Shown: positions 1 to 64,000 of the stretch, piece after piece
How positions within the stretch are numbered: the first letter of the stretch is position 1
Layout of the letters: each line of letters opens with the position of its first letter
Source: a virus
Taxonomy: Duplodnaviria; Heunggongvirae; Uroviricota; Caudoviricetes
Reading direction: 5' to 3' (one strand)
Virus record (IMG/VR): IMGVR_UViG_3300028577_000006
DNA: 64,000 nt
Made by a program: the position numbers and the translations under genes
Notes under the pieces: model-generated
Databases searched by the model: none
Told to the model about the DNA's origin: nothing
Seen by the model: the letters and a program-made list of their open reading frames with translations, nothing else

Positions 1-155
1 CATGCACACGGCGCTGCACGCGGTGCAGCTGATGACCCTGGTTCCGTTCTCCAGCTTCTCGTACATCCACACGTCGTACCGTGCTCGCGCACGCGATGTC
101 AAGAGTGTGTCGCAAGCGCTTGACGAGCAGGCGCGCGCGAGCGTATTGCTGGGCA

Positions 156-503
156 ATGACGGCAGAAGCAGTCGAAGAGGCGGAGCGCGCGTTCGACCAG
201 GCCAGAGTCGCGCTCGAAGATGCACGCAAGCGGATGCGTGAGGCGCGGACGAAGTACGACGACGAGCAGGCGCGGAAGCTGATGGCCATCGAGCGCGAGA
301 TCGGTTCGATGCAGCAGTCGTCGCAAGACTTGGGCGAGCGCATCGCTGACGCTGCGCGCTCGCACGGGAATCTCTGCGTGGAGAACGGCGAGGCCTACAC
401 GTCGCCGCAGTGGAGACGCTTCCGAACGCTTCTCGCCGCACTCGTCAAGCGCGCGAGCGAAGCGGAAGCCCGTGTGTCGGAAGCCAGTGTCGGACAATCT
501 TGA
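156..503 (+). CDS. hypothetical coiled-coil protein (ORF extends to 81)
   Basis: ORF 81..503 with internal ATG at 156; Glu/Arg/Ala-rich helical sequence; first gene of + strand block. Confidence 0.35.
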   Translation: MTAEAVEEAERAFDQARVALEDARKRMREARTKYDDEQARKLMAIEREIGSMQQSSQDLGERIADAARSHGNLCVENGEAYTSPQWRRFRTLLAALVKRASEAEARVSEASVGQS

Positions 504-560
504 CGCACAGAAACGTGCGGCGTACTGTCGCGCTTCGCTGGGCACTCACGGAGGAATCGC

Positions 561-1373
561 ATGACGGAGTTCGGAGATCGGATCAAGGCGTATCGAGCAA
601 ACAAGCAGCTGACGCAGCCCGAGGCGTGTCTGCGGCTCTTTCCGATCAAGCACAAGGACTCGAACTACAACTCCCGCAACGTCTGGATCTCGCAGATCGA
701 GAACGGTCACAGCGTGATGTCCGAGAGCGCACCGGACTTCATCAACGTCATGCGTGAGCTTCGTCTCGAAGAGACCGAGCTGCTGAAGATGCTGCACGCT
801 GGTCAGAAGGAAATCCGGGCAGCCAAGGAAGCGACCAAGGAAGCCAGGAGCAAGTCGAGCAGCGCGAGCGCGACGCTCCAGGCGAACAAGGCCATCGACG
901 ATGCTCTCGCGGGGCTGGCGCCGCTCGCTCCGGCGGCCGACCTGGCCAGCAGGACCGGTGAGAAGAGGCCCGTCGGTCGACCACCCGGCCGAAAGACCAC
1001 GCGTCGGCCTTTCGTCGCTGTGGCGAAGAACGATGCCCCGCGGCTGCCGACGGTGGGCGAGAGCAGCGCGGCCAGCGCGGTCGAGGCGCTCGTCGGAGAC
1101 CTCAGCGTCGTGATGCAGAAGCGCTCGGCATCGACACAGGTGCGCGCGATTCATCACCAGACGCTTGGCGAGTTCGTGAAGCGCGTCGCTTCCGTCACGC
1201 TCATCGTGAGTCGCGGCGACACCAGCGATATCGGCGCGCTTGCGGAAGACCTCAGCCACGTCATGCAGAAGCGAGCCGCCTCGGAACACATCCGGAGGCT
1301 ACCGCACCAGGCGCTCGGCGACTTCGCCAAGCAGATGGTCACAGCCGCCGTGAAGCTCCAGGAGCGCGCGTGA
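561..1373 (+). CDS. XRE-family helix-turn-helix DNA-binding protein with internal ~35-aa tandem repeat
   Basis: N-terminal KAYRANKQLTQPEA HTH-like segment; GGAGGAA SD 6 nt upstream of ATG; C-terminal duplicated module DLSVVMQKRSAS.../DLSHVMQKRAAS... Confidence 0.65.
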   Translation: MTEFGDRIKAYRANKQLTQPEACLRLFPIKHKDSNYNSRNVWISQIENGHSVMSESAPDFINVMRELRLEETELLKMLHAGQKEIRAAKEATKEARSKSSSASATLQANKAIDDALAGLAPLAPAADLASRTGEKRPVGRPPGRKTTRRPFVAVAKNDAPRLPTVGESSAASAVEALVGDLSVVMQKRSASTQVRAIHHQTLGEFVKRVASVTLIVSRGDTSDIGALAEDLSHVMQKRAASEHIRRLPHQALGDFAKQMVTAAVKLQERA

Positions 1374-1810
1374 GCGAGACGCCAGCCCGGGGCAAGGTCT
1401 ACATCGCAGGATCGTCGAAGGAGATCTCACGTGTTCGGAAATGGATCGCAGCGCTGCGCGCCGCTGGATACGAGATCACCTGCGACTGGACGATCGACGT
1501 CGAAGCGGCCCAGAAGCTCGGGCGGCTGCCGACGGACGAAGAGGCCATCCCGCTCGCCATCATGGACATGAACGGCGTCCTCAACGCCACGATCCTATGG
1601 ATGCTGCGACCCGACACCGAGAGCACTGGCGTACACTCGGAGATCGGCATCGCCCTCGGGTGGAACGAGGCGATCAAGCGCTTCGGCGTGGGCGAAGAGC
1701 GTCTCGTCACGATCGCCAGCGGCGGCAACTCCAAGAACATCTTCTCGCTGCTCGCCGACCGCGTCTTCGCAACCGACGAAGAAGCCTTCGAACACCTCAC
1801 GAACTGGTGA
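1370..1810 (+). CDS. nucleoside 2-deoxyribosyltransferase-like protein (tentative)
   Basis: GTGA overlap with upstream stop; N-terminal KVYIAGS motif reminiscent of YxAGP of deoxyribosyltransferase-like folds. Confidence 0.45.
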   Translation: MSETPARGKVYIAGSSKEISRVRKWIAALRAAGYEITCDWTIDVEAAQKLGRLPTDEEAIPLAIMDMNGVLNATILWMLRPDTESTGVHSEIGIALGWNEAIKRFGVGEERLVTIASGGNSKNIFSLLADRVFATDEEAFEHLTNW

Positions 1811-1815
1811 CCAAG

Positions 1816-2313
1816 ATGGCCGTGCCTCCCAACAAGACCTCGCGACGACGACGCGTCCCGAAGTGCGGGCGCTTCTGGGTTTGGGTCGAGTACCGTCACT
1901 CGTCCGACGACCTGGACACATGGATCCACCACGTCGCCGGACACGGCTCCAGCGGCGGTGGACACGGACTCGATGACGACATGCGCGACCTGTCGTGGGA
2001 CATCTCGTCGAAGCCTTCCGCGATTGCGATGGGCCGCCGCATCGCGAAGGTCATGGCGCTCGCACGCTCGAAGGGCGACTGGCACGCGTACGTCACGGAC
2101 ACGCAGTCCTACGACGAGAAGAACGAGCGGAAGACGCGCGTCTGGTCTGCGGGAGGCATTCAGGACCCGGCCCGCTGGACCATGACGATCTCCGAAGGCT
2201 TCCTGAAGCCTTTCCTCAAACACAAGAACAAGCGCGTGCGAGCGCGTGCGAAGGCGATGATCGAGCAGCAGAGGACCGCGAAGGCGCTGCTCAAGAAGAA
2301 GAGGAAGAAGTGA
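1816..2313 (+). CDS. hypothetical protein with lysine-rich C-terminus
   Basis: in-frame ATG 5 nt after previous stop within ORF 1441..2313; upstream part of that ORF is antisense-like Arg-rich. Confidence 0.45.
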   Translation: MAVPPNKTSRRRRVPKCGRFWVWVEYRHSSDDLDTWIHHVAGHGSSGGGHGLDDDMRDLSWDISSKPSAIAMGRRIAKVMALARSKGDWHAYVTDTQSYDEKNERKTRVWSAGGIQDPARWTMTISEGFLKPFLKHKNKRVRARAKAMIEQQRTAKALLKKKRKK

Positions 2314-2603
2314 CGAACGCATACGCGATCGCCTGGCTCGGTGAGCTTGGCGGCGTCCAGTACATCCAGATCGCGAGCGAGTCGCCAGACTGCATCGAGC
2401 GCCACGGCGTCTACCCGTTCCCGGTGCTCATCCTGAGCACCCAGGGCAAGACGTTCGCGGACGCTTCGCGCGGCTGCAAGGAGATGCTCGCGCAGCGCGT
2501 GCCGTCGTGGCTCCGCTTCATGCGAAACCCATCGCACCTCCAACAGCTGAGCAAGAGTGCTGCCGTGATCAAGGCCTCGGGGCGTCTCCTCAAGACGCGT
2601 TGA
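2310..2603 (+). CDS. hypothetical protein
   Basis: GTG at 2310 overlapping previous TGA (GTGA); protein-like composition from VTNAYAIAWLGEL. Confidence 0.45.
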   Translation: MTNAYAIAWLGELGGVQYIQIASESPDCIERHGVYPFPVLILSTQGKTFADASRGCKEMLAQRVPSWLRFMRNPSHLQQLSKSAAVIKASGRLLKTR

Positions 2604-2622
2604 CTACGAAAGCGAGAACCAC

Positions 2623-2994
2623 ATGGGTGATCAAAACGAGACGATGAACTGTTCGGACGCGATGAAGCTCGTGCTGGAGCACGGCGCGCGCGTCACACGG
2701 CGTGGATGGCGTGAGGCCCACAGGGCCGGCTGGTCCTCATGGGTGTCATCCATGCACATGAGCCACTTTCCCGGCGTCCGTTCCGAGTTCGTGCGATTCC
2801 ACAATGGGAGCACATCCCTCGGCTTCGGCACGCCGTCCGTGTATCAAGCGTCTACCGGCCCGTCTGAATCAGACCCGACTTCTTTTCGTAGCAACGTCAC
2901 CTTCGAGTGGACGCCAAGCATGGACGACATCGTCGCTACGGACTGGTACGTCATCGAGGGCGACTCGGCAGCGTGGGAGACCAAGGCCGAATGA
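2623..2994 (+). CDS. DUF2829-family protein (paralog 1; alt. start 2644)
   Basis: SDAMKLVLEHGARVTRRGW ... DWYVIE pattern typical of phage DUF2829 proteins. Confidence 0.6.
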   Translation: MGDQNETMNCSDAMKLVLEHGARVTRRGWREAHRAGWSSWVSSMHMSHFPGVRSEFVRFHNGSTSLGFGTPSVYQASTGPSESDPTSFRSNVTFEWTPSMDDIVATDWYVIEGDSAAWETKAE

Positions 2995-3692
2995 CCGGAA
3001 ACTTCCGGGACAAGATCCAGCCGCTCGTCAACCAGCTGCTCGACGCCTGCGCTGAGGCCGACTTGGACTGCGTGACGGTGATTCGACCAGATCCATACGA
3101 AGGACACGACGGACAATCGCTCCACGCGATCAACCTGGACGTGACCATGAAGGGCAACGTCGACAATGGCCGGCCCAACCTACGACTGTCCCGCAGCTAC
3201 ATGAACGTCGGCGACAAACCTTTCACGCTAAACATGCCGCCTCGGGGCGGAGCGGAACGACTTTCTGTGGGCGGCGTCAACAAGAAGGACAGCGACATGA
3301 ATAGCATCGATGGGCCGATGGATGCGATGAGCTTTTCGCAGGCGCTGAGCCTCGCTGCGAACGAAAGCGCACGGATCACACGACCGTTCTGGTCCTCGAA
3401 TGGCGAGCTTGTGTGGGTCGGCATCCTACGCGCCGAGTGTATTGGCGCCGTCAGTCCCCACGTCACCAGTTACGCCGTGTGGCATGTCGCGGCGATGCCA
3501 GATACTCGACCAGACATCGGCGATTCAGGCATGCTGTTCTACATGGCGGAGCAGACCATGCACAAGACGACCGATCGCGACGCCGCTCCGATCGTCTACC
3601 ACAGAACCAACGTCACCTTGGGCTGGAAGCCTTCGGCTGACGACATGCTCGCGGTGGACTGGACGATCATCGACAACGGGATGGCCGAGTGA
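2991..3692 (+). CDS. protein with C-terminal DUF2829 domain (paralog 2)
   Basis: ATGA overlap; C-terminal MSFSQALSLAANESARITRPFW ... DWTIIDNG matches DUF2829 pattern. Confidence 0.55.
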   Translation: MTGNFRDKIQPLVNQLLDACAEADLDCVTVIRPDPYEGHDGQSLHAINLDVTMKGNVDNGRPNLRLSRSYMNVGDKPFTLNMPPRGGAERLSVGGVNKKDSDMNSIDGPMDAMSFSQALSLAANESARITRPFWSSNGELVWVGILRAECIGAVSPHVTSYAVWHVAAMPDTRPDIGDSGMLFYMAEQTMHKTTDRDAAPIVYHRTNVTLGWKPSADDMLAVDWTIIDNGMAE

Positions 3693-4054
3693 ACTTCTCC
3701 GAAGCGCTCCACCTCGTCGTGCACGAGAACGAGAAGGTCACGCGCGCCATCTGGCAAACCGAAGGGTGGGCACGTTCCGCTCAGGCGTCGTGCGACGTTG
3801 GCTCCAAGCTCTGGATCATGACGCTGCTCCCAGGCATGTTCGGCCTGTCGTCCAGTGACGATGACTATTTCTCTGCATTCGGTGGATACGGCCGGCGCCC
3901 GGTCGACAATCAGCCACGGCTTCTTCGCGTCACGTTCGGGCCACTGCGACAGCACAGCGACCCGCCGTCGCGGTTCAATCGCGTGGCGGAATGGATGCCC
4001 GACATGGAGGACATGCTCGCGACGGACTGGATGACCGCGGCAGCCATCCCATGA
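3689..4054 (+). CDS. DUF2829-family protein (paralog 3)
   Basis: ATGA overlap; MNFSEALHLVVHENEKVTRAIW ... DWMTA. Confidence 0.6.
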   Translation: MNFSEALHLVVHENEKVTRAIWQTEGWARSAQASCDVGSKLWIMTLLPGMFGLSSSDDDYFSAFGGYGRRPVDNQPRLLRVTFGPLRQHSDPPSRFNRVAEWMPDMEDMLATDWMTAAAIP

Positions 4055-4335
4055 CCCGCATGTCGATCGAGCCGCACGGGCCGGCCCAGCGTTACGACAC
4101 GATTCGGATCGAGAACGACCGAGAGCGCTCGGCTGCCGAAGCCAGGCAGTTCGCGGTCAGGCTGCACCCGGACGTCGACCGGATCGTCATCACCGGTCGC
4201 AACGGCTACTTCTTGTACGAAGAGTACGTTCTGCGCGGTGATGGCGTCTGGATCGACAAGCATCCGCCGCGCGAAGGAGAAGGCTCCTCCATGCACCGCG
4301 TGATCAGCTACATCGTCCGACGCCTGTTCCCGTGA
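4051..4335 (+). CDS. hypothetical protein
   Basis: ATGA-coupled ORF. Confidence 0.4.
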   Translation: MTRMSIEPHGPAQRYDTIRIENDRERSAAEARQFAVRLHPDVDRIVITGRNGYFLYEEYVLRGDGVWIDKHPPREGEGSSMHRVISYIVRRLFP

Positions 4336-4389
4336 CTGTCTGACGATGCTGCGTTTTGCGGTTGCACAGACGCGTTCTGGCGCGTAGAA

Positions 4390-4710
4390 GTGTGTCGTAT
4401 GCACCTGACCGCAACGAAGCCCAGCGATCTGCGCCCGGAGTTGCTGCGATTCGCGCTCGCCATGGAGAACCAGCTTCGGGAGAACGACTGGAAGCGCCAC
4501 TGGCGAGGCGACGGCGGGCGTGGTGGTGGATGGGGTGCGATGCGCTGGTCAGACATCGCGAACCGCATTCGAGGCGAGCTGACCGAGCTTCGTACGCTCA
4601 TGAAGAGCACGCGTCTGCGAAGCCGCGATGACTTCAAGGAACGCGTCACGAAAGAAGCGGCCGACGTCGCCAACTTCGCGATGATGATGTCCGACATCTA
4701 CGGAGAGTGA
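4390..4710 (+). CDS. MazG-like nucleotide pyrophosphohydrolase (all-alpha NTP-PPase)
   Basis: C-terminal EAADVANFAMMMSD motif typical of phage MazG-like proteins; ~105 aa. Confidence 0.55.
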   Translation: MCRMHLTATKPSDLRPELLRFALAMENQLRENDWKRHWRGDGGRGGGWGAMRWSDIANRIRGELTELRTLMKSTRLRSRDDFKERVTKEAADVANFAMMMSDIYGE

Positions 4711-5192
4711 TCGTGGCCTACCGAGATCACGATCCGGAGATGGCTTCTGTCCTGATTGCTCGGGCGGAGCGCGCAAGCCGCAGGTCGACGAGGATGATCC
4801 GCAACGCGTTGCTACGTGAACGGCGACTTGCTGTGATCGCAAGCGGCTGCGCAATCTTCTTCGCTGGCTGGGCAGGGATGCTCATCGCTTGGTCAAGCGA
4901 CCTGGCCTCCATGCGGAGCGCCGACCCGGCGCTGTGTGAAGCGGCGCGCGACGAACAACGAGCAAGCGACGAAGAAGAAGCGAACGCCGCTGCCTTCGCG
5001 GCTTCGTCACTGGCAGATCGGAACCTCTACGACACCGCCATCGACATGGCGGAAGACTGCGAGAGGATCCGCAACCGCGCCGTCGCCGCCGAGCACGAGC
5101 GCGCCATCCACATGGTCGACGAGTGCGCAGCGGAGCGAGAGACGCTGCGTCATGCGATGATCGGACGCGGACCGATCACGGTGGGCCAGTGA
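4707..5192 (+). CDS. hypothetical membrane protein
   Basis: GTGA overlap; predicted TM segment LAVIASGCAIFFAGWAGMLIAW. Confidence 0.4.
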   Translation: MIVAYRDHDPEMASVLIARAERASRRSTRMIRNALLRERRLAVIASGCAIFFAGWAGMLIAWSSDLASMRSADPALCEAARDEQRASDEEEANAAAFAASSLADRNLYDTAIDMAEDCERIRNRAVAAEHERAIHMVDECAAERETLRHAMIGRGPITVGQ

Positions 5193-5575
5193 GCACCGTG
5201 GAGACGCCGGCCGACCTGCTCTTGGTACTGAGCACGCTGGGCTTCAAGACCTGGGGCGTGTACGGCTGGCTGGAGCGCGCACGCACCGAACATCCGGTGA
5301 ACCGCTTCGTCGACCGCTACGACACTGCGCCGGCAGACATCTGCCGCACGCTCGCGATCCACGTTGCGCGCCTGCCGAAAACGCGCCCCTACATCCCGCG
5401 CGATGCCGACTCGGTGCGGTCCGCGTATCCCGCTGTGGAAGTCGAGCGCGCGATCTTCAACGCATACTGCCGCTCGCTCGCAACCGGAGTGCCGCTTCAG
5501 CAGGTTCGACAAGGCGCGTTCGCACACATCTACCTGCCGGGCAAGGCCCAGTACGCTGACGACAAGCAGCGCTGA
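5189..5575 (+). CDS. hypothetical protein
   Basis: GTGA overlap at 5189-5192. Confidence 0.4.
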   Translation: MSTVETPADLLLVLSTLGFKTWGVYGWLERARTEHPVNRFVDRYDTAPADICRTLAIHVARLPKTRPYIPRDADSVRSAYPAVEVERAIFNAYCRSLATGVPLQQVRQGAFAHIYLPGKAQYADDKQR

Positions 5576-5577
5576 CC

Positions 5578-6876
5578 ATGGCCTACGTGAAGAAACGGTG
5601 GACGGTCGAGCACAGCTGGTTCTGTTCGGCGTGCAAGACGCAGGTCCAAGGCCGGCACCTCACGTGCCCGAAGTGCGGCAAACCGAAGAGCGACGAGAAC
5701 TACGACGAGCGCAACGCTACGAGGCTGCCGGCGGTCACAGATCCAAAGCTCATCGCGATCGCCAGCGGAGGGCCCAACTGGGACTGCGCGTTCTGTCGCT
5801 TCGAGAACCGTAACCGCGCGGCGGTGTGCGCCCAGTGCGGCGCTGCGAGCCGTACCGTCAACGACATCCGCGCAGCCGTAGGATTCGCCCCCATAGCGAT
5901 GTCGAATGCCGTCTACCCAGCGATTCCGAAGATCGTGCCGGGGGCGCGCGAGTCGATCGAGACCCAACCCGGCGTGCACGCCGTATCTTCATCGACATCG
6001 ATCTTTGCGCCAGGGCCCGGAGACAAGCGTACCGCGACGCCGTCTGCCGGCGGCTACCGCGATGCTCCCGTGAAGCGGATCGACGAAGAGGCCGTCCCCT
6101 CTCCGCCGACAGAAACGCCGAAACCTCGCCGGAGTCGGTTCGATCCCGGAGCAAATCGCGCCGCGGTGCTGGTACTCGCTTGCGCCGGATCAATCGCCGC
6201 CTTCATCGCGCTGTTCGTGTGGCTCCTGACGCCATGGCACGAGCACGTGCACATCGTCGGCGCCACCTGGGCGCGATGGTGCGAACTTCAGCATCGAGAG
6301 ACGCGTCATGATCAGGACTGGGGATCGCCACCAGGAGCGTTCAACATCTCGTGCGTATCGCGGCAACATGGAACACACGAGTGCAACCCCTACGATTGCC
6401 GCCCGCACGACGTCGACTGCCGCTGTCATCAAGTCGCAGACGGCGAATCGTGCGACACACAGTGCAGCTCCGGTGGCAACGGCTTCAGTGATTGCGAAGA
6501 GGTCTGCGAGACCGAGTACACAACCGAGTGCGACACGTGTACGGAGTACGACACGTGCTACGAGCAGTGCCCGACATACGACGACTGGTGCGACTACGAC
6601 TACTACGCGTGGCCAGCGGTCGCGCACGCAGCAGCGGCAGGAACTGACCGCGACGAGGTCATCTGGCCCGCCGTGCCAGCGACCGACCTGAACTCGGGCA
6701 TGTACCGCGTCGTTCGCGACGAGGAGTACCACGTCACGTTCAGCAACCAGAACGGCACGTGGAACGCAGAACCAGGCTCCGAAAGCGATTTCCATCGCTT
6801 CCACACCGGCGCCGCGTGGGACATTCAGGTGACGCACGCAGGCGCCGTCACGCCCATCCACGAGGAACATCCATGA
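5578..6876 (+). CDS. RanBP2-type zinc-finger / zinc-ribbon protein with TM helix and cysteine-rich acidic C-terminal domain
   Basis: N-terminal CxxC..CxxC ribbon and WDCAFCRFENRNRAAVCAQCG (RanBP2 ZnF signature); hydrophobic segment; >25 Cys in C-terminal 100 aa. Confidence 0.55.
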   Translation: MAYVKKRWTVEHSWFCSACKTQVQGRHLTCPKCGKPKSDENYDERNATRLPAVTDPKLIAIASGGPNWDCAFCRFENRNRAAVCAQCGAASRTVNDIRAAVGFAPIAMSNAVYPAIPKIVPGARESIETQPGVHAVSSSTSIFAPGPGDKRTATPSAGGYRDAPVKRIDEEAVPSPPTETPKPRRSRFDPGANRAAVLVLACAGSIAAFIALFVWLLTPWHEHVHIVGATWARWCELQHRETRHDQDWGSPPGAFNISCVSRQHGTHECNPYDCRPHDVDCRCHQVADGESCDTQCSSGGNGFSDCEEVCETEYTTECDTCTEYDTCYEQCPTYDDWCDYDYYAWPAVAHAAAAGTDRDEVIWPAVPATDLNSGMYRVVRDEEYHVTFSNQNGTWNAEPGSESDFHRFHTGAAWDIQVTHAGAVTPIHEEHP

Positions 6877-7091
6877 GCTTCAGAGGCATCATCCGGCAGC
6901 TGCGCAAGCAGAGCGAGGACGAGAAGATCGCACAGGAGCTTCGCGACTCCGCGGATGCGATGTGGACCAACGTCATCCAGCGCTCTCCAGTCGCAAGTTA
7001 CGCCGTGCGTGAGCAAGCCGAACGCGAACTCGACAAGATTCTCGGGCGTGTGCACAAAGCCATCCGCGCGTACGACGAGAGGCAGAGGTAG
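6873..7091 (+). CDS. small hypothetical protein
   Basis: ATGA overlap. Confidence 0.4.
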   Translation: MSFRGIIRQLRKQSEDEKIAQELRDSADAMWTNVIQRSPVASYAVREQAERELDKILGRVHKAIRAYDERQR

Positions 7092-7094
7092 ATC

Positions 7095-7574
7095 ATGAAG
7101 AAGTGCCAGAGGTGTTCATCGGTCCGCGTCGCAAACATCGGCGGTAAGTGCAGCGACATGTGCGGCTACTCGGTCGGCGACGGAGACGCGCTCGACGGGT
7201 ACGTCCCTGGCGACATGGGCATCGGCGGCGGCGACTACATCGAGTTCGATTTCTGCCTGGACTGCGGCCAGATCCAGGGCCAGAAGAGGAAGACGGCGAT
7301 GACTGATGACAAGCAGCCGATCGGCTACACGCTCGGCGACGACTACTCGAAGGTCAATGACTTCTCCAGGTCACAGCCGGTGTACGAGATCACTCCGGAA
7401 CAGGAGGCGCTGAAGCTCCGGATCCAGGAGAACGCCGAGGCGCTCAAGGCAATCCAGGAAGAGGCGCGCGCGCTTGCGAACGCGTGCAAGCATCCAATCT
7501 GGAACGACACGGGCGGCTTCCTCTACTACGAGCGCCGCTGCTTCATCTGCGACCAGCACATCGACGACATCTGA
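7095..7574 (+). CDS. zinc-ribbon protein
   Basis: SD GAGG upstream; CQRC...CSDMC...CLDCG and C-terminal CFICDQH. Confidence 0.5.
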   Translation: MKKCQRCSSVRVANIGGKCSDMCGYSVGDGDALDGYVPGDMGIGGGDYIEFDFCLDCGQIQGQKRKTAMTDDKQPIGYTLGDDYSKVNDFSRSQPVYEITPEQEALKLRIQENAEALKAIQEEARALANACKHPIWNDTGGFLYYERRCFICDQHIDDI

Positions 7575-8548
7575 TGCTGATCCCGGAAGAAGATCGAGAT
7601 GCGCTCGCGCTCGGCCGAGGCATCCTGACCGTCACGAAGGCGCTCGGAGCGCTCGCTCGCGGCGTGCTATCCGCCAGCAGCGCGGCGGCCGATGACATGC
7701 AGCAGAGCGGCGTGCGCGGCGCGATCGCCAGCTCGCTTCGTCGCGCAGCAGAAAAGCTCGATCGCAACAGCTACGTAAACGATCCGCCCTTTCCGCCGCC
7801 GAGCTTCGCGACCCCCGCGCCGCGTTCGGCGTGGAGTGATCCGGCAGCAGCGCCGTGGAGTCCAACTGAAGAGGACATCGACCAGATCGACGCGGCGTTC
7901 TTCGGTGGAAGCGACGATCGGGTGATGCCCGATCTCCGAGCAGCGCCTCAAGCCATACAGACGGCTGCGGTTACGAACCCGCTGTTCGATCAGCCTGGCC
8001 ACGTCGGAGTGATTGCCCACGTTCTCGCCGACCATCTTCACGCATCACTAACCAACAACGAGAACGAGCGCGACTGCGCACGAGACATCGCCAAGTCGCT
8101 CGGCGGCGAAGACATGGCGACCGTGCTGGCGTGCACGGACAGGCAGGTATACATCGCGGTCCGCAAGGCCGCGCATATGAGCCTCGGTGCCGTGAACGAG
8201 AAATACGTCGTTGGCGTCATGCGCGCGCTGCGGTCGATGTACGTGAGCGGCGCCTCAAATACATACCGCGGGAATGGGAACGGATACGCGCCGTTCAGTT
8301 CCGCGATCGGTCCGACGCCCGCCGACGACGATATGATCGAGTCGATCGTCACGCCGAGACCGGACGCTCAGATGGCAGAAGCACGCATCGAGCCTTGGCC
8401 TGCGCGGAACATGGACGACGCTGATGACGATCACGACCGTCTGGGCGGCGGCGTCGAAATACGAGACGACGAGTCCGAAGAGCGTGAGCTGAGTGTCGAT
8501 GCCGAAGAGCAGGCGATGCGCGACCTCGACGAGTCTGTCGGCGTCTAG
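7574..8548 (+). CDS. hypothetical protein with acidic C-terminus
   Basis: ATG overlapping previous TGA; last gene of + block before convergent junction. Confidence 0.45.
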   Translation: MLIPEEDRDALALGRGILTVTKALGALARGVLSASSAAADDMQQSGVRGAIASSLRRAAEKLDRNSYVNDPPFPPPSFATPAPRSAWSDPAAAPWSPTEEDIDQIDAAFFGGSDDRVMPDLRAAPQAIQTAAVTNPLFDQPGHVGVIAHVLADHLHASLTNNENERDCARDIAKSLGGEDMATVLACTDRQVYIAVRKAAHMSLGAVNEKYVVGVMRALRSMYVSGASNTYRGNGNGYAPFSSAIGPTPADDDMIESIVTPRPDAQMAEARIEPWPARNMDDADDDHDRLGGGVEIRDDESEERELSVDAEEQAMRDLDESVGV

Positions 8549-8849
8549 CGCTCGTCCTCCGGATCTGTCTCTCCAGGCCGAGCCCCAACCGCGCCGCCAA
8601 GCGCATCCAGCGACTTCTGCGCGTGATCGCGCGCGGCGGCGGCGTGCTGAGCCGCCTCTCCCATCGCCGGCAACGTTGTCGACGAGATTCTGCGTCCGCG
8701 TCGTGCCGCCGCGCGAACAACACGCCATGCGTATCGTTCGGTCTCGGTCAGCATGACAGCGGTTGCATCGAGAAGTCCGATCGCCGCATCAAGGTCCATG
8801 CCGTATCGTAGCAGACAGACCAGTGGAGTCGCGGCGAGTCAGCAACGAG

Positions 8850-9644
8850 TCAGCGGCGCTTCACCCCTACGGGTGAACGCTTTGCTGCCGCCTTGCGCGC
8901 GGCGACGATCGGATCTTCGCTCGAAGCGGGTGACGCTCCCGCCACACCACCGAGCATCGAGACATCGCCAGTCGCCATCGCGTTGACCTCGGCCGCGTTG
9001 AAGAGCGAAGCGCCGGCAGCGCCACGCACGACGCTGCCATACTGCGTGTGCGACATCTGGCGGCTGCGCAGCACAGCCTGACTCGTGGCGCCGTAGAGAG
9101 CTTCGGTGCCCATCTTGCTGCCCTGATATCCCGCCGTTGCGCCCTTGCTGACGCCAAGCGAGTCCCCAGCAGCGAAGGCGTCGATGTTCGCGGCAGCGAA
9201 CACGAAGAGCCAGCCGCCCTCCTCTTGGTGCTCCTTCACCATGGCCCGAAGCTGGGCGGACGTGAACTCCTTCGAAGCGTTCTCGGCGCCATCCGTGTGC
9301 ACGACGACGATCACGCGCTCGGGACGTTCTGCCACGGCCATCGCGTCGATCTTCGTGCCGAGCGAAGTGACAGATCGCCCCAGAGCGTCGTTCAACGCCG
9401 TGTTGCCTCGCGGCACGTACGTCAGCGCCGTGAGGTCAGGCACATCCGCAAGCGGCATGTGCATGAAGTCTTCCTGGTACTCGTGGTCGAACTGAACGAG
9501 TGACACGAAGCATGGCGTCGGGAGCACGCGCTGCTCCGCGATCAGCTTGTTGAACCCGTCGATGACCTGCTGTCGCACGCCCGACATCGACATCGATCGA
9601 TCGAGCACGAACATGATCTCCGTGGAACCCGCAACATCCGTCAT
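8850..9644 (-). CDS. von Willebrand factor A (vWA) domain protein
   Basis: FVLDRSMSMSG DxSxS MIDAS motif; internal ATG at 9644 overlaps stop of upstream small ORF (ATGA). Confidence 0.7.
   Translation of the reverse strand: MTDVAGSTEIMFVLDRSMSMSGVRQQVIDGFNKLIAEQRVLPTPCFVSLVQFDHEYQEDFMHMPLADVPDLTALTYVPRGNTALNDALGRSVTSLGTKIDAMAVAERPERVIVVVHTDGAENASKEFTSAQLRAMVKEHQEEGGWLFVFAAANIDAFAAGDSLGVSKGATAGYQGSKMGTEALYGATSQAVLRSRQMSHTQYGSVVRGAAGASLFNAAEVNAMATGDVSMLGGVAGASPASSEDPIVAARKAAAKRSPVGVKRR
8862..8885. terminator. hairpin GTTCACCC-CTAC-GGGTGAAC at convergent gene junction
   Basis: 8-bp GC-rich stem overlapping the 3' end of the vWA gene at the + / - block boundary. Confidence 0.3.
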
Positions 9645-9772
9645 CGCTTCCTCGCCTTCTTCGTCTTCTTCGCCACCTTCGACACGTACTGAACCAGAGC
9701 TTCGACCGGAAGCCTGATCGACTCGCAGCGATCTTCCATTCGCTTGATCGAGTAACCGCCCTTGAAGTTCAC
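9641..9772 (-). CDS. small basic protein (43 aa, tentative)
   Basis: GTG at 9772 overlaps upstream TGA and its own stop overlaps vWA ATG. Confidence 0.3.
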   Translation of the reverse strand: MNFKGGYSIKRMEDRCESIRLPVEALVQYVSKVAKKTKKARKR

Positions 9773-10176
9773 GTTGGGTGCCTTCCGCTGCGGCGCTCGT
9801 CGAGCGCGGACTGGGCGCTCTTGCCGCACGTATCGCAGTAGCTTTCTGTCTCCGACGTGCCCGCCCCGCAGAAGCGGCACTGCTCATCTCGCATCGGAAC
9901 GATCCGCAACTGTGGCGGCTCCCCTCCGTACTCCATCTTGAACTGTTCACGCGCCTCCTGAAGGCTGAAGGCCTCGACGCCCGTGTGCAGACGCTCGCGC
10001 TCGGTTGGGAAAGCGCGCTGCATGCGATTCGCCATATACGAATCCCGCTCGTGCCAGCTGACGTCGTACCAGCGAGTACGCTCGGCGTTGCGATTGGCGG
10101 CGTCTCCGAGACGCGTCAACTGCCGCTCGATCAACAGAAGAACGGTGCTCGCGTTCGGACGCTTCGGACCTGCCAT
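9769..10176 (-). CDS. hypothetical protein with C-terminal zinc ribbon
   Basis: CRFCG...CDTCG pair. Confidence 0.45.
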   Translation of the reverse strand: MAGPKRPNASTVLLLIERQLTRLGDAANRNAERTRWYDVSWHERDSYMANRMQRAFPTERERLHTGVEAFSLQEAREQFKMEYGGEPPQLRIVPMRDEQCRFCGAGTSETESYCDTCGKSAQSALDERRSGRHPT

Positions 10177-10224
10177 GAGCTAGGACCCTACCGACTGTCA
10201 GACAGCACGTCAACGGCTTCCGAC

Positions 10225-10452
10225 TCACCTGCCGTCCCAGCCTTCGACGCGTGCCAGTTCGAGAAGGTCGACCGGCTCGGGGCCCGTGCCGGCCTGTCGC
10301 CACATCATCACGTGCGCCTCGGCAACGTCAACGAAGCGCACCGGCTCTGACACGTGACCCACGAGCGTCATCCAGCCGCCCGCTGGCTTCCACTCCCAGA
10401 TCGGCGCACAGAGCACGCGCCCGTCCTTCATGTTCACGGTCGCGTCACGCAT
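10225..10452 (-). CDS. hypothetical protein
   Basis: ORF only. Confidence 0.35.
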   Translation of the reverse strand: MRDATVNMKDGRVLCAPIWEWKPAGGWMTLVGHVSEPVRFVDVAEAHVMMWRQAGTGPEPVDLLELARVEGWDGR

Positions 10453-10497
10453 AGAGCGTTCCGTGGGGGATTCGTCGCCTGGTCCGATACTTCGATC

Positions 10498-11241
10498 TCA
10501 CAGGGCGCACAACGCGGCAACAAGATCTTGTTCCGCGGTCCCAGTGACCTCCAGCGTCCACGGCGTCGGCGGCCCGAGCCACGATGCTGGATCAATGCGC
10601 ACGAGCGGCGTGGCGCGCTGCGCTGCACGCGTCGGCAGATCGTTCGCTGGGTACACCGAGCCGGACGTGCCGCAGACGACCACGAGATCTGCTGCCTCCA
10701 CCGCCGCGTAAGCGCGCCGCATGTCGACTGGCTCGCCGAATAGGACCACGTCAGGCCGCGCAGGACGGCCGCACTTCGGACAATCCGGCGCCACGGTGCG
10801 CGGCTCGGCGTCCGGCCACGACGGGTGCTTGCGGCGCTCCTTGGCGCAACGCGTACGAAAGAGCGAGCCATGAAGCTCCACTACGTCTTCGGTGCCGGCC
10901 AAGCGGTCGAGACCGTCGATGTTCTGCGTCACGACCGTCAGTGCCTCGACGCGCCTCGACCAGGCAGCAACCGCACGGTGCGCGGCGTTCGGTCCGTTCG
11001 CGAGCACGGCGCCGCGGATTGGTCCCCATAGCTCCCAGAGGTCGTTCCACCATGCCCGACGCTCGGCCGGATCGCTCATCTTGGCCGGCGGCGGCTTCGA
11101 TCGCTTCTCCCGCTCGGGATGGTCGGTCCAGAGACCACCGGAGCCGCGGTACGTCGGCAGCCCCGACGCCACCGAGAAGCCGGCGCCGGTGACGAGCACG
11201 GGCCTGCGAGCGCGGCGCACGAGCGCTTCGAGATCACTCAT
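10498..11241 (-). CDS. Sir2-family NAD-dependent deacylase/ADP-ribosyltransferase
   Basis: GAGFSVASGLPTYRG, TQNIDGL, two CxxC pairs; internal ATG at 11241; upstream part of ORF overlaps a tRNA. Confidence 0.8.
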   Translation of the reverse strand: MSDLEALVRRARRPVLVTGAGFSVASGLPTYRGSGGLWTDHPEREKRSKPPPAKMSDPAERRAWWNDLWELWGPIRGAVLANGPNAAHRAVAAWSRRVEALTVVTQNIDGLDRLAGTEDVVELHGSLFRTRCAKERRKHPSWPDAEPRTVAPDCPKCGRPARPDVVLFGEPVDMRRAYAAVEAADLVVVCGTSGSVYPANDLPTRAAQRATPLVRIDPASWLGPPTPWTLEVTGTAEQDLVAALCAL

Positions 11242-11311
11242 TCGGGGGCCAGGAATCGAACCTGGATTCGCGGTGCCAAAAACCGATGTCCTGCCATTAG
11301 ACGAACCCCGA
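11241..11311 (-). tRNA. tRNA-Gln (anticodon UUG)
   Basis: cloverleaf with T-arm CCAGG-TTCGATT-CCTGG, anticodon loop TTTTGGC, U1:A72 as in bacterial tRNA-Gln; U7.C66 mismatch shared with the tRNA-Gln(CUG) at 25138. Confidence 0.55.
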
Positions 11312-11314
11312 GCA

Positions 11315-11692
11315 TCACGCCGCGGGGGCTCGTTGCTGCTCGGCCTGAGCCTTCGCGGCGAGCTTCTGCTGGCGGCGCTCAGCGGCACGCGCCTTCACGA
11401 GCGCGCGCTGCTTGGCGTTCTTCTTCGTGTTCGCACGACAGAGCTTGCAGTTGGTCGCGAGCATCGACAGCACCAAACGCGTGCCGTCTTCCGGCCACCC
11501 GCCGTCCGACTCCTGCTCCACCGACACCTTCGACGGCTTCATGCCGGCGGCCTCGGCCATCTGCACGAGATCGACCAAGCTGCCGCCGCAGTCATCGATG
11601 TTGATCGTACACGTGTCCTGAACGCGATTGCGCCAGTCGGCGGAAACGCCGTGGCTCACGTACGGAACGATCTTCTTCTTGGCCACACACAC
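11315..11692 (-). CDS. hypothetical protein
   Basis: ORF between two tRNAs; annotated ATG overlaps tRNA-Glu 3' end by 5 nt, GTG at 11686 is an alternative start. Confidence 0.4.
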   Translation of the reverse strand: MCVAKKKIVPYVSHGVSADWRNRVQDTCTINIDDCGGSLVDLVQMAEAAGMKPSKVSVEQESDGGWPEDGTRLVLSMLATNCKLCRANTKKNAKQRALVKARAAERRQQKLAAKAQAEQQRAPAA

Positions 11693-11758
11693 CGTGGGAG
11701 AATCGAACTCCCGTAGACTGATGGAAAGTCAGTCGTCCTACCACTGGACGAACGGTGC
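11688..11758 (-). tRNA. tRNA-Glu (anticodon UUC)
   Basis: complete cloverleaf: acceptor GCACCGT/ACGGTGT, D GTCC/GGAC, anticodon stem ACTGA/TCAGT loop CTTTCCA, T GGGAG-TTCGATT-CTCCC. Confidence 0.8.
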
Positions 11759-12048
11759 AAAATCTTCGAGCAAGGGTCGCGCACGGGTATGGGCCTCGCG
11801 GCCCGATCTTTTGCAAAAAGGGATAACCGTGTTGCATCGGCTCGAAGATCAGAAACAAAACAGAGCAAGGTTTTGAACGCGGGCGGTTGGGTCGGGTTAT
11901 TAGCCCGATGCATGATTGCGGTAACCCGTGATCGTCGGCTCTGTCGAAAATCCTTTCAGAGATAGTAGCGGACGGTGATAACACAGGCAAGGTGGTGCTG
12001 GACGGGTCAAATGATAGATAACCGTCCAGCTTCGGCCTGTGCGTTAGA
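11759..12048 (-). ncRNA. candidate Y RNA (YrlA-like) locus downstream of rsr
   Basis: 290-nt non-coding, lower-GC, hairpin-rich region immediately 3' of rsr and abutting a tRNA: long-range pairing 11763-11771/11840-11848, hairpins at 11791-11804, 11939-11962, 11997-12030; the only support is position next to rsr. Confidence 0.35.
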
Positions 12049-13803
12049 TCAACCTCGGATGAAGTCGGCGATGACCGCCGGAGCCGCAGCGTCCATGCCC
12101 ACGACGTCGAGCATGCCCGCGTCGGTCGGATCTGCGATGGTGAACGGCGAGGCTGCCGTGGCCACGACCACGAGCTTCGCCGGGATGTTCGTCTTCTGAC
12201 GATAGCGCTGGAGCGCGATGTGCGGGTGCACCTTGCCCGCGTACGTCTCGTTGTCGGTGTAAACGCAGAACGCTTCGAAGGTCTTGTCGCCTTCCAACGC
12301 GTAAAGCATCGGCTGCGAACAGTCGGTCGAGCCCATCGGCAGAGCGCGCATGATCTGCAACGCCTGTTCGAGCTTCGTGGACTTGGTGATGTTGATGGGA
12401 GTCGTGCCCGCGCCCGCGCCCGCGCCACGGCCGCCGCCGGACGTGAAGCCGATCATGTGCGTGCTCTCTTCCACCCGTGCGGTCACCATGGCCATGACGG
12501 CCACTGCCTCACGGTGGGTGATGCACGAGTTCATGATCGGCGAGTCCATCGAGCCGGAGATGTCCAACGCGAGCAGGTGCGACTTGCCCGTCGACTCCAC
12601 CGACTCGAACGCCGTGTAGAAGACGCTGTCGAGCGCATCGACGATCGGCTTCACCGCCGACCAGGTCAACGTACCCTTCTCGCCATGGCCCTGTGCATAC
12701 GTACGCAGCGCCAGAAGCACTGCGAACGGGTGCAGCCGCGACTTCTTGATCGCGTCGTAGTTGGTGAGCTTGTCGATCACGCGCTTCGACGCATCCGACT
12801 TCGGCGTGAGGAGACCGTTCGCCGTCATGCGGCCGAGGTTGCGCACGAGCGCATGCATCGGCATCGAGTCGAGCAGCGCATCCCAGGTCTCCGGCTTGCC
12901 GAGGAACTGCGACGGCACCATCTCGTGCGTCAGGCGATGCTCACGGATGAGCTTGAGCAGCGTCGTGTAGTCGACGTCCGGCTTCCGGATCGTCTCGAAT
13001 GCGCCGATGAGTCCCGGCATGCCGTCTCGCGACAACGCCGGCTGACGCTCGGTGAGCGAAGCTGCGAAGTCCTTCGCGGACAGCGAGTCCACGCCAGCAG
13101 CATGACGACGGTGCGCACGCGCTGCCTGATCCTTGCGCTGGATGGAGCGCTCGTCGAGTGAGCCTGCCACGACCCAGCGGAAGAGCGCCGACATGACCGT
13201 GTCGTCACTCTTCGGGTGAGCCTGACGCATCACGTCGCGGTGCGACCGTCCGTTGCGCTGCTGGTACTTCACCAGCTGGTATGCGAGCGAACCCGGATCA
13301 CGCGACGTGTACCACGCCGCGACCGCGCGCTTCAGCGCCGAGCCCCAGCCGCGAAGCTGCTCGACCTGGTCGATGAACTCGAACAGGTGCGCGCCGGTGC
13401 GGCAGACACGCGGCAACGCCGCGAGCGCAAGGCGACGCACGACCACATCCCCGTGGGACGCAGCGATTGCCAGCGCGAAGATCGCCGGGCTGTTCTTCGG
13501 CGCTCGGCCGGACTCGCTCACCGCAGCGATCTGCTCGATCGCCGCCGCCGCGTCATCCGCCAGACACTCCGTGAGCGCCTTCGCGTTCTCGCGCACGAGC
13601 TTCTTCTCCGTCGAGTGGTACGTGCCACCCTCGGCGCCGAGCACGAGGAATCGATCCAGCTGCTTCCAGCGATCGACCTCGAACGTGAAGCCGCCAGCGT
13701 TGTTCTTCACCTGGCGCGGATCGGCCTTCGCCATCTGCGTCGCGTTGGCGTTGACGCCGGACTTCTTGCCCGACTTGGTAACGTGCTGTGCGTAGTTGGA
13801 CAT
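12049..13803 (-). CDS. rsr: Ro60-like ribonucleoprotein Rsr (TROVE domain + C-terminal vWA)
   Basis: 584 aa; TROVE-like N-terminal two thirds and C-terminal LALDISGSMDSP MIDAS motif; classic 60-kDa SS-A/Ro architecture. Confidence 0.85.
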   Translation of the reverse strand: MSNYAQHVTKSGKKSGVNANATQMAKADPRQVKNNAGGFTFEVDRWKQLDRFLVLGAEGGTYHSTEKKLVRENAKALTECLADDAAAAIEQIAAVSESGRAPKNSPAIFALAIAASHGDVVVRRLALAALPRVCRTGAHLFEFIDQVEQLRGWGSALKRAVAAWYTSRDPGSLAYQLVKYQQRNGRSHRDVMRQAHPKSDDTVMSALFRWVVAGSLDERSIQRKDQAARAHRRHAAGVDSLSAKDFAASLTERQPALSRDGMPGLIGAFETIRKPDVDYTTLLKLIREHRLTHEMVPSQFLGKPETWDALLDSMPMHALVRNLGRMTANGLLTPKSDASKRVIDKLTNYDAIKKSRLHPFAVLLALRTYAQGHGEKGTLTWSAVKPIVDALDSVFYTAFESVESTGKSHLLALDISGSMDSPIMNSCITHREAVAVMAMVTARVEESTHMIGFTSGGGRGAGAGAGTTPINITKSTKLEQALQIMRALPMGSTDCSQPMLYALEGDKTFEAFCVYTDNETYAGKVHPHIALQRYRQKTNIPAKLVVVATAASPFTIADPTDAGMLDVVGMDAAAPAVIADFIRG

Positions 13804-13844
13804 GACGGAACCTCCCAGAACGAATACCCAGAAAACCAGAACAA

Positions 13845-13917
13845 CGTCTCGTGCGAGAATCGAACTCGCGTCATCTGTTCGAGAAACAGAGGGCCTGGGC
13901 CACTAGCCGAACGAGAC
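13845..13917 (-). tRNA. tRNA-Glu (anticodon CUC)
   Basis: acceptor GTCTCGT/ACGAGAC, anticodon stem TCTGT/ACAGA loop TTCTCGA, T GCGAG-TTCGATT-CTCGC. Confidence 0.85.
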
Positions 13918-13945
13918 ACAGACAGAATAGAAAACCGAAGAAGCG

Positions 13946-14599
13946 CTACTGCTTACGCCGACCGATTCGTTTTCGCGCAATACCATAAGCATCAAGCCAT
14001 TTTCTGATCGTTACGTCAGACACGCCATATTCGCGAGCCAGCGCCAGCGCAGGCTTGTCAGCAACGGCTTCCAACTGCGCTCGCGATGGCTTTGCCACGC
14101 GCTCGGCGCTGTGGGAGCGCTGCCGCGCGCGACCCAAGCGCTCGCTGCTGCAAGCAACACACCGCCGCTTCGCGCCTCCAGCCTTCGTAACTTCGATCCA
14201 CACGTTCGCCGGATCTTCCAAACTGTGTCCGGACTTGCACTCCGTTTTTCGAGAGTTGAGACCAACGAAGCCCTCTCCGCGCCGCAGATTTATTCCGTCG
14301 GTTACCGGCTCTAGGTGAGAGGGCTTCACGCACAGGTGCACGCGACACAGGTGGTCAAGCACTTGCCACTCTTCCAGCGGCAGGCCCGAAGCGATGTACG
14401 CGATCCGGTGCGCGTACCGCGTTTCGTGTGGAGCCAGAATAAACACACCGTACGGCTCCGGGTTCAACCGGTTTTCCTTGCTGCGTGAACTGCCACGCCA
14501 CAGCCAGCAGCCGTTGTCAGCTAACTTCTCGACGAGAGACCAAAAGGCCGCCTTCTGGCCTTCGTCCATGTCACGAATCAGCTGGTCTTTTGCTACCAT
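13946..14599 (-). CDS. HNH homing endonuclease with C-terminal HTH
   Basis: NGCWLWRG ... HRIAY ... HLC motifs of HNH_3; C-terminal DNA-binding helix; sits between tRNA genes. Confidence 0.75.
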   Translation of the reverse strand: MVAKDQLIRDMDEGQKAAFWSLVEKLADNGCWLWRGSSRSKENRLNPEPYGVFILAPHETRYAHRIAYIASGLPLEEWQVLDHLCRVHLCVKPSHLEPVTDGINLRRGEGFVGLNSRKTECKSGHSLEDPANVWIEVTKAGGAKRRCVACSSERLGRARQRSHSAERVAKPSRAQLEAVADKPALALAREYGVSDVTIRKWLDAYGIARKRIGRRKQ

Positions 14600-14606
14600 A
14601 TATGAA

Positions 14607-14691
14607 CGGAGAGCAGAGGACTCGAACCTCAGAGCCTAAGCTCGACGCGGTTTTCAAAACCGCCGCTGCACCTTGCAGACCGTTACTCTCC
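14607..14691 (-). tRNA. tRNA-Ser (anticodon UGA), class II with atypical D-arm
   Basis: acceptor GGAGAGT/GCTCTCC, anticodon stem GCGGT/ACCGC loop TTTGAAA, extra arm GAGC-TTAG-GCTC, T-loop TTCGAGT; D-arm does not fold canonically. Confidence 0.5.
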
Positions 14692-14732
14692 AGGAGCCTG
14701 CCACAGCATTTCGCAGCAGGCAAGAACTTCTG

Positions 14733-14984
14733 TCAGACACTCGTTCCGGCACGTTTTGCGGCGCGACGGATGCGCTTCCTGACGAACTCGGCGACCTCCT
14801 TGGTGTCCGCCAGATCGAGCATGCCGCCGCGGTTCACGCAGCTGTTGTATGGGTGCCAGAACTGGCCGTACTGCAAGAAGTCTTCGGCGTCTGACATCAC
14901 GCAACCACAGCGGCGGCAAACGGCTTTGCGATGCCAGTTCTCGCCGTTCATCTTTCGCATCTTCTCGCTGAGCATGGCGATCAC
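14733..14984 (-). CDS. small zinc-finger protein
   Basis: CRRCGC ... H..C Cys/His cluster. Confidence 0.4.
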   Translation of the reverse strand: MIAMLSEKMRKMNGENWHRKAVCRRCGCVMSDAEDFLQYGQFWHPYNSCVNRGGMLDLADTKEVAEFVRKRIRRAAKRAGTSV

Positions 14985-15092
14985 TCCTTCAGCAGGCCGT
15001 CCCAGTTCCCGCGAATGTAGTCCTTGTACCGGATCTGATTTCCGGAACGGTGGTCGGTGACCTGCCCGTCCTGAGCGCGGATCGTACGCACC

Positions 15093-15666
15093 TTATCGGC
15101 ACTCGCCACTGCCTACCTGCTGCCGGCGACTGTCGGACCGGGCCTGCAAGCTCGCAGCGTCTCGTTGCTCCTGGATGCGCGCTCGGAGGATCTTGTACGC
15201 GATGTCTCTGTTCGCGTGCTGCGAGCGCTCGTTCTCGACGCGCACCTTCAGCCCGGTTGGCTTGTGCGTCATCTGAACAGCAGAGTTCGTCACGTTGCGA
15301 TGCTGGCCACCAGCGCCAGAGCCACGACACGTGATCCACTCGATGTCGCGATCGTCGATGTGGATCTGCGGGCCCTTCGGCTCGTCGAGCACCGCGACCG
15401 TCACCGTCGAGGTCTGCACGCGCCCGCGCTTGTCGTTCGGCGGCACACGCTGCCACCGATGACCACCAGACTCTTGCGCGAAGGCCGCGCTCGCTCCCTT
15501 GCCGCTCGCCTGGAACGACAAGAAGCCGGAACGCTCTTCGACTAGAGCGTAGTCAAAGACCCCTCCGCTCCATCATCCGCGCGTACACGCCGAACTGCTC
15601 GACCACGAGGGCCTTCGCATCGTCGCCACCTTCGCCAGCACGAATCTCTACGATCACCGTTTCCAT
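15093..15666 (-). CDS. truncated class-I release factor homolog (RF2/PrfH-like, GGQ domain) requiring +1 frameshift
   Basis: ORF 15553..15831 (from internal ATG 15666, SD GAGGAGG) encodes ETVIVEIRAGEGGDDAKALVVEQFGVYARMMERRGL and stops at UGA; the +1 frame continues as DYALVEERSGF...HRWQRVPP...RGSGAGGQHRNVTNSAVQMTHKPTGL...ENERSQHANR (ORF 15093..15521), together matching RF2 domains 2-3 incl. GGQ; lacks domain 1 and has PPN in place of SPF. Confidence 0.7.
15550..15572 (-). promoter_or_regulatory. prfB-type programmed +1 ribosomal frameshift site (GGAGGGG-U-CUU UGA C)
   Basis: mRNA reads AUG AUG GAG CGG AGG GGU CUU UGA CUA C: SD-like GGAGGGG 1 nt upstream of slippery CUU U followed by in-frame UGA C, same heptamer as E. 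coli prfB. Confidence 0.7.
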
Positions 15667-15676
15667 CACGACCTCC

Positions 15677-16573
15677 TCAGAGAACCACACGGGCGCGAAG
15701 CCCGTCCAACATGTACTTGATGTCGCGCTCCACCAAGCGTCGAAGCCCCTCGCACTCGGTGCACACGGTACGCGTCCGAAGATCTTCGCCGTGTTCGCAG
15801 TACGGCGGCACACGTCTGATCGAGAAGTCATCGTCGAGACTGAGCCTCAGCGTCGCGCCGTCGAAGTCGTGTCCGATCAAACGATGTCGAAAGACAGCGC
15901 TTTGAACGTCTACATGCTCGACCACGTGACACTTCGGCGTGCTGGCACTGCCCTTCTGACGGATCTCCACGAACGCACCAGGCCGGAGCGACTGCCACGT
16001 CAGCCGCTTCTCCTCGGCCGCTTCCCGCTTTCGACGACTCTCCTCTTCTTCGTACTCCAGAGCTTCGCGCGCCCATTCAGCGCGCTCCTCCGGCGTGTTC
16101 TCGTCGGGGAACTCCTTCAGCATCTCCGGCGCGCAACGCTGCGCGACCTTCTCGTTCTCACTCTTCTCGTGCTGCGTGCGCTTGCCGCGCTTGTAGACCT
16201 CGCGGTAGCTGTAGACGCCCGTCTTCGAATCGCATGACCAGGAGTGGCCGACGATCTCGACCTTGATGTCGAGCCCGTCGAAGAGCGCGCGTCCCTTCCG
16301 GAAGTCGTCGGTGAACTTGCTCTTCTTCTCGAAGAACAACCCCGGAGTGCCGCTGAAGTTGCCGAGTAGCTCGACGTACTTGTCCGTCTCGCGCAGCGCG
16401 ACGTTGTACCAGATGCCACCCGATCCGTACGCGTGGTTGCCGAGCTTGCTCACCATCGGCCACGAGTAGTAGCCATCGCGTCGTCCGCCAAAGGCTGGCT
16501 TAGTGGCCTTCTTCTTCCACTTCGCGCGATCTGGTCCGCTGACCCGAACTCGGTACTGCCACGTGTCGCCCAT
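15677..16573 (-). CDS. hypothetical protein (298 aa)
   Basis: stop overlaps SD of release-factor homolog; protein-like composition. Confidence 0.5.
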   Translation of the reverse strand: MGDTWQYRVRVSGPDRAKWKKKATKPAFGGRRDGYYSWPMVSKLGNHAYGSGGIWYNVALRETDKYVELLGNFSGTPGLFFEKKSKFTDDFRKGRALFDGLDIKVEIVGHSWSCDSKTGVYSYREVYKRGKRTQHEKSENEKVAQRCAPEMLKEFPDENTPEERAEWAREALEYEEEESRRKREAAEEKRLTWQSLRPGAFVEIRQKGSASTPKCHVVEHVDVQSAVFRHRLIGHDFDGATLRLSLDDDFSIRRVPPYCEHGEDLRTRTVCTECEGLRRLVERDIKYMLDGLRARVVL

Positions 16574-16586
16574 TCACTACCTCACA

Positions 16587-16668
16587 TGGAAAGCGGAGGA
16601 GTCGAACCCCTGCGCCGAAGCGCCGCTGGTTTTCGAGGCCAGTCCTACACCGCGTAGGTTCACCTTCC
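16587..16668 (-). tRNA. tRNA-Ser (anticodon CGA), class II
   Basis: anticodon stem CTGGC/ACCAG loop CTCGAAA, long extra arm, T-loop TTCGACT. Confidence 0.65.
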
Positions 16669-16677
16669 AAAGACACA

Positions 16678-16759
16678 CGGAGAGAGCAGGAATCGAACCT
16701 AAACGCCGAAGCGTCAACCGGGTTCCAACCGGTCCTCAGACCATCCGAGATCACCCTCC
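16678..16759 (-). tRNA. tRNA-Ser (anticodon GGA), class II
   Basis: anticodon stem ACCGG/CCGGT loop TTGGAAC, extra arm GACGC-TTCG-GCGTT, T-loop TTCGATT. Confidence 0.7.
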
Positions 16760-16911
16760 ATCACGCCGGCACTGTTGCTCAATCAACCGTTTCTCTCGCT
16801 TCTTGAAGCGACGCTTGACTCGTCGCTTCTCCGCGGCGGGCGCGGTCTCCCACCACTCAGGATTCTCATGCTTTGGATTGTGCAGAAGATGCTTCTTCAT
16901 GACTGTGCCAG

Positions 16912-16995
16912 CGGAAATCGGAGGTCTCGAACCCCACGGCCGTAACCGCGACATCGTGTAGCACACGAGCCCAGCACCTCGCTGGTTCGACTTCC
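16912..16995 (-). tRNA. tRNA-Ser-like (anticodon GCU), class II, atypical
   Basis: acceptor GGAAGTC/GATTTCC, D CCAG/CTGG, T-loop TTCGAGA; anticodon arm ambiguous (loop GTGCTAC). Confidence 0.45.
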
Positions 16996-17002
16996 AAAGG
17001 AA

Positions 17003-17470
17003 CTACTTCTTGCCGGCGAGCTTCCGCAGCCGAGGCAGCAGAGGCTTCACCAGCACATCGAACGTGGTCCAGTACGCGACAAGCAGCTTGCGCCGCTTGA
17101 ACGACGGAAACCACAGCGCGATACCGATCGCCTCCACGTCGCGCAGCGTGGTCGCGGTGTCGTCGCTGGTATGCTCGAAAATATGGTTGAGACAGAGCGC
17201 GTGGCCACCGAGCACGGCCTGACGCGCGAAGCGCAGGTGCACGCTACTGCTGCACACGCCATGTCCCGCATCGACACCAGGCCCCTTGCGCACCGAGGCC
17301 CACAGCCTCCCGTCGCATCGAGGACCAGCGCCGTGCCCGTCGCACCAGGGGACATGACAGACTTCCCGTCGTAGGCGTCGCAGGACTTGCCGTCGCCTGA
17401 TGCGCCCGAGCGCCTCGTGGGCGACGCTTCGGATTGGACTCGCCGGCAAGCCGGCCCCACGCACCTTCAC
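17003..17470 (-). CDS. hypothetical protein (start uncertain)
   Basis: C-terminal half protein-like; N-terminal part Arg/Gly-rich and overlapped by other frames. Confidence 0.3.
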   Translation of the reverse strand: MKVRGAGLPASPIRSVAHEALGRIRRRQVLRRLRREVCHVPWCDGHGAGPRCDGRLWASVRKGPGVDAGHGVCSSSVHLRFARQAVLGGHALCLNHIFEHTSDDTATTLRDVEAIGIALWFPSFKRRKLLVAYWTTFDVLVKPLLPRLRKLAGKK

Positions 17471-17509
17471 GAGCAGCTGAAGCCCTCGCGTTCGAGCCCA
17501 ACGGAGGGC

Positions 17510-17686
17510 TCACCAGTACCAACCCGCGTCTCGTCGAGGCGGGCCGATCCGTTCGTACTTCTTCGTGCGCAGCAGATGCTTGGTGCGCGCGCGGTAGCGC
17601 TGGTTCAGCCAGCGGCGATACCAAGACGGCGAGCCGTCAGGGAAGCGGCTGTGATCGTAGCCGCGATGATGAAACGTTCGAGCCAT
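17510..17686 (-). CDS. small basic protein (58 aa), paralog of 18231..18404
   Basis: MARTFHHRGY...SWYRRW...GWYW; 5' leader with hairpin CCGGAG-UUUUUU-CUCCGG followed by SD GGAGGA. Confidence 0.45.
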   Translation of the reverse strand: MARTFHHRGYDHSRFPDGSPSWYRRWLNQRYRARTKHLLRTKKYERIGPPRRDAGWYW

Positions 17687-17753
17687 CGTGTCCTCCGGCC
17701 CGGAGAAAAAACTCCGGATACCTAGAACACGGCACCCTTTCTGTCGTGCTGCG

Positions 17754-18113
17754 TCATACGCTGCTTTCCCTTCGCTCCAGAAGCTCTGCGCTCGGAACGA
17801 TGAGCCCGGCCTTCTCCGCCTCTTCGCGGAGCACGCCCATCGCACAGTGACACGGGTTGCCGTCGCACCAGCCGCCGGAAGAGATCCCAGTGTCTTCACA
17901 GATCGTGCACTCGATGCCCTTCTCTTCGCGCTGCTTCGCGCGCCACTCGTCGGTGTGACCCGTGTCGATGTCGCGGATCCCAGCGCTTGCGGCTTCGAGC
18001 ATCTCGATGGCCTGGTCGAACGCGGCCGAAAACCGAGCGCGGGCACGCACGAGCCTCAGCGCCGTGTCGCTGAACGCGTTCGAGACCCGCTCCGCTGCTC
18101 TGCGCTGCGTCAT
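17754..18113 (-). CDS. hypothetical zinc-binding protein
   Basis: CTICEDTG...CDGNPCHC cluster. Confidence 0.45.
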   Translation of the reverse strand: MTQRRAAERVSNAFSDTALRLVRARARFSAAFDQAIEMLEAASAGIRDIDTGHTDEWRAKQREEKGIECTICEDTGISSGGWCDGNPCHCAMGVLREEAEKAGLIVPSAELLERRESSV

Positions 18114-18153
18114 GTTCCTCCGACGGTGTCAGACACTGTTGCGCACGTCAAGA

Positions 18154-18225
18154 TCGGGGTGACAGGAGTCGAACCTGCCGGATCCAGTCCCCCAGACTGG
18201 CGGTCTGCCTCTGACCAACACCCCG
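18154..18225 (-). tRNA. tRNA-Pro (anticodon GGG)
   Basis: acceptor CGGGGTG/CACCCCG (shared with the other two Pro tRNAs), anticodon stem CCAGT/ACTGG loop CTGGGGG. Confidence 0.85.
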
Positions 18226-18230
18226 ATGAG

Positions 18231-18404
18231 CTACCAGTAGTAGCCGTACCTCTTCTTCAGCAACGGCAGCACGTCGAAGCGGCCGGTGCGGATCATGTGC
18301 TTGCAGCGCGCTCGATGGAGCCGCGCCTTCATGCGACGATACGACGACGGTTCGAGACCGCGCTCCGCGCGCGCTCGGTTGTGGTGATGATGCGTGTGGG
18401 CCAT
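18231..18404 (-). CDS. small basic protein (57 aa), paralog of 17510..17686
   Basis: MAHTHHHHNRA...SYRRM...GYYW; same hairpin-plus-SD leader architecture. Confidence 0.45.
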   Translation of the reverse strand: MAHTHHHHNRARAERGLEPSSYRRMKARLHRARCKHMIRTGRFDVLPLLKKRYGYYW

Positions 18405-18495
18405 GGCTTTCTCCGGCCCGGAGGAGATCTCCGGGTCATAAGCGCATGACGCTGCTCTTCTTCTCCATGACGACCTCTCAGTGCTAGCATCGGAC

Positions 18496-18759
18496 ATGGC
18501 CGACGAAGATCTCTACGTGGACGAGACGCCGACCCGAGAAACGCATGCTTGCGCGTTCTGCGAGCAGCACATCGACGGCGATGAAGTGGTGCGACGGCAC
18601 GCGCGTCGCGGCTGGCTGCCGTACCATCCGGCCTGCGCGCCCGATGTCGAGGAAGGCTTCCAGTTCGGCTTCCGCATTCGCTGTGGCACGTTCTCCTACG
18701 ACAGTGGCAGCCGGAACCAGTTCCACCCGATGCGGTGGCGTCCGCCGAAGATCCTCTGA
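18496..18759 (+). CDS. small Cys/His-rich protein
   Basis: ATG at 18496 inside ORF 18481..18759; preceded by GTGCTAGCAT motif. Confidence 0.4.
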   Translation: MADEDLYVDETPTRETHACAFCEQHIDGDEVVRRHARRGWLPYHPACAPDVEEGFQFGFRIRCGTFSYDSGSRNQFHPMRWRPPKIL

Positions 18760-18760
18760 G

Positions 18761-18985
18761 TCACGTCGGCGGCACCGGCTTCCGCCGTGTCCGACCCATG
18801 CCGAAGTAGCCGCCGAACGACTCGCCGTCCGTACGACGCTCCGCGCGAGCGCCGATGCGCTTCCACTTCGAGCGCGAGCGCGCGATGTGCGGCGCGTCGT
18901 TGTCGCGACCGGGCATCCGCTTCCACTTGGGACCGTGTTCAGTCCGCTTCTCTTCGTCGCGCCGGTAGTTGTCGTGGTTGCTCAT
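18761..18985 (-). CDS. small basic protein
   Basis: SD GGAGAG 6 nt upstream of ATG. Confidence 0.35.
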   Translation of the reverse strand: MSNHDNYRRDEEKRTEHGPKWKRMPGRDNDAPHIARSRSKWKRIGARAERRTDGESFGGYFGMGRTRRKPVPPT

Positions 18986-19000
18986 GCTGCTCTCCGTAGT

Positions 19001-19516
19001 TCACGCCGCCGCCGCAAGATACGGACGCCACGTCTCGGGCACCGTGTTCAGGTCGAACTTCTTGCTGACGATCGGAAGCCAGTCGGGCTTCCTCGGAACA
19101 CGGAGAAGCGTCATGCCAGCTTCGGCCGGCGTGCGGTTCGCCTTCTTCGCGTTGCACACGTAGCAGGCCATCACGATGTTCTCCCACTCGGTCTTGCCAC
19201 CACGCGAACGCGGAAGCACGTGGTCGTAGTTCAGGCCGCGCGGCTCGAACGAGACGCGACAGTACTGGCACGTGTGACCGTCACGCAGCAGGACGTTCTG
19301 CCGCGAGAACTTGATCGAGACCTTGCGGACCCGACCCTTGCGCAGCTTCCGGATCACCGACGGCATCTGCATGATGACGCTCGGCGAGCGAAGCACTTCC
19401 GCAAGCTCCTCGACGACCTCGGCCTTGCTGTCGTAGAGCATGCACACGGCACGCTCCCAGCTGATGATCCGCTCCGGTCTGTAGAACATGTCCAGCACCA
19501 GTACTCTGTTTTCCAT
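19001..19516 (-). CDS. HNH endonuclease (McrA-like)
   Basis: CQYC ... NYDHVLPRSRGG ... WENIVMACYVCNAKK. Confidence 0.75.
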   Translation of the reverse strand: MENRVLVLDMFYRPERIISWERAVCMLYDSKAEVVEELAEVLRSPSVIMQMPSVIRKLRKGRVRKVSIKFSRQNVLLRDGHTCQYCRVSFEPRGLNYDHVLPRSRGGKTEWENIVMACYVCNAKKANRTPAEAGMTLLRVPRKPDWLPIVSKKFDLNTVPETWRPYLAAAA

Positions 19517-19533
19517 TGGACCCTGGCCTGTCT

Positions 19534-19616
19534 TGCGCGCAGCAGGAGTCGAACCTGCAAGTGCCGAAGCACGGCGGTGTTTGAAGCCGCTACGTTAGCC
19601 GTTCCGTCATGCGCGC
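19534..19616 (-). tRNA. tRNA-Leu (anticodon CAA), class II
   Basis: acceptor GCGCGCA/TGCGCGC, anticodon loop TTCAAAC, extra arm GTGC-TTCG-GCAC, T GCAGG-TTCGACT-CCTGC. Confidence 0.8.
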
Positions 19617-19699
19617 ATGTTGGTGTTTCGGTTCGAAGAGTATGTCGTAAGCGTCTGGGATGCAAGCCTTTCTGACCTCGTGCTAGCATCACGAGCATC

Positions 19700-20662
19700 A
19701 TGCCGATTCTCTACGCCACCGACCCTCGTCGCCTCGGCTACGTGTGCGACGACTACGACATGCCAGTCCGCGATCTGCTCACGGACAAGTGCTACCCGAA
19801 CTACTGCGTGGCCGAAGCGGCCGGCGTGAAGAACTGGGACTACGAATGCAACATCGACATTCGTTTCCCGGCCCCGATCGACGAAGCGCAGGCGGCCCCT
19901 GCGGGCACGTTCGTCTACGGCGGCGGCGATGATGGCAGTGGATGGGATGGCGGCAGCAGCTGGATCGGCGGTTCTCCGTGGCGCCGCCGTCGACCGGGCG
20001 CGCCGCCAAGCGGCGGGGGCCGCAGCGGTGGCGGCGGACCGGGCGGCACTGACCCGTCAGCATCCCCACCCAGCACGCCGCCTGGGCGCTCTGTCGACTG
20101 GAGACCCAGTCCCGGTCGCACGATCTTCCGGGGCGCCAGCACGCCAAGCAGTGGCAGCGGGATCCACACGAACCCCGCCGGCACCACCGGCGGCGGAGTC
20201 ACGCTGGTCGGGGACGGAACACAGAGCACCAACTCCACGCTCGCAACGACACCGGGCCGTGGCGGAGCAACGCTCATCGGCGACGGGACCCAGGCCGGCG
20301 GCAGCACGCTCGCGCGCGCGATGCAGCAGATGCAGCTCGTACCGCAGCTCCAGCGTGCGGCACCCATGCGGGAGACCACGCAGTACCAGGCCGCGCCTCA
20401 GCACTCCACCGCCGTCACCACGCGGCGCGACGACCGGCAATACCAGGCAAGCTCGCGCCCGTCGCAGACCGCGCTCACGACCTCGTCGGGCAAGGCCACC
20501 CTCACGACCGCACAACGCAGCGGGCTGACCAGCCGTGGAGGCGGAGGGCGAGTCTCGCGAGCAATGCACGGCCTCGGCGACTTCACGACGCAGACGCTTC
20601 CGGGCGCCGTGTTGCTGTTCGGCGGAGCGCTGATCGTCGGCAGCTACCTCGCGACGCGCTGA
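19700..20662 (+). CDS. low-complexity Gly/Ser/Thr/Pro-rich protein with C-terminal TM anchor
   Basis: preceded by GTGCTAGCAT motif and a 6-bp hairpin; several alternative-frame ORFs overlap (GC-rich low complexity), so moderate confidence. Confidence 0.4.
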   Translation: MPILYATDPRRLGYVCDDYDMPVRDLLTDKCYPNYCVAEAAGVKNWDYECNIDIRFPAPIDEAQAAPAGTFVYGGGDDGSGWDGGSSWIGGSPWRRRRPGAPPSGGGRSGGGGPGGTDPSASPPSTPPGRSVDWRPSPGRTIFRGASTPSSGSGIHTNPAGTTGGGVTLVGDGTQSTNSTLATTPGRGGATLIGDGTQAGGSTLARAMQQMQLVPQLQRAAPMRETTQYQAAPQHSTAVTTRRDDRQYQASSRPSQTALTTSSGKATLTTAQRSGLTSRGGGGRVSRAMHGLGDFTTQTLPGAVLLFGGALIVGSYLATR

Positions 20663-21189
20663 GCTTGGCTTCGCAGCGCGGCGTTCATCTGCGCGTGAGC
20701 AGCCGTACACTCGGCGCACCGACAGCCGCACGTGTACTTCGAATGCGTACCACACTTGGCTCGTCGATCGGGACTCGCTGCCCAGGCCTTTTTTGCTGAC
20801 GATGCTCCAGCGCACCGTTTTCCGCAGAACGCATCGGCAGTGGCGCCTCGCTTCTTGGCGGCAGCGCGTGCAGCGCGCCGTTCGCGCAGGAACACCACAC
20901 CACACTCTGCGCACGTAGTGGCGCAATACTTGTCCTCTTCCGGAAGACGTTTGTGATCTGCTGTGTGCTGAGCGGTAGACTTTATTTCCAGGTTGTCCGG
21001 CCTGTTATCACCTTTGTTCTCGTTTTGATGGTGCACTTCCTCGTCGCGGCGCAGCGCTCGGCCTAAGTGCGCTTCCATGACGAGACGATGTACGTACAGG
21101 GTGGCGCGCGATCCGTCCGACCTTTTCACCGAAAAGTATCGGTAACCGTTTGGCATGGTGTACGGTCCGTAACGCTTTTCTTCCGTCAT
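20644..21189 (-). CDS. HNH homing endonuclease
   Basis: YVHRLVMEAHLG ... EVHHQNENKGDNRPDNLE HNH_3 motif; annotated ORF start (21252) would overlap tRNA-Leu, so internal ATG 21189 used. Confidence 0.7.
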   Translation of the reverse strand: MTEEKRYGPYTMPNGYRYFSVKRSDGSRATLYVHRLVMEAHLGRALRRDEEVHHQNENKGDNRPDNLEIKSTAQHTADHKRLPEEDKYCATTCAECGVVFLRERRAARAAAKKRGATADAFCGKRCAGASSAKKAWAASPDRRAKCGTHSKYTCGCRCAECTAAHAQMNAALRSQAQRVAR

Positions 21190-21224
21190 TTTGCGCGTAT
21201 ACCATGTCACCACGTTTCTGTAAA

Positions 21225-21308
21225 CTGGGATCGACAGGAGTTGCACCTGCACGGGCTTTCGCCCACACGGCCCTCAACCGTGCGTGTCTGCTAGTTCCAC
21301 CACGATCC
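21225..21308 (-). tRNA. tRNA-Leu (anticodon GAG), class II; T-loop TGCAACT
   Basis: D region GTGGTGGAACTAGCAGACACG resembles bacterial tRNA-Leu; anticodon stem CACGG/CCGTG loop TTGAGGG; G at position 55. Confidence 0.65.
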
Positions 21309-21314
21309 CGCGAA

Positions 21315-21398
21315 CTGCCGAGAGGGGGAATCGAACCCCCACGGGATTTCTCCCACACGATTCTGAATCGTGCGCGTCTACCAGATCCGCCACCTCGG
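21315..21398 (-). tRNA. tRNA-Leu (anticodon CAG), class II
   Basis: acceptor GCCGAGG, anticodon stem CACGA/TCGTG loop TTCAGAA, T GGGGG-TTCGATT-CCCCC. Confidence 0.8.
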
Positions 21399-21408
21399 CC
21401 AAGGCACC

Positions 21409-21481
21409 ATGCACGACCAGAGGATCGAACTCTGCAAGGGCGGTATGTGACACCGCTGCCGTCTCCAGCTGGCTCGTCGTG
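21409..21481 (-). tRNA. tRNA-Val (anticodon CAC)
   Basis: acceptor GCACGAC/GTCGTGC, anticodon stem GCGGT/ACCGC loop GTCACAT. Confidence 0.75.
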
Positions 21482-21576
21482 CAGACAAAACGATCGTCAG
21501 CGACACGCTGAAGCAAACGAACGGCAGGCTCACAGCGCTCCGGCGTCCTCTCCACTGTCCTCATGCTGACGATCTA

Positions 21577-21648
21577 GTCGGGGTGGGGTGAATCGAACAC
21601 CCGGTTTCCTGTACCCGAAACAGGCGGAATACCACTTTCCTACACCCC
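21577..21648 (-). tRNA. tRNA-Pro (anticodon CGG)
   Basis: acceptor CGGGGTG/CACCCCG, anticodon stem CCTGT/ACAGG loop TTCGGGT. Confidence 0.85.
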
Positions 21649-21715
21649 GAAGAACACTGCGGTTCTGATCTCTCCTGAACGGATGCCTGAGCACGTAGCC
21701 TTCCAGGTCAGAACC

Positions 21716-21787
21716 ATCGCTACGGACGGAGTCGAACCGCCTTCTGCCACCCGTATGAGAGGTGTGCCTGACCGTCAGGTACGTAGC
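21716..21787 (-). tRNA. tRNA-Met or Ile2 (anticodon CAU), elongator type, short D-loop
   Basis: acceptor CGCTACG/CGTAGCG (C1-G72 paired), anticodon loop CTCATAC, T GGCGG-TTCGACT-CCGTC. Confidence 0.55.
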
Positions 21788-21826
21788 GTCATTGCGGCCC
21801 CGAGAGTCGCACTCGGTTGTCCTGGG

Positions 21827-22282
21827 TTATGAGCCCTGGCTGGCATCTCCACCTGCACCGCACAAGCTCTGCTCTTCAGACACGAAGATCGGTCCGTGAT
21901 GGCCTAGCCTCGCGCCACACGACCTTGAACACGCCACTGTCATCGTCTTGTTTCTACCGGCCCTAAGACGCAGTACGTACTCCTTTATTTCGAAGGGCTT
22001 CTTGCACCAGGCACAAAACCTGGTCACGGAAGGCTGTTCCTGGTGATGGCGCGAATGCTCGCCACGCATGACGACTTCCAGATTGCTTTCGTCGTTGTTC
22101 GTCTTGTCGTGATCAGCGTGGTGCACCACTTCACCCGGAAGCAGGAGCCGGCCAAGGCAGTTCTCGGCGATGACGCGGTGCAGCGGGTACAACCCCTTCG
22201 CGTTGCGTTTTGGATGCGGCGGATCGGTCCGCGCATACTTGTACCCGCCACCCTTGCACGTCGATGTGATCTCGAAGAGCAT
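21827..22282 (-). CDS. HNH endonuclease
   Basis: HHADHDKTNNDESNLEVVMRGEHSRHH HNH motif; C-terminal Cys pairs; embedded in tRNA array. Confidence 0.7.
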   Translation of the reverse strand: MLFEITSTCKGGGYKYARTDPPHPKRNAKGLYPLHRVIAENCLGRLLLPGEVVHHADHDKTNNDESNLEVVMRGEHSRHHQEQPSVTRFCAWCKKPFEIKEYVLRLRAGRNKTMTVACSRSCGARLGHHGPIFVSEEQSLCGAGGDASQGS

Positions 22283-22292
22283 TTTGCCACCA

Positions 22293-22364
22293 CGCTCTCG
22301 GAAGGAATCGAACCTTCGTTCCTGGCTTCGGAAACCAGTGCCCTATCCGCTGGACGACGAGAGC
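22293..22364 (-). tRNA. tRNA-Arg (anticodon CCG)
   Basis: acceptor GCTCTCG/CGAGAGC, anticodon stem CTGGT/GCCAG loop TTCCGAA. Confidence 0.85.
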
Positions 22365-22371
22365 AAGACAG

Positions 22372-22443
22372 CGTCCTCACAAGGATTCGAACCTTGAATG
22401 CAGCGTCCGTAGCGCTGAGTGATATCCGTTTCACCATGAGGAC
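22372..22443 (-). tRNA. tRNA-Arg (anticodon ACG)
   Basis: acceptor GTCCTCA/TGAGGAC, anticodon stem CAGCG/CGCTG loop CTACGGA. Confidence 0.85.
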
Positions 22444-22452
22444 AAAGGCACA

Positions 22453-22526
22453 CGCTCCGGGCGGGACTCGAACCCGCGACCAGCCGCTTAGAAGGCGGCT
22501 GCTCTGATCCACTGAGCTACCGGAAC
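22453..22526 (-). tRNA. tRNA-Arg (anticodon UCU)
   Basis: D GCTC-AGTGGATCA-GAGC, anticodon stem GCCGC/GCGGC loop CTTCTAA. Confidence 0.85.
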
Positions 22527-22653
22527 AAGGTTTCTAGCAAGGTTCGTAAGATGGCATGATGACGGCTGCTCTGCCACCTGAGCTACATCCGCACGGGCGG
22601 AAGGTTGGACTCGAACCAACGACATGCTGTTTGGGTAACCATCTGACTTCGGC
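22527..22653 (-). pseudogene. degenerate tRNA-like pair: 58-nt acceptor+T-arm element (22596..22653) and tRNA 5'-half-like segment (22527..22595)
   Basis: 22596..22653 has T-arm GTTGG-TTCGAGT-CCAAC and acceptor-like ends but no D/anticodon arms; 22527..22595 begins GCGGATGTAGCTCAGGTGGCAGAGC (canonical acceptor-5' + D-arm) then loses tRNA structure. Confidence 0.35.
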
Positions 22654-22659
22654 TAGAAG

Positions 22660-22728
22660 AGGGGCGACACAGAGTTGCACTGTGCTTCATCGGGTTGCAG
22701 CCGATGTCCTTCGCTGGAAGCTCGCCCC
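22660..22728 (-). tRNA. tRNA-Cys (anticodon GCA); T-loop TGCAACT
   Basis: acceptor GGGGCGA/TCGCCCC, anticodon stem ATCGG/CCGAT loop CTGCAAC. Confidence 0.7.
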
Positions 22729-22866
22729 AAGTTCTCTGGCAAGGGTCGTCGTTGGATATTACGGCGTTCTACTCTTGAACTACGCCCTCCATAGAAAGGG
22801 AAGGCGGCTGGAGTCGCACCAGCGTTACCGGCTCCATATGCGGTAACCAACAACATCGGCCAGAGA
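22729..22866 (-). other. structured 138-nt spacer with T-arm-like hairpin (GCTGG-TGCGACT-CCAGC) and 7-bp hairpin GTTACCG/CGGTAAC; no tRNA fold found
   Basis: hairpins seen in sequence; acceptor pairing absent. Confidence 0.3.
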
Positions 22867-22937
22867 AGCGATCGGCGAGAATCGAACTCGCGTCTCCTGG
22901 GTGGAAGCCAGGGGCCAAGCCACTTGACCACAATCGC
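22867..22937 (-). tRNA. tRNA-Gly (anticodon UCC)
   Basis: anticodon stem CCTGG/CCAGG loop CTTCCAC, T GCGAG-TTCGATT-CTCGC. Confidence 0.8.
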
Positions 22938-22948
22938 ATTGGAACCAG

Positions 22949-23022
22949 AGCCGACGATAGGACTTGCACCTACACCCTCCTCCTTACCAAGGAGGCGCAC
23001 CAGCTACTTGTGCTACGTCGGC
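22949..23022 (-). tRNA. tRNA-Thr (anticodon GGU); T-loop TGCAAGT
   Basis: acceptor GCCGACG/CGTCGGC, anticodon stem CCTCC/GGAGG loop TTGGTAA. Confidence 0.75.
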
Positions 23023-23027
23023 GAAAG

Positions 23028-23098
23028 AGCCGGCCACCAGAATCGAACTGGCCTCTAACGGCGTACAAAGCCGCTGCATCCCTTGATGCTAAACCGGC
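23028..23098 (-). tRNA. tRNA-Thr (anticodon UGU)
   Basis: anticodon loop TTTGTAC, T GCCAG-TTCGATT-CTGGT. Confidence 0.75.
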
Positions 23099-23102
23099 AC
23101 CA

Positions 23103-23173
23103 AGCCACCAGCGGGAGTCGAACCCGCACCTTCGGTTTACGAAACCGGTGCTCTGCCTCTGAGCTATGGTGGC
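23103..23173 (-). tRNA. tRNA-Thr (anticodon CGU)
   Basis: acceptor GCCACCA/TGGTGGC, D GCTC-AGAGGCA-GAGC, anticodon loop TTCGTAA. Confidence 0.75.
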
Positions 23174-23177
23174 GACA

Positions 23178-23248
23178 TGGACCTCCCGGGAATCGAACCC
23201 GGATCAGCAGCTTGCAAAGCTACTAGTCTCCCATTGACGTAGAGGCCC
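23178..23248 (-). tRNA. tRNA-Ala (anticodon UGC)
   Basis: G3:U70 pair, anticodon stem GTAGC/GCTGC loop TTTGCAA. Confidence 0.8.
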
Positions 23249-23253
23249 ATCAA

Positions 23254-23324
23254 AGCGGCTCGGGGGAATCGAACCCCAGTGGTCAGTGTGGCACACTGAC
23301 TGCGGACCACCCGCTACGAGCCGC
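23254..23324 (-). tRNA. tRNA-Gly (anticodon GCC)
   Basis: acceptor GCGGCTC/GAGCCGC, anticodon stem TCAGT/ACTGA loop GTGCCAC. Confidence 0.75.
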
Positions 23325-23475
23325 AAACAAAACTTGGGTGGATAGACCGGATTTTCACCGGCGCGCGCCGAGCTTACTGACTCGCCGCTCTGAACTGGGT
23401 CTCGTTTCCGGGCCGTTCCTCTCCCGTACTCCTCGTCCCAGCCGGATGCTGAACATCGCCTGAGCTACTATCCAC
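23325..23475 (-). ncRNA. ~151-nt tRNA-like structured RNA (8-bp acceptor-like stem GTGGATAG/CTATCCAC, D-arm-like TAGCTCAGG, T-arm-like CCGG-TGAAAAT-CCGG)
   Basis: occupies the slot between tRNA-Gly and tRNA-Ala; internal hairpins GGATG-TTCAG-CATCC etc.; no canonical anticodon arm. Confidence 0.35.
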
Positions 23476-23548
<73 letters not shown>

Positions 23549-23585
23549 GTTGCACTTCTGTCCGACACTCGCTACGCTCGCCGGC

Positions 23586-23987
23586 ATGGAACTTCCCGAC
23601 AAGATGCAGAAGGAACTCGCTGACGGCCTCCTGATCGCGTATCGCGTGAAGGAAAGCAAGCTCGACTACTCGCTGATGAACCGGCCCGAGCCGAACCTGA
23701 CCAGTCTCGACGACCACGCTCTGGCCACCGCCATCGTCCTCGCCGGGCGCGAGTTCAAGATCGTGGTCGACGACACCATCATGAAGAGCGAGCGGATCGC
23801 CCGAGACGACGGTCGGACCGTGACGTACAACGAGGCGATCGACATCAACTGGGAAGACCGCATCATCCGATCCACCCGTCGCAAGGACATGACGCTCGAC
23901 GTTCTCGCCGGCATCGTGACCCAGCTGGTGCGCGATGCCGCCGCGCCCACCGGCAGCCCCAGGCCGAGCCCGGGCAAAGCGAACTAG
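23586..23987 (+). CDS. hypothetical protein inside tRNA array
   Basis: ORF 23550..23987; internal ATG 23586; protein-like composition. Confidence 0.45.
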   Translation: MELPDKMQKELADGLLIAYRVKESKLDYSLMNRPEPNLTSLDDHALATAIVLAGREFKIVVDDTIMKSERIARDDGRTVTYNEAIDINWEDRIIRSTRRKDMTLDVLAGIVTQLVRDAAAPTGSPRPSPGKAN

Positions 23988-23988
23988 A

Positions 23989-24059
23989 TCGTCGAGCGGA
24001 GAATCGAACTCCGGTACGTCACGAGTCGGGTGACTGCCTTACCACTGGGCTACTCGACG
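23989..24059 (-). tRNA. tRNA-Val (anticodon GAC), C33 in anticodon loop
   Basis: acceptor CGTCGAG/CTCGACG, anticodon stem GTCAC/GTGAC loop CCGACTC. Confidence 0.6.
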
Positions 24060-24122
24060 TTGGTTCCGCTGGTTGAATGGCCATCCCGCGTCGGCCCATG
24101 GAACCAACGCGCGCGCAGCGGA

Positions 24123-24195
24123 TGGGCACGGTGAGACTCGAACTCACAGTCGCTCCCGTATCAGGGGAGTGCACTAACCATTGTGCTACGTGCCC
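24123..24195 (-). tRNA. tRNA-Ile (anticodon GAU)
   Basis: acceptor GGGCACG/CGTGCCC, anticodon stem CTCCC/GGGAG loop CTGATAC. Confidence 0.85.
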
Positions 24196-24198
24196 GAA

Positions 24199-24274
24199 GC
24201 GTCCTTGGCAAGAGTCGAACTTGCGACCGACCACTTAGGAAGTGGTTGCTCTGTCCAGCTGAGCTACAAGGACG
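24199..24274 (-). tRNA. tRNA-Arg (anticodon CCU)
   Basis: acceptor CGTCCTT/AAGGACG, anticodon stem ACCAC/GTGGT loop TTCCTAA. Confidence 0.8.
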
Positions 24275-24277
24275 TAG

Positions 24278-24350
24278 GGCGAGTGACGGGAATCGAACCC
24301 GCTAATAGTAGGACCACAACCTACCGCCTATCCATTTGGCTTCACCCGCC
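24278..24350 (-). tRNA. tRNA-His (anticodon GUG) with encoded G-1
   Basis: extra 5' G pairing with discriminator C73 (bacterial His identity), anticodon stem GTAGG/CCTAC loop TTGTGGT. Confidence 0.85.
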
Positions 24351-24367
24351 ATAAAAACCAAGACACT

Positions 24368-24440
24368 TGGAGCTAGCCGGAATCGAACCGGCGGCCTTCT
24401 GGCTGCGAGTCAGACGCTCTCCCAACTGAGCTATAGCCCC
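24368..24440 (-). tRNA. tRNA-Ala (anticodon CGC)
   Basis: G3:U70, D GCTC-AGTTGGGA-GAGC, anticodon loop CTCGCAG. Confidence 0.75.
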
Positions 24441-24447
24441 AGACACA

Positions 24448-24519
24448 TCGGGGTGACAGGACTCGAACCTGCGTTGACGTGCACCCAAAGCACGTGCCCG
24501 ACCACTGGGCGACACCCCG
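24448..24519 (-). tRNA. tRNA-Pro (anticodon UGG)
   Basis: acceptor CGGGGTG/CACCCCG, anticodon stem CGTGC/GCACG loop TTTGGGT. Confidence 0.85.
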
Positions 24520-24611
24520 TTACAAGTAGGCAAGGGTTGAAGGTCGGAAATGGGCCTTTCGGCCCAGTCTTTGGTATTGGTAAAGAGATAACCAACCTTC
24601 TTCGGCCTACA

Positions 24612-24685
24612 CGCCTCTGGCGGGAGTTGAACCCGCCTCGACCCTGCTTGACAAGCAGGCGTCCACGCCGGTGGACTTCAGAGGC
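24612..24685 (-). tRNA. tRNA-Asp (anticodon GUC); T-loop TTCAACT
   Basis: acceptor GCCTCTG/CAGAGGC, D GTCC/GGAC, anticodon stem CCTGC/GCAGG loop TTGTCAA. Confidence 0.8.
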
Positions 24686-24890
24686 AAAGACACATGCCCT
24701 TCCCTGGTATCGCTCCAGGCCCTTCTCCTTTTCAGAGAGACGCTTCCACTTGGTTAGCTTGAAGGGCGAATCACGGTACCGGTTGCCGACGCACGCGTGC
24801 TTAGTGCGTTTTCCGCGTCAGCCGCAAGCTTGATCACTGCCTGCCGCACCGACGTAGCGCGCCACCAACAACTTGGCCTGGTACCGTGAA

Positions 24891-24961
24891 CAGGTCGTGC
24901 AGGAGTCGAACCTGCTCGACACGAGATTTGGAATCTCGCCGGCTGCCTCAGCCTACGACCT
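24891..24961 (-). tRNA. tRNA-Trp (anticodon CCA), atypical D-arm
   Basis: acceptor AGGTCGT/ACGACCT, anticodon stem CGAGA/TCTCG loop TTCCAAA, T GCAGG-TTCGACT-CCTGC. Confidence 0.65.
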
Positions 24962-24964
24962 ATA

Positions 24965-25052
24965 CTGACCCTGAAGGAATCGAACCTCCGCATGCCTTAT
25001 GAGGGCCTCTCGGTTAACAGCCGAGCGCTCTGGCCAACTGAGCTAAGGGTCA
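24965..25052 (-). tRNA. atypical 88-nt tRNA with anticodon GUU (Asn) and a 19-nt extra arm
   Basis: acceptor TGACCCT/AGGGTCA, canonical D GCTC-AGTTGGCCA-GAGC, anticodon stem CTCGG/CCGAG loop CTGTTAA (U33, A37), then AGGCCCTCATAAGGCATGC inserted before T-arm GGAGG-TTCGATT-CCTTC. Confidence 0.55.
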
Positions 25053-25058
25053 ATACGT

Positions 25059-25110
25059 GGCTGGCGCCAAGATCGGCGCCAGCCTTCTTCTTCGGTTCTT
25101 ATTCAGTTTT
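25059..25110 (+). terminator. intrinsic-terminator-like hairpin (10-bp stem GGCTGGCGCC/GGCGCCAGCC) followed by T-rich tract, + strand orientation
   Basis: perfect 10-bp GC stem, 6-nt loop, then TTCTTCTTCGGTTCTTATTCAGTTTTC. Confidence 0.45.
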
Positions 25111-25137
25111 CAAGGCTGCACTAAGCAGCACGAACCA

Positions 25138-25208
25138 TTCCGGGGCGAGGAATCGAACCTCGATTAGCAGAGCCAGAACCTGCCGTCCTGCCATTAGACG
25201 AACCCGGA
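25138..25208 (-). tRNA. tRNA-Gln (anticodon CUG)
   Basis: U1:A72, D-arm TCGTCTAATGGCAGGAC identical to tRNA-Gln(UUG) at 11241, anticodon loop TTCTGGC, T CGAGG-TTCGATT-CCTCG. Confidence 0.75.
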
Positions 25209-25279
25209 TGGGTTGTGGGGGAATCGAACCCCCGTCGGCCGGGTAAGAACCGGCTGCTCGACCACTGAGCTAACAACCC
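25209..25279 (-). tRNA. tRNA-Lys (anticodon CUU)
   Basis: acceptor GGGTTGT/ACAACCC, D GCTC-AGTGGTC-GAGC, anticodon stem GCCGG/CCGGC loop TTCTTAC. Confidence 0.85.
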
Positions 25280-25302
25280 GCTTCACATCAACACGCTGCC
25301 AC

Positions 25303-25375
25303 TGGGAGCGACGGGACTTGAACCCGCATCGTGCGGATTAAAAGTCCGCTGTTCTGACCGTTGAACTACGCTCCC
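25303..25375 (-). tRNA. tRNA-Lys (anticodon UUU); T-loop TTCAAGT
   Basis: acceptor GGGAGCG/CGCTCCC, D GTTC-AACGGTCA-GAAC, anticodon stem GCGGA/TCCGC loop CTTTTAA. Confidence 0.85.
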
Positions 25376-25379
25376 GCTT

Positions 25380-25580
25380 CTACGCGGCAGCGCGTTTCTC
25401 CTCTCGCCCTTCGACGCCAAGGACCGTGCGACGGTCCACCGAGGACATGCCCGACCAGAGCGCGTCGAGTTCGTCCTGAAGCCGATCGGCTTCACTTTCC
25501 GCGCCCACATGCGTACGCGCGAGCTTCAGCTTCTCGCGGGTCCGTCGGTAACGCTCGATGATGTGGAAGCTCATGACCAT
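25380..25580 (-). CDS. small hypothetical protein (66 aa) between tRNA-Lys and tRNA-Tyr
   Basis: ORF fits exactly between two tRNAs; charged helical composition. Confidence 0.4.
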   Translation of the reverse strand: MVMSFHIIERYRRTREKLKLARTHVGAESEADRLQDELDALWSGMSSVDRRTVLGVEGREEKRAAA

Positions 25581-25591
25581 GTTCTCTCTGA

Positions 25592-25673
25592 TGCCGGCTA
25601 CTGGAATCGAACCAATGCACCCCGAAGGGAAGCGCGGTTACAGCGCGCAGAACGTCCATCGTTCACAACCGGC
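25592..25673 (-). tRNA. tRNA-Tyr (anticodon GUA), class II (bacterial type)
   Basis: D GAAC-GATGGAC-GTTC, anticodon stem GCGCG/CGCGC loop CTGTAAC, long extra arm TTCCC-TTCG-GGGTG. Confidence 0.85.
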
Positions 25674-25675
25674 AG

Positions 25676-25709
25676 AAACGAAAAAGGGCACTCGGTTTCC
25701 CGGGTGCCC
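25676..25709 (-). terminator. rho-independent terminator (GGGCAC-N12-GTGCCC then UUUUUCGUUUCU) immediately 5' of tRNA-Tyr
   Basis: 6-bp GC stem followed by U-tract on the - strand. Confidence 0.55.
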
Positions 25710-26085
25710 TCGTGGTTGCTGGACCTTTGTCCGTGCGTCCTACGAGGGCTTCCTGGGCTTCTCCTGATTCTGATGCGCGTAGAAGCCCGACCACGCGCAC
25801 ACGACTCCGCGATCGCTACCGAGTCGCGGCAGCGTCGTGGAAATCATGGTAGCGAAGGTCGTTGTCACGGAGGGTGGTTTCTCGTTCGGTGGAGCGTCGG
25901 CCCCGGTCTCATGTGTCTGACACATCGAAGGATGGCGGGTCAAGAAGAAAAAGCAGAGCAGGAAAAAATCGTGCGGAGACCTGCCTACATCGAAACCGAG
26001 GCCCGACGTGGTGAACGCCGGGCCTCGTGGGAACGCGGCGAACCTCGCCGCTGGAGATGATCATGCGCCGAAAACGACCGGCGCG

Positions 26086-26556
26086 CTACCGGCGCAGGTG
26101 ATTGCGGGACCACCACCGTTCTGACGGGAACTGCTCCTCGCAGATCTTCCACTGCTCCACGGCGTCGGTAATCCAGGCCTTCTTCTGCACGTCGTACAGA
26201 AAAAGTGGCTTCCGATTTCCGCGTGTGCACTTCGCCGCGAAGAGCACGTCCCGCCCTCGGCCGGCGTCTTCCGTGTCGAAGATGACGACGAGCTGATCGA
26301 CAGACTTCACGAAGGCGCGCGTCGGTTCACGACCTTCTTCCATCCACGTGTGCGCCTCTTCCCAAGGCGCGCGGAGAATCTCCGGCGGAGATTTGCAGAA
26401 GCGGCGCGCAGCATGCTCAACCAAGCGACCCGTCCCCCGCTGTCCGCGACTCACGATCGTGAGTGCCTCTCCGTGACGCTCTACCAGCCGCTGCACGCAG
26501 CGATCGAGCAGCGGCGCATCGTCGAACAGGCGCGATCCGATGACTCCGACGCGCAT
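26086..26556 (-). CDS. SLOG/DUF2493-like Rossmann-fold protein (YspA-related, tentative)
   Basis: MRVGVIGSRLF ... LTIVSRGQRGTG pattern. Confidence 0.45.
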   Translation of the reverse strand: MRVGVIGSRLFDDAPLLDRCVQRLVERHGEALTIVSRGQRGTGRLVEHAARRFCKSPPEILRAPWEEAHTWMEEGREPTRAFVKSVDQLVVIFDTEDAGRGRDVLFAAKCTRGNRKPLFLYDVQKKAWITDAVEQWKICEEQFPSERWWSRNHLRR

Positions 26557-26583
26557 CAGCCCCGACTTGCCGCGATCGGCTCG

Positions 26584-26808
26584 CTACACCTGACCACGGA
26601 ACACCACGCTGTACTTGGGCACGATGCGCTCGTCACCGATCTCCGCCGCGCTCGCGTGAGGCAGCCGAGTCGCCTCCAGAAACCGCACGCGGTAGTACTT
26701 GTTCGTCTCCCCAGTCACCTCGACTGAAACCGAACTTCGCCCCGACCATCCATCGAGACACATGCGAGCCGCCTTCGGCTCCATCTGCTTCACTTCCGAC
26801 TTCTTCAC
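26584..26808 (-). CDS. hypothetical protein
   Basis: ORF upstream of S24 peptidase. Confidence 0.4.
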   Translation of the reverse strand: MKKSEVKQMEPKAARMCLDGWSGRSSVSVEVTGETNKYYRVRFLEATRLPHASAAEIGDERIVPKYSVVFRGQV

Positions 26809-27135
26809 CTACGCCTCCACCTTCACCAAGCGTCCGTAGACCTGGGACCGATTCACCCAGCCGTTGAGCCTGCCATGATTGTTTCCAATCAGGAAGCCTC
26901 GGTTGAGGTCCACGGACTTCACGAGGTGGAGATAGTAGGACGAGCGGACGAAACAGAGAACGACGTCGTCGACCTCTGGATCGGCCACGAGAGGTTCGAC
27001 CGTACACAGCTGCCCAGACTTGATCCGGGGCGTCATCGAGTTGCCTCTGGGCCGGAACGAAACCGTCTCGCCGGCCACGAGCTTCTCGGCGTACGGCTTG
27101 GCCCAGCCATCCCTCACGCTCAGCCCTTCACGCAC
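26809..27135 (-). CDS. S24-family (LexA/UmuD-like) peptidase domain protein
   Basis: GNSMTPRIKSGQL matches the GDSMxP serine-nucleophile motif of S24 peptidases; no HTH domain. Confidence 0.6.
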   Translation of the reverse strand: MREGLSVRDGWAKPYAEKLVAGETVSFRPRGNSMTPRIKSGQLCTVEPLVADPEVDDVVLCFVRSSYYLHLVKSVDLNRGFLIGNNHGRLNGWVNRSQVYGRLVKVEA

Positions 27136-28283
27136 ATGATCTGCTTGAGCTTCTCGTGGATCGTCACGAGGTCAGCCTGGTTGGCCATGACCTGGTCGAT
27201 GTCCTTGTACGACATGGGGATCTCGTCGAGCACGCTGCTGTCCTTGCGGCACTCGACGCCCGCTGTCGCTGACGCAAGATCGTCGAGCGTGAACGTTCGC
27301 TTCGCTTCGCCGCGCGACATGCGGCGGCCGGCGCCGTGTGATGCCGAATGGAACGACTCCGGGTTGCCGAGGCCCTTCACGATGTACGAGCACGTTCCCA
27401 TCGAGCCCGGGATGATGCCCCACTCGCCTGCGCGCGCCGAGATCGCGCCCTTGCGTGTGACGATAACGTCCTCGCCGAAGTGGCACTCGTGGCTGACGTA
27501 GTTGTGGTGACAGGAGATCGGCTCGAAGAATGCCACTCCGGGTACCATCGAACGCAAAACATCCTGGTAGATGACAAGCATCACCTGACGATTCTCCTTC
27601 GCGTATCGCTGCGCCCATTCCAAATCGTGAACGTAGGCCGCCATCTCTGGCGTCTTCGAAAGAAACACGGCGAGATCACGGTCCGGAAGAAGGGCGTTGT
27701 GTGCGAGCTTCTTCGCTCGCTTGATGTGGATCTCGGCCAGGCACTTTCCGATGTTGCGTGAGCCCGAATGCAGCATCATCCACACGTGATCGTGTGAATC
27801 CAGGCACAGCTCGATGAAGTGGTTCCCGCCGCCGAGCGAGCCCATCTGCTTCATCGCCGTGCCGTACTTGTCCGCCACGCTCTCGTCAAGATCCTTGAAG
27901 CTCGCCCAGAGTGCCGACTTACGCGCGCTCTTGTGCATCGAGTCGTGTCCGTTCGGACCAAGCGGAATCACCTCTTCGATCTTCGACCGAAGATCTTTCA
28001 GCGAATCCGGAAGATGGTGCGACGTCATGTTGGTCTCGACCGCCAGCATGCCGCAGCCGATGTCAACTCCCACGGCAGCGGGCGAGAGCGCGTCCTTCAT
28101 CGCGATCACCGAGCCGACGGTCGCGCCCTTCCCGAGGTGCACGTCTGGCATGACCGCGACGTGCTTGAACGCCCACGGAAGCGCAGCGATGCCCTTCAGC
28201 TGATCGATCGCAGCCGACTCTACCTCGTGTCGGTTCGCCCACATCTTGATGGGAACCACCTTGCCCTGAAGCTCGTCGATCAT
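27120..28283 (-). CDS. rtcB: RNA-splicing ligase RtcB (3'-phosphate/5'-hydroxyl RNA ligase)
   Basis: 387 aa; metal-binding His/Cys-rich motifs (GGNHFIE, HSGSRN, AHNA) typical of RtcB. Confidence 0.9.
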   Translation of the reverse strand: MIDELQGKVVPIKMWANRHEVESAAIDQLKGIAALPWAFKHVAVMPDVHLGKGATVGSVIAMKDALSPAAVGVDIGCGMLAVETNMTSHHLPDSLKDLRSKIEEVIPLGPNGHDSMHKSARKSALWASFKDLDESVADKYGTAMKQMGSLGGGNHFIELCLDSHDHVWMMLHSGSRNIGKCLAEIHIKRAKKLAHNALLPDRDLAVFLSKTPEMAAYVHDLEWAQRYAKENRQVMLVIYQDVLRSMVPGVAFFEPISCHHNYVSHECHFGEDVIVTRKGAISARAGEWGIIPGSMGTCSYIVKGLGNPESFHSASHGAGRRMSRGEAKRTFTLDDLASATAGVECRKDSSVLDEIPMSYKDIDQVMANQADLVTIHEKLKQIMCVKG

Positions 28284-28306
28284 GACTCTCTCCCGCCTTC
28301 GTCGCC

Positions 28307-28549
28307 TCAGTTCGGATCGTTCGCTATCAACCAGTTCGCAAAACGCACGCCGTGCCCTTCCGTGCCACCGATTTCATCCACGATCTGCATGAAGCGCTGC
28401 GCTATTTCGTTGTGACGAACGACGTCTTCGATCGTCTGACCTTCCGCCATCAGCCAGCGCAGATACTGACCCAGCGAAACCTTGTCTGCCAAGTCCATCG
28501 TTACGTGCAGTGATTCCTTGTCTGCGCCTACGTCAATCTTAGCCCTCAT
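28307..28549 (-). CDS. small hypothetical protein (80 aa) upstream of rtcB
   Basis: internal ATG 28549 with SD AAGGTGG; upstream part of annotated ORF is Arg-rich. Confidence 0.45.
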   Translation of the reverse strand: MRAKIDVGADKESLHVTMDLADKVSLGQYLRWLMAEGQTIEDVVRHNEIAQRFMQIVDEIGGTEGHGVRFANWLIANDPN

Positions 28550-28560
28550 GCTGCCACCTT

Positions 28561-30543
28561 TCACGTCGACCTCCAAAAGATCTCCTGCGCCTCCACGCAA
28601 AGCTCGTTGAGCTTCGCCACGTCTGGCGCGTGCCGCAACGTTGACTCCTTGTACAGCGTCTGCATCTCTGCGTCCTGCTGTTCGGCCCACTCGACCAGCC
28701 TCTCGTACGGCCACTCGCCTGCGCGGATCGCGAGAAGCTCCTTCGCGTCCGGACGCCGCACGATGACACCTTGGCCCTCCAAGATCTCGCGACACATGCG
28801 CAAGAGTCTGACGAGGTGCATACCGTGTTTGGTGTTGCCGTGGATCGCGATCTTGCCTTCGCGCCGTGTCACCAGGATCTCGTTAGGCACCGTGAAGCAA
28901 ACGATTCTTGCGCCAGTCATCCGCAACAAGTCTAGTGACTGGCTGTCCGGAGCCAGACGCACGTGCGCCGCTATACGTCGGTCACCAACGTAGACCTGAT
29001 ACATGGGCCCTTTACCACCCTCGTAAACGTACGGCCCCCATACCTGCGACACGATGCCCGACGACACGCACATCACCTGGACATCATCAGCCAGTTGCTT
29101 CGACGAGGTGTAGTACACGCGGCTGTGTTCGCGTTCCGTGCCATCCCCGGCGACCATCACTTCCAGCAGCAAATCGACCTGTCGCCTGGAAAGCTCGCGC
29201 GTCCAGTCAGGCAACCGCAACGATGCAGATCCAACGCCACAGCACCGCTCGACCCAACCAGCCCGAGTGCGGTCAGCAATCGTCCACACGTGCTCATCGC
29301 ACGCAGCCGAACGGTGCTCGTCGGCTTGGTGCGTGTACGCGTACCTCCGGATGGCATCCGGAAACTTCACCATCAACCCGTCCATGTACGGCTGCTGACG
29401 GCCTCCGACCTTCTGCGAGATCCGCAGCACAGATGCGCTTCCGTCCGCCAGACGCTTACCCACGCACCCTTCGGTGACGTAACAGCCCAATAGAACAAGA
29501 TCGTCGTCTGACACCGGATACTCGACTTCGGTCGCATCAGCAGTCAGCCGCGTATGAAACCCGGACCGCCGATCGGCCAAGAGATCACGCAACGGCCGCA
29601 GCGTCCAATCGGCACGGTCCGCGGCGAACTCCCAAGAAAACCCGTTGGTTTTGCTGCGGTGTGCCGGCGACACCAACATTCGATGGTTCATGGTCACGGC
29701 ACAGTTGGAGTGCTGCGGATGCAAAACGGCGATCTCCCCGTCGAACGGCTTGGCCACGCGCTCGGTGAAGCCCTGGTACTCGATGCGACCCGTACGCGGA
29801 TTCAACGTTCCCACGCGCGCGTCGTCGGGGATGTCGTCATACCGCTTCCAGCCGCTTTCGGTCAGGAACTCGGTGTCGTCCAAGTAGCAGTCGTAGCCAT
29901 GCTGCGCTTCGAGCGCCGCGCGCTTCTGGTTCCGATCCGTCTTCCATCGCTCGTGCGAGTTCCACGCATCGAGCGCGGCCTTGTACTTCTTCTCCTTCGC
30001 CACGAGGTCCATGACGTTGGCGTCGCCGGCCATGCCTTCGGCGGCCATCTTGTCGAAGGCGCCCATCATGTCGGGCGTGATCTTCATCTCGGTGGAGAGG
30101 CCGTACTCCTTGCGCGTCGGCTTGTGGTCTGGCGGGTTGAGCAGGTAGCCACGATGCGTGCGGATCCGCTTCAGTTGGCTGACCGCATACCCGCTGAACG
30201 TGTGCCGCGCCTTCTTCGACAAGAAGAGGTCGCGGTTCTCACGGATCAGTCGTCCTGCCGGATGCTGGAAGAGCACGTCCGAGTCATCGACGAAGAGCAC
30301 CTCGATGATGTTCGGGTTGCAGTCGGCAGCCAGGTTGCAGAACTTCCGGATGTCGTAAACGACCTTGTCTTCCGGCTCCATCTGCTGGTGCTGCTCGAAG
30401 CTGTACGCGAAGCCCAGCACGAAGTTCTTCGGCGAGACCGCGAAACCCTTCGTGTCGATGTCCGACGTCGGCAAGCTGGTGCCGTACGCGTGGCTGCCGT
30501 GCCGCGCGAGGAAGACGGTGTGCTTGGCGATGTCGAAGTGCAT
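28561..30543 (-). CDS. Pol-beta-superfamily nucleotidyltransferase (RNA-repair-associated type) interrupted by an intein
   Basis: N-extein RHGSHAYGTSLPTSDIDTKG (GS..DxD NTase motif); intein CYLDDTEFLTESGW ... two LAGLIDADG blocks (LLGCYVTEG, LLLEVMVAGDG) ... VCFTVPNEILV...IAIHGN followed by Thr. Confidence 0.7.
   Translation of the reverse strand: MHFDIAKHTVFLARHGSHAYGTSLPTSDIDTKGFAVSPKNFVLGFAYSFEQHQQMEPEDKVVYDIRKFCNLAADCNPNIIEVLFVDDSDVLFQHPAGRLIRENRDLFLSKKARHTFSGYAVSQLKRIRTHRGYLLNPPDHKPTRKEYGLSTEMKITPDMMGAFDKMAAEGMAGDANVMDLVAKEKKYKAALDAWNSHERWKTDRNQKRAALEAQHGYDCYLDDTEFLTESGWKRYDDIPDDARVGTLNPRTGRIEYQGFTERVAKPFDGEIAVLHPQHSNCAVTMNHRMLVSPAHRSKTNGFSWEFAADRADWTLRPLRDLLADRRSGFHTRLTADATEVEYPVSDDDLVLLGCYVTEGCVGKRLADGSASVLRISQKVGGRQQPYMDGLMVKFPDAIRRYAYTHQADEHRSAACDEHVWTIADRTRAGWVERCCGVGSASLRLPDWTRELSRRQVDLLLEVMVAGDGTEREHSRVYYTSSKQLADDVQVMCVSSGIVSQVWGPYVYEGGKGPMYQVYVGDRRIAAHVRLAPDSQSLDLLRMTGARIVCFTVPNEILVTRREGKIAIHGNTKHGMHLVRLLRMCREILEGQGVIVRRPDAKELLAIRAGEWPYERLVEWAEQQDAEMQTLYKESTLRHAPDVAKLNELCVEAQEIFWRST
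28834..29889 (-). mobile_element. intein (~352 aa) with LAGLIDADG homing-endonuclease domain
   Basis: Cys1 block A, block F-like VCFTVPNEILV, C-terminal HGN then +1 Thr; two LAGLIDADG motifs. Confidence 0.65.
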
Positions 30544-30547
30544 GGCT

Positions 30548-31030
30548 CTAGCTCCAGTCGACTTGTAGGCCCCAGCAGGTCTTGACATCGTAGACCTTGC
30601 GAAGAGCAGAGAGTTCTTCGGGGAACTGCCCCTCGAACAACGCCATCTCCGCCTCACGGTCCACGCCGGCCAGATCTACGTGATGGCTCGCGCCTCTATC
30701 TCCGTTCAGCCTCAAGCCGACCGAGCCTCGGATGTTCGGTACGAAGTAGACGACGTCCTCGTCCTCGTCATCACGGATCGACGACAGGCGCTCGCTCTCG
30801 CCGAGCGCTTCGTGCGGCGACGGTCGACCCTTCACCAGCTTCGTCGTCTTGCCTGTCGCAGTGCCACACGTGGCGCAGAACGACGAGAGCGCAGCCTGCA
30901 TCCAGGTCTCGCGCTTCTTCCACTGCGCACACTTCGAGTTCGTGCACCCGTACACATCTACCTCGCGCTCGCTTGGCTCTGCGGTCGCCTCGGCATACGG
31001 CCCGACGTACATGCTCATGTAGAGACCCAT
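30548..31030 (-). CDS. hypothetical zinc-ribbon protein
   Basis: CTNSKC ... CATCG Cys pairs; start uncertain (GTG 31057 or ATG 31030). Confidence 0.4.
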   Translation of the reverse strand: MGLYMSMYVGPYAEATAEPSEREVDVYGCTNSKCAQWKKRETWMQAALSSFCATCGTATGKTTKLVKGRPSPHEALGESERLSSIRDDEDEDVVYFVPNIRGSVGLRLNGDRGASHHVDLAGVDREAEMALFEGQFPEELSALRKVYDVKTCWGLQVDWS

Positions 31031-31031
31031 G

Positions 31032-31499
31032 TCACTCCACCTCCGTGAGCTGGGCACGACGTCGTGCCTGCTTCACCCTCTCGACCGCCTGTGCCAACTG
31101 TCGCTGCGTCGCTGCGTCTTTCACCGGGAGCGGTCCCGCAGACAGCGCCTTCGCCTCCGATGGACCGTAGCCCTTGTAGCGCACGCCCCGGCCACGCACG
31201 CGATGACCCTTCTGCTCTGGAAGCTGCGTGAACCACGCCGGCTTCACCATGCCGAGCTTGTGGGCAACCGCGAGAGCGCGCTTCGGGCTGATGCCGTGTA
31301 GCTCCAAGAGCTTGCTCGAAGCCTCTTGATACGCCTCGGTCGCCGCTCGTTCCTCGGGCGTCTGACGCGTCAGCCACCAGTTCGCCGGAGGGCATGCCGC
31401 ATCGAGAGCGTCCGCGTGCGCATAGAGTCGCTCGACCTCCTGCTGGAGGCCGGCCACTCTCTGCGCGCCGCGTAGCTTCCGTACGAGCGGCTTCATCAC
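31032..31499 (-). CDS. hypothetical protein
   Basis: ORF; alternative frames in the same region are Arg-rich artifacts. Confidence 0.4.
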   Translation of the reverse strand: MMKPLVRKLRGAQRVAGLQQEVERLYAHADALDAACPPANWWLTRQTPEERAATEAYQEASSKLLELHGISPKRALAVAHKLGMVKPAWFTQLPEQKGHRVRGRGVRYKGYGPSEAKALSAGPLPVKDAATQRQLAQAVERVKQARRRAQLTEVE

Positions 31500-32467
31500 T
31501 ACTGGCTCGGACTGTCGGTGGGCAACACCACTCGGATCTGCTGTGCCGCAGAGGTCGGCACGAAGATCGTACGCGTCGTCGTGCTCGACACCACCGCTCT
31601 GAACGCATCGATGCGGCGCGCTTCGAGGACCGCCGGAGACAACGAAGCCGTCTGTAGACGTGCCGCATCAGCTTCGCCTTGTGCTCGAATGCGCAGAGCG
31701 TCGGCCTCGCCCTGCGCTCGGATGATCGCCTGCTGCGCGACGTCACGCGCTTCGGTCTGAGCGCGCTCTGACTCGGCCTGCGCCGTCAGCAGCTGCTGCT
31801 GGCGCTGCGCAGTCTCCTGTCGCTGCTGCTGCACGGCTGCGATGGACTGATCGAGAGACGCCGGAAGATCGATCGCCTGAAGCAAGATGTTCTCGACGAT
31901 GACAGCGCCAGGAGAGATGGAGCGGCTTCGCAACGCATCCTCCACGCGCGCGAGAACAAGGAACTCCATCCGATGCTGAAGATCTGCGCGCTGATCGATG
32001 AGGTTCACGGCGGTGAACTCGCTCGCGGCGTCGCGCACAGCGGTTCTCACGATCGGATGAATGATCGTGTCCGCATACGCTGAGCCGTAGGCCGAAAAGA
32101 CCTGCGGCGCGAAAGCCGGCGCCAGGTGGTACTGCACCGTGCAGCTGAGCGTCACCGCAAGCTGGTCGCGTGCGAGCACTTCGACTGCGGCGCCACGTTC
32201 GACCGTGCTCTCCACGCCGCCCTGCGCATCCGGCGTTCCGGAGTTGCCCATCTCGTAGGCCTGCGTGCGCGTGGACATGGTCTCCACGTGCATCCCGAAC
32301 ATGGGCGTCCAGTGGAAGCCGGGCGGATAGATCCAGTCGTGCACCTGCCCCCACTCGACCGCGACGCCCACTTCACCAGGATCGACCTGGCTCGTGCATC
32401 CGCATCCGACCGCCAAGCTGGACAGCACAACCACGAACAGAACCAGAACGGAAAATCTCATCTTCAT
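31499..32467 (-). CDS. SPFH/band-7 (prohibitin/HflK-like) domain lipoprotein
   Basis: signal peptide with lipobox LAVGC; SPFH-like core; C-terminal coiled-coil with AQGEADALRIRAQGEADAARL repeat. Confidence 0.65.
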   Translation of the reverse strand: MKMRFSVLVLFVVVLSSLAVGCGCTSQVDPGEVGVAVEWGQVHDWIYPPGFHWTPMFGMHVETMSTRTQAYEMGNSGTPDAQGGVESTVERGAAVEVLARDQLAVTLSCTVQYHLAPAFAPQVFSAYGSAYADTIIHPIVRTAVRDAASEFTAVNLIDQRADLQHRMEFLVLARVEDALRSRSISPGAVIVENILLQAIDLPASLDQSIAAVQQQRQETAQRQQQLLTAQAESERAQTEARDVAQQAIIRAQGEADALRIRAQGEADAARLQTASLSPAVLEARRIDAFRAVVSSTTTRTIFVPTSAAQQIRVVLPTDSPSQ

Positions 32468-32475
32468 GATCTCGA

Positions 32476-32700
32476 CTACCTCTTGGTGTTCACACGCAGG
32501 TCATCACGAGTGGAAAGCTCGTTCAGAAGTTCTTCCGTCGGCGCCTTTTCCAGCGCCTCGGCGACACGCGTGTTCACGAGCGCCTGCTTCACGCTGGCAT
32601 CACGCATGGCGAGGTACCTCCGCCAGAGCCAGCTCGCGACGAGTGCGACCAGGGCTCCGGCGAGCATGCCGGCGAAGAAGATCGATTCGATTCGAATCAT
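32476..32700 (-). CDS. small membrane protein
   Basis: N-terminal TM IFFAGMLAGALVALVASWLW. Confidence 0.4.
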   Translation of the reverse strand: MIRIESIFFAGMLAGALVALVASWLWRRYLAMRDASVKQALVNTRVAEALEKAPTEELLNELSTRDDLRVNTKR

Positions 32701-32918
32701 GGGGCCTTACCTTCTGATGCGAGAACCTCGCGCAGGCGCTCTACAGCGAGATCCCAGTTCATATCCGCGTAGTCCGGCACGCCGCCCGTGGGTGACCGGC
32801 TGCGGTTGATGATGTCGTCGGCTTCGACAACACCGCGACATGCGAGTACGAGAGCATCTGCCTGCTCTTGCGTCATGACGAGCCCGCCAGACGCAGGTCG
32901 GCCAGCTTCGTACGACAC
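32697..32918 (-). CDS. hypothetical protein
   Basis: ATGA-coupled ORF. Confidence 0.35.
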   Translation of the reverse strand: MSYEAGRPASGGLVMTQEQADALVLACRGVVEADDIINRSRSPTGGVPDYADMNWDLAVERLREVLASEGKAP

Positions 32919-33058
32919 TCCACTTCGTACTCGTGCAGACCGTCACGCTGCGCGCAGCGGATGTCGACTTCGAGATCTGCGATCTCCGCCGCCAACAGCT
33001 CCGCAGCCGTGTACCGATGCGGTCGCACGTACCGCTTCCTCGTCGCCATGACCACCAC
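32873..33058 (-). CDS. hypothetical protein
   Basis: short ORF. Confidence 0.3.
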   Translation of the reverse strand: MVVMATRKRYVRPHRYTAAELLAAEIADLEVDIRCAQRDGLHEYEVECRTKLADLRLAGSS

Positions 33059-33131
33059 TCCACTCTGCGCGCTTGATGGCGCGCTTCACCCAGCGGGCAG
33101 GAGTGTGTCGCAAGCGCCGCAGATCGTCAAG

Positions 33132-36032
33132 TCAGTCGTCGTTGACGCGCTGCTTGATGGCCCAGTCGACGACGTACTTCTGCGCTTCGGCAAGCGTCGG
33201 CATTTTCTTGCTCGGTGGACCGCCGCCTCGCGTCATCACGTAGAAACCGGGCTGGTCCTTCTCGATGCGCACGTCGAGCGCTCCGGAGCGTCCGGCGTTG
33301 TACTGCGAGTCGGACTCGTCCGACTGCTTCACGCGCCAGGACGATGGCTCCAAGATCAACTCGCTGCCGAACGGGAACCACACGAGGTTGTCGGAGTAGC
33401 GGCGGTGGATGTTGTTGGCGCGCTCGTACGCGCCGATCGCGCTCGGCGTTTTGTCGTCGAGCCTGCGTGACGTGTAGTACGCGCTGTTGTCGCCTTCTTC
33501 GTCGACAGCGAAGCGGAACACTTCAGCGCCGCGCTGGCCAGAGTAGCCCACGCGCAGAACGTACTCGACGCCTTCGTCCGTCTTGCCGCCCTTGACCCAC
33601 GTGTACACGCCGATGCTGCTCGGCGCCTCCACCTTCGCGCGCGGATCGAGCGGCAGCTGCTTCCATGCCAACCGCGCCGCCTCGCGCGCCTGCTCGTCAG
33701 TGATGTCTCTGAACACGTCCTTCTCGGCGAGCGCGTCGTGAAGCTTGATCGTGTTTTTCGGCGAGATGATGAACTCGGAGCGCAGGTGCGGATGGGCTCG
33801 CATGTCCGTGAGCGCCGACTCCGGGGAGACGTAGTGGTACGTCAGGTCTTTCGCGATCTGCTCGGCGGTCGCGTTGCCCTCTTCGGCCGAGCGCAGGCCG
33901 CTGTAGTAGAAGCCGTCCCACGCTTCCATCGCGTACGCGACGCGCCCCACGATCACGTCCCACGGAAGCCGTCCTGGCTTCGAACCTGCTGCCGCTTTCT
34001 TCGCGGCTCCTTCCTCACGCGCCTGCACGTTGACGGCCTTCAAGATCTTCTTCGCCGCCGACTTCATGCCGAACGCGATCTTGATGTTCTTCGTCAGCGC
34101 GTACGCGTACGCCTGATCGTGCACGCCGAAGCCCTGCATGTGCGTCACCTCGTGGATGACCGATGCGCAAAGCTCTTCGAGGTCGCTGTCGCTGCCGAGG
34201 TCGTAGCGATCGTCCTCTTCCTCGTACTTGAAGTCGCCGAGCGACTTGAGCGAGATCGGATTCAGCAGCAGCCAGTGCACGCCGCCGTGATTGAGCGCGG
34301 CGGCGGCCATGGCCATCTCGCGGCCTTCCGGATCGGTCTCCGTGTCGAAGACCCAGCCCACGCCGAACGGCTTGAACAGGCCCAGCTGGATGAGCGCGTA
34401 CTTGCAGAGTTCGGCCCACAGTCGGATCAGGCGCAGGTACTTCGGCTGCATCGACGCTGGTTCGAGCTTCTTCGGCACCTTGTAGCCTGGCAGCGTCTGC
34501 TCGATCAGGAAGTCGGGCTTCCATGCTGCCATGCGGATCGCGCCAGCGACCTGCTCGATCTTCAGCAGCTCCACGCCGCCGAGCACCGCGCGCACAGCCT
34601 CCGCGTGCGGCGCGAGATCGACTTCGTCCGCTTCCGATCCCTCCTCCGACTGGAACGAGATGCGCTGATCGATGATGACCTGCACGGCCGCTTCGAGAAC
34701 GTTGTCGCTGATGGAGAACGTCTTGCCCACCTTCTTGGGCTCCATCTCCTTCAGATCGAACTTCTCCAACGTACGCGCGGCGACTTCCGACGCGATGCCT
34801 TCACGCGTCGTCAGAGGTCCAGTGCCCTGGATCACCTTGCGGAAGCAAAGATCGTTCGCTCGCTGCGCCTTCAGCGCGCTCATCGGATCGACCGACAGCT
34901 TCCTCACGAACTGCTTAACCGTGTCGCGCGCCGACGACTCCCACGAGAGCGCGTCGCGCTTCTTCGTGAACACAGAGCGTGGCGGCGCCATGATGTCGAC
35001 GTAGACGATGCCCTTGAAGCCGCCGTCGCCCGAGTCGTTGCCCGACTCCTCGAACATGAAGACGCCGTTGCCGCGGATGTAGACGCCGTGCCGGCGCGCC
35101 CGCGGCTGGTGATAGATCTCGATCGTGCCGACCTCGTTTCCGGAGTCCAGCTTGATCGGACCCTTGTGCACGAGCGTGCCACCGCGCAGATCGGCATCCA
35201 CGCGCTTTCCATTCACCGTCGTGACGATGCCAGGCAGGTAGCTTCGTTCAAGAAGCGACATCGCGAAGTCGCCGCTAGTCGTGCGGTTCATCGGCATCCA
35301 CACCTTGACCTCGGTGCCCTGCATCGGCGGCTGACCCGCCTCGATGCCCGGCATGAAGAGATCTTCGTGTCGACCACGGGCGACGAGATCCCGCGTACGC
35401 ACTTCGTACCCGAGCCACGGCGTGAGGATCAGCTCCTTCGCATCGCCGAAGCCGCCCACCGAGCCGGCTTCCTTCACCGAACCGCCGCGCGTGAAGAAGG
35501 CCGCGCGTAGCGTCGTCTCATCCATGCCGGTACCGTTGTCGCGCGCGGACACGAGCATCGCCGGGGTCGACTCCTTCGTGTCCGGATCGACGAACGTGTC
35601 TTCGCGGCAGACCCAGTCGAAGCGCGTAGCGCGCGCATCGCGGCTGTTCTGCGCGACTTCGCGCCACCAAGCGAGTTCCCACTTGTCGTAGCTCTCGATG
35701 CGCCGAGCGTAGTAGTCGCCCGTCGTGCCCCAGCCGATCGTCGGCGGGTTTCGCTCCATCGCTGCGCGGACTTCGAAGTGCAGCACGCTGCCTTCGACGA
35801 AGAACGTCTCTTCGCCCATGCGCATGAGCGGATGCCACTCCAGCGCCTTCACAACGCCGTACGCCTGCTGTCCGGTCGTCGTGTAGTACTTGCCTGGCGT
35901 GGTCAGGAACTCGTCGATCGACGCGATCTTCTCGACCAGCTCCGGCTCGCCGTTGTTGACGAGCTTCGGATTGCGAGACGAACGCTTCGGCATCCGCGAG
36001 GTGCGCTTGGGCCTACGTGATGTTCGCTTCAT
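33132..36032 (-). CDS. large GHKL-type ATPase domain protein with HExxH motif and RTSRR-type N-terminal tail (966 aa)
   Basis: VSARDNGTGMDETTLRAAFF ... GGFGDAKELIL resembles N/G1/G2 boxes of GHKL ATPases; VIHEVTHMQGFGVHDQ HExxH; N-terminus MKRTSRRPKRTSRMPKRSSRNPK. Confidence 0.6.
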   Translation of the reverse strand: MKRTSRRPKRTSRMPKRSSRNPKLVNNGEPELVEKIASIDEFLTTPGKYYTTTGQQAYGVVKALEWHPLMRMGEETFFVEGSVLHFEVRAAMERNPPTIGWGTTGDYYARRIESYDKWELAWWREVAQNSRDARATRFDWVCREDTFVDPDTKESTPAMLVSARDNGTGMDETTLRAAFFTRGGSVKEAGSVGGFGDAKELILTPWLGYEVRTRDLVARGRHEDLFMPGIEAGQPPMQGTEVKVWMPMNRTTSGDFAMSLLERSYLPGIVTTVNGKRVDADLRGGTLVHKGPIKLDSGNEVGTIEIYHQPRARRHGVYIRGNGVFMFEESGNDSGDGGFKGIVYVDIMAPPRSVFTKKRDALSWESSARDTVKQFVRKLSVDPMSALKAQRANDLCFRKVIQGTGPLTTREGIASEVAARTLEKFDLKEMEPKKVGKTFSISDNVLEAAVQVIIDQRISFQSEEGSEADEVDLAPHAEAVRAVLGGVELLKIEQVAGAIRMAAWKPDFLIEQTLPGYKVPKKLEPASMQPKYLRLIRLWAELCKYALIQLGLFKPFGVGWVFDTETDPEGREMAMAAAALNHGGVHWLLLNPISLKSLGDFKYEEEDDRYDLGSDSDLEELCASVIHEVTHMQGFGVHDQAYAYALTKNIKIAFGMKSAAKKILKAVNVQAREEGAAKKAAAGSKPGRLPWDVIVGRVAYAMEAWDGFYYSGLRSAEEGNATAEQIAKDLTYHYVSPESALTDMRAHPHLRSEFIISPKNTIKLHDALAEKDVFRDITDEQAREAARLAWKQLPLDPRAKVEAPSSIGVYTWVKGGKTDEGVEYVLRVGYSGQRGAEVFRFAVDEEGDNSAYYTSRRLDDKTPSAIGAYERANNIHRRYSDNLVWFPFGSELILEPSSWRVKQSDESDSQYNAGRSGALDVRIEKDQPGFYVMTRGGGPPSKKMPTLAEAQKYVVDWAIKQRVNDD

Positions 36033-36433
36033 GACTCTCTCCTTCGCCCGACGAAGACGTCCAGCTCCTTCACGCCGGAATCGCGCGCAGCGTACAGTCG
36101 GTGCGCACCGTCAAACATCTCCATGCGTCCGCGGCGCAAGATCTCGCCCGTGATCGAGTCATACTCCGGCTTGCCTTCCGTCATCACCAGCGCGGGGATG
36201 TCGAGACCACCGCTGCGCATGATCGTCGTGTACTCGCCCGCCTTGCGCTTCGACATGGGCGAGACCGACGGCAGGTCGGACACGCTCCAACGTTCCAGCG
36301 TCCAGTCGTACCTGTCGCCCTTCGGGATGTGCAGCGACCGGCCGCCAATGGCGTCCGGATCTGTCCAATCCAAATGGCTCTGCACCTGCCTAAGCGTCGC
36401 AGGCAGGAGCGCCGTCGGATTGCGACGGCTCAT
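36029..36433 (-). CDS. ParB-like nuclease (ParB/Srx) domain protein
   Basis: GKPEYDSITGEILRRGRMEMFDGAHRLYAA resembles the ParB N-terminal DGHHR box. Confidence 0.5.
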   Translation of the reverse strand: MSRRNPTALLPATLRQVQSHLDWTDPDAIGGRSLHIPKGDRYDWTLERWSVSDLPSVSPMSKRKAGEYTTIMRSGGLDIPALVMTEGKPEYDSITGEILRRGRMEMFDGAHRLYAARDSGVKELDVFVGRRRES

Positions 36434-36624
36434 TTGCCGTATCCGTCTCGGTACCAGCCTGTCCCCTTGAGCACGAAGCCTCCGGCGTGGATGAGACGCT
36501 TCACGTCGCCGCCACAGCTTTCACGCACGCACTTCTTCAGCGGCGCATCGGTGATCTTCTGCTCGGCCTCGAAGCCGTACCCACACGTCTTACATTCGTA
36601 GTCGTACGTCACATGCGGCTCCAC
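36430..36624 (-). CDS. FmdB-family zinc-ribbon protein
   Basis: YDYECKTCGYGFEAEQKITDAPLKKC..CGGDVKRLI..GFVLKGTGWY matches FmdB/CxxC-x19-CxxC zinc ribbon. Confidence 0.65.
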   Translation of the reverse strand: MEPHVTYDYECKTCGYGFEAEQKITDAPLKKCVRESCGGDVKRLIHAGGFVLKGTGWYRDGYGK

Positions 36625-36761
36625 GATGCGTCCAGCGGACGCGGAAAAACATGACGCATCGTACCATCCGGATGAGCGGCCGGCGAGTGTCAGACAGTGC
36701 CGCCGTGCTGCCGATGTCTGACGGTTGCTCCGATGCCTGCGTCCTGGTACCGTCGGGAGGT

Positions 36762-37016
36762 ATGCGTCGAACGAGTCGGAGACGGGCGACGGCGCCGAAA
36801 ACCATCACGCTGGTCGTTCAGCGTGCGCCGGAAGGCGGATGGTGGGGGTTCGTTCCGTCTCTTCGCGGCGTGTACGGGCAGGGTGAGACGCGGGCGAGTG
36901 CTCGTCGTGAACTCGTGACCGCGCTCGACGAGGCGCTCGCGACGTACCGAAGTCTCCGGCAGAAGCCGCCGTTCGAGAGCGTGCTGATCGAAGACGTAAC
37001 TCGCGCGGCTTCGTGA
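36762..37016 (+). CDS. hicB: HicB-family antitoxin-like protein
   Basis: SD GGGAGG upstream; VVQRAPEGGWWGFVPSLRGVYGQGETRASARRELVTALDEALATY resembles HicB/UPF0150; begins MRRTSRRR. Confidence 0.6.
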   Translation: MRRTSRRRATAPKTITLVVQRAPEGGWWGFVPSLRGVYGQGETRASARRELVTALDEALATYRSLRQKPPFESVLIEDVTRAAS

Positions 37017-37020
37017 CGCC

Positions 37021-37203
37021 GTGAACAGACGAGAGCTTCTTCAGGCTATGCAGGCGTACGGCGCGGTCTTTGTGCGCGAAGGCGGCAAGCACAGCGTCTA
37101 CAGAAACCCGCGTACCGGGACGCTTATGTACGTGCCGCGTCACAAGCAGATCAAAAAGCCGCTGGCGGAGTCATTGGTTCGCGACGCGCAGGCGTCTGTC
37201 TGA
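37021..37203 (+). CDS. hicA: HicA-family mRNA interferase toxin-like protein
   Basis: LLQAMQAYGAVFVREGGKHSVYRNPRTGTLMYVPRHKQ typical HicA (GxH..hxhP.H); 4 nt after hicB. Confidence 0.65.
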   Translation: MNRRELLQAMQAYGAVFVREGGKHSVYRNPRTGTLMYVPRHKQIKKPLAESLVRDAQASV

Positions 37204-37313
37204 CCGCGCTTGCGCGCCACAGGGCCGCGCGCTACACGCCAATAGATGTCCGACGACGAGACTCCGCGCCTTCGCCGTGAAAACACCGTCCTCCGCGAGG
37301 AGCCAGGGCACTC

Positions 37314-37703
37314 ATGAGGGCGGCGATGGTCGGTACGTCTGGGGGCGCAATCGTGCATTGCGATCTCGCCGAAACGCCGGAGCAGCAGCAGATTGGGCTG
37401 TCGCGCGCACGCTTCGCGCCGAAGGCGATGCTCTTCGACTTCCGTGTGCCACGGATCGCGAGCATGACGATGCACGAGACAGCCGTTCCGCTCGGTATGA
37501 TGTTCATCGACGAGAACGGCACCGTGCGGCAGATCGTGCGGCGTGCAGGGCCTGGCAATCCCGTGCCGTACACGTGTCCGATCCCAGTCCGGTGGGTGCT
37601 CGAAGCGACACCCGCAGAAATCGAGCGACTCGAACGCGCTGGCGCACGCGCTGGGATGGATGTCACGATGTACTTGCCCCACAGCCGGACGATCGCCGCG
37701 TGA
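37314..37703 (+). CDS. DUF192-family protein
   Basis: DLAETPEQQQIGLSRARFAPKAMLFDF ... MHETAVPLGMMFIDENG pattern. Confidence 0.55.
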   Translation: MRAAMVGTSGGAIVHCDLAETPEQQQIGLSRARFAPKAMLFDFRVPRIASMTMHETAVPLGMMFIDENGTVRQIVRRAGPGNPVPYTCPIPVRWVLEATPAEIERLERAGARAGMDVTMYLPHSRTIAA

Positions 37704-37885
37704 TGGACGTCCGCGTCGATGCGCTGCGAAGAATCGTCGGCAAGGCGAAACGCGCTGCTCGCGTCTGCGAACTAGACCCACACGCGTGGGCTCGTGGTGT
37801 GCGCGCCGAGTGTCCGGCAGACGTGGCGGTGATTGGTCATCGCGATTTCCAACACCTCGTGCGATGGGCCTGGCGCTTGCCATGA
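37703..37885 (+). CDS. small hypothetical protein (tentative)
   Basis: ATG overlapping DUF192 stop (TGATG). Confidence 0.25.
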   Translation: MDVRVDALRRIVGKAKRAARVCELDPHAWARGVRAECPADVAVIGHRDFQHLVRWAWRLP

Positions 37886-38151
37886 CCGACGACCGACGCG
37901 TTCTCCCCGATGGTGTGCACGTCTACCGATCGAAGTGGGATCGGCCCGGAATCGGCTTCTATTCGGGCTCGAACGTCGCGGACGAGGGGCCGGACCCGAT
38001 CCCGGGAGTGGTCGAGCGCGACTTCGTTCGACGCGTCCACGAAATGACTGTGATGTCTGAACGTGTACGCCAGCACATCCGTGAGGCGACGGAGCGACGA
38101 CGAGCGCTCAACGATCGGCTTCGCGCGCTGCTGAAGCGCCTAGATCCCTGA
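37864..38151 (+). CDS. small hypothetical protein (tentative)
   Basis: C-terminal part of ORF 37543..38151. Confidence 0.25.
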   Translation: MGLALAMTDDRRVLPDGVHVYRSKWDRPGIGFYSGSNVADEGPDPIPGVVERDFVRRVHEMTVMSERVRQHIREATERRRALNDRLRALLKRLDP

Positions 38152-38529
38152 CCACGCGAAGCCGAGCATGCGCAACGCGAAGGTCACGACCTCGCGCGCT
38201 TGCTGGTCGCCATCGTTTGCACGGCGAGCCAGTAGGCGCAGGAACGTATGCAGCACTTCGAGATCGCGGAAGGTCACTCGAATCTGACCGCGCTCCCTCA
38301 CCGCGATGATGCGGTCGTCGTCGTACGCGAACTCGCGAATGCAGCGAGTCGCCTCTTGCCCCACGATCGCGGCGTCATCGTCATCGTCGAGCGGCAGCGT
38401 GAACATGTCCGGCGGCGGACACAGCGCGCTGTCGCCGTGCTCCATGAATCGCCACACGTGTCTGACGAATCGGTCGTAGGAGGGGACTTCTCCCGGCCGA
38501 AGCGGGAAGAAGACGAGGGCACGAGACAT
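38140..38529 (-). CDS. hypothetical protein
   Basis: ORF with acidic DDDDD stretch. Confidence 0.4.
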   Translation of the reverse strand: MSRALVFFPLRPGEVPSYDRFVRHVWRFMEHGDSALCPPPDMFTLPLDDDDDAAIVGQEATRCIREFAYDDDRIIAVRERGQIRVTFRDLEVLHTFLRLLARRANDGDQQAREVVTFALRMLGFAWSGI

Positions 38530-39170
38530 CAGCCAGCGGCTTTCCGGACGCTCAGCATCGCATCACGGGCACGCCCGATCTCCTCGAACTGTGCGCGAGC
38601 CGCTTCCTTCACGCCCGACGGGGCATCGGCGGGAACCATGTCCGGATGGCACTTGAAGGCCATCGTCTTGTAGGCCTTCTTGATCTCGGCCTCGGTCGCG
38701 TCGATCGAGACACCCAGGATTTCGTACGGCGTACGGCTGCTCGTGAAGCCTGACGTCGCCTGACTCGCCGCTTGCTGCGCCTTGCGAGCCGCCGCCTGTG
38801 CTGCTGCCTGCGCGGCAGCACGCGCCTGCGCGGCGGCACGCTCACGGAGCTTCGCGGCTCCGGCGTCCCAGAGAAACTTGTAGCAAGTCTTGCAGGTGCC
38901 GTAGCCGTTGTTCGGATGAACCTGCTCCATGCCGCCCACCTGAAACGACTTCGTACACGCCGCGCACGTGAAGATCTTGGCCGTGTAGTCGGCAGGCAAC
39001 GCAGCCGTTGCGGCCTGATTCACCCGCTGAGCAGCGCGGAAGCCGCCCTGCTGAGCCACCTCGAACCCCCGCTCGACTGCACGCACGGCGGCGTCGCTGA
39101 GGGCCTCTCCGAAGACGTCCTGCACGTCTCCCAGAATGTCTTCGATCCCGAGCTTGCGCGGTCGCGGCAT
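38529..39170 (-). CDS. J-domain (DnaJ-like) protein with N-terminal Cys cluster
   Basis: C-terminal TPYEILGVSIDATEAEIKKAYKTMAFKCHPDM with HPD tripeptide; CAAC...CKTC upstream. Confidence 0.7.
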   Translation of the reverse strand: MPRPRKLGIEDILGDVQDVFGEALSDAAVRAVERGFEVAQQGGFRAAQRVNQAATAALPADYTAKIFTCAACTKSFQVGGMEQVHPNNGYGTCKTCYKFLWDAGAAKLRERAAAQARAAAQAAAQAAARKAQQAASQATSGFTSSRTPYEILGVSIDATEAEIKKAYKTMAFKCHPDMVPADAPSGVKEAARAQFEEIGRARDAMLSVRKAAG

Positions 39171-39211
39171 CCGTTGAATGTCGCTGATTTAGCGTCCCAA
39201 ATCAAGCCGAA

Positions 39212-39454
39212 CTAGATGCCGGTGAGGAGGCCCAGGCCGAGGCTGGCCATCTCGCCCTTCTCGTCGCCGAGGCTCTCCCTGAGCTTCCTGCGCTTCCACG
39301 ATGAGAGCCAGAAGAGGCCGCCCAAGACAGCGATGCCGCCGCCAACGAGGACCACCATCTCCGTCGTGATGCCGCTTCCGCCGATGCCGCCCGACGGATA
39401 CGATTGACCAAGCGGTCGCGTCTGACGTGGCTCGCGAGGGTATCGGTAGCTCAT
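39212..39454 (-). CDS. small membrane protein (MSYR family N-terminus)
   Basis: starts MSYRYP; TM VVLVGGGIAVLGGLFWL. Confidence 0.45.
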   Translation of the reverse strand: MSYRYPREPRQTRPLGQSYPSGGIGGSGITTEMVVLVGGGIAVLGGLFWLSSWKRRKLRESLGDEKGEMASLGLGLLTGI

Positions 39455-39464
39455 CTCGGCGTCC

Positions 39465-39950
39465 TCAAATCACAGGCGCTGCATTCGGAACGCAGACAAA
39501 GCGGCTGTCGGTCGGACGAAATGCCGAACGCAGTCCCGCAGGACACGAGTAGCAACCCACGCCGGTGGTTCCTGCCGCGATGCCCTGCTGGCACGCAGCG
39601 TCAGTACGTGGCGTCGCAGGCGTGCCGGCTGCCAGCGCCGCTGTCACGGCCTGCTGGTGAGACGCGAGCGCAGCGATTCCAGCTCGTGACTGTTGCTCGT
39701 TCCGGTACTGATGGTACTCGTAGTACGCGCCAGCCAGGACGATCTCGCCGACTGCGACACCAAGCGCGACTCGCTTCCCCGTCTGCTTCGAACCGGTCGC
39801 CCCGCGCGCGAGCGCACCAGCTACCGTAGCCACGCCAAGACCGCCAAGCGCCAAGGCGCCGAAGTAGATCACCAGTTCCGCGCCCAAGCCTTCGCCAGCG
39901 CCAAGGGCGCGCGGCGATCTGCGACGGTCGAGTCGACGGCGGTAGCTCAT
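39465..39950 (-). CDS. membrane protein (MSYR family N-terminus)
   Basis: starts MSYRRR; TM segments. Confidence 0.45.
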   Translation of the reverse strand: MSYRRRLDRRRSPRALGAGEGLGAELVIYFGALALGGLGVATVAGALARGATGSKQTGKRVALGVAVGEIVLAGAYYEYHQYRNEQQSRAGIAALASHQQAVTAALAAGTPATPRTDAACQQGIAAGTTGVGCYSCPAGLRSAFRPTDSRFVCVPNAAPVI

Positions 39951-40021
39951 CTATTTCTCCAAAGACGAACGGCGCCATCACGCATGAAGCGCGTGGCGAC
40001 GCTCATCTGCTCTGGTGCGCC

Positions 40022-40282
40022 TCAGACAACCACGAGCGTGCCGAGACCCGAGACCGCCGGTGGCGGCGTCGGCTGCACGACGGTCGGCATCGGAGCAGGC
40101 AGCGCGACGGCGGTCGGGGCTGCTGCTGCATGGTGGTTCATCCACCAGCGGTACGCGAGGTAGCCGCCGCCAGCGAGCAAGATCCAACCGATCGTGTCCG
40201 GGTTGCGACGCATGCGACGATGACCGCGGTTGCGACGGACGCGGCGACGAACGTTCTTCTTCGAGTGTCTCTTCTTTGCCAT
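40022..40282 (-). CDS. small basic membrane protein
   Basis: MAKKRHSKKNVRRRVRRNRGHRR then TM IGWILLAGGGYLAYRWW. Confidence 0.35.
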   Translation of the reverse strand: MAKKRHSKKNVRRRVRRNRGHRRMRRNPDTIGWILLAGGGYLAYRWWMNHHAAAAPTAVALPAPMPTVVQPTPPPAVSGLGTLVVV

Positions 40283-40299
40283 GACGATTCTCCTTCTAG

Positions 40300-40845
40300 C
40301 TAGAGACCACCCAGGCCGTCGCCAGAGTCGCCCATTCCATCACGCCGCCGCTGAGGGAGAACGCCATTCGACGCGTTCGCCGGATCTACTTCGTAGCTAC
40401 CAAGCGACTGCGAGTCGCCCTCGTACGGTCCCGACTCGTAGCAACCCATGCCGAGCGTGTCGCGCATCGGTCCGATCGGACGAGCGCCTGGCACCGCACG
40501 ATTCGCGTTCGCACGATCGGCACGCTGCGCCTCTGCCATCTGCTGCTTCCAGATCGCGCACGACTCGTTCGCATGCCTGAACAGGCCGGGCGAGTGACAC
40601 GGGGACTCGGTCCATTGCTGCGCAACCTGCTGCTCATGCGTGCCGCTGAAGCCAGGCTCCGTCACGTAGTCGATGTGGTGCGTGTAGTTGAGCGGCATGC
40701 CGATCATGAAGTCGGGCCCCCATCCATACGGCGCGTACACCGCACCAGCAGGACCAGAGCGCGCAGCGTACGGCGCGATCCCGCCCGCGAAGTACGTCGT
40801 AGGAGCGACGCCCGGTATCCCCAGGCCTGAACGACGGTAGCTCAT
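40300..40845 (-). CDS. hypothetical protein (MSYR family N-terminus)
   Basis: internal ATG 40845 (MSYRRSGLGIPG) overlapping upstream stop (ATGA). Confidence 0.45.
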   Translation of the reverse strand: MSYRRSGLGIPGVAPTTYFAGGIAPYAARSGPAGAVYAPYGWGPDFMIGMPLNYTHHIDYVTEPGFSGTHEQQVAQQWTESPCHSPGLFRHANESCAIWKQQMAEAQRADRANANRAVPGARPIGPMRDTLGMGCYESGPYEGDSQSLGSYEVDPANASNGVLPQRRRDGMGDSGDGLGGL

Positions 40846-41135
40846 CGGACCCCCTGCGCTCGAAGCTGATCGCCGATCTCGTCCATCACCATGGCCATCT
40901 CCTTGGAGATCGCCGCCCATTCGCGTGCCAGCACCGGGCTGAACTCCGTACCGGTGAGCGTGCACGCCAGATCGCGCGCCATCATGTACGCGGCCAGGGC
41001 CGGCAACACACGCGAGTTCTCCAGCTCGTCTTCGGCCTTCGTCAGAAGATGGTCGATGTCGCGCAGCGTTGCTGTCGCGGAGAAGTTTCGGCGGGAACGA
41101 CGCTTCGGTCGCCGCGATGTGCGGCGGCGTTTCAT
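40842..41135 (-). CDS. hypothetical protein with RTSRR N-terminal tail
   Basis: MKRRRTSRRPKRRSRRNF. Confidence 0.45.
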   Translation of the reverse strand: MKRRRTSRRPKRRSRRNFSATATLRDIDHLLTKAEDELENSRVLPALAAYMMARDLACTLTGTEFSPVLAREWAAISKEMAMVMDEIGDQLRAQGVR

Positions 41136-41887
41136 TCCTCGCTCTCGTCCATCTCTTGGTCGACCAGCTCATCTTCTTGCGTGGTAGTCCAGTCGTCCGC
41201 GTTGCTGACGCCGTCGAAGGTGCCCTTCCTGATCGTTTCGCCGAGATTCTCGATCTCGACGCGCACGTTCCGGCCGTGACCTCCGCTTTCGGCAAACACT
41301 GCCGCCTGGTCGTACAAGACTGCATCGCACGGTTTCTCGGTGCCGAGCGGCTTCGTCCAGACCCCGGGCTTCGCCTTGAGCCTTCCCCAGCCGAGTCGTT
41401 CGAGTTCCGGAGCCTCCTCGACCGCCAGCGTCTCGGCTCGCATGCGCTGCTTGGCCTCACCATGGATCTCGGTGCCGCCCCACTCCCACGACGGAATGCA
41501 GACGATACCGGGCTCCTTCACGCAGCGGATCGTCGTGTGACCGATGATGGTCATGTCGACCGTGGCAGCGTCGTACACCTTGTTCTGCTTGGCCTCCGAC
41601 AGCTCGTCCCAGCCGCCAGCCGGCCACTCGATGCCTTCGTCCTTGGCGGCGGCCTTCATGTCGGCGTCGCTGATGACCGAGAAGATTCCACAGGTCTTCG
41701 GGTCGTCGAGATGGTCAACCGCGTACTCGAACGCGTCTTCGAAGTGATCGGCCCACACGAGCAGCTTCGTGTCCCCGTACGCGCCGAAGTGCATGAGGAA
41801 CAAGCCGCCACGATCGGCATCGCTCGTGTTCACCACGTCTAGGCCCTTGAACTCGTCGCCTGGATTTTTGCGCGATCGCTTCGTCAT
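41132..41887 (-). CDS. hypothetical protein with acidic C-terminus
   Basis: 251-aa ORF, ATGA-coupled. Confidence 0.5.
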   Translation of the reverse strand: MTKRSRKNPGDEFKGLDVVNTSDADRGGLFLMHFGAYGDTKLLVWADHFEDAFEYAVDHLDDPKTCGIFSVISDADMKAAAKDEGIEWPAGGWDELSEAKQNKVYDAATVDMTIIGHTTIRCVKEPGIVCIPSWEWGGTEIHGEAKQRMRAETLAVEEAPELERLGWGRLKAKPGVWTKPLGTEKPCDAVLYDQAAVFAESGGHGRNVRVEIENLGETIRKGTFDGVSNADDWTTTQEDELVDQEMDESEE

Positions 41888-41896
41888 AACGACCCC

Positions 41897-42676
41897 TCAA
41901 TAGTTGAACACGACCTGATGGAGCGTGTTCGTGCCGCCGCCTGCGCGGTTCAACGACTGACCAGTGCCGCCGTTTGGCAACACGCCAGGTGCCGCCGGCT
42001 CGACCGCCGTAGCGCTCCACAGGTCTGTCATGCCCGGCGCCGCGACCACCTGCTGCTGCTGCTTCACATTCGCGAACCAGTCCTGGATGTCGCTCTGGGT
42101 GAGATGCCCGGTGCCGCCCACCAAGCCGTTGAAGATGCCCTGGATCGTCAACGGCCTCGTCGCAGCCACGTAGGTCGGACCGCTGAGCGATGAGTACGGA
42201 TTATTCTGAAGTGGCAGTCCATCGATCCACACCTGGAACACGGAGCCAGGGGCGCTCGGATTTGGGTACACGGACACGAGGCCCACGGTCACCGTGACGC
42301 CCGGAAGATACGGCTGGAGCACGCCAACAGAGCGAGCGCTCGGATTCGCCGGGTCGGTGAGCAAGAGCCCATCGATTGCATTCGTCGGGTTGACGTTGAC
42401 GATCGTAAACTCGTTGTCGATGTCAATCGACTGGTCTTCGTACTCGATGAAGATGCCGCTCGTGTTCACGACCTGAGCGTCGACTGACGAAGGCCCGCTG
42501 CCGAGGGCAACGAAGCCGAACCAGAACGGTGGCGGACCGTGCGTGAACGACGGAGATGCCGCAGTGGCGTTGTACGTCGCGTTCAAGAACCACATGCCGA
42601 CAGGAGGCTGCTGGGCGAATCCGCCGGAACGGCGTTTCCATCCAGATTTCCAGAGCATTCCTTTCGATGCGGTCAT
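41897..42676 (-). CDS. structural-like protein (beta-rich, Asn/Thr/Gly-rich)
   Basis: composition typical of tail/fiber-like proteins. Confidence 0.5.
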   Translation of the reverse strand: MTASKGMLWKSGWKRRSGGFAQQPPVGMWFLNATYNATAASPSFTHGPPPFWFGFVALGSGPSSVDAQVVNTSGIFIEYEDQSIDIDNEFTIVNVNPTNAIDGLLLTDPANPSARSVGVLQPYLPGVTVTVGLVSVYPNPSAPGSVFQVWIDGLPLQNNPYSSLSGPTYVAATRPLTIQGIFNGLVGGTGHLTQSDIQDWFANVKQQQQVVAAPGMTDLWSATAVEPAAPGVLPNGGTGQSLNRAGGGTNTLHQVVFNY

Positions 42677-42693
42677 GTTGTTTGGTCTATGCT

Positions 42694-42801
42694 GGCAACT
42701 AGAAGGTGAGGCTGGGGTCGCTACGGGGCTGGGCGCCTCGACGTACGGAGATCCTCTGGGTTGGATTCGTCGTCAGACCCCAGCCCCACCTTCTAGTTGC
42801 C
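42694..42801. repeat. 27-bp near-perfect inverted repeat (GGCAACTAGAAGGTGAGGCTGGGGTC / GACCCCAGCCCCACCTTCTAGTTGCC) flanking a 54-nt loop
   Basis: intergenic between two structural-like genes. Confidence 0.7.
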
Positions 42802-42803
42802 AA

Positions 42804-43490
42804 TCACGTACCACCCTTGCTCAAACGGTTGAGGATCCTGTCCATCTGCAACTCGGGAATCAAGAACCCGTTGATCTCGACCGACAGCAGCTTGGTCTCG
42901 AACGGGGGGGCGCGCAGCGCCGTAACCGTCGCCTCGATCGTCTGGCCTGGCCGCACGTACGATGCGAACGACTGTAGGCCAAGCTGCGACGGGCCTGCGA
43001 ACGGGTAGAAGCTGCCCTGTCCTGGCGTCGGAGGATAGACCGTCTGCGCGCCCTTGCCAGCGTTGACGACAACAGGGTCGCCGTTCGACGTGAGATTCGT
43101 AGAGAAGTCCGTTGTGCCGCGGCCACCGACCTTGAGCGAGAAGCCGAATACGGTGGTCAGGCGCGAAAGAGGAACTTCCTCGACGTCTTTTGGATCGATG
43201 CCCGTGTTCTGGTAGACGCGAAACGTCGAGTTCTGAAGAACGATGACGGCCTCTTGTGGAGCCTGGATCTTGAGCACGGGGATCGCGCGCGGATACGGCG
43301 GCGCACCCTGGATCGCCACCGGGATCGGATAGTTGGCGAAGAACGCGCGCTGGAAGAACGTCAGCTGCTGCGACGGCAGGAACTGGAAGTACGCGTCCTG
43401 CACCTGGACGGGCGTCACCGCGATCGCGATTTCTTCCTGCGGAAGCGGCGAGCTTCCCTGACTGTTCAAGAGCGCTGGACGGCCACGCAT
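42804..43490 (-). CDS. structural-like protein
   Basis: 228-aa ORF, Pro/Gln/Phe-rich. Confidence 0.5.
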   Translation of the reverse strand: MRGRPALLNSQGSSPLPQEEIAIAVTPVQVQDAYFQFLPSQQLTFFQRAFFANYPIPVAIQGAPPYPRAIPVLKIQAPQEAVIVLQNSTFRVYQNTGIDPKDVEEVPLSRLTTVFGFSLKVGGRGTTDFSTNLTSNGDPVVVNAGKGAQTVYPPTPGQGSFYPFAGPSQLGLQSFASYVRPGQTIEATVTALRAPPFETKLLSVEINGFLIPELQMDRILNRLSKGGT

Positions 43491-43852
43491 CAGCCACCTC
43501 CGCTCAGAACAGGCACGCCACGCGTGTACGCATCGACCGCCGCCAAGACCTCACCCGTCACAAACGGATGCAGAAGATCGCCATTGGCACCGATCGGAAT
43601 GTGGCCTCGCGATGCCGCCCAAAGCGTGCCTGCGACCGTACCGGTGGCTGCCAACGTCTTCGCGAGGGCTGGATGCGTCGGCATGGCCAACGTCAGTGTG
43701 TTGCCGATGATGCGCGTGGCATAGAAGCCGAGCGCGCTGTTGACGCAGAACAGCGCGTACCACTGGGCATCGCGGAAGGCTCCGCGCATGGTCACTGGCT
43801 TGCGTCCGTTGCGGCGTGCCTTCGGACGTCGCGATGTGCGACGACGCGTCAT
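43490..43852 (-). CDS. hypothetical protein with RTSRR N-terminal tail
   Basis: internal ATG 43852: MTRRRTSRRPKARRNGRK. Confidence 0.45.
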   Translation of the reverse strand: MTRRRTSRRPKARRNGRKPVTMRGAFRDAQWYALFCVNSALGFYATRIIGNTLTLAMPTHPALAKTLAATGTVAGTLWAASRGHIPIGANGDLLHPFVTGEVLAAVDAYTRGVPVLSGGG

Positions 43853-43856
43853 GACG

Positions 43857-44786
43857 TCAGACCGCCGGGCTCTCGGCCTGGAGGATCTTGTAGCCACACA
43901 TGGTGAAGTAGATCGTACCACCGATGGCGACGGGCACGCGACCCACGTCTCCGGTTGCTGCCGGATCTGGCGCTGGCGTCTGATCGCCCTCGGCGAAGCC
44001 GTTCGGCAGCGTTGCGTAGTTGACCTCGGCGAACCCGAGGTCATGCATCAGCGTCATCTTCCACGTCACCGTGGAGCCGCGCTCGAAGAAGTCGCCCACC
44101 GGAAGGTAGAGCGGCCGATCGAACTCGGAGAAGATGTAGCGCGAAGGCATCGGGATCTGGTTCTGACGGTTTCGGTTCGAACCGTTGTCCTGGATCTCGA
44201 AGAGATAGTCGATCTCACCAGGCCGGAACGTCTGCACCGCCTGTGCGCCAGCGATCGAGATCGGACCGACCTGCGCGCCGATGTACGCGCCCGAGAATGG
44301 ATCTGCCGTCGAAGCGACTGGACGAAAGCGTCCCGACAGCGGCGTGATGACCTCGGTACCGGCCGGCGGATCGTTCGGGCGACCGCCGGTGTCTCCGATC
44401 GTGTACGGGCCGATCGAGTACGTGCGCATGAGGAACGCGCTCATGTAGCTCGTGCAGACGAACGGGCCATCCATCGAGATCTGCTTGTTGTCGACGAGCA
44501 CGGACCCGGCGAGGGTGAAGTTCGGGTCCGTGGGCCCCGGGATATCGATGCTGAAGTTGAGGAAGTACGGGACACGCTTGCCCGGGATGTCCTCGATGTA
44601 TCTGATGCGCTTGGCCGCCTTCGAGACGGAACCGCGCAGCGACTCCAACTCAGCCTTCTGAGACTCGTAGTCTCCAGTCAGCTTGTTGTAGCGCTCGTTC
44701 AGGAGCTTCTGTCGCGCGAACAGACGCTGATGCGTCTCTTCCATGGCGCGAAGTGTCTTCGTCAGCTCGGGATCGTAGTTCGGCAC
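43857..44786 (-). CDS. structural-like protein with N-terminal coiled coil
   Basis: 309 aa; coiled coil then Gly/Pro-rich beta-like domain. Confidence 0.55.
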   Translation of the reverse strand: MPNYDPELTKTLRAMEETHQRLFARQKLLNERYNKLTGDYESQKAELESLRGSVSKAAKRIRYIEDIPGKRVPYFLNFSIDIPGPTDPNFTLAGSVLVDNKQISMDGPFVCTSYMSAFLMRTYSIGPYTIGDTGGRPNDPPAGTEVITPLSGRFRPVASTADPFSGAYIGAQVGPISIAGAQAVQTFRPGEIDYLFEIQDNGSNRNRQNQIPMPSRYIFSEFDRPLYLPVGDFFERGSTVTWKMTLMHDLGFAEVNYATLPNGFAEGDQTPAPDPAATGDVGRVPVAIGGTIYFTMCGYKILQAESPAV

Positions 44787-45007
44787 TGTGAACCTTCCTT
44801 TGGCCGGCGGATTTCTCCCTGTGGCCTCGGCTGGTTATGCGCCCGCACCATGCGGGACTTCATCAGGCTCCGAATGAGCCATCGGGTCGATCGCAGATCG
44901 CCCTACATCAAACAGGAAGAAGCGCCGGCCGCGTCACCACGACCGGCGCCTTCCTCATCCATCAGCAGCACTCTCGGATCCGAATCACGCTTGCGCGTGA
45001 AGCAAGA

Positions 45008-45790
45008 TCAGAGAACGTCGCGCGAGTGGATGCCGTCGAGGACATACTTGATGTCCTTCTCGATGTCGTCCTCACCAGCGACCGAGAGGCCGGTGCCCGT
45101 CGCGGTGCCGGTCGTGAGACCGGAGCCGCTGATGATCGCGTTCGGGCTGTTGTCCGGCACGAGGCCGTTCAGCTGCTCGATTGCCGACGCGCCGGTCGTC
45201 TGACCGATCGGCGAGGCGATCGCGATCACCTGGAAGCCCTGACGGGGCGGGATGAGGATCGGACGCGCCAGGCGCATGAGCGCGCTCGACGTCGGCACGC
45301 CGTTGTTCGCGCGCGGGAGGCGCGAGTCGGCGAAGAAGCCGTCGAGACCACCGGCCATCGGGGTGTACGCGGTGAACGTCGTGAGCTGCGGCTTGTCACC
45401 AGCGACCATCTGCCAGAAGAACTGGTTCTGGGTCTGGTGGTAGAGCTTGTGCACGCGCATGACGCGGTCCGGATACACGCCGTTCACGTTGCCGATCGGC
45501 TGGGGCGCGCCCTGCGTCACGACGACCGGCGCTTCCGGGTTGAACCGGAAGTACGTCCAGACGCGCACCGCGAGGGTGATGTACGTCTGATCCGACGGGA
45601 AGAAGCCGCCCGTGGTCAGGTTCGACACCGAGATGTCGGCGCCCTGACGGACGAACAGCTGCGCGCGGTTCGGGACTGCTCCGAACACGCCCTGGTTGGT
45701 GGATCGAAGATCCACCGAACCATCGACGCGGATGAGGCTGTCGTAGAACGGCTGATGAACACGCTCGCGGGTACCAACGATCTTCGGCAT
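45008..45790 (-). CDS. putative major structural protein, paralog A (260 aa)
   Basis: SD GGAGAC-N6-ATG; 196-nt structured lower-GC upstream region; first ~100 and last ~110 aa nearly identical to paralog B. Confidence 0.6.
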   Translation of the reverse strand: MPKIVGTRERVHQPFYDSLIRVDGSVDLRSTNQGVFGAVPNRAQLFVRQGADISVSNLTTGGFFPSDQTYITLAVRVWTYFRFNPEAPVVVTQGAPQPIGNVNGVYPDRVMRVHKLYHQTQNQFFWQMVAGDKPQLTTFTAYTPMAGGLDGFFADSRLPRANNGVPTSSALMRLARPILIPPRQGFQVIAIASPIGQTTGASAIEQLNGLVPDNSPNAIISGSGLTTGTATGTGLSVAGEDDIEKDIKYVLDGIHSRDVL

Positions 45791-45986
45791 TGTCTTGTCT
45801 CCGAGTTTCCGGGGCCACCCTAGGGTTTATTCCCCCGGAAACGACAGCACTCCACTCGGTGCCTATCCACTGGTTTGTTGCGACGACCCTCCCTTGCGGG
45901 TTTAGATCGTCTCTGCGTTCCGAAACCTCTCAGCGGTAAGAGGCTTTCACCCGTCAGCTACCGGAACGCAGAGAATCTTGTTGCGA

Positions 45987-47483
45987 CTACAGGACATCCC
46001 TCGAATGGATGCCGTCCAGGATGTACTTGACGTCCTTCTCGATGTCGTCTTCACCGGGGACCGAGAGACCGGTGCCGGTGCCGAACCCGGTCGTGAGACC
46101 GGAGCCGCTGATGATCGCGTTCGGGCTGTTGTTCGGCACAAGGCCGTTCAGCTGCTCGATGACCGACGAGCCAGTCGTCTGGCCGGTGGGCGAGGCGATG
46201 GCGACAACTTGGAAGCCCTGACGGGGCGGGATGAGGATCGGACGCGCCAAGCGCATGAGCGCGCTCGACGTCGGCACGCCGTTGTTCGCGCGCGGGAGGC
46301 TGTTGCCATTCGCGCCGCCGAACCCGGAATCCGTCGCCGCGCCAGGCGCAGCCGGATCGAACGGATCGAGCTGAAGCTGGTTGTCGTCGAACGTCACCGA
46401 CGCGGACTGAGCGAACGCGCGACCAGTCAGCGTTGCTGCATGGGCGAAAGTGACAGTCGTAGCGGCGATGAGGTTGCCCTGCATCGACGCAGTCGTGTTG
46501 ACCGTGATGGCACCGGTCGACGTGAAGTAGACGTTGTGTGCGCGTGCTCCGTTGACCAGAACGATTTGTGCAGCGGGGCCGACCGTGAATGCACCGAGCT
46601 GGAAGACGAACGTGGCATTCGGATTGCCACCGCCATTCAGCGTGAGAACACCTGCGCCAGCAGTCAAAGAGCTGGCGCCGTGGAAGTATACGCCTGGTGC
46701 GAACGTGAGTCCACCAAGTTCCGCAGCGCCAGTGTTGGTTCCAGACAGGGCGTTGAGCGCTGGCACCGCGACCGCGGACAGGTAGGTCTGTGCCGCCGTG
46801 GCAAGGCCATCGGCATCAACGAAGCCAGTCACGACACCGGGCGGGAATCCGGTGATCGTCGGGCTGGTTGGTCCGACACCAATGTTGCCACCAATCGTGG
46901 TTCCAGCAGCAACGACGTTTGTGACGCCGGCCGATCCTAGCACGATGAACTGTGCTGCGGGGCCCAAAAATGGATCGTTCTGAATCGCTCCGGCCGCACC
47001 TGGCCTCGCAACACCGTTGCCGGCGAAGTAGCCATCGAGACCACCAGCCATCGGGGTGTACGCGGTGAACGTCGTGAGCTGCGGCTTGTCACCAGCGACC
47101 ATCTGCCAGAAGAACTGGTTCTGGGTCTGGTGGTAGAGCTTGTGAACGCGCATGACACGATCACGCGGCGCGCCCGGGATCGTGCCAATCGGCTCTGGCA
47201 ATCCCCGCTGCACCGTGACCGGCGCTTCCGGGTTGAACCGGAAGTACGTCCAGACGCGCACCGCGAGGGTGATGTACGTCTGATCCGACGGGAAGAAGCC
47301 GCCCGTGGTCAGGTTCGACACCGAGATGTCGGCGCCCTGACGGACGAACAGCTGCGCGCGGTTCGGGACTGCTCCGAACATGCCCTGATTGGTGGATCGA
47401 AGATCCACCGAACCATCGGTGCGGATGAGGCTGTCGTAGAACGGCTGATGAACACGCTCGCGGGTACCAACGATCTTCGGCAT
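45987..47483 (-). CDS. structural protein paralog B (498 aa) with inserted ice-binding-like (DUF3494) beta-helix domain
   Basis: shares MPKIVGTRERVHQPFYDSLIR...NPEAPV N-term and LPRANNGVPTSSALMRLARPILIPPRQGF...DGIHSRDVL C-term with paralog A; central ~240 aa with LGSAGVTNVVAAG...NVYFTSTGAITVNTTASMQGNLIAATTVTFAHAATLTGRAFAQSASVTFD. Confidence 0.65.
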   Translation of the reverse strand: MPKIVGTRERVHQPFYDSLIRTDGSVDLRSTNQGMFGAVPNRAQLFVRQGADISVSNLTTGGFFPSDQTYITLAVRVWTYFRFNPEAPVTVQRGLPEPIGTIPGAPRDRVMRVHKLYHQTQNQFFWQMVAGDKPQLTTFTAYTPMAGGLDGYFAGNGVARPGAAGAIQNDPFLGPAAQFIVLGSAGVTNVVAAGTTIGGNIGVGPTSPTITGFPPGVVTGFVDADGLATAAQTYLSAVAVPALNALSGTNTGAAELGGLTFAPGVYFHGASSLTAGAGVLTLNGGGNPNATFVFQLGAFTVGPAAQIVLVNGARAHNVYFTSTGAITVNTTASMQGNLIAATTVTFAHAATLTGRAFAQSASVTFDDNQLQLDPFDPAAPGAATDSGFGGANGNSLPRANNGVPTSSALMRLARPILIPPRQGFQVVAIASPTGQTTGSSVIEQLNGLVPNNSPNAIISGSGLTTGFGTGTGLSVPGEDDIEKDVKYILDGIHSRDVL

Positions 47484-48112
47484 CAGCCACCACCCATCTG
47501 GCCTGAGAACAGCTGACGCGCGAACACGCCACCCGCGTAGCCGTGATCGGCCGCCGCGAACGGCGTCGTCACCTGCTTGATCTGAGCTTCGTTCTTCGCG
47601 CGGAACGCCAGGTCCCTCGGGATGATCGTCGAGACGCCTGGCGGCTGGGGAAGGTATCCCAATCCGAGCATACCCTGATACGGAGCACCGTAGTGAGCGA
47701 CATCGACCAGCGGGTCAGAAAGCCCAGACACGTTGCTGGGAGTGAGCGTGGGCGACGAGGTCATCGTCGCAGACGACGGAGCCGTCTGAACGACATTCGG
47801 CAAGAACGGCGTGATCGCCGCGATGCCCATGCCGGTCGCGAGTGCCTGGCTGATCTCGTCGGACATGCCGACGCCACCGCCCATGGTCACGGCAACCGCA
47901 CCACCAGCCGCGCCGGTGATGAGCAGAAGCATCTTCGGGTCCAGAGTCGGAAGTAGACGCTGGGTGACGTTGGAGGTCAGCCACGAGGTAAGCAGAATGC
48001 CGCCTGCGCCAACGAGTGCAGGCACGACGAGACGCTCGATGACGCCGAATCCGGCACCTTCTGCGTTCCGACGAAGCCTGTTGCGGCGTGAGCGACGGTT
48101 CTGCTTCCTCAT
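47483..48112 (-). CDS. hypothetical structural-like protein with RSRRNR N-terminal tail
   Basis: MRKQNRRSRRNRLRRN; C-terminal GGVFARQLFSGQMGGG shared with next gene. Confidence 0.5.
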   Translation of the reverse strand: MRKQNRRSRRNRLRRNAEGAGFGVIERLVVPALVGAGGILLTSWLTSNVTQRLLPTLDPKMLLLITGAAGGAVAVTMGGGVGMSDEISQALATGMGIAAITPFLPNVVQTAPSSATMTSSPTLTPSNVSGLSDPLVDVAHYGAPYQGMLGLGYLPQPPGVSTIIPRDLAFRAKNEAQIKQVTTPFAAADHGYAGGVFARQLFSGQMGGG

Positions 48113-48140
48113 GACCTACTCCAGTGTTCGGACGGGTCGC

Positions 48141-49151
48141 TCAGAACATGCCGGCGAAGAGGTTGCGGGCGAAGAGGCCGCCTGCGAATCCCTTGCCTTC
48201 CGGCGTGACGAGCGAGGTCGGGATCGCGACGTCGCGGGGCATGATCTTCGAAACCGGGACGGCTCCGTCGGTCGGCGTCTGGGTCGAAACCCATGGCGGC
48301 TGGTTCTTCGCGTAGAACTTCGAGAGGGTGGAGTCGGCTTCCTGGCCGAGACCCGCCGCTGCGTAGTACGACGCGTCGCCGAGACCCGACATCGGCTGAT
48401 CGACGTACTCGCCGACGCCAGCGGCTGCTTCCATCGGAGTGCCGGCCGCGGCCTCCATCACGTCCATGAGGCCATCGACGCCCTCCTGGTTGGCAGGGTC
48501 GATGCCCTCCTGGTAGCCGGCCGCCGCGTAGAACGTCTGGCCCATGCCAGCCGCCGCGTAGTACGTGTCAGATCCCATGCCGTGCGTGGGATCGTTGACG
48601 TACGCGCCGAGGCCGCTCATCGGCTGGTCGACGTACTCGCCGAAGCCGCTCATCGGCTGATCGACGTACTCGCCGAGGTACGGCAAGAGCGCCGTACCGC
48701 GAAGCAGACGTGCGAAGAGCGCGAGGCCCATGCCCGTCAGGATCGGCGCGACGTTGTCCGTGACGATGTTCTTGTGACCCGCGCGGCTCGCCCACGTGGC
48801 GACTCCGAGGGCACCCGCGACAAGCGCGGCGTTCACGACGCTCTTCGTGGCGAGCGCCTGGTCCGCCGTCTGGCCGGTGTTCAGGACGCCACGAACCTGA
48901 TCGTTCATCGCGGCTGCGTTCGAGAGACCGTTCGCCGCGAGGAAGCCCGCCGTCGCCCAGCCTGCCGGCATGGCGATGTCCGTGAGCAAGTCCTTGCCGT
49001 AGAGCTTGAAGAAGTTCCGGCGGAGCCGGCCCTTCCGCGCGCCCTTGCGGTTCGGCTTGAGGATCACGTAGTTCGGGTTCTTCTTGCTGTGACGGCTCTT
49101 CTTGCTGTGACGACGCTTGTGCTTGCGGCCCATCGACTGCCTCCTGTTCAT
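48141..49151 (-). CDS. hypothetical structural-like protein with basic N-terminus and GEYVDQPMSG repeats
   Basis: N-terminal KKNPNYVILKPNRK; three GEYVDQPMSG repeats; C-terminal GGLFARNLFAGMF. Confidence 0.5.
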   Translation of the reverse strand: MNRRQSMGRKHKRRHSKKSRHSKKNPNYVILKPNRKGARKGRLRRNFFKLYGKDLLTDIAMPAGWATAGFLAANGLSNAAAMNDQVRGVLNTGQTADQALATKSVVNAALVAGALGVATWASRAGHKNIVTDNVAPILTGMGLALFARLLRGTALLPYLGEYVDQPMSGFGEYVDQPMSGLGAYVNDPTHGMGSDTYYAAAGMGQTFYAAAGYQEGIDPANQEGVDGLMDVMEAAAGTPMEAAAGVGEYVDQPMSGLGDASYYAAAGLGQEADSTLSKFYAKNQPPWVSTQTPTDGAVPVSKIMPRDVAIPTSLVTPEGKGFAGGLFARNLFAGMF

Positions 49152-49183
49152 TTTTCCTGGCGGACTTGTTCGCGAACCGCCGA

Positions 49184-50614
49184 CTACTTCGCCTTGCGCG
49201 ACGTGCGCTTGTGCTTTGCCTGGAGCGACCGAGCGAGTTCAGGACCCCACTTGCCTCGCTTGGAGTGAGCGCGACGAGCAACCCCACCGAAGGTGAAGTG
49301 ACGCGTGTAGCCCGGGAGACGCTTGCCACCGACGAGAACCGTCGACTTCCTGGACGTGCCCGGCCTGTAGAGGACGGTCTGCGTGGATCCGGTCAGGAAG
49401 TTCGGGCGCGAGCGACGACGACGCGAGCTGCGACGCGAAGCGCGCTTGCGGCGGCTGTTGCGGCGCGACCGGCGCTTGCGGCTGTTGCGACGTGCGCGGC
49501 GCGACGTGCGACGACGGCTGTTCCGGCGCGAAGCACGCTTCGAGCCACGGCGACGCGAGTTGCGACGTGCGCGGCGCGACGTGCGCTTGCGGTTCGGGAT
49601 GATGAAGTAGTTCGGGTTCCGGCGCGACGTGCGACGACGGCTGTTCCGGCGCGAGTGACGACGAGCATTCGCGGCCATCTCACCAGCGAGCGGTGAGCCG
49701 TACATGTGGAACGCAGACCGGAAGGTCGGCGATCCAGACACGTGCTTCTTGGAAGCGCGCTTCTTGGAGCGGCGCTTCTTGGAAGCCTTCTTGGAGGCGC
49801 CCTTCTTCGAAGCCCGGGCTCGGGCCTTGCTACCCTTCTTGGAGGCGTTGCGGCGCGAGGTGCGCTTGCGGCTGTTGCGGCGGGCGCGGCGCGACGTGCG
49901 ACGACGGCTGTTGCGACGAACGCGGCGGCGCGGGTTGCGCGACGCACGCTTGCGGCGGCTGTTCCGGCGAACGCGACGGCGCGGACGATTGCGGCGCGAG
50001 GTGCGCTTGCTGCGGCGGCTGTTCCGACGCGACGCTCGGCGACGCGATGCTCGGCGACTGTTCCGGCGCGACGTGCGACGACGGCTGTTGCGGCGCGAAG
50101 CGCCCTTGCTGCGGTGGCTGTTGCGACGGGCGCGGCGCGACGTGCGACGACGGCTGTTGCGACGAACGCGGCGGGCGCGGCGGCTGTTGCGACGGGCGCG
50201 GCGCGACGTGCGACGACGGCTGTTGCGACGAACGCGGCGGGCGCGGCGACGCGGGTTGCGGCGCGAGGCGCGCCTCGAACCACGACGACGACGCGAGTTG
50301 CGACGAGCCCGGCGACTTCCGCGGCGGCGACTGTTCCGACGCGACGTACGACGACTCCGGCGGCTGTTCCGACGAACGCGGCGATGCGCGTTGCGGCGCG
50401 AGACCCGGCGACGCGATGCTGGACGCGAGTTCTTGCGCGAGCGACGGCGACGGCGACCACCGATGCCGTTCGCGACGATCGCCATCAGACCGCCGCGCTT
50501 GCGACGAATCTTCGCAGTACCGGGAGCCGGGCGCGACGTACGCTTGTGCTTCCGGCGACGACGACCAGCGTTGCTGCGCATCGCAGCACGCATACCGGGG
50601 AGATTGTATGCCAT
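49184..50614 (-). CDS. protamine-like arginine-repeat protein (476 aa; ~25 copies of RRNSRRRTSRRA-type units)
   Basis: internal ATG 50614 with SD GGAGGAAGAG; frame chosen because its motifs (RTSRR, NPNYFIIPNRK) match tails of neighbouring proteins; region is open in 4 frames. Confidence 0.5.
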   Translation of the reverse strand: MAYNLPGMRAAMRSNAGRRRRKHKRTSRPAPGTAKIRRKRGGLMAIVANGIGGRRRRRSRKNSRPASRRRVSRRNAHRRVRRNSRRSRRTSRRNSRRRGSRRARRNSRRRRGSRRASRRNPRRRARRVRRNSRRRTSRRARRNSRRARRVRRNSRRRTSRRARRNSHRSKGASRRNSRRRTSRRNSRRASRRRASRRNSRRSKRTSRRNRPRRRVRRNSRRKRASRNPRRRVRRNSRRRTSRRARRNSRKRTSRRNASKKGSKARARASKKGASKKASKKRRSKKRASKKHVSGSPTFRSAFHMYGSPLAGEMAANARRHSRRNSRRRTSRRNPNYFIIPNRKRTSRRARRNSRRRGSKRASRRNSRRRTSRRARRNSRKRRSRRNSRRKRASRRSSRRRRSRPNFLTGSTQTVLYRPGTSRKSTVLVGGKRLPGYTRHFTFGGVARRAHSKRGKWGPELARSLQAKHKRTSRKAK

Positions 50615-50898
50615 CGAACTCTTCCTCCGCCTTGGGTTCTGACCAGGGTGTTGCTGCGATCGGGAACGTGCCCTGACCGCGGACGTGAACAGGCCCGCTC
50701 GTCGAGAAGGACGACCCGGATTGAGAACCGCCAGAGTCGTCACGCCACCGGGATTCGGTGCCATGCCAGGCGTACGGTCGTATGACCGCGCTGCCTTCTC
50801 TGTCGATCTCCGATATACAAGGGTCATTTCAGACGCACGTCTCCCGTGCGACCGACCCCGTAGCGGAGAGAGAGCAAGCGCCCTCGGTCTTCGAGAGA

Positions 50899-50939
50899 GA
50901 AGTTACTGGTGGTCATAGAGCGGGTCAAGACTTTTTTTC
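50899..50939 (-). promoter_or_regulatory. sigma70-like promoter TTGACC-N17-TAACTT with upstream A-tract
   Basis: on - strand: AAAAAAAGTCTTGACCCGCTCTATGACCACCAGTAACTT; ~280 nt upstream of the Arg-repeat gene start. Confidence 0.4.
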
Positions 50940-50986
50940 GGATCCGATGTCGATTTCTGATGCTGCCTGTCAGCAGACTCCGAATC

Positions 50987-51187
50987 TCACGCCGGGATGA
51001 GTGTCTTCTTGGTTGTGTCGTCCGTATGCGCTTCCTCTGCGTCGGGGGCGACTCGATTGAGGCGCGTGCTGATGCGCGGAAAACCAGGATGAGACTTCTT
51101 CACGCCCCGCGCAGCCTTGCGGAAGGCGATCAGCGCTTCCCTCATCTCGACGACTTCCTTCGGATCACGACTGTCGGACATAGCCAC
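50987..51187 (-). CDS. small hypothetical protein
   Basis: ORF. Confidence 0.35.
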   Translation of the reverse strand: MAMSDSRDPKEVVEMREALIAFRKAARGVKKSHPGFPRISTRLNRVAPDAEEAHTDDTTKKTLIPA

Positions 51188-51538
51188 TCACCTCCGTCCA
51201 ACCGGGCGCTCGCCGCGCTGGTTGTTGATCTCGTGCAATCGATGATCCATGTTTTCGAGCATGTGAACCACACGCTCAAGCGTCTTGATGATGTTTTCCG
51301 ACGCGCCCTCTGTCTCCGTAGCGAGGCGCACCTGCTCTTGCAGCGTGGCAGAGAAATCACGCGTGGCAGTGAGCAGCACGTCGCGGACGTCCTTCGCATC
51401 TTGGACGCGCGCCGCCTGCACCTCGTTCAGCTTCTGCGTCTGAAGCCAAGCGTAGCGAGCCATCGGCACCAGGACGAGCAGGAATACGGCGCCAAACGCC
51501 CCCCACTGCTGCACGATCGTATCGGTTCCGGGAGGCAT
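51188..51538 (-). CDS. membrane/coiled-coil protein
   Basis: TM FGAVFLLVLVPMARYAWL then coiled coil. Confidence 0.4.
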   Translation of the reverse strand: MPPGTDTIVQQWGAFGAVFLLVLVPMARYAWLQTQKLNEVQAARVQDAKDVRDVLLTATRDFSATLQEQVRLATETEGASENIIKTLERVVHMLENMDHRLHEINNQRGERPVGRR

Positions 51539-51541
51539 GGC

Positions 51542-53866
51542 TCAGCCGTCGATCCCGTCCTTGAGGACGCGCAAGTCGCCACCGCACATGATCGCGAGGA
51601 AGCCTTCGCTCCCGTCGTCCTGCGGCTTCGGCGAGTAGATGGCGAGCATCTTCCCGTCCGGAGCGCACAGCAACCAGCAGTCGCGCGCGGACTGCTTGGC
51701 ATCAACCTCTTCCCATTCGCCGTTGTTGCGACGAAGGTCTGCACCCTGGAACTTGCCGAGGCGTGTCCACGCCTTCGGATACGCGCGCGGCGAGCGCATG
51801 GTTCCGTTCTCTCGAATCGTAGCCGGATCTGCGAAGGCTGCGTTCTCGTAGAACATCGTGCCCTTGCCGTGCTCGTACTGCACCTTCTCGCTCTTGCCGT
51901 GAAGATGCTTGTAGTCGATGTCGTTGCCGTCCTTGTACCACTTGTCTGTCTTGTAGCTGACGGCGGACGCGTCGCCGATGCAGACCAGACGCGCTGGCGG
52001 CTCGTGATCAACGTCAACCACGTCGAGTGGGGCCTTCGCGTGGAACAGCTCGTACTTGTCCATCGCGGCGTCGACATCGCCGCCGCGTCGACCGCTGAAT
52101 CGATCTGGATCGACTGGGCGGCCGAAGAACCGGCCCATCACGCCAGGGCCTTGACGATGCTCTGGCATTGACTCGGTACCGTTGCGGCGCGCTGACCGGC
52201 TCGTACGCTTGGCACCCGGATGACCAGAAGTACGCTTCTGGCGGCTGTTGCGCTTCGGATTCCGCACCTGGAGACGGTCGCCATCCGATGCATCTCGACC
52301 TTCAACGCGACGCATCGCCTCGGCCTGCTGAGGACTCGCATCCTCGCCCACCGTGATATTCGCTCGCATCGATGCGCGCAGATCGGAAAGCGGATCGCCC
52401 ACATTCTCCTCCATCTTCTTCTTCGAACGACTCGTTCGCTTGGGCCTTGACTCTTCGGGGCCCACTGGCGCGACGCGGCTCAACTCGGTCTCTTGCTGAC
52501 CTCGGAACTCGCCGTGCTTCTTGATTGTAGCCTTGACCCTGACCTTCTTGCCAGCTGCTTCGTGCACGGTGAAGTCGAATGGCCACGAAGAGCCGAACCA
52601 CTTGAAGGCGTACCCCTTCTCCGGGCCGTCAACGCCACGGAACGTGCACAGGTACGAAGTCCCGTACGTCGTCTGAAGAGGGCGCGCGTCGATGAAGTCC
52701 AGATTCAGCGTGATGCGCTCGTTCAACGCGCCGTAGTGGCCCGCGACGCGGCTACCATCTTCGGCTCCAGCAAGGCGCGCCATCGAACGCTGGTACGCTC
52801 CCGGGATCGATGCGACTACGCCTGCGCTACGCGCCGTGACCACGCCGGAGATGAGAGCGGTACGGCAGTTGTAGCCGTAGTCGGTCAGCTTCGACGGATC
52901 GGAATCGGCAAACTCCTTCATCGCCCAGTCGACGATTTTTTTCGCGGTAGCCCTATCTTCCGACGTCGGCTGGTTCTGCTTGGCAATCTCGTGAGCAGTC
53001 GTGCCGCGCGGGAAGCAGAGATCCCAGATCTGATCTGCTGTCGCCGTACCCACGCGCCCCTGCTCGTACGCCTGCGTGCGCGAGATCCATCCGTGCTTCG
53101 CCACGACGTGGACAGTGAGTGCGATGAACTCTTCGATGTCGACCGCAAGCGCCATGCGAGCGCCGCCGCCCTCGCCCCACTCTTCCATGCCGCGCGCAAC
53201 GTCGAAGATTGCGAAGAGCGTCTCGGCCTGGTTTGCCATCGAGAGCGGATCACCATGGCCGCCGAGGAAGTCGAGCAAACACGTACGACCGACGACCGAG
53301 TGCCGGCCGTCGTCATGCACGAGCACGAAGACGGTCGATCGATCCCGCTTCGTCATGCAGTGATCGCAGCGCGTGGGGTCAACGGTGCGATACTCGGTCG
53401 GCAACGTCTCGCCCGGCACAACGCGCAGCCACGGGCCGCCACCACTGTCGGACTCTTCGCCGTAGTCGATGCATGCGATCAGGCGCCAACCACGAAGACG
53501 TGGCTCGGCACCGGCCACCAGTACCGGCGTCACTTCGCCACGCAGTGTCTTCGTGCGCTCGACATACTCTCTGCCGCCGTGCGCGCTCTCGACCGCGCTC
53601 ACCGTCGTGGACGGGATCGTCGTGTAGTACGACGTGCCCTTCTCCAAGATCAGCGGCCTCATATTGAGGCGACGTGTGCGCTTCTGGAGACGATCGATCT
53701 CTCGCTCCAACAGCGGGAGCTTCTGCTGCGGGATCCAGAACAAACCGACTCTGTAGCCGTCCGCTTCGAGCGTAGCTTTGCGCGCGGTCAGACCGGAGTC
53801 AGCGCGCTTCTCCATGCCGGAACCACTCTCCGAGTTCGGACGGAGCTTCGAGGACACGTACGTCAC
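51542..53866 (-). CDS. large two-domain hypothetical protein (774 aa) with internal KRTSR-rich basic linker
   Basis: central RPKRTSRSKKK...RNPKRNSRQKRTSGHPGAKRTSRSARRNG between two globular-looking halves. Confidence 0.55.
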   Translation of the reverse strand: MTYVSSKLRPNSESGSGMEKRADSGLTARKATLEADGYRVGLFWIPQQKLPLLEREIDRLQKRTRRLNMRPLILEKGTSYYTTIPSTTVSAVESAHGGREYVERTKTLRGEVTPVLVAGAEPRLRGWRLIACIDYGEESDSGGGPWLRVVPGETLPTEYRTVDPTRCDHCMTKRDRSTVFVLVHDDGRHSVVGRTCLLDFLGGHGDPLSMANQAETLFAIFDVARGMEEWGEGGGARMALAVDIEEFIALTVHVVAKHGWISRTQAYEQGRVGTATADQIWDLCFPRGTTAHEIAKQNQPTSEDRATAKKIVDWAMKEFADSDPSKLTDYGYNCRTALISGVVTARSAGVVASIPGAYQRSMARLAGAEDGSRVAGHYGALNERITLNLDFIDARPLQTTYGTSYLCTFRGVDGPEKGYAFKWFGSSWPFDFTVHEAAGKKVRVKATIKKHGEFRGQQETELSRVAPVGPEESRPKRTSRSKKKMEENVGDPLSDLRASMRANITVGEDASPQQAEAMRRVEGRDASDGDRLQVRNPKRNSRQKRTSGHPGAKRTSRSARRNGTESMPEHRQGPGVMGRFFGRPVDPDRFSGRRGGDVDAAMDKYELFHAKAPLDVVDVDHEPPARLVCIGDASAVSYKTDKWYKDGNDIDYKHLHGKSEKVQYEHGKGTMFYENAAFADPATIRENGTMRSPRAYPKAWTRLGKFQGADLRRNNGEWEEVDAKQSARDCWLLCAPDGKMLAIYSPKPQDDGSEGFLAIMCGGDLRVLKDGIDG

Positions 53867-54195
53867 TCGTGGTCCTGCGTCAGGAAAAAGACGACCGCGC
53901 CGCCTGCAAGCGCCGCAAGCACGTACTTGAATGTGTTGCTGTCCGTAGCGTCGTCGAGGCCGAGCGGAAGACCGCCGACGCGGCGGATCTCGCCATGGGC
54001 CATTTGGTCGTAGCCCATGAACTTCGTACCGCCGGGCAGAGTCTTGATCTGCGTGTCGGGGTCAGCGCCGATCGGACCGACGCCCGTGGGCTTCGGCGGC
54101 TTCGGATCATCGCCGACGGACACGGGGGTGCTGTCCGCGTAGATCTTGTACGCGTTCTTGTCCCAGTCCCATACGCTGTAGAGAGCCACCTTCAA
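53863..54195 (-). CDS. small membrane protein
   Basis: C-terminal TM LAALAGGAVVFFL. Confidence 0.4.
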   Translation of the reverse strand: MKVALYSVWDWDKNAYKIYADSTPVSVGDDPKPPKPTGVGPIGADPDTQIKTLPGGTKFMGYDQMAHGEIRRVGGLPLGLDDATDSNTFKYVLAALAGGAVVFFLTQDHE

Positions 54196-54218
54196 TCTCC
54201 GTCCGTGCCTTCTGTGGT

Positions 54219-54506
54219 TTACCAGATACGACTCAGATAATCATGGACTTCGTCGCGCTCTGGCACAGAAAGATGATGACCCAAGTATGCACCTTCCAGG
54301 TGCGCTATCGCTCGGCGATAGAAGGTGGAGCTATCGTCGAACTGGCCAACTTCGCGTAGGTACGAACGGCGGTCAGCAACATCCGGAAGCAGTCGAACGA
54401 GCACAGAACCTGGCTTCTTTGTATTGCGGCGGCTTCTGCGTTTACGGCGACTCGTACGCTTTGGGCGACGGCTATTCCTCTTCGACTTCCTGCTCGTACG
54501 CTTCAT
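54219..54506 (-). CDS. hypothetical protein with RTSRR N-terminal tail
   Basis: MKRTSRKSKRNSRRPKRTSRRKRRSRRN. Confidence 0.45.
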   Translation of the reverse strand: MKRTSRKSKRNSRRPKRTSRRKRRSRRNTKKPGSVLVRLLPDVADRRSYLREVGQFDDSSTFYRRAIAHLEGAYLGHHLSVPERDEVHDYLSRIW

Positions 54507-55366
54507 CGCGCTCTCCTGCTCGTTCGGTTCTTGCGGCGACTGGTGCGCTTGCGCCCGTTCGCGTGCGTGTACTTCCCGGGGACCTCAGCTGCGACCTTCG
54601 AGATGAAGTCGGCGACGTACTTCGCCATCGCCTCTGGCGACCCGCTCTTGCCGCGCAGCTTCGAGAGCGCAGGCGGAGCACCATACAGAGAGATCCTCGT
54701 CTCGACCTTCACCTTGCCGCCCGGCGGAGGCTCGCCAAGCGCATCGGCGAAACCGTATACCGTGATGAGCATGCGGTTGTTCGAGCCTTCGGCGCCGCCG
54801 CCGCGCTTCTCGCGCACGCGCTCGACCGGCAGGTTGATGAAGTCGACGAAGACCTGCGAGTGACTGCCCATCATGCCGGAATGGCACGAGAGCGCCTTAC
54901 CGTGCGTGTCGACCATGGACTTCACCGCTTCGCAGAACTGCGCGGCGTCCATGCTGCCGACGTTCGCCATCAGGCGCGCGCGGTCTTTCGGCTCCAGCGT
55001 CAGGTACGAGTTGCCCTTCGCGTCGAGCACGTAGGCGCTCTTCAGGCTGCGGTCGCCCATCCACTGCGCCATCGTAGACGAGCGCATGTCAGACAGCGGG
55101 CCAGTGCCGAGCGGGACCTTGCGGCCCGAGCCATCGATGCCGACGCCGCGGTACAACGGCGGTGGGTTGCGTCTCGACCGGCCGCGATTGCGCGCCATCG
55201 TCTTGCCGAACACGCGGCTCCACGAGACTGGGTTTTTTCCATGTGCCCAGGCCGCGTGTGCGCCAGGTGTCGAGCGAGCCCCGAGGCCCGCGTCAGCGGC
55301 CCACTGATCGAACGTCAGGCCTTCACGGTTGCGCGAAGCGAAGTTCTTGCGACTGCGACGACGCAT
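54503..55366 (-). CDS. hypothetical protein with basic N- and C-terminal RTSRR tails
   Basis: MRRRSRKNFASRNR ... GRKRTSRRKNRTSRRAR. Confidence 0.5.
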   Translation of the reverse strand: MRRRSRKNFASRNREGLTFDQWAADAGLGARSTPGAHAAWAHGKNPVSWSRVFGKTMARNRGRSRRNPPPLYRGVGIDGSGRKVPLGTGPLSDMRSSTMAQWMGDRSLKSAYVLDAKGNSYLTLEPKDRARLMANVGSMDAAQFCEAVKSMVDTHGKALSCHSGMMGSHSQVFVDFINLPVERVREKRGGGAEGSNNRMLITVYGFADALGEPPPGGKVKVETRISLYGAPPALSKLRGKSGSPEAMAKYVADFISKVAAEVPGKYTHANGRKRTSRRKNRTSRRAR

Positions 55367-55369
55367 GGC

Positions 55370-56596
55370 TCAGTTCGCCGCCTTTCGATGGGCGCGGTGA
55401 TGAGCGATGCCCCTGCGCTTCGACGACTGCGTCGCGAGCCAGGTGGACTGCATCCCGTACTTCTTCCACACCGCTGGGTAGTGCCTCAGGATGAACGTTC
55501 GGATCGCCATGTAGTCGCTCGCGTTGCGCACGCGGCCCATCTTCATGTACGAGATCGCATCGCGAGCGCCCTTCGCGCTCTCGATCGGCCAAGCGCGGTC
55601 CTTCGGGAAGACGAACTTCGAGTTGGGAAGCTTCGATCGACGCTTGCCGGAGAGACGCGGATTGCGTGCGATGCCGTTATGACGGGCAAGGCCGCGACGC
55701 GCACGGCTCCGGACCGGACCGCCCTTCGAGACCCAGACTCGATTTGACGACTTGAACCATCGCTCCAAACCATGGTCGACCATGACCGAGTCGCCGTTGC
55801 CGTTCTTCTTCTTGAACTCCTGCCAACCGAACACGCCATCGCGCTGCCAAAAGCGACTTCCAACCCCAACCGATCCAAAGCCGGTCTCTTTCCACGGCGC
55901 ACCGCGCTGCCAATCCGGCGGCGGGTTTCTCCGACTGGCGCGCTTGCGCGAACTGCGTCGAGCACGGCGCGCACGACGTGACGTGCGCTTGCGCGACGAG
56001 CGCTTGCTCTTCCGGCTCGTGCGCTTGGCGCGGCTGCGACCGTTGCGCGCCGGGCCCGGCGACTTGATGTAGAACGTCTGGTTCGGGCGGCTCGACCGAC
56101 GACGACGGTTCTTCGAGATGGGCGGGATCGGGATGTAGAACGTCTGGTTCGCGCGCGAGCGGCGGCGCGCGCGATTCGCCACGACCTTCACGACCTTCTC
56201 CTTCAGGTCGCGATCGACCTCGGTCACCTTCACTGGGCTACGGCCCTTGTGGAGATCTTGATGATGCTTCGCCACACGCATCGCCACAGCCTTGCCGAAC
56301 GGCCCGCGCACGACGCCACCCGCATGCACGTAGAAGCGCTGAGCGCTGCCCGCGCGAATCTGCTGCGTCCAGTAGTCCTCCGGGTTGCGGCGACTGCTCC
56401 GACGCGGCCGGCCGCGCGAGTCGTACGACCCAGGGTGCGACATGCCGTAGTCGTAGTTCGTGTTCCGGCGTGACGTGCGCTTCGAACGCGACCGGCGCTT
56501 GCCCTTCAAGCCTCGCGATGCGCGACGGCTGTAGCCGTTCTTCCTCGACGTCCTCTTGCGTGAGTGACGCTTCTTCCTGCTGGTTCGCTTCGCCAT
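55370..56596 (-). CDS. hypothetical protein with long RTSRK-rich N-terminal region
   Basis: MAKRTSRKKRHSRKRTSRKNGYSRRASRGLKGKRRSRSKRTSRRN. Confidence 0.5.
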   Translation of the reverse strand: MAKRTSRKKRHSRKRTSRKNGYSRRASRGLKGKRRSRSKRTSRRNTNYDYGMSHPGSYDSRGRPRRSSRRNPEDYWTQQIRAGSAQRFYVHAGGVVRGPFGKAVAMRVAKHHQDLHKGRSPVKVTEVDRDLKEKVVKVVANRARRRSRANQTFYIPIPPISKNRRRRSSRPNQTFYIKSPGPARNGRSRAKRTSRKSKRSSRKRTSRRARRARRSSRKRASRRNPPPDWQRGAPWKETGFGSVGVGSRFWQRDGVFGWQEFKKKNGNGDSVMVDHGLERWFKSSNRVWVSKGGPVRSRARRGLARHNGIARNPRLSGKRRSKLPNSKFVFPKDRAWPIESAKGARDAISYMKMGRVRNASDYMAIRTFILRHYPAVWKKYGMQSTWLATQSSKRRGIAHHRAHRKAAN

Positions 56597-56607
56597 GATG
56601 ATCTCCT

Positions 56608-58240
56608 TCAGCGCTTGGAGCGCGAACGACGCTTGCCCTTGAGACCGCGCGACGCCTTGCGACGCCAGCCGTTCTTGCGTGACCGGCGATTCGCCGTCGA
56701 CTTTGCTGCGGACTTCGAGGCCGCCGTCTTCGGCTTCCTCGTCACCATGTAGATGATGCCGCCGACGGTGACGACGCCAACCGCCGCCATCACCGGCCAG
56801 TACCAGCTGGTGGTCGTGTCGGTGTACGCCGTGGCGGGCACGGCCGCGGTCGTTGCTGCCGGGGTCGTCGCTGCCGACTGGCCCTGCGTGCCCGCGATGA
56901 TGCTTCCGGCAACACTGCCCGCGGTCGTGAGCGCGGTACCCCAGTCCTGCGCCGTGTGATCAGGCTGCGATACCGTCTTGGTCACCTGACCAAGCCCGAT
57001 GCGAGCGTCGCGCCTGCCAGCGAAGTAGCTTCCTGGATTCGACGCGATCAGAGCCCGCAGCGCCGCAGGGCTCATTCCCGGATCTGCGCCCATGCCGACC
57101 ATCCGGCCAGCGAAGTAGCTGCTCGGGTGCTTCGCGATGATCGAGCGGAGACGTGAGGCGTCGATGCTTGGTGCTGCGCCGAGGCCTGCCATCGTTCCCC
57201 TGCCGGCGAAGTAGCTGCCCGGGTGCTTCGCGATGTGCGCACGCAGCGCTTCAGCGCTCATGCCGCTCAGGCCTGCCATCGTTCCCCTGCCGGCGAAGTA
57301 GCTGCCCGGGTGCTTCGCGATGTGAGCGCGGAGCGCTTCAGCGCTCATGCCAGAACCTGTCGGTGCCCTGTAACTCATAGCGTTCTCCCTGCCGAGACCC
57401 GTGTACCCACCGAGACCAACAACGGCGGCCTTCGGAATCGTGACGCTCTGCGCCGCCGCGCGGATTGCCGCCGCTTGACGCTGCGCCGCCAAGGCCACGT
57501 TGTCCGTTGCTGCGCCGGTTGCATCAACGAAACTGCCAGCGTTCCGAAGCGCCGTGCCCCATGGCGTGATCCCCAACGACGTGAGACCGTAGTTCCGCAC
57601 CGTGTCACGCTGAAGCGGAATCGGGACGCCCTCTGGACGGGGCGCCGTGAGACCGTAGTTCCGCACCGTGTCACGCTGAAGCGGGATCGGAAGGCCCTCG
57701 GGACGGGGCGCCATGAGGCCGACGAGCGTGTCGCGCACAATGCGCTCCTGCGTCCTGCCGGCGGCTCGGCCCCTGCGCTCCGGCTCGTCATCCGGTCGGC
57801 ACTGATAGACACTGACGGTCGTGTAGGCGCCCGCGCCTGCGCCGCCGGTCACGGTGACGTTGCCACGCGTGTACGCGTCCGTGGAAGTGCTCGTTGGTGA
57901 GCGAACTTCGGTGCTGGTCGACGTCGATGTCGGGCTTCGGACCTCGGTGCTGGTCGACGTCGATGTCGGGCTTCGGACCTCGGTGCGCGTCGGGCTGCTG
58001 TCGTTCGAGTTGCCGCGCGTCGGGCTGCTGTCGTTCGAGTTGCCGCGCGTTGGGACGAGCGGCAGCACGGCTGGCACTGCACGCACGGTCGGCACCGCCG
58101 GAACTGCTGGCACGGCCGGTACCGCCGGAACCTGGCCGAGCCCCAGCATTCCGAAGAACCGACGGACGGCATCGCCGCGCTGCGGTTGACGCACGATGAC
58201 AGTTCGCGCTGGACGCTGGATCGGTGCCCTGTAGCTCATG
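56608..58240 (-). CDS. repeat-rich protein (544 aa; MSYRAP N-terminus, four ~27-aa MSAEALRAHIAKHPGSYFAGRG repeats, C-terminal TM + basic tail)
   Basis: internal ATG 58240 overlapping upstream stop (ATGA); upstream part of annotated 780-aa ORF is antisense-like Arg/Ala-rich. Confidence 0.5.
56990..57360. repeat. tandem DNA repeats (~66-81 nt units, about four copies) encoding the HIAKHPGSYFAGR repeats
   Basis: two perfect adjacent copies around 57180-57310 plus degenerate flanking copies. Confidence 0.6.
57900..58050. repeat. short tandem repeats (36-nt x2 and 33-nt x2) encoding TEVRSPTSTSTS and TRGNSNDSSP repeats
   Basis: direct repeats seen in sequence. Confidence 0.5.
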
Positions 58241-58922
58241 ACCTTCTCCCTGCCCGGCGGCGCCGGCCATTCTTCTTGCTTCGATTGCTGGTCACCGCTC
58301 GGCGACGATAGAAGTAAAACGCGACGCCACCCAGAAGCAGCGCGCCTGCGGCAACGCCGCTCGCGACCAGTACCGTCTGCATCGTCGCGGCGGCGGCGGC
58401 CGTCTGCTCTGACGGCTGCGCGCCGGTACTCGACTGCACTGCGACGCCTGCCGGCGGCGCGGGCGGCGGCGGAACCGAGCCGGTCGGGTACACGTACAGA
58501 TCTGTGCGACCCATCGGCATGTTCACGCGGAACCGTCGCATGATGATCTGCGACTGCGGACTGATGCGCAGCGCACCCTGAAGCAGCGCATCGCGCAGCT
58601 GCGTCGCGTACGAGATCGCAGGCGCATTCGCATTCGGACGCCACTTCGCGTAGACGTAGCCGCCGGTAACCCAGCGCACGTCGTCGACCGAGTTGCCGAG
58701 CGCCGTGAGCGTGTTGCGCACGTTGTCGAGCACGCTCAACGCGGCCTGTTCCGCGGTGATGTTGACCACCGAAAGCGTCGCATCGAGCCACGGCACCGTC
58801 GCCGCGAGCGGAGGCATGTACACGTACGAGCCAACGACGAATGCGTTCACGTCGCTGTTGTTGACAGACGGCACCGGGCTCGGCGTCGTGCCGGCCAGCG
58901 CGAGTGGAGCGCGGTAGCTCAT
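58236..58922 (-). CDS. hypothetical protein (MSYRAP N-terminus; C-terminal TM + RRRR tail)
   Basis: internal ATG 58922, ATGA overlap with upstream stop. Confidence 0.45.
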   Translation of the reverse strand: MSYRAPLALAGTTPSPVPSVNNSDVNAFVVGSYVYMPPLAATVPWLDATLSVVNITAEQAALSVLDNVRNTLTALGNSVDDVRWVTGGYVYAKWRPNANAPAISYATQLRDALLQGALRISPQSQIIMRRFRVNMPMGRTDLYVYPTGSVPPPPAPPAGVAVQSSTGAQPSEQTAAAAATMQTVLVASGVAAGALLLGGVAFYFYRRRAVTSNRSKKNGRRRRAGRRS

Positions 58923-59587
58923 CGTGTCCTCTGACGGCGGCGACGCGCACGGCGACGGCGTGAGCGTGGGTTGTTGAGCAACGCTGCCGGACTGAAGGCG
59001 CGCGCGGTGCGTCCTACCGACGAGATCATCCAGGCTCCGAGTCCGAGCACAACGATGCCGCCAGCTCCGACCACGCCCCATACCCACATCGGCTGGCCGA
59101 AAAGCAGCCGATCTGGATGCGTCTGATCGACGGGGGCGATTCCAGAAGCGCGCGGCTGCTGTCCGGTGATCGCCGTGTAGCGCTGTTCGAAGGCGTTGTA
59201 TCGACCGGCATCTTCGCGAGCGGTCGTGACCGGCGTGGCGCTCGACCCCGACGGCCACGCGTCGTGGTACGTCTGCCAGTGCGCGAGGAACGACGTCTTG
59301 AACGGGGCGTATTCCTGCCGCAGCTGTGCGCCAGCGCCGGAGTTCGGCACATTCGCGTTGATGTCCTGATCCAGCTGCGAGACCGCGTTCAAGATCGAGT
59401 TGTAGAACGTCGAGATGTCACCACTCGACCAGATCGTGTAGTCGGGAATCGTGAGCGCACCCATGCCCGACGTTGGCGTCTGATCGACTCCAACGGTGTC
59501 CCAACGGCGTGGACCCGACACAGGCAAGATCCGAGTCCTGCTGGTCAAGAACCCGCTGCCGTTGATCTGCGGCGCGCGGTAGCTCAT
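58919..59587 (-). CDS. hypothetical protein (MSYRAP N-terminus; C-terminal TM + RRRARRRR tail)
   Basis: ORF; ATGA overlap with upstream gene. Confidence 0.45.
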   Translation of the reverse strand: MSYRAPQINGSGFLTSRTRILPVSGPRRWDTVGVDQTPTSGMGALTIPDYTIWSSGDISTFYNSILNAVSQLDQDINANVPNSGAGAQLRQEYAPFKTSFLAHWQTYHDAWPSGSSATPVTTAREDAGRYNAFEQRYTAITGQQPRASGIAPVDQTHPDRLLFGQPMWVWGVVGAGGIVVLGLGAWMISSVGRTARAFSPAALLNNPRSRRRRARRRRQRTR

Positions 59588-60042
59588 GCCCGTCTCGCGA
59601 TCTTAGACCGTCGGTGGCGCCGAGTCGACTTCTTGCCGTTCATTCGAATCGTCTTGGCAGCGAGTCGCGACTTCACAGGCTGAGACGGAGCCATGTCGCC
59701 TGGAAGGAAGTCTGACCAGACCATCATGCCGTCGATGCCGTCGTGAACCGCAGCCTCTTGCCAGTCACGGCTCCACACGGTCGGAGCCGGCTTCCAACGC
59801 TTGTGATCGTAAGCGATGGCCACGAGCACTCCTGGAACGTGCTCGTAGCCGAAGTACGCGACGGCTTTCGCCTCTTCGCGTGTGTGATCTGCGGTCGTGC
59901 CGCGCAGCATCTGGCGGCCGGCCTTGTCGTAGAACGCGTAGCCCCAATCATCGCGCCCGAACATCGACTCGAAAAAGCCGCCGTTGCGACGCACCTTGCG
60001 GTGGCCGCGACTGGTCCTCTTCCTGCTCGTTCGCTTCGTCAT
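59584..60042 (-). CDS. hypothetical protein with RTSRK tails
   Basis: internal ATG 60042 (MTKRTSRKRTSRG). Confidence 0.4.
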   Translation of the reverse strand: MTKRTSRKRTSRGHRKVRRNGGFFESMFGRDDWGYAFYDKAGRQMLRGTTADHTREEAKAVAYFGYEHVPGVLVAIAYDHKRWKPAPTVWSRDWQEAAVHDGIDGMMVWSDFLPGDMAPSQPVKSRLAAKTIRMNGKKSTRRHRRSKIARRA

Positions 60043-60044
60043 GA

Positions 60045-60680
60045 TCAGCGCTTTCGCTTTCCGGCGAGCGTCCGTCCCCACGGACGCTTCTTCACGCCCT
60101 TCTTCCAGACGGTCTCTTCGAGCATAGACATGAAGTTCTTGCCGACGTACCCGCTGCCGGCATAACGCGCGATCTCCAGGTGATCGACCGTCATCTCCGG
60201 ATCATCCAGGTACGACTTCGCGACCTTGCGTGCCTCTGCGAGTGTCATGTGCTCGCTGACCTTCATGTCGCGCGGCGCATGCATCACGAACTCGCCGCCG
60301 TTGGTCGGGACGCCGTAGAGATTCCAAGCGTCTTCCGGATCGAGCCGCACGTAGTACGTCTGTTCGTACGAGGCGCGATGGTTCGCGCGAGAGCGACGCG
60401 GGTTCGATGCGTACGGCGTCCCCCCGTCATCGCCCTTCTCCGAGAGGAAGCGGCGCCATGCGGCGTCAGCCTTCTCGCCACTCTGCACGCGACGAAGGCT
60501 CGGCCAGTAGAGCACGCGGTCGCCCTTGCGGACCTTGCGTCCCTCGTCGTCGTGGCTGTCGTACTTCGCGGTGATCCACATCGGATCGCCGCCGTACGTC
60601 TGCCGACGAGGGCGCGGGTTCGCGCGACTCGTACGCCTGCGCGTGACGAGCGCCGACTTCTTGCTGGTCCGCTTGCTCAT
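60045..60680 (-). CDS. hypothetical protein with RTSRA N-terminal tail
   Basis: internal ATG 60680 (MSKRTSKKSALVTRRRTSRANP). Confidence 0.4.
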   Translation of the reverse strand: MSKRTSKKSALVTRRRTSRANPRPRRQTYGGDPMWITAKYDSHDDEGRKVRKGDRVLYWPSLRRVQSGEKADAAWRRFLSEKGDDGGTPYASNPRRSRANHRASYEQTYYVRLDPEDAWNLYGVPTNGGEFVMHAPRDMKVSEHMTLAEARKVAKSYLDDPEMTVDHLEIARYAGSGYVGKNFMSMLEETVWKKGVKKRPWGRTLAGKRKR

Positions 60681-60682
60681 GT

Positions 60683-61600
60683 TCAGCGCTTGTTGCGACG
60701 CTTGCCGCGATTTCTGGCCATGCGACGCGTCATGCGAGTCGACGGGCGTGCCATGGTGCGCGATGCGCGAGAGGGCGACGTGCTCACGGTGGTGGTGCGC
60801 GGAGCAGGCGTACGACGCTTCCAGATCATGTAGCCAACACCGCCGGCAATCACCACGCCTCCCGCGATGAGCGCAGGGATCAGCCACGCTGGCTGCGTCG
60901 AAGATCCTTCGTCCACGAGCACGGCCTGGCCATTCGGGTCGACACCGACCACAGCGGACGTGTCCGTAGATGCAGCGCCAGGCTTGCTACCGGTCGATGG
61001 CGACGTGCTCGTTGACCGAGCAAGCGTCGTAGACGTAGTGGTCGAGCTGGACGGGCGCGACGGGTCCGACACCGCCGGAAGCGCGGCGAGCTGCTGAGCC
61101 AGTGTCTTCGAGACAGCAACCCAGCCTGACACGCGTGCAGTCGGAGGAACGTTTGCCGCAGCCGGCAAGCCCGGACTGATGGCGTTGAGGGCCGCGAGCG
61201 TGATCGGACCAGACTGGCCGTCCACCAAGATCAACGCGCCACGACTCGCGTTCTGTGCGCGCCAGGCGTTGATCGCGCGCTGTACCCAGTGCGCATCGAT
61301 CTGCCAGTACCTGGCGTCGGAATCGGTGCGAAACGAAGCCGCGGGCATACCCAGCGGTGCTCCGCCGGTTTGACCAAGGCCAGCCATCTGGAACGTCACG
61401 GGCACGTGGCGTGCGACGCGAGCGAGACACGCGCCCTCGTCCGCCATCTGCGTGCAAGCGCGCGCCATGCCATCCCAGTACTTCTTCATCTGTGCGGGCG
61501 TCGACAGCTGGCCAAGACCAGCCGTCGCGGACGCGCGCGCGCCATCGCCGTAGCTGGGGCCCACCGTCCTGAAAGGAGTTCCTCCTGCTCGGTAGCTCAT
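60683..61600 (-). CDS. hypothetical protein (MSYRAG N-terminus; Ser/Thr-rich linker; C-terminal TM + basic tail)
   Basis: ORF; ATGA overlap. Confidence 0.45.
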   Translation of the reverse strand: MSYRAGGTPFRTVGPSYGDGARASATAGLGQLSTPAQMKKYWDGMARACTQMADEGACLARVARHVPVTFQMAGLGQTGGAPLGMPAASFRTDSDARYWQIDAHWVQRAINAWRAQNASRGALILVDGQSGPITLAALNAISPGLPAAANVPPTARVSGWVAVSKTLAQQLAALPAVSDPSRPSSSTTTSTTLARSTSTSPSTGSKPGAASTDTSAVVGVDPNGQAVLVDEGSSTQPAWLIPALIAGGVVIAGGVGYMIWKRRTPAPRTTTVSTSPSRASRTMARPSTRMTRRMARNRGKRRNKR

Positions 61601-61869
61601 CGCGAACTCCTCTTCCTGCGTGATGTGCGCTTGTTTCGCCGGCTCGTGCGCTTGCGGCCACGGTTCGCTGCGATCGCCCGCTGCTCGGCGTACAGACCAT
61701 TCGTGATGATCTTGTACGCTTCGCTCGCGGGCCGACCCGCCCGGATCAGGTTCAGCATCGTGTCGGCCACGTCGTCGCCGAAGTGCGCGAAGGCAAGCGG
61801 CGGAACGCCGTATTTGGTGGCGTACTCACTGCGCCAACGCGTGATCTTGGATGTAGCGTCCCCACTCAT
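61597..61869 (-). CDS. hypothetical protein with C-terminal RTSRR tail
   Basis: GRKRTSRRNKRTSRRKRSSR. Confidence 0.45.
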   Translation of the reverse strand: MSGDATSKITRWRSEYATKYGVPPLAFAHFGDDVADTMLNLIRAGRPASEAYKIITNGLYAEQRAIAANRGRKRTSRRNKRTSRRKRSSR

Positions 61870-62297
61870 CGGCTCTTCCTCCTGCTGCGACGGCGGCTGC
61901 GGTTCGGAACCGGTGCTTCCACGCCGAGGCGCGTGGCGATGACTGCCTTCTCCGCGGTGAACCCATGGTCGCGCACCAGCAGATAGAACTGGTGCGCGAC
62001 GTCGTCGCCGAAGTTGGCGACGGGTTCAGGATCCTTGGAGAAGATGGCGACCGTCTCCTCGTACGCCTTCTTCAGCGGCACACCCTCATCGAGCAGCGTG
62101 TGCATGCGAGCGATCGCGTCTTCGCCAGCGTGCTTCAGGTCAGACGCCTTCACGCCGTACTTCTCGGCGTAGCTACGCTTCCACATGGCGATCAGATTGC
62201 CCGCGCGCACGCCGGGCGTGCCGCCGTTGCGGCGCGAGGTCCGCTTGCGACTATTGCGCTTGGACTTCCTGCTGGTTCGACGCTTCGCCATCTTCAT
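61866..62297 (-). CDS. hypothetical protein with N- and C-terminal RTSRR tails; paralog of 61597..61869
   Basis: internal ATG 62297 (MKMAKRRTSRKSKRNSRKRTSRRN); shares AEKYGV / helical core with previous gene. Confidence 0.45.
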   Translation of the reverse strand: MKMAKRRTSRKSKRNSRKRTSRRNGGTPGVRAGNLIAMWKRSYAEKYGVKASDLKHAGEDAIARMHTLLDEGVPLKKAYEETVAIFSKDPEPVANFGDDVAHQFYLLVRDHGFTAEKAVIATRLGVEAPVPNRSRRRSRRKSR

Positions 62298-62301
62298 CTC
62301 C

Positions 62302-63063
62302 TCAGATCGACTGGCCCTCGTCACGGAGGGCATCGACGTACTCTTCCCATTCCTTGCCGCGCTTGCCGTTGGGGCGCGGATAGAAACCAACGACGCCGCT
62401 GCCGTGATCGGTAGCCGTGAGACCTTCCTTCGAAGCGAACTTCTCCAGATCGGCCATCGGCAGCGTGACGCCTGTCGAGCACTTCACGGTGACGAGCGGC
62501 GAGCACGGCTTGCAGTACTTCTTCGCCTCGTCGGCGTCCGTGTAGATCTTGATGTCCTTCATCGGCAGGCCACGGCGACTGACGAACTTCGTCAGCTGCT
62601 CGCCGAAGGCGCTGCGACTCGGACTCCACCCGCTCGACTCGGTCGAAGCCGGCAGCGCACGCGATGCACGGTCATCATCGCCGTCGTCATCTTCGCCGCC
62701 GTCGTTCTTCTTCGACTTGCTGCCGTTCTTGAAGAGTAGGTAGCCGCCGCCGAGCACGCCGATGCCGATGAGACCCCAGCCCCACACGGGCACGCCAGCG
62801 TACCGGTTGGTCAGCATGTTGCCCGCCGTCTCTGGCGTTGCGACTGCCGCCGGTGTCGCACCCGGGATCACGCCCTGCGCGAGCGACAGCGGGTAGAACT
62901 GCTGCGGCTGAGCCATCGCAGGCTCCGCGTCGGAGTAGTAGTCCTGCGGCATCCCATCGTGTCCTTCGACCTGCATGGGGTGTCCTTCGGCACGAAGCTG
63001 CTGCTCCTGTGCCGCCTGCCGCTCGAAGTACTGCTGTTCCATCTCGTCGAACTCGTCGTCCAT
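62302..63063 (-). CDS. acidic membrane-associated hypothetical protein
   Basis: 253-aa ORF with TM GWGLIGIGVLGGGYLLF and DDDGDDD stretch. Confidence 0.5.
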   Translation of the reverse strand: MDDEFDEMEQQYFERQAAQEQQLRAEGHPMQVEGHDGMPQDYYSDAEPAMAQPQQFYPLSLAQGVIPGATPAAVATPETAGNMLTNRYAGVPVWGWGLIGIGVLGGGYLLFKNGSKSKKNDGGEDDDGDDDRASRALPASTESSGWSPSRSAFGEQLTKFVSRRGLPMKDIKIYTDADEAKKYCKPCSPLVTVKCSTGVTLPMADLEKFASKEGLTATDHGSGVVGFYPRPNGKRGKEWEEYVDALRDEGQSI

Positions 63064-63105
63064 GTGCCCAGCTTTCTGTGAGGTGCCCAGAGAAACAGAA
63101 GATGA

Positions 63106-63576
63106 TCAGCGACGGCTACGGCGCGAGCGCCGCTTGCCATTGCGGCGTGCGCGCCGACGATTCGCGGTTGCCTTCGCTGGCGCCCGCTTGCTCGACATGA
63201 CGACGAACCCGACCGTGAGCAGAACGGCGCCACCGATGAGCGCGATCGGCACCCACGGGATGTCGCTGCTCGTCGAAGCGCCGTAGTCCACCGGCATCGT
63301 TGCCGTCGCGTACGGTGAATACGCCGACTGGCTCGGATCGACCTGCGGCGATGTGCCGCTCTTGTCGATCGGAGACGCGGTCGCGGTCTTGCCGCCGGAC
63401 GTTGCCAACTGCGAGATCAACGTGTCCGAAGCTGGCGAGACATCGGGCGTCGTCTGGCCGAGCGGCTCACCGTCGAACAAGTTCTTGCGGAAGATGCCGC
63501 GACTGCCCTCGGGGCCGCCGCTCAGGGCCTCTCCGTTGAACAGGTCATTGACGAACAATCCGTTGCTGTGACTCAT
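63106..63576 (-). CDS. hypothetical membrane protein with C-terminal RRRARR tail
   Basis: TM IALIGGAVLLTVGFVVM then ANRRRARRNGKRRSRRSRR. Confidence 0.45.
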   Translation of the reverse strand: MSHSNGLFVNDLFNGEALSGGPEGSRGIFRKNLFDGEPLGQTTPDVSPASDTLISQLATSGGKTATASPIDKSGTSPQVDPSQSAYSPYATATMPVDYGASTSSDIPWVPIALIGGAVLLTVGFVVMSSKRAPAKATANRRRARRNGKRRSRRSRR

Positions 63577-63586
63577 GACTTTTCCT

Positions 63587-63880
63587 TCACCGAGCCCTAC
63601 GGCTCGTCCTCTTGTTGCGACGACTCGTGCGCTTCGCTCGGCGTGAGCCGCGCTTGTTCTTCCTGACCTTCATCCACGAGCGATACTCACCAGGCGTCAC
63701 GTTGATGCGCGTGTACGTCCTGGCGATCGTCGGGAATCCGCCCTGTGCCAGTGCAGCCTTGCCGAGATACCCTTCATCGACGAACGTCGAAGAGTGGCCC
63801 GTGTCGTCAAAGATGATCCAGCCGCGGCGAGGGTTGCCGCTCGTGTCGTTCGTCGTCGAGATGTAGACGGCGAGCATCAA
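63587..63880 (-). CDS. hypothetical protein with C-terminal RTSRR tail
   Basis: RKNKRGSRRAKRTSRRNKRTSRRAR. Confidence 0.45.
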   Translation of the reverse strand: MMLAVYISTTNDTSGNPRRGWIIFDDTGHSSTFVDEGYLGKAALAQGGFPTIARTYTRINVTPGEYRSWMKVRKNKRGSRRAKRTSRRNKRTSRRAR

Positions 63881-64000
63881 CGGCTCCGACGGCTGTGACG
63901 GCGGCGCGAGTTGCGGCGCGTCTTCTTGCGATTCTTGCGAGCGCGACGTCGGTTCGGAGTCGAAGGCTCGCTCGACTCTTCCTCGTAGCTGCTGCTGCCG
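63877..64000 (-). CDS. 3' end of a further - strand gene (partial, runs off window)
   Basis: ATGA-type junction at 63877-63880; Arg-rich C-terminus. Confidence 0.25.
   Translation of the reverse strand, partial: GSSSYEEESSEPSTPNRRRARKNRKKTRRNSRRRHSRRSR

What the first reader, a model, noticed from the sequence alone, without database searches (positions are those of the whole stretch)
15093..15831. Release-factor homolog with a prfB-type programmed +1 frameshift site
Two adjacent - strand ORFs together encode RF2 domains 2-3 (EIRAGEGGDDAKALVVEQFGVYARMMERRGL | DYALVEE...HRWQRVPP...GSGAGGQHRNVTNSAVQMTHKPTGL...ERSQHANR). They are separated only by a +1 shift at the mRNA sequence GGAGGGG-U-CUU UGA C, the same SD-spacer-CUU-UGA-C heptamer used for autoregulatory frameshifting in bacterial prfB. 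Here it sits mid-protein rather than at codon 25, and the protein lacks RF domain 1 and has PPN where RF2 has the SPF codon-recognition tripeptide. That domain architecture matches PrfH/RF-H, the RtcB-associated release-factor homolog, and rtcB is 12 kb away. A release-factor paralog whose synthesis would depend on inefficient UGA termination has not to my knowledge been described.
Basis: partly seen in the sequence, partly recalled or inferred. Interest (0 to 1): 0.85.

Follow-up and report, generated by a model that had tools for sequence, protein, structure and literature searches.

The report
Frameshift-gated RF1-like release factor gene
A huge phage carries a shortened copy of the protein that ends translation, and the ribosome can only make it by slipping one base forward at an internal stop codon; the same device is conserved in about 200 related genes from phages and myxobacteria and appears not to have been described.

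Summary
On the minus strand, an ORF starting at ATG 15666 ends at GGAGG-GGU-CUU-UGA-C (15566-15552), and the +1 frame continues into a GGQ release-factor domain. The labels were wrong. The product is RF1-like (prfA HMM 198 bits, prfB 133, prfH 82; fold TM 0.93 to ribosome-bound RF1). It lacks domain 1 and is neither RF2 nor PrfH; rtcB lies 11.5 kb away and is never a conserved neighbour.

Of 243 classifiable related loci from viral contigs, metagenomes and bacterial genomes (mostly Myxococcota), 204 need the same +1 shift at the same codon. The site is always CTT plus a stop: TGA about 70%, TAG 26%, TAA 4%. The next base is never T. GGAGG usually sits 3 nt upstream and is held by biased codon choice (CGG 87%, AGG 96%). 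This is a conserved prfB-type frameshift in a different release-factor family, at a different position.

A 2-nt deletion after codon 188 puts the last 38 conserved codons in another frame. It is unique to this phage but identical in five independent assemblies, so this copy may be defective.

The cassette most likely gates synthesis on slow termination. Whether that is autoregulation is unresolved.

The parts
15672..15676 (-). Ribosome-binding site (GGAGG) for the release-factor gene, 5 nt upstream of ATG 15666. The upstream gene's TGA stop is at 15679-15677.
   Evidence: Sequence read directly.
15553..15666 (-). ORF1 (zero frame): METVIVEIRAGEGGDDAKALVVEQFGVYARMMERRGL plus the UGA stop. It encodes the first strand and the alpha-5 helix of RF domain 2.
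   Evidence: All homologs start ME[TS]VI[VI]EIR. Model: strand 3-10, helix 15-34.
15562..15566 (-). Internal Shine-Dalgarno-like GGAGG, 3 nt (GGU) upstream of the CUU shift codon. It is encoded by the Arg-Arg codons CGG AGG.
   Evidence: In 195 non-identical relatives, GGAGG is present in 62%, with a 3-nt spacer in 115 of 122. Arg codon CGG is 87% here (20% elsewhere in the genes) and AGG is 96% (7% elsewhere).
15552..15558 (-). +1 frameshift site CUU UGA C. Peptidyl-tRNA-Leu slips from CUU to UUU and the next codon read is GAC (Asp38).
   Evidence: CTT-T is invariant in 204 frameshift loci at the same codon. The base after the stop is C 83%, G 15%, A 2%, T 0%. The +1 frame is open for only 6 codons upstream in the window.
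15093..15554 (-). ORF2 (+1 frame): DYALVEE...PPN decoding loop...GGQ...long helix...QQVGSGECR plus UAA. It covers the rest of domain 2, domain 3, and helix 149-184.
15092..15107 (-). Second frame break: GGC GAG UGC CGA UAA G. This is a 2-nt deletion relative to intact relatives (GAG CGT GCC GAT AAG = ERADK). It lies in the loop after helix 149-184, which corresponds to the RF1 switch-loop region.
   Evidence: P0071 reads GSGERADKVRT and P0022 reads GSGERGDKVRT. The break is identical in five independently assembled contigs and absent from the other 194 non-identical frameshift loci.
14981..15100 (-). ORF3 (a further +1 frame): ADKVRTIRAQDGQVTDHRSGNQIRYKDYIRGNWDGLLKE plus UGA. This is the conserved C-terminal strands and helix of domain 4, reachable only by a second shift.
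   Evidence: aligns to RF1 RTYNFPQxRVTDHR; strands 191-196, 201-204, 210-212; helix 213-217.
21226..21309 (-). Phage-encoded tRNA-Leu(GAG), the tRNA type that decodes CUU by G:U wobble. It may participate in the shift; this is inferred, not shown.
   Evidence: The role of tRNA-Leu(GAG) in prfB slippage is established knowledge.

Best explanation
Window 15666-14981 (minus strand) encodes a domain-1-less, RF1-like class-I peptide release factor. It belongs to a large family found in huge phages and in Myxococcota chromosomes.

Making the protein requires a programmed +1 ribosomal frameshift of the prfB type. The ribosome arrives with CUU in the P site and a poorly terminating stop (here UGA followed by C) in the A site. 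The internal GGAGG, 3 nt upstream, pairs with the 16S rRNA tail. Peptidyl-tRNA-Leu re-pairs on UUU, and decoding continues with GAC in the +1 frame.

Because frameshifting competes with termination at that stop, output rises when termination at the cassette codon is slow. For this copy, that means when RF2 activity is limiting. The cassette therefore works as a termination-capacity sensor that gates synthesis of an extra release factor.

Shown: the cassette, its position, its conservation, and nucleotide-level selection on it. Inferred by analogy with prfB: the slippage mechanism and the inverse coupling to termination efficiency.

In this particular phage a fixed 2-nt deletion also separates the last 38 codons. 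The first shift alone gives a 189-residue product without the domain-4 strands. This copy is therefore probably impaired unless a second, unprogrammed-looking shift occurs.
For: Identity:
- Pfam PCRF (C-terminal half) plus RF-1.
- NCBIfam prfA 197.6 bits, prfB 133.3, prfH 81.8.
- PDB sequence hits cover RF1 residues about 87-316.
- AlphaFold model pLDDT 90.2. Best folds are ribosome-bound RF1 (TM 0.92-0.93, rmsd 1.7 A); RF2 0.80-0.85; PrfH 0.67.

Frameshift is real and conserved:
- 131 of 163 classifiable viral/metagenome loci and 73 of 80 genome loci need a +1 shift, at the same codon in all but 5 loci, always at CTT plus a stop.
- The 121 distinct fused products from the viral and metagenome loci are 216-243 aa, with GGQ and the decoding loop conserved.
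- Uninterrupted relatives encode the same junction residues: P0088 CTG AGC = Leu-Ser; P0001 RRVFD = cassette minus one G.

Selection at nucleotide level:
- CTT is 100% at the site but 10% of Leu codons elsewhere in these genes.
- CGG 87% and AGG 96% at the two Arg codons, against 20% and 7% background.
- GGAGG has a 3-nt spacer in 115 of 122.
- T never follows the cassette stop, whereas the real terminal stops favour TAAT and TGAT.

No alternative route to ORF2:
- The +1 frame is closed 6 codons upstream.
- No start codon lies in the +1 frame near the site.

The window uses the standard code: TGA ends 45 of 63 long ORFs, including the gene immediately upstream.
Against: - No expression, reporter or peptide data exist; the frameshift is inferred from sequence comparison.
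- The factor has RF1-type decoding residues, yet its cassette stop is UGA, which RF1 does not read. The prfB autoregulatory logic therefore does not transfer directly.
- The cassette stop varies (TGA, TAG, TAA) without any correlated protein change, so what exactly is sensed is unclear.
- About 22% of cassettes have no SD-like 4-mer.
- The window's own copy carries a second frame break and may not yield an active protein.
- In a high-GC, TGA-rich system, frameshifting could be inefficient. M. smegmatis shifts only 6.6% on the prfB motif (PMC12421855).
Confidence: 0.75

Rival explanations
1. True autoregulation, as in prfB. The encoded factor itself terminates at its cassette stop, because the family has relaxed or omnipotent codon recognition (UAA, UAG and UGA). 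Any stop codon would then give negative feedback.
For: - Stop identity flips between close relatives: 27 of 121 nearest neighbours differ, with TAA as the mutational intermediate. It correlates with no decoding residue, GC content or flanking-gene stop usage. That is expected if any stop works.
- Family-specific changes occur at decoding positions: invariant Glu12, Asp16 in place of the RF1/RF2 Glu, PxT Thr replaced by Asn in 26% (including the window), and the His before TS replaced by Gln in 55%.
Against: - Most members keep a canonical RF1-type PxT and the Gln/Thr third-base residues.
- An RF that accepts purine at both positions 2 and 3 would also read UGG (Trp).
- No biochemical data exist.
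Confidence: 0.25
2. The window's copy is a decaying pseudogene. The family cassette is functional, but this phage's allele is inactivated by the 2-nt deletion and makes only a truncated, inactive protein.
For: - The deletion is unique among 195 non-identical frameshift loci.
- There is no slippery codon at CGA UAA G, and only a weak GGCGAG upstream.
- A shift at that site would lose the nearly invariant Asp190.
- Truncation removes three strands and the switch-loop region.
- The break is identical in five assemblies, so it is a genuine genomic state.
Against: - ORF3 remains open, and about 34 of its 38 aligned residues match P0071, at least as conserved as the rest of the protein.
- The allele is fixed in the population sampled.
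- The first cassette and the start region are intact.
- The deletion may simply be very recent.
Confidence: 0.5
3. A PrfH-like ribosome-rescue factor that works with RtcB on damaged ribosomes.
For: It lacks domain 1, as PrfH does. rtcB, a nucleotidyltransferase, a Ro60-like gene and 37 tRNAs share the region. A few family members have lost the PxT loop.
Against: - prfH HMM 81.8 bits against a cut-off of 166.65.
- PrfH structures rank far below RF1 and RF2.
- rtcB is 11.5 kb away with about 30 genes between.
- Clustering flanking ORFs across about 240 loci finds no conserved neighbour.
- The myxobacterial chromosomal copies sit among unrelated cellular genes.
Confidence: 0.05
4. Artefact. The frame change at 15555 is a sequencing or assembly indel, or the two ORFs are separate polypeptides, or the gene is read through under a TGA-sense code.
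For: A single window cannot by itself exclude a 1-nt error. Some distant relatives do carry in-frame TGA codons.
Against: - The same frame change occurs at the same codon in 204 loci from independent assemblies, and the cassette is nucleotide-identical in homologs of only 50% protein identity.
- Five independent contigs are identical to the window.
- Reading TGA as sense stays in the wrong frame and gives no homology.
- ORF2 has no start codon near the junction, and the fold needs both parts.
- The T-run is only 3 nt, too short for transcriptional slippage.
Confidence: 0.02

Closest known systems
prfB (RF2) autoregulatory +1 programmed frameshift
   Same: Same cassette grammar: an SD-like element 3 nt upstream, a CUU shift codon, an in-frame stop followed by C, and a +1 frame that encodes the rest of a class-I release factor. 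The same expected competition between termination and slippage applies.
   Different: - The host gene is RF1-like, not RF2.
- The site is at codon 37/38 in domain 2, not about codon 25 in domain 1, and the flanking protein sequence is unrelated. An independent origin is therefore likely.
- The stop is TGA, TAG or TAA, whereas prfB never has TAG in 8,164 genomes (PMC12421855).
- The product is not predicted to read the UGA in its own cassette.
Bacterial RF1 (prfA)
   Same: Best sequence and structure match. Domains 2, 3 and 4 are present, with GGQ, a PxT-type loop (PPT or PPN) and the RF1-type Gln and Thr that read the third base.
   Different: - No domain 1 (about 105 residues missing).
- It scores below the prfA equivalog cut-off.
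- Family-specific substitutions at the alpha-5 tip (Glu12, Asp16).
- His to Gln before TS in about half the members.
- prfA has no known programmed frameshift (PMC12421855, PMC5009743).
PrfH / RF-H with RtcB2
   Same: A class-I release-factor homolog lacking domain 1 and retaining GGQ.
   Different: PrfH always lies directly downstream of rtcB2 and has its own decoding-region signature (PMC1586002). Here the HMM fails its cut-off, the fold match is poor, there is no rtcB adjacency, and the decoding loop is RF1-like.
Mimivirus/Megavirus class-I release factor (Jeudy et al. 2012, PMC3521657)
   Same: A virus-encoded release-factor gene interrupted by internal stops. It needs recoding (a frameshift plus a readthrough), which is interpreted as tight feedback on termination-factor supply during infection.
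   Different: That factor is of the eukaryotic/archaeal eRF1 type in an amoeba virus. This one is a bacterial RF1 type in phages and Myxococcota, and the cassette matches the bacterial prfB consensus exactly.
Release factors of stop-codon-recoded phages (Borges et al. 2021, bioRxiv 10.1101/2021.08.26.457843)
   Same: Phage-encoded RF1 or RF2 near tRNA genes. Distant members of this family with in-frame TGA may belong to TGA-recoded phages.
   Different: Those are described as code-change accessories and no frameshift is reported. The window's phage uses the standard code, with TGA as its main stop.

Membership tests
prfB-type +1 frameshift cassette | CUU (or YUU) shift codon immediately before an in-frame stop | tested here: met
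   CUU UGA at 15558-15553. CTT-T is invariant in 204 loci.
prfB-type +1 frameshift cassette | Weak termination context (C after the stop) | tested here: met
   UGA C in the window. Across the family: C 83%, G 15%, A 2%, T 0%. Real terminal stops favour T.
prfB-type +1 frameshift cassette | Shine-Dalgarno-like element 3 nt upstream of the shift codon | tested here: met
   GGAGG-GGU-CUU. 3-nt spacer in 115 of 122 GGAGG-bearing loci, and biased CGG/AGG codon choice. About 22% of relatives lack it.
prfB-type +1 frameshift cassette | Located near codon 25 of an RF2 gene | tested here: not met
   Located at codon 37/38 of an RF1-like gene, aligned with RF1 ARRW|RVEI in domain 2.
prfB-type +1 frameshift cassette | Frameshift efficiency falls when the gene's own product is abundant (autoregulation) | not testable with these tools
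   Needs reporter assays with RF1, RF2 or the factor itself titrated.
RF1 (prfA equivalog) | Scores above the TIGR00019 / NF001859 cut-offs over the full length, including domain 1 | tested here: not met
   197.6 bits against 423.25, and 197.3 against 400. The match covers only profile positions 113-342.
RF1 (prfA equivalog) | PxT tripeptide and GGQ motif | tested here: inconclusive
   GGQ is present. The tripeptide is PPN in the window. Across the family it is Thr 65%, Asn 26%.
RF2 (prfB protein) | SPF tripeptide and a TIGR00020 score above cut-off | tested here: not met
   133.3 bits against 370. The loop aligns as PPN, not SPF.
PrfH / RF-H | TIGR03072 score above cut-off | tested here: not met
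   81.8 bits against 166.65. Fold TM 0.67, rank 47.
PrfH / RF-H | Immediately downstream of, and co-oriented with, rtcB2 (PMC1586002) | tested here: not met
   The upstream gene is an unrelated 298-aa ORF with no Pfam hit. rtcB is at 27120-28283. No conserved neighbour in about 240 loci.
PrfH / RF-H | Lacks domain 1, retains GGQ | tested here: met
   This feature is shared with the present family but does not discriminate.

The most novel reading that the evidence does not exclude
This is a third, previously unrecognised lineage of bacterial-type class-I release factors: short RF1-like factors without domain 1, in huge phages and Myxococcota. Their synthesis is gated by failure of termination itself. 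The gate is usually a convergently evolved prfB-like +1 frameshift, which can use UGA, UAG or UAA. In some members it is instead an in-frame stop that must be read through. Such a factor would act as an emergency or broad-specificity terminator, made only when ribosomes linger at stop codons. It would also include the long-sought RF1/UAG counterpart of prfB regulation.
Probability: 0.3. Interest if true: 0.88.

Novelty: new variant of a known kind. Interest (0 to 1): 0.8.

Why it matters
- **Breaks a textbook exclusivity.** prfB is the standard example of autoregulatory frameshifting and has been thought unique to RF2. A 2025 survey of more than 12,000 genomes found no such device in RF1 genes and never found TAG in the motif. 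This family places the same cassette in an RF1-like gene, at another position, with TGA, TAG or TAA.
- **Natural experiment.** It offers a way to ask what the cassette senses and how easily it evolves.
- **Phage biology.** It shows that huge phages, and myxobacteria, carry an extra, tightly gated termination factor next to tRNA and RNA-repair genes. This suggests that termination capacity is a contested or limiting resource during infection.
- **Annotation.** Gene callers currently split these genes into fragments labelled 'peptide chain release factor 1'.

Tried and rejected
- **Near-identical phage genomes.** Megablast against GenBank phages found none. Only tblastn found relatives.
- **Cassette stop versus other features.** I tested the PxT residue, the His/Gln before TS, every alignment column, GC content and flanking-gene stop usage. 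Nothing correlated except the trivial +1 codon.
- **Conserved operon partner, especially rtcB.** Clustering flanking ORFs from about 240 loci found none.
- **Suppressor tRNAs near the gene.** One tRNA(CUA) turned up in 166 loci, with no pattern.
- **Reinitiation or split-protein reading.** Rejected: there is no +1-frame start codon and both parts belong to a single fold.
- **TGA-sense code for the window.** Rejected: TGA ends most genes, and the frames differ anyway.
- **Transcriptional slippage.** Rejected: the T-run is only 3 nt.
- **Existing slippage-joined annotation.** The NCBI-sourced full-length homologs I checked (P0088; P0095 by sequence) are uninterrupted genes.
- **Genome-wide TGA recoding in relatives with in-frame TGA.** ORF-length statistics were not decisive. 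L083 and L211 end the same gene at TGA, which argues against recoding there.
- **Literature.** Four full-text searches and eight papers read found no description of this family.
Full report
**The observation**

On the minus strand the mRNA reads ...AUG GAG CGG AGG GGU CUU UGA C UAC GCU.... In the zero frame an ORF beginning METVIVEIRAGEGG ends ...MMERRGL-UGA. In the +1 frame the sequence continues DYALVEERSGF...GGHRWQRVPPNDKRGRVQTS...GSGAGGQHRN...ERSQHANR. The full pattern GGAGG-N3-CTTTGAC is found once in the 64-kb window (15566-15552), against 0.00 expected from shuffles. The heptamer alone is not unusual.

Two coordinate corrections are needed:
- **Start.** The start is ATG 15666, preceded by GGAGG at 15676-15672 and by the TGA of the upstream gene, as in every homolog. 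It is not the ATG at 15831.
- **End.** The gene does not end at 15093. ORF2 stops at QQVGSGECR-UAA, and the missing release-factor C-terminus (ADKVRTIRAQDGQVTDHR...GLLKE) lies in yet another +1 frame, ending at 14981.

**What the protein is**

I joined the three pieces into a 227-residue protein and compared it with known families.
- **Pfam:** it matches the C-terminal half of PCRF plus the RF-1 domain.
- **NCBIfam:** prfA 197.6 bits, prfB 133.3, prfH 81.8, all below their equivalog cut-offs.
- **Solved structures by sequence:** it aligns to RF1 residues about 87-316 (E about 1e-41). RF2 is at about 1e-25 and PrfH at about 1e-13.
- **Alignment with E. coli RF1 and RF2:** the protein starts exactly where domain 2 starts, and its PPN aligns with RF1's PAT rather than RF2's SPF.
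- **Structure prediction:** an AlphaFold model built on 49 sequences is confident (pLDDT 90.2). It superimposes best on ribosome-bound RF1 (TM 0.92-0.93, rmsd 1.7 A). RF2 gives 0.80-0.85 and PrfH 0.67, at rank 47.

The product is therefore an RF1-like factor without domain 1. It is neither RF2 nor PrfH. Domain-1-less RF1 is reported to be active in vitro and in vivo (discussed in PMC1586002).

**Genomic setting**

The window has 37 tRNA genes and RtcB at 27120-28283. It also has a nucleotidyltransferase at 28561-30657 and a Ro60-like protein at 12049-13803 (Pfam tags). The closest relatives of the gene are on 200-480-kb viral contigs. This is a huge phage, and the gene lies in its translation and RNA-repair island.

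The phage uses the standard code. TGA ends 45 of 63 long ORFs, including the gene directly upstream.

rtcB is 11.5 kb away, beyond the tRNA array. It is not the adjacent upstream partner that defines prfH operons.

**Comparative evidence for the frameshift**

A 485-kb uncultured phage (LR745208.1), whose protein is only about 50% identical, has the identical nucleotides CGGAGGGGTCTTTGAC at the same codon. I then ran profile-guided scans of three collections.

| Collection | Relatives found | Kept |
|---|---|---|
| IMG/VR viral contigs | 295 | 80 |
| JGI metagenomes | more than 465 | 80 |
| GTDB species genomes | 165 | 80 |

The genome hits are mostly Myxococcota and include the complete chromosomes of Archangium gephyra and Minicystis rosea. 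I classified each locus by the frame of the N-terminal EIRxGEGG motif against the GxGGQ motif. A +1 shift is needed in 131 of 163 viral and metagenome loci and in 73 of 80 genome loci.

- **Position.** In all but 5 of the 204 the zero-frame stop falls at the same codon.
- **Sequence.** The site is CTT plus a stop without exception.
- **Stop identity.** TGA about 70%, TAG about 26%, TAA about 4%.
- **Products.** The 121 distinct fused proteins from the viral and metagenome loci are 216-243 residues long, with GGQ and the decoding loop strongly conserved.

**Selection on the nucleotides**

The following figures come from 195 non-identical frameshift loci.

| Feature | At the cassette | Elsewhere in the same genes |
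|---|---|---|
| Leu codon before the stop | CTT 100% | CTT 10% of Leu codons |
| First upstream Arg codon | CGG 87% | 20% |
| Second upstream Arg codon | AGG 96% | 7% |
| GGAGG upstream | 62% of loci; exactly 3 nt before CTT in 115 of 122 | - |
| Base after the stop | C 83%, G 15%, A 2%, T 0% | real terminal stops mostly TAAT or TGAT |

Further points support a single shifted polypeptide:
- In the window, the +1 frame is open for only six codons upstream of the stop.
- No +1-frame start codon lies nearby.
- The two halves form one fold, with the junction in the loop between helix 15-34 and strand 38-45.
- Uninterrupted relatives encode the very residues the shift predicts. P0088 has CTG AGC (Leu-Ser), as a CTT TAG C shift would give. 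P0001 reads RRVFD, which is the cassette minus one G.

Sequencing error, pseudogenisation at this site, a split protein, transcriptional slippage and a TGA-sense code are all excluded.

**How it most likely works**

The cassette obeys the prfB grammar, so the prfB mechanism is the best inference:
1. CUU sits in the P site, and a slowly recognised stop sits in the A site.
2. An SD:anti-SD helix forms too close to the P site.
3. Peptidyl-tRNA-Leu re-pairs on UUU.
4. Decoding resumes at GAC.

The phage encodes a tRNA-Leu(GAG) at 21226-21309.

Frameshifting competes with termination, so production should rise when termination at that codon is slow. That makes the gene a sensor of termination capacity. 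What is sensed is less clear than in prfB. The factor looks RF1-like, yet 70% of cassettes, including the window's, use UGA, which RF2 reads.

The stop identity switches between close relatives (27 of 121 nearest neighbours differ). It shows no association with the PxT residue (Thr 65%, Asn 26%), the His/Gln before TS, any other protein column, GC content, or the stop usage of flanking genes.

Two readings remain. Either the cassette cross-senses whichever host factor reads the stop, or the family has relaxed codon recognition so that any stop gives feedback. I favour the general sensor reading and give strict autoregulation about 0.25.

In TGA-rich, high-GC systems RF2 is expected to be abundant. 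M. smegmatis shifts only 6.6% on the prfB motif (PMC12421855). Basal output may therefore be low, which would fit an emergency factor.

**Other architectures in the family**

| Architecture | Loci |
|---|---|
| In-frame stop at exactly the cassette codon (CTC/CTA TGA, TAT TAG), no frame change | 8 |
| In-frame TGA 6-14 codons downstream (viral and metagenome set) | 9 |
| Uninterrupted (viral and metagenome set) | 15 |

Three genome loci (L211, L220, L236) also have the downstream in-frame TGA. Some of the in-frame TGA cases are probably TGA-recoded phages. However, L083 and a Cupriavidus plasmid copy (L211) end the same gene at TGA, which suggests readthrough. A few members lack the PxT loop altogether. 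No neighbouring gene is conserved. In the myxobacterial chromosomes the neighbours are ordinary cellular genes.

**The second break in the window**

All other frameshift loci have a contiguous C-terminus, for example GSGMRGDKVRT, or GSGERADKVRT in P0071 at 81% identity. The window reads GAG--TGCCGATAAG where P0071's protein sequence implies GAG CGT GCC GAT AAG, which is a 2-nt deletion.

The truncated ORF2 (P0009) occurs on 7-8 JGI contigs. Five independently assembled contigs from five samples are identical to the window across the gene. The deletion is therefore real and fixed in this phage population.

It falls in the loop after helix 149-184, the switch-loop region. It separates off three strands and the terminal helix. 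The site CGA UAA G has no slippery codon, and a shift there would lose the nearly invariant Asp190. ORF3 is still open and well conserved.

I consider a recently disabled allele somewhat more likely than a second recoding event, but I cannot decide between them.

**Comparison with what is known**

- **prfB.** The cassette is a prfB-type cassette in all sequence features tested. It differs in host gene, position and the range of stops used. The flanking protein sequence is unrelated to the prfB site, so convergence is the simplest origin.
- **Literature on RF1.** Prince et al. 2025 report no programmed frameshift in prfA and no TAG in 8,164 prfB motifs (PMC12421855). Atkins et al. 2016 state that the RF1/UAG counterpart is unknown (PMC5009743). 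The GeneTack survey reports only the prfB cluster (PMC3711429).
- **Viral precedent.** The nearest case is the Mimivirus eRF1-type factor, which needs a frameshift and a readthrough (PMC3521657).
- **Phage release factors.** Phage RF1 and RF2 have been noted as code-change accessories, without any frameshift (bioRxiv 10.1101/2021.08.26.457843).
- **Databases.** Public databases call the fragments 'peptide chain release factor 1'.
- **Prior description.** I found none, but the search covers only open-access text.

**Verdict**

The frameshift site is real, conserved and under selection. The RF2 and PrfH labels are wrong. The window's own copy carries an extra, probably damaging deletion. I rate this a new variant of a known kind, with high interest for recoding and phage-translation specialists.

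Noticed in passing
window 12049-13803 (-), with tRNA-Glu 13844-13918 and HNH endonuclease 13946-14599: A 584-aa Ro60/TROVE plus vWA protein is encoded next to tRNA genes in the phage. Bacterial Ro60 orthologs usually work with a Y RNA. No Y-RNA family reached Rfam's gathering score in the window, and I did not look further.
   Followed up: no
window 11241-25674 (-), 27120-28283 (-), 28561-30657 (-): An array of 37 tRNA genes covers nearly all amino acids. It is followed by RtcB RNA ligase and a large nucleotidyltransferase (phrog_388). Together with the release-factor gene these form a translation and RNA-repair island.
   Followed up: partly
L016/L094 507-584 and L025 1448-1522: tRNA-like genes with an 8-nt anticodon loop (c-t-TAAG-c-a) lie 1.5-2.5 kb upstream of the frameshifted release-factor gene in two related phages. 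The loop contains AAG, which reads CUU, so it resembles a +1 frameshift-suppressor design. However, the anticodon stem is imperfect and the long variable arm of tRNA-Leu is absent.
   Followed up: partly
L083 (IMG/VR, 389 kb) and L211 (Cupriavidus sp. plasmid NZ_CP193795.1): These family members have an in-frame TGA about 40 codons in, yet the same gene ends at TGA at the homologous C-terminus. TGA therefore seems to be a true stop there, and the internal one would need readthrough.
   Followed up: partly
L015, L021, L024, L099, L101, L104, L124, L157: Eight relatives carry an in-frame stop at exactly the cassette codon (CTC/CTA TGA or TAT TAG) with no change of frame. This would be a possible readthrough version of the same gate. 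Their genetic code was not established.
   Followed up: partly
L168 (Archangium gephyra NZ_CP102578.1, about 3.543 Mb) and L194 (Minicystis rosea CP016211.1, about 5.21 Mb): Complete myxobacterial chromosomes carry the frameshifted gene among ordinary cellular genes (glycosyltransferase, sigma-70 factor, GDSL hydrolase), not in an obvious prophage. These cultured organisms could be used for experiments.
   Followed up: partly
L001 (LR745208.1) and L025: Some members have lost the PxT decoding loop entirely (QRTSNGR; QE----KSGGR) while keeping the frameshift cassette and GGQ. This raises the question of whether stop-codon reading is essential to the family.
   Followed up: no

What the first reader, a model, noticed from the sequence alone, without database searches (positions are those of the whole stretch)
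23325..23475. 151-nt tRNA-like RNA occupying a tRNA slot in the array
An 8-bp terminal stem (GTGGATAG/CTATCCAC) encloses a D-arm-like TAGCTCAGG start, several internal hairpins and a T-arm-like CCGG-TGAAAAT-CCGG next to the 3' strand, but no anticodon arm. It lies exactly between tRNA-Gly(GCC) and tRNA-Ala(GGC). It could be a tRNA with a large insertion, a tRNA-mimic such as a YrlA-type Y RNA, or a degenerate tmRNA-like element.
Basis: seen in the sequence. Interest (0 to 1): 0.55.

Follow-up and report, generated by a model that had tools for sequence, protein, structure and literature searches.

The report
tRNA-shaped RNA with enlarged D-loop
A large phage carries, inside its tRNA gene array, a conserved gene for an RNA that folds like a tRNA but cannot read codons and has a 64-base extra domain in its D-loop; it belongs to no described RNA family and its function is unknown.

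Summary
On the minus strand, 23475-23335 encodes a 141-nt RNA. It has an 8-bp terminal stem, a UAGCUCAGG D-arm start, a 5-bp/7-nt T-like arm next to the 3' strand, and an encoded CCA that none of the 37 neighbouring tRNAs has.

One true homologue exists, in a distant phage (L093/L196). It is 74% identical, although the two phages' Ro60 proteins are only 20% identical. Eight base pairs show compensatory changes.

Deleting 64 nt from the D-loop in silico makes ARAGORN call both copies a cloverleaf tRNA with a 6-nt anticodon loop (CAGUAA). So this is a tRNA-derived, non-decoding RNA with a conserved two-hairpin D-loop insert. The insert carries a sarcin-ricin-type AGUA/GAA internal loop.

It is not a tRNA, tmRNA or YrlA by Rfam or ARAGORN. 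Two separate YrlA-like RNAs lie 500-900 nt away.

Four relatives (L217, L234, L237, L235) lack the element in the same slot, and in L235 that slot holds an HNH gene. It is therefore an accessory, probably horizontally moved gene.

Function is inferred only. The most likely role is a tRNA mimic that engages a tRNA-binding protein in the phage's RNA-damage conflict.

It is a new family of a known kind. The nearest classical analogue is T4 species 1 RNA.

The parts
23468..23475 (-). 5' strand of the terminal (acceptor-like) stem, GUGGAUAG. The first G pairs with C73, which gives 8 bp. It starts directly after the discriminator base of tRNA-Ala(ggc).
   Evidence: Five of 8 pairs are changed on both sides in the homologue.
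23458..23467 (-). U8-A9 linker, D-stem 5' strand GCUC, and the start of the D-loop (AGGC). This is the tRNA consensus UAGCUCAGG.
   Evidence: Identical in both copies. Used as the D-arm by ARAGORN after insert removal.
23445..23457 (-). Insert hairpin H1: GAUGU-UCA-GCAUC.
   Evidence: One pair is changed on both sides and two on one side in the homologue, which has 6 bp here.
23395..23441 (-). Insert arm H2. It has an outer helix CUGGGAC/GACCCAG. The internal loop GAGGAGUAC / GGAAACGA is invariant on the 5' strand and has two G-to-A changes on the 3' strand (AGAAACAA in the homologue). It carries AGUA opposite GAA (sarcin-ricin type) and a possible tandem G.A. The arm ends in a GGG/CCC stem with a variable 10-nt loop.
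   Evidence: Compensatory changes in the outer helix: one counted formally and three by hand alignment. AGUA/GAA is a canonical sarcin-ricin sequence (PMC1865062). The 3D fold has not been tested.
23387..23394 (-). End of the D-loop (UUCA) and D-stem 3' strand GAGC.
   Evidence: Invariant, so there is no covariation for or against it. Supported by the ARAGORN and covariance-model results. The predicted MFE instead pairs part of it into a longer H3.
23369..23384 (-). Hairpin at the anticodon-arm position: CGAGU-CAGUAA-GCUCG, with a 6-nt loop and no U33.
   Evidence: U.G becomes C-G in the homologue.
23346..23362 (-). T-like arm GCCGG-UGAAAAU-CCGGU. It has a 5-bp stem and keeps G53-C61 and U54/A58. 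Positions 55-56 are GA instead of the usual UC.
   Evidence: One pair is changed on both sides.
23335..23345 (-). 3' strand of the terminal stem, CUAUCCAC, followed by an encoded CCA.
   Evidence: CCA follows the stem in both copies. None of the 37 tRNAs of the array encodes CCA.
23325..23334 (-). U-rich trailer AGUUUUGUUU before tRNA-Gly(gcc). It is not part of the mature RNA.
   Evidence: The homologue has CCAUUUUCC.

Best explanation
It is a real, selected gene for a tRNA-derived RNA that does not decode.

Shown:
- The body is a complete cloverleaf: a 7-bp acceptor stem plus a -1:73 pair, a GCUC/GAGC D-stem, a 5-bp arm at the anticodon position, a T-like arm, and N73-CCA.
- A conserved 64-66-nt two-hairpin domain is inserted in the D-loop.
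- The anticodon loop has 6 nt (CAGUAA) and the T-loop is UGAAAAU.
- The element is accessory, being present or absent among close relatives.

Inferred:
- It is transcribed with the tRNA array.
- Its 5' end is made by the cut that releases the upstream tRNA-Ala (RNase Z or RNase P).
- Its 3' end is trimmed back to the encoded CCA, which would block RNase Z.
- The tRNA shape gives stability and access to tRNA-binding proteins.
- The conserved surfaces are the functional part. These are the sarcin-ricin-type AGUA/GAA loop of the insert, the CAGUAA loop and the UGAAAAU loop.

Committed mechanism: it acts as a tRNA mimic that binds, and so titrates or recruits, a tRNA-directed protein in the phage-host conflict over RNA damage. 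This is the same conflict served by the phage's 37 tRNAs, RtcB, RlaP, Ro60 and YrlA-like RNAs. The most likely target is a host tRNA-cleaving or tRNA-binding defence factor.
For: - Homologue L093:1213-1354 (the same contig as L196:5094-5235) has the same architecture: 172 and 167 bits with model R1.
- The two copies are 74% identical although the Ro60 proteins of the two phages are 20% identical.
- The copies have drifted toward their own genome composition (62% vs 55% GC), so the similarity is not due to recent transfer.
- 98.5% of cells are paired and 8 pairs are changed on both sides, against 0-1 in the slid controls.
- Indels of 2 and 1 nt between the copies exclude a coding region.
- After insert removal ARAGORN calls a 76-nt tRNA with a 2-nt 'anticodon' in both copies.
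- The next-best R1 hits are ordinary tRNAs aligned with the insert skipped.
- CCA is encoded in both copies and in 0 of 37 neighbouring tRNAs.
- The insert loop strands are invariant or nearly so, while the flanking helices covary.
- AGUA/GAA is a recognised sarcin-ricin motif sequence.
- Accessory status: the same slot is 8-11 nt long in L217, L234 and L237, and holds an HNH gene in L235.
- Context: Ro60, RtcB and RlaP lie on the same strand, and both phages that carry the element encode Ro60.
Against: - There is no expression, processing or binding data.
- Only two independent sequences exist, so the D-stem, the GGG/CCC stem and most of H3 are invariant and untested by covariation.
- Nearest-neighbour energies favour a longer H3 over the D-stem by 6-10 kcal/mol.
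- The single-sequence fold is not exceptional (z = -1.4 and -1.7).
- The decoy/adaptor role rests on context and on analogy, not on any test.
- No partner protein has been identified.
Confidence: 0.4

Rival explanations
1. It is a third Y RNA of the phage Ro60. In this reading it is bound by Ro60 and tethers it to an effector through the insert, like the extra Y RNAs (YrlB, Yrn2) found beside YrlA/Yrn1 in bacteria.
For: - Both phages that carry it encode Ro60 on the same strand, 9.5 kb and 4.8 kb away.
- Every bacterium studied has at least two Y RNAs, and some escape homology searches. Y RNAs mimic tRNA, and in M. smegmatis they are cut by RNase P and receive CCA (PMC4201824).
- Ro/TROVE proteins in jumbo phages are thought to work with a tRNA-like partner (PMC7824862).
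Against: - There is no YrlA hit at E<=10.
- No conserved GNCGAAN0-1G motif is present.
- The terminal stem, where Y RNAs bind Ro60, has 5 of 8 pairs replaced between the copies. It is therefore not a sequence-specific site.
- Each phage already has two YrlA-like RNAs.
- L197, L199, L205 and L206 encode Ro60 but lack the element.
- L217, the closest relative, keeps both YrlA-like RNAs but lacks the element. Its Ro60 region was not fetched.
Confidence: 0.13
2. It is a decaying tRNA gene, hit by an insertion and a loop deletion, that is carried along in the array without function.
For: - The cloverleaf body has defects: a 6-nt anticodon loop and an odd T-loop.
- It is absent from the closest relatives.
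- It sits in a slot that also accepts an HNH gene.
Against: - Two distant phages keep the same defects and the same insert.
- Substitutions are concentrated in helices and are compensated, while the loops stay invariant.
- The composition of each copy has adjusted to its own genome.
- Neutral decay would not preserve this pattern.
Confidence: 0.1
3. It is a working translation RNA. It could be a decoder with a two-base or otherwise unusual anticodon that promotes frameshifting or recoding. Alternatively, it could be a precursor whose D-loop insert is removed and the halves rejoined by the phage RtcB.
For: - An intact acceptor stem, N73-CCA and a T-loop U54/A58 are retained.
- RtcB is encoded 3.7 kb away.
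- Phages of this group carry suppressor tRNAs.
Against: - There is no U33, and the loop has 6 nt in both copies.
- The T-loop lacks the 55-56 UC.
- Even after insert removal the molecule is non-canonical.
- The excised element matches no Rfam family, intron families included, at E<=10.
- Bacteria have no known tRNA-splicing endonuclease.
- The insert's internal-loop sequence and its H2 helix (by compensated changes) are conserved, which would be unexpected for an intron that is simply discarded.
Confidence: 0.06
4. The conserved insert is itself a small mobile element that landed in the same tRNA gene in two phages.
For: - Distribution is patchy.
- Homing endonuclease genes lie within the arrays.
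- Array segments can be spread by homing endonucleases in T4 (PMC2330249).
Against: - The scaffold outside the insert is as conserved as the insert, and it shares the same unusual loops in both copies.
- Scans with insert blocks anchored on the adjacent D-stem found the insert in no other tRNA or context, and within the fetched loci the insert block alone recurs only as chance hits.
- The unit that is present or absent is the whole 150-nt gene.
Confidence: 0.05

Closest known systems
Bacteriophage T4 species 1 RNA (rnaC, 139 nt), with species 2 RNA (rnaD)
   Same: - It is a stable RNA of about 140 nt encoded inside a phage tRNA gene cluster, next to a tRNA.
- It has a terminal stem, a T-arm next to the 3' strand, and a large internal hairpin domain.
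- It is annotated only as a small, stable RNA, and no function is recalled for it (my own knowledge).
   Different: - There is no sequence homology (R1 gives 17 bits over part of it).
- The T4 RNA has a canonical GGUUCGAAUCC T-loop.
- It has no UAGCUCAGG D-arm and no encoded CCA at the annotated end.
YrlA-type bacterial Y RNAs (Rfam RF02553; Chen et al. 2014, PMC4201824)
   Same: - They are tRNA-mimicking non-coding RNAs encoded on the Ro60 strand in Ro60-bearing phages and bacteria.
- Some are processed by RNase P and receive CCA.
   Different: - The topology is permuted. In YrlA the ends form the Ro60-binding stem at the anticodon-stem position and the acceptor-like stem is closed by a loop. 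Here the ends form the acceptor stem.
- There is no GNCGAA motif and no Rfam hit.
- The window has its own YrlA-like RNAs at 22545-22645 and 22733-22850.
Canonical tRNA (Rfam RF00005)
   Same: - The acceptor stem, U8-A9, GCUC/GAGC D-stem, 5-bp anticodon-position stem, 5-bp T-stem with G53-C61, and N73-CCA are all present.
- It is recognised as a tRNA once the insert is removed.
   Different: - It has a 64-nt insert in the D-loop.
- The anticodon loop has 6 nt and no U33.
- The T-loop is UGAAAAU.
- Two nucleotides, instead of one, separate the D stem from the anticodon stem.
- It is not called by ARAGORN or Rfam as it stands.
tmRNA tRNA-like domain
   Same: It has an acceptor stem plus T-arm with CCA, and non-tRNA sequence in between.
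   Different: - It is 141 nt, against about 350-400 nt for tmRNA.
- It has no G3:U70, no tag reading frame and no pseudoknots.
- It coexists with a complete tmRNA in the homologue's phage.
Non-decoding pseudo-tRNAs of bacteria (for example tRNA-Other of Bacillus cereus; from my own knowledge, not checked here)
   Same: They are tRNA-derived genes with non-canonical loops that are kept for a role outside decoding.
   Different: Those have normal length. None is known to carry a structured D-loop domain or to sit in a phage array.

Membership tests
tRNA (RF00005 / ARAGORN) | Detected as a cloverleaf by the family model | tested here: not met
   No ARAGORN call and no Rfam tRNA hit on 23335-23475 even at E<=10. 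It is called only after 64 nt are deleted in silico.
tRNA (RF00005 / ARAGORN) | 7-nt anticodon loop with U33 and a 3-nt anticodon | tested here: not met
   The loop is CAGUAA (6 nt) in both copies. ARAGORN reports a 2-nt 'anticodon' gt.
tRNA (RF00005 / ARAGORN) | T-loop U54-U55-C56-R57-A58 | tested here: not met
   The loop is UGAAAAU. U54 and A58 are kept, but 55-56 are GA.
tRNA (RF00005 / ARAGORN) | Acceptor stem with an N73-CCA 3' end | tested here: met
   7 bp plus C73 (A73 in L093) plus an encoded CCA. Maturation at that end has not been tested.
tmRNA (RF00023) | Family model match; G3:U70; tag reading frame and pseudoknots | tested here: not met
   ARAGORN's tmRNA search finds nothing in the window or in the excised element, and there is no Rfam hit on the element. 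The third pair is G3-C70. The length is 141 nt. A separate tmRNA is present in L093.
YrlA / bacterial Y RNA (RF02553) | Family model match at or above 69 bits | tested here: not met
   No hit at E<=10 on the element. Other loci in the window score 36.8 and 30.4 bits.
YrlA / bacterial Y RNA (RF02553) | GNCGAAN0-1G motif near the 5' end, in a stem formed by the 5' and 3' ends | tested here: not met
   The near-match GGCGAUG in the window lies in H1 and is GGAGACG in L093. The terminal stem is not sequence-conserved.
YrlA / bacterial Y RNA (RF02553) | Encoded near Ro60 on the same strand (within 4 kb in Chen et al.) | tested here: inconclusive
   It is on the same strand, but 9.5 kb away in the window and 4.8 kb in L093. 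It is absent from relatives that encode Ro60 (L197, L199, L205, L206).
YrlA / bacterial Y RNA (RF02553) | Bound by Ro60 | not testable with these tools
   This needs a binding assay or immunoprecipitation.
tRNA with intron (group I or bulge-helix-bulge) | A recognisable intron whose removal restores a canonical tRNA | tested here: not met
   The excised element matches no Rfam family at E<=10. ARAGORN's intron mode finds nothing. The insert is in the D-loop, and the product of removal is still non-canonical.
Sarcin-ricin (bulged-G, loop E) motif | AGUA on one strand opposite GAA on the other, next to a closing pair | tested here: met
   AGUA (RNA positions 46-49) lies opposite GAA (68-70), with C50-G67 next to it. 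It is conserved in both copies, and the sequence is listed as canonical (PMC1865062). This is met at the sequence level only; the 3D fold is not testable here.
T4 species 1 RNA (rnaC) | Sequence or structure homology to rnaC | tested here: not met
   R1 gives 17.2 bits over 96 nt of rnaC, less than for the T4 tRNAs. The resemblance is one of kind only.

The most novel reading that the evidence does not exclude
The RNA defines a new class. In this reading a tRNA body is used as a chassis to display a sarcin-ricin-type ribosomal mimic from its elbow. That would let one phage RNA imitate both a tRNA and the 23S sarcin-ricin loop, and so trap host toxins that cut tRNA anticodon loops or the sarcin-ricin loop (VapC-type and similar defence nucleases), or engage a translational GTPase.
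Probability: 0.1. Interest if true: 0.8.

Novelty: new variant of a known kind. Interest (0 to 1): 0.55.

Why it matters
Phage tRNA arrays are usually read as codon-usage or anti-defence tRNA supplies, and their non-tRNA occupants are almost unstudied. T4 species 1 and 2 RNAs are still annotated only as small, stable RNAs.

This element is a clean case:
- It has a tRNA chassis that has lost decoding features.
- It has gained a conserved structured domain and an encoded CCA.
- It is kept by selection in two distant phages and behaves as an accessory gene.

If it is a mimic that engages a tRNA-directed defence or repair protein, it would add an RNA-based layer to the phage-host conflict over tRNAs. 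It would also give a concrete, small RNA of about 140 nt to test.

It also shows that standard tRNA and Rfam annotation leaves structured genes in these arrays unlabelled.

Tried and rejected
1. 'The element is the missing tRNA-Phe.' Rejected.
   - The window has a sub-threshold tRNA-Phe(gaa) at 24695-24767(-).
   - The homologue's phage has its own tRNA-Phe.

2. Hammerhead-like reading of CUGAGGAG...GAAAC in L093. Rejected by eye: the window copy has ACGAGGAG, and stem II does not close.

3. Local sarcin-ricin hairpin fold (AGUAC-GGGA-G...). Rejected because the 3' side is not conserved between the copies. The internal-loop reading AGUA/GAA is conserved.

4. K-turn reading (GAG bulge plus G.A/A.G). 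Possible in the window but weaker in L093 (A.A), so it is left open.

5. Short tag or peptide reading frame. Rejected because of the 1- and 2-nt indels between the copies.

6. Loop-loop pairing between the H1 and H2b loops. No consistent complementarity in both copies.

7. Searches for more homologues.
   - Eight scans of viral contigs.
   - One scan of metagenome contigs.
   - One scan of species-representative genomes.
   - blastn against GenBank phages.
   - nhmmer and covariance-model searches of about 2.5 Mb of fetched loci.
   - These found only L093/L196 and identical copies of the window phage (L082, L083, L169).
   - L001, L092, L094-L100, the other loci of L101-L195 and L207-L216, and L225-L233 were chance matches.

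8. L200:2269-2412 has a similar outline in the same slot. It is not matched by R1, and ARAGORN does not call it after insert removal. It is not counted as a member.

9. A generic 'acceptor plus T-arm' scan gave too many chance hits in this G+C-rich DNA to be useful.

10. The upstream tRNA-Ala genes of the two phages are not unusually alike, so there is no sign of a transferred tRNA-Ala-plus-element unit.

11. No promoter or terminator signal above the shuffled expectation lies around the element.

Full report
**What is in the sequence**

All 37 tRNA genes that ARAGORN finds in the window lie on the minus strand between 11241 and 25674. Read on that strand, the finding starts one base after the discriminator of tRNA-Ala(ggc) (23476-23548). 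It ends 10 nt before tRNA-Gly(gcc) (23254-23324).

In the order of the RNA, the features are (coordinates checked):
- GUGGAUAG (23475-23468)
- UA
- GCUC
- AGGC
- hairpin H1, GAUGU-UCA-GCAUC
- CGG
- arm H2 (23441-23395)
- UUCA
- GAGC
- GG
- hairpin H3, CGAGU-CAGUAA-GCUCG
- GCGCGC
- GCCGG-UGAAAAU-CCGGU
- CUAUCCAC (23345-23338)
- CCA (23337-23335)
- AGUUUUGUUU

Two points are not. The last 10 nt of the reported interval are a trailer. There is also a hairpin at the anticodon-arm position, although its loop has 6 nt.

**Known families**

- ARAGORN calls no tRNA or tmRNA on the element.
- Rfam 15 at gathering thresholds finds only tRNAs in the window.
- A permissive scan of 23200-23600 (E up to 10) gives no hit of any family on the element. 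That includes tRNA, tmRNA and YrlA.
- The fold of the single sequence is not unusual (z = -1.41).

By itself, then, the sequence could not be told apart from chance.

**Context**

The window comes from a large uncultured phage.
- The RtcB protein is found unchanged on a 258,975-bp contig.
- Identical copies of the region occur in several metagenomes.
- It has no close relative among GenBank phages.
- On the strand of the array it encodes Ro60 (TROVE plus vWA, 12049-13803), RtcB (27120-28283) and RlaP with a LAGLIDADG insertion (28561-30657).
- Two gaps of the array, on either side of tRNA-Cys, match Rfam YrlA over the full model but below threshold. These are 22545-22645 at 36.8 bits and 22733-22850 at 30.4 bits, against a gathering score of 69.

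These two gaps are the likely Y RNAs of the phage Ro60, in line with Chen et al. 2014 (PMC4201824). They are different genes from the finding.

**A homologue**

The pattern TAGCTCAG-N(85-115)-GGTGAAAATCC, searched in IMG/VR, gave nine loci, of which one is real: L093:1213-1354. L196 is the same contig with wider flanks.
- It too lies in a tRNA array and starts one base after the discriminator of a tRNA-Ala (here tgc).
- That phage also has Ro60, YrlA-like RNAs and a complete tmRNA 280 nt downstream.
- The two Ro60 proteins are only 20% identical, yet the two RNAs are 74% identical over 143 columns.
- The copies have 62% and 55% G+C, following their genomes.
- They differ by indels of 2 and 1 nt, which rules out a coding region.

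**Structure**

On the two-sequence alignment, with the structure I proposed, 98.5% of cells are paired. Eight pairs are changed on both sides: five of eight in the terminal stem, one in H1, one in H2 and one in the T-like arm. When partners are slid by 1-3 columns, 23-42% of cells pair and 0-1 pairs change on both sides.

Aligning H2 by hand from its inner end gives three compensated pairs (C-G/U-A, G-C/U-A, G-C/U-A) and one pair changed on one side. About 25 of the 37 differing columns lie in helices that stay paired (my count).

The unpaired blocks UAGCUCAGG, GAGGAGUACGGGAGA, CAGUUCAGAGCGG, CAGUAA and UGAAAAU are identical in the two copies. GGCCC-R-GAAAC-R-A differs only at the two purine positions.

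**The body is a tRNA**

When the stretch between UAGCUCAGG and UUCAGAGC is removed in silico (64 nt in the window), ARAGORN calls both copies a 76-nt tRNA. The call has these features:
- a 7-bp acceptor stem
- U8-A9
- a GCUC/GAGC D-stem with an AGGUUCA D-loop
- a 5-bp anticodon stem with the 6-nt loop CAGUAA, reported as a 2-nt 'anticodon' gt
- a 6-nt variable region
- a 5-bp T-stem
- N73 and CCA

The covariance model R1, built from the two copies, scores them at 172 and 167 bits. Its next-best matches are ordinary tRNAs aligned with the 70 insert positions skipped, at 39 bits or less.

None of the 37 tRNAs of the array encodes CCA, but both copies of the element do.

One point stays open. The D-stem is invariant, so covariation cannot test it. 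Nearest-neighbour energies prefer pairing GCG (overlapping GAGC) with CGC to lengthen H3. The cloverleaf model is 10 kcal/mol (window) and 6 kcal/mol (L093) above the MFE.

**The insert**

H1 is a plain hairpin. H2 is an irregular arm, with strands of 8 and 7 nt between the outer helix and a GGG/CCC stem. In both copies AGUA (RNA positions 46-49) faces GAA (68-70), next to the pair C50-G67. AGUA/GAA is one of the canonical sarcin-ricin (bulged-G, loop E) sequences (PMC1865062).

G42-A43 can face G73-A74 as tandem G.A in the window; in L093 the facing bases are A-A. The terminal 10-nt loop of H2 varies. This is a sequence-level match to a known protein-binding 3D motif. The fold itself was not and cannot be tested here.

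**Distribution**

No further homologue was found in any of the following:
- IMG/VR, eight scans
- JGI metagenome contigs
- one genome per bacterial or archaeal species
- GenBank phages
- about 2.5 Mb of related phage loci searched with nhmmer or R1

Relatives were reached through RtcB and through the 133-aa gene next to the element. They have the same array order, and the slot between tRNA-Ala(ggc) and tRNA-Gly(gcc) differs as follows:

| Relative | How related | Slot content |
|---|---|---|
| L217 | RtcB 86% identical | 11 nt |
| L234 | neighbour gene 84% identical | 11 nt |
| L237 | reached through the neighbour gene | 8 nt |
| L235 | reached through the neighbour gene | 530 nt containing an HNH gene |

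L217 keeps both YrlA-like RNAs. Relatives of the L093 phage with Ro60 at 68-76% identity and the same array order also lack the element.

The element is thus an accessory gene in an insertion-prone slot. It is not a fixed partner of Ro60 and YrlA. Homing endonucleases, which are frequent in these arrays, are known to spread array segments in T4 (PMC2330249). That is a plausible route for its patchy distribution.

**How it most likely works**

Shown:
- It is a selected, structured RNA gene of tRNA origin.
- Its anticodon loop and T-loop are incompatible with normal decoding.
- It has a conserved D-loop domain and an encoded CCA.
- It has accessory status.

Inferred:
- It is co-transcribed with the array. 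No promoter or terminator signal stands out.
- Its 5' end is made by the cut that releases tRNA-Ala.
- Its 3' end is trimmed to the CCA.
- It is stable and has access to tRNA-binding proteins through its tRNA shape.
- It acts through the conserved loops and the sarcin-ricin-type arm.

I commit to a tRNA mimic that titrates or recruits a tRNA-directed protein in the conflict over RNA damage. I put about 0.85 on the identity part and about 0.35-0.4 on the functional part.

Rivals:
- **Third Y RNA.** This is weakened by the freely covarying terminal stem, the missing motif, and absence from relatives that encode Ro60.
- **Dead pseudogene.** This is weakened by the substitution pattern.
- **Unusual decoder or spliced precursor.** This is weakened by the loops.
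- **Mobile insert.** This is weakened by equal conservation of the scaffold.

**Comparison with what is known**

The nearest thing by kind is T4 species 1 RNA (rnaC, 139 nt). It is a stable RNA in the T4 tRNA cluster with a terminal stem, a T-arm next to the 3' strand and a large internal domain. There is no homology to it.

The element works like a tRNA mimic, as Y RNAs and the tmRNA tRNA-like domain do, but it fails the defining tests of both. No paper in the searched library describes such an element. I rate it a new variant of a known kind, of moderate interest.

Noticed in passing
window 22545-22645 (-) and 22733-22850 (-): Two full-length but sub-threshold matches to Rfam YrlA (36.8 and 30.4 bits; gathering score 69). 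They fill the array gaps on either side of tRNA-Cys and are probably the Y RNAs of the phage Ro60. Both share UGGUUACC near the 5' end instead of GNCGAA. The same pair is conserved in relative L217 (9209-9328, 9407-9537).
   Followed up: partly
window 24695-24767 (-): An unannotated tRNA-Phe(gaa) with an atypical T-loop (AGCGAUA). ARAGORN calls it only at a 90% threshold, and Rfam misses it. It sits in the Trp-Asp slot, where relatives have a normal tRNA-Phe.
   Followed up: yes
window 24771-24889 (-): A 119-nt domain closed by a 10-bp stem (UCACGGUACC/GGUACCGUGA) with four internal hairpins, between tRNA-Trp and the hidden tRNA-Phe. The fold of the whole gap has z = -2.56. It has no Rfam match.
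   Followed up: no
window 11981-12043 (-): A long hairpin with a pyrimidine-rich loop directly after the Ro60 stop codon (z = -4.66). It gives a spurious near-threshold Rfam hit (ceN72-3). It could be a terminator or a YrlB/Yrn2-like second Y RNA.
   Followed up: partly
window 28561-30657 (-): RlaP (RNA-repair Pol-beta nucleotidyltransferase) is 698 aa with a LAGLIDADG domain, against 324-351 aa in relatives (L217, L220). An intein or homing-endonuclease insertion is likely. It is followed on its strand by a small ORF and then RtcB, an order (RlaP, small ORF, RtcB) also seen in L217.
   Followed up: no
window 23586-23987 (+): A 133-aa gene of unknown function runs antisense in the middle of the tRNA array. 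It is conserved at the same place in many related phages (34 homologues, 40-94% identity).
   Followed up: partly
L235:4361-4890, and window 21827-22282 (-): HNH endonuclease genes sit between tRNA genes. In L235 one occupies exactly the Ala(ggc)/Gly(gcc) slot that holds the element in the window, so the slot is an insertion hot spot.
   Followed up: partly
L200:2269-2412 (+): In the same array region, between tRNA-Ala(ggc) and tRNA-Ala(tgc), a different 144-nt RNA has the same outline. It has a GUAAGGG/CCCUUAC stem, UAGUUCAAG, a large insert, AGAGC, a short-looped hairpin, and a GCAGG-CGGAAAC-CCUGC arm. It is not matched by model R1 or by ARAGORN after insert removal.
   Followed up: partly
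L200:9495-9656 (+) and L200:5463-5682 (+): These are tRNA-like genes with canonical D- and T-arms. They carry inserts of about 90 and 150 nt after the anticodon-stem 5' strand, and the first ends in ACCA. They may be intron-containing tRNAs or further tRNA-derived RNAs.
   Followed up: no
L093:~1560-1632 and L197:~4915-4987: A small conserved RNA lies just upstream of the phage tmRNA in two phages (shared AAAGCAUA.A.GG.GAUGC). It has an acceptor-like stem and a T-arm. There is a weak Rfam 'permuted tmRNA' hit at L093:1437-1768.
   Followed up: no
L093:4230-4306; L201:1424-1497; L203:8527-8600: Suppressor-type tRNAs (anticodons tta and cta) occur in related jumbo-phage arrays. This hints at stop-codon recoding in this group.
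   Followed up: no
window 15093-15521 (-), 10498-11241 (-), 2623-4054 (+), 45987-47483 (-): Other cargo includes a 142-aa release-factor-domain protein (PCRF/RF-1, resembling the ArfB ribosome-rescue factor), a SIR2-domain protein, three consecutive Tad2-like (anti-Thoeris) genes, and an ice-binding-like domain protein.
   Followed up: no
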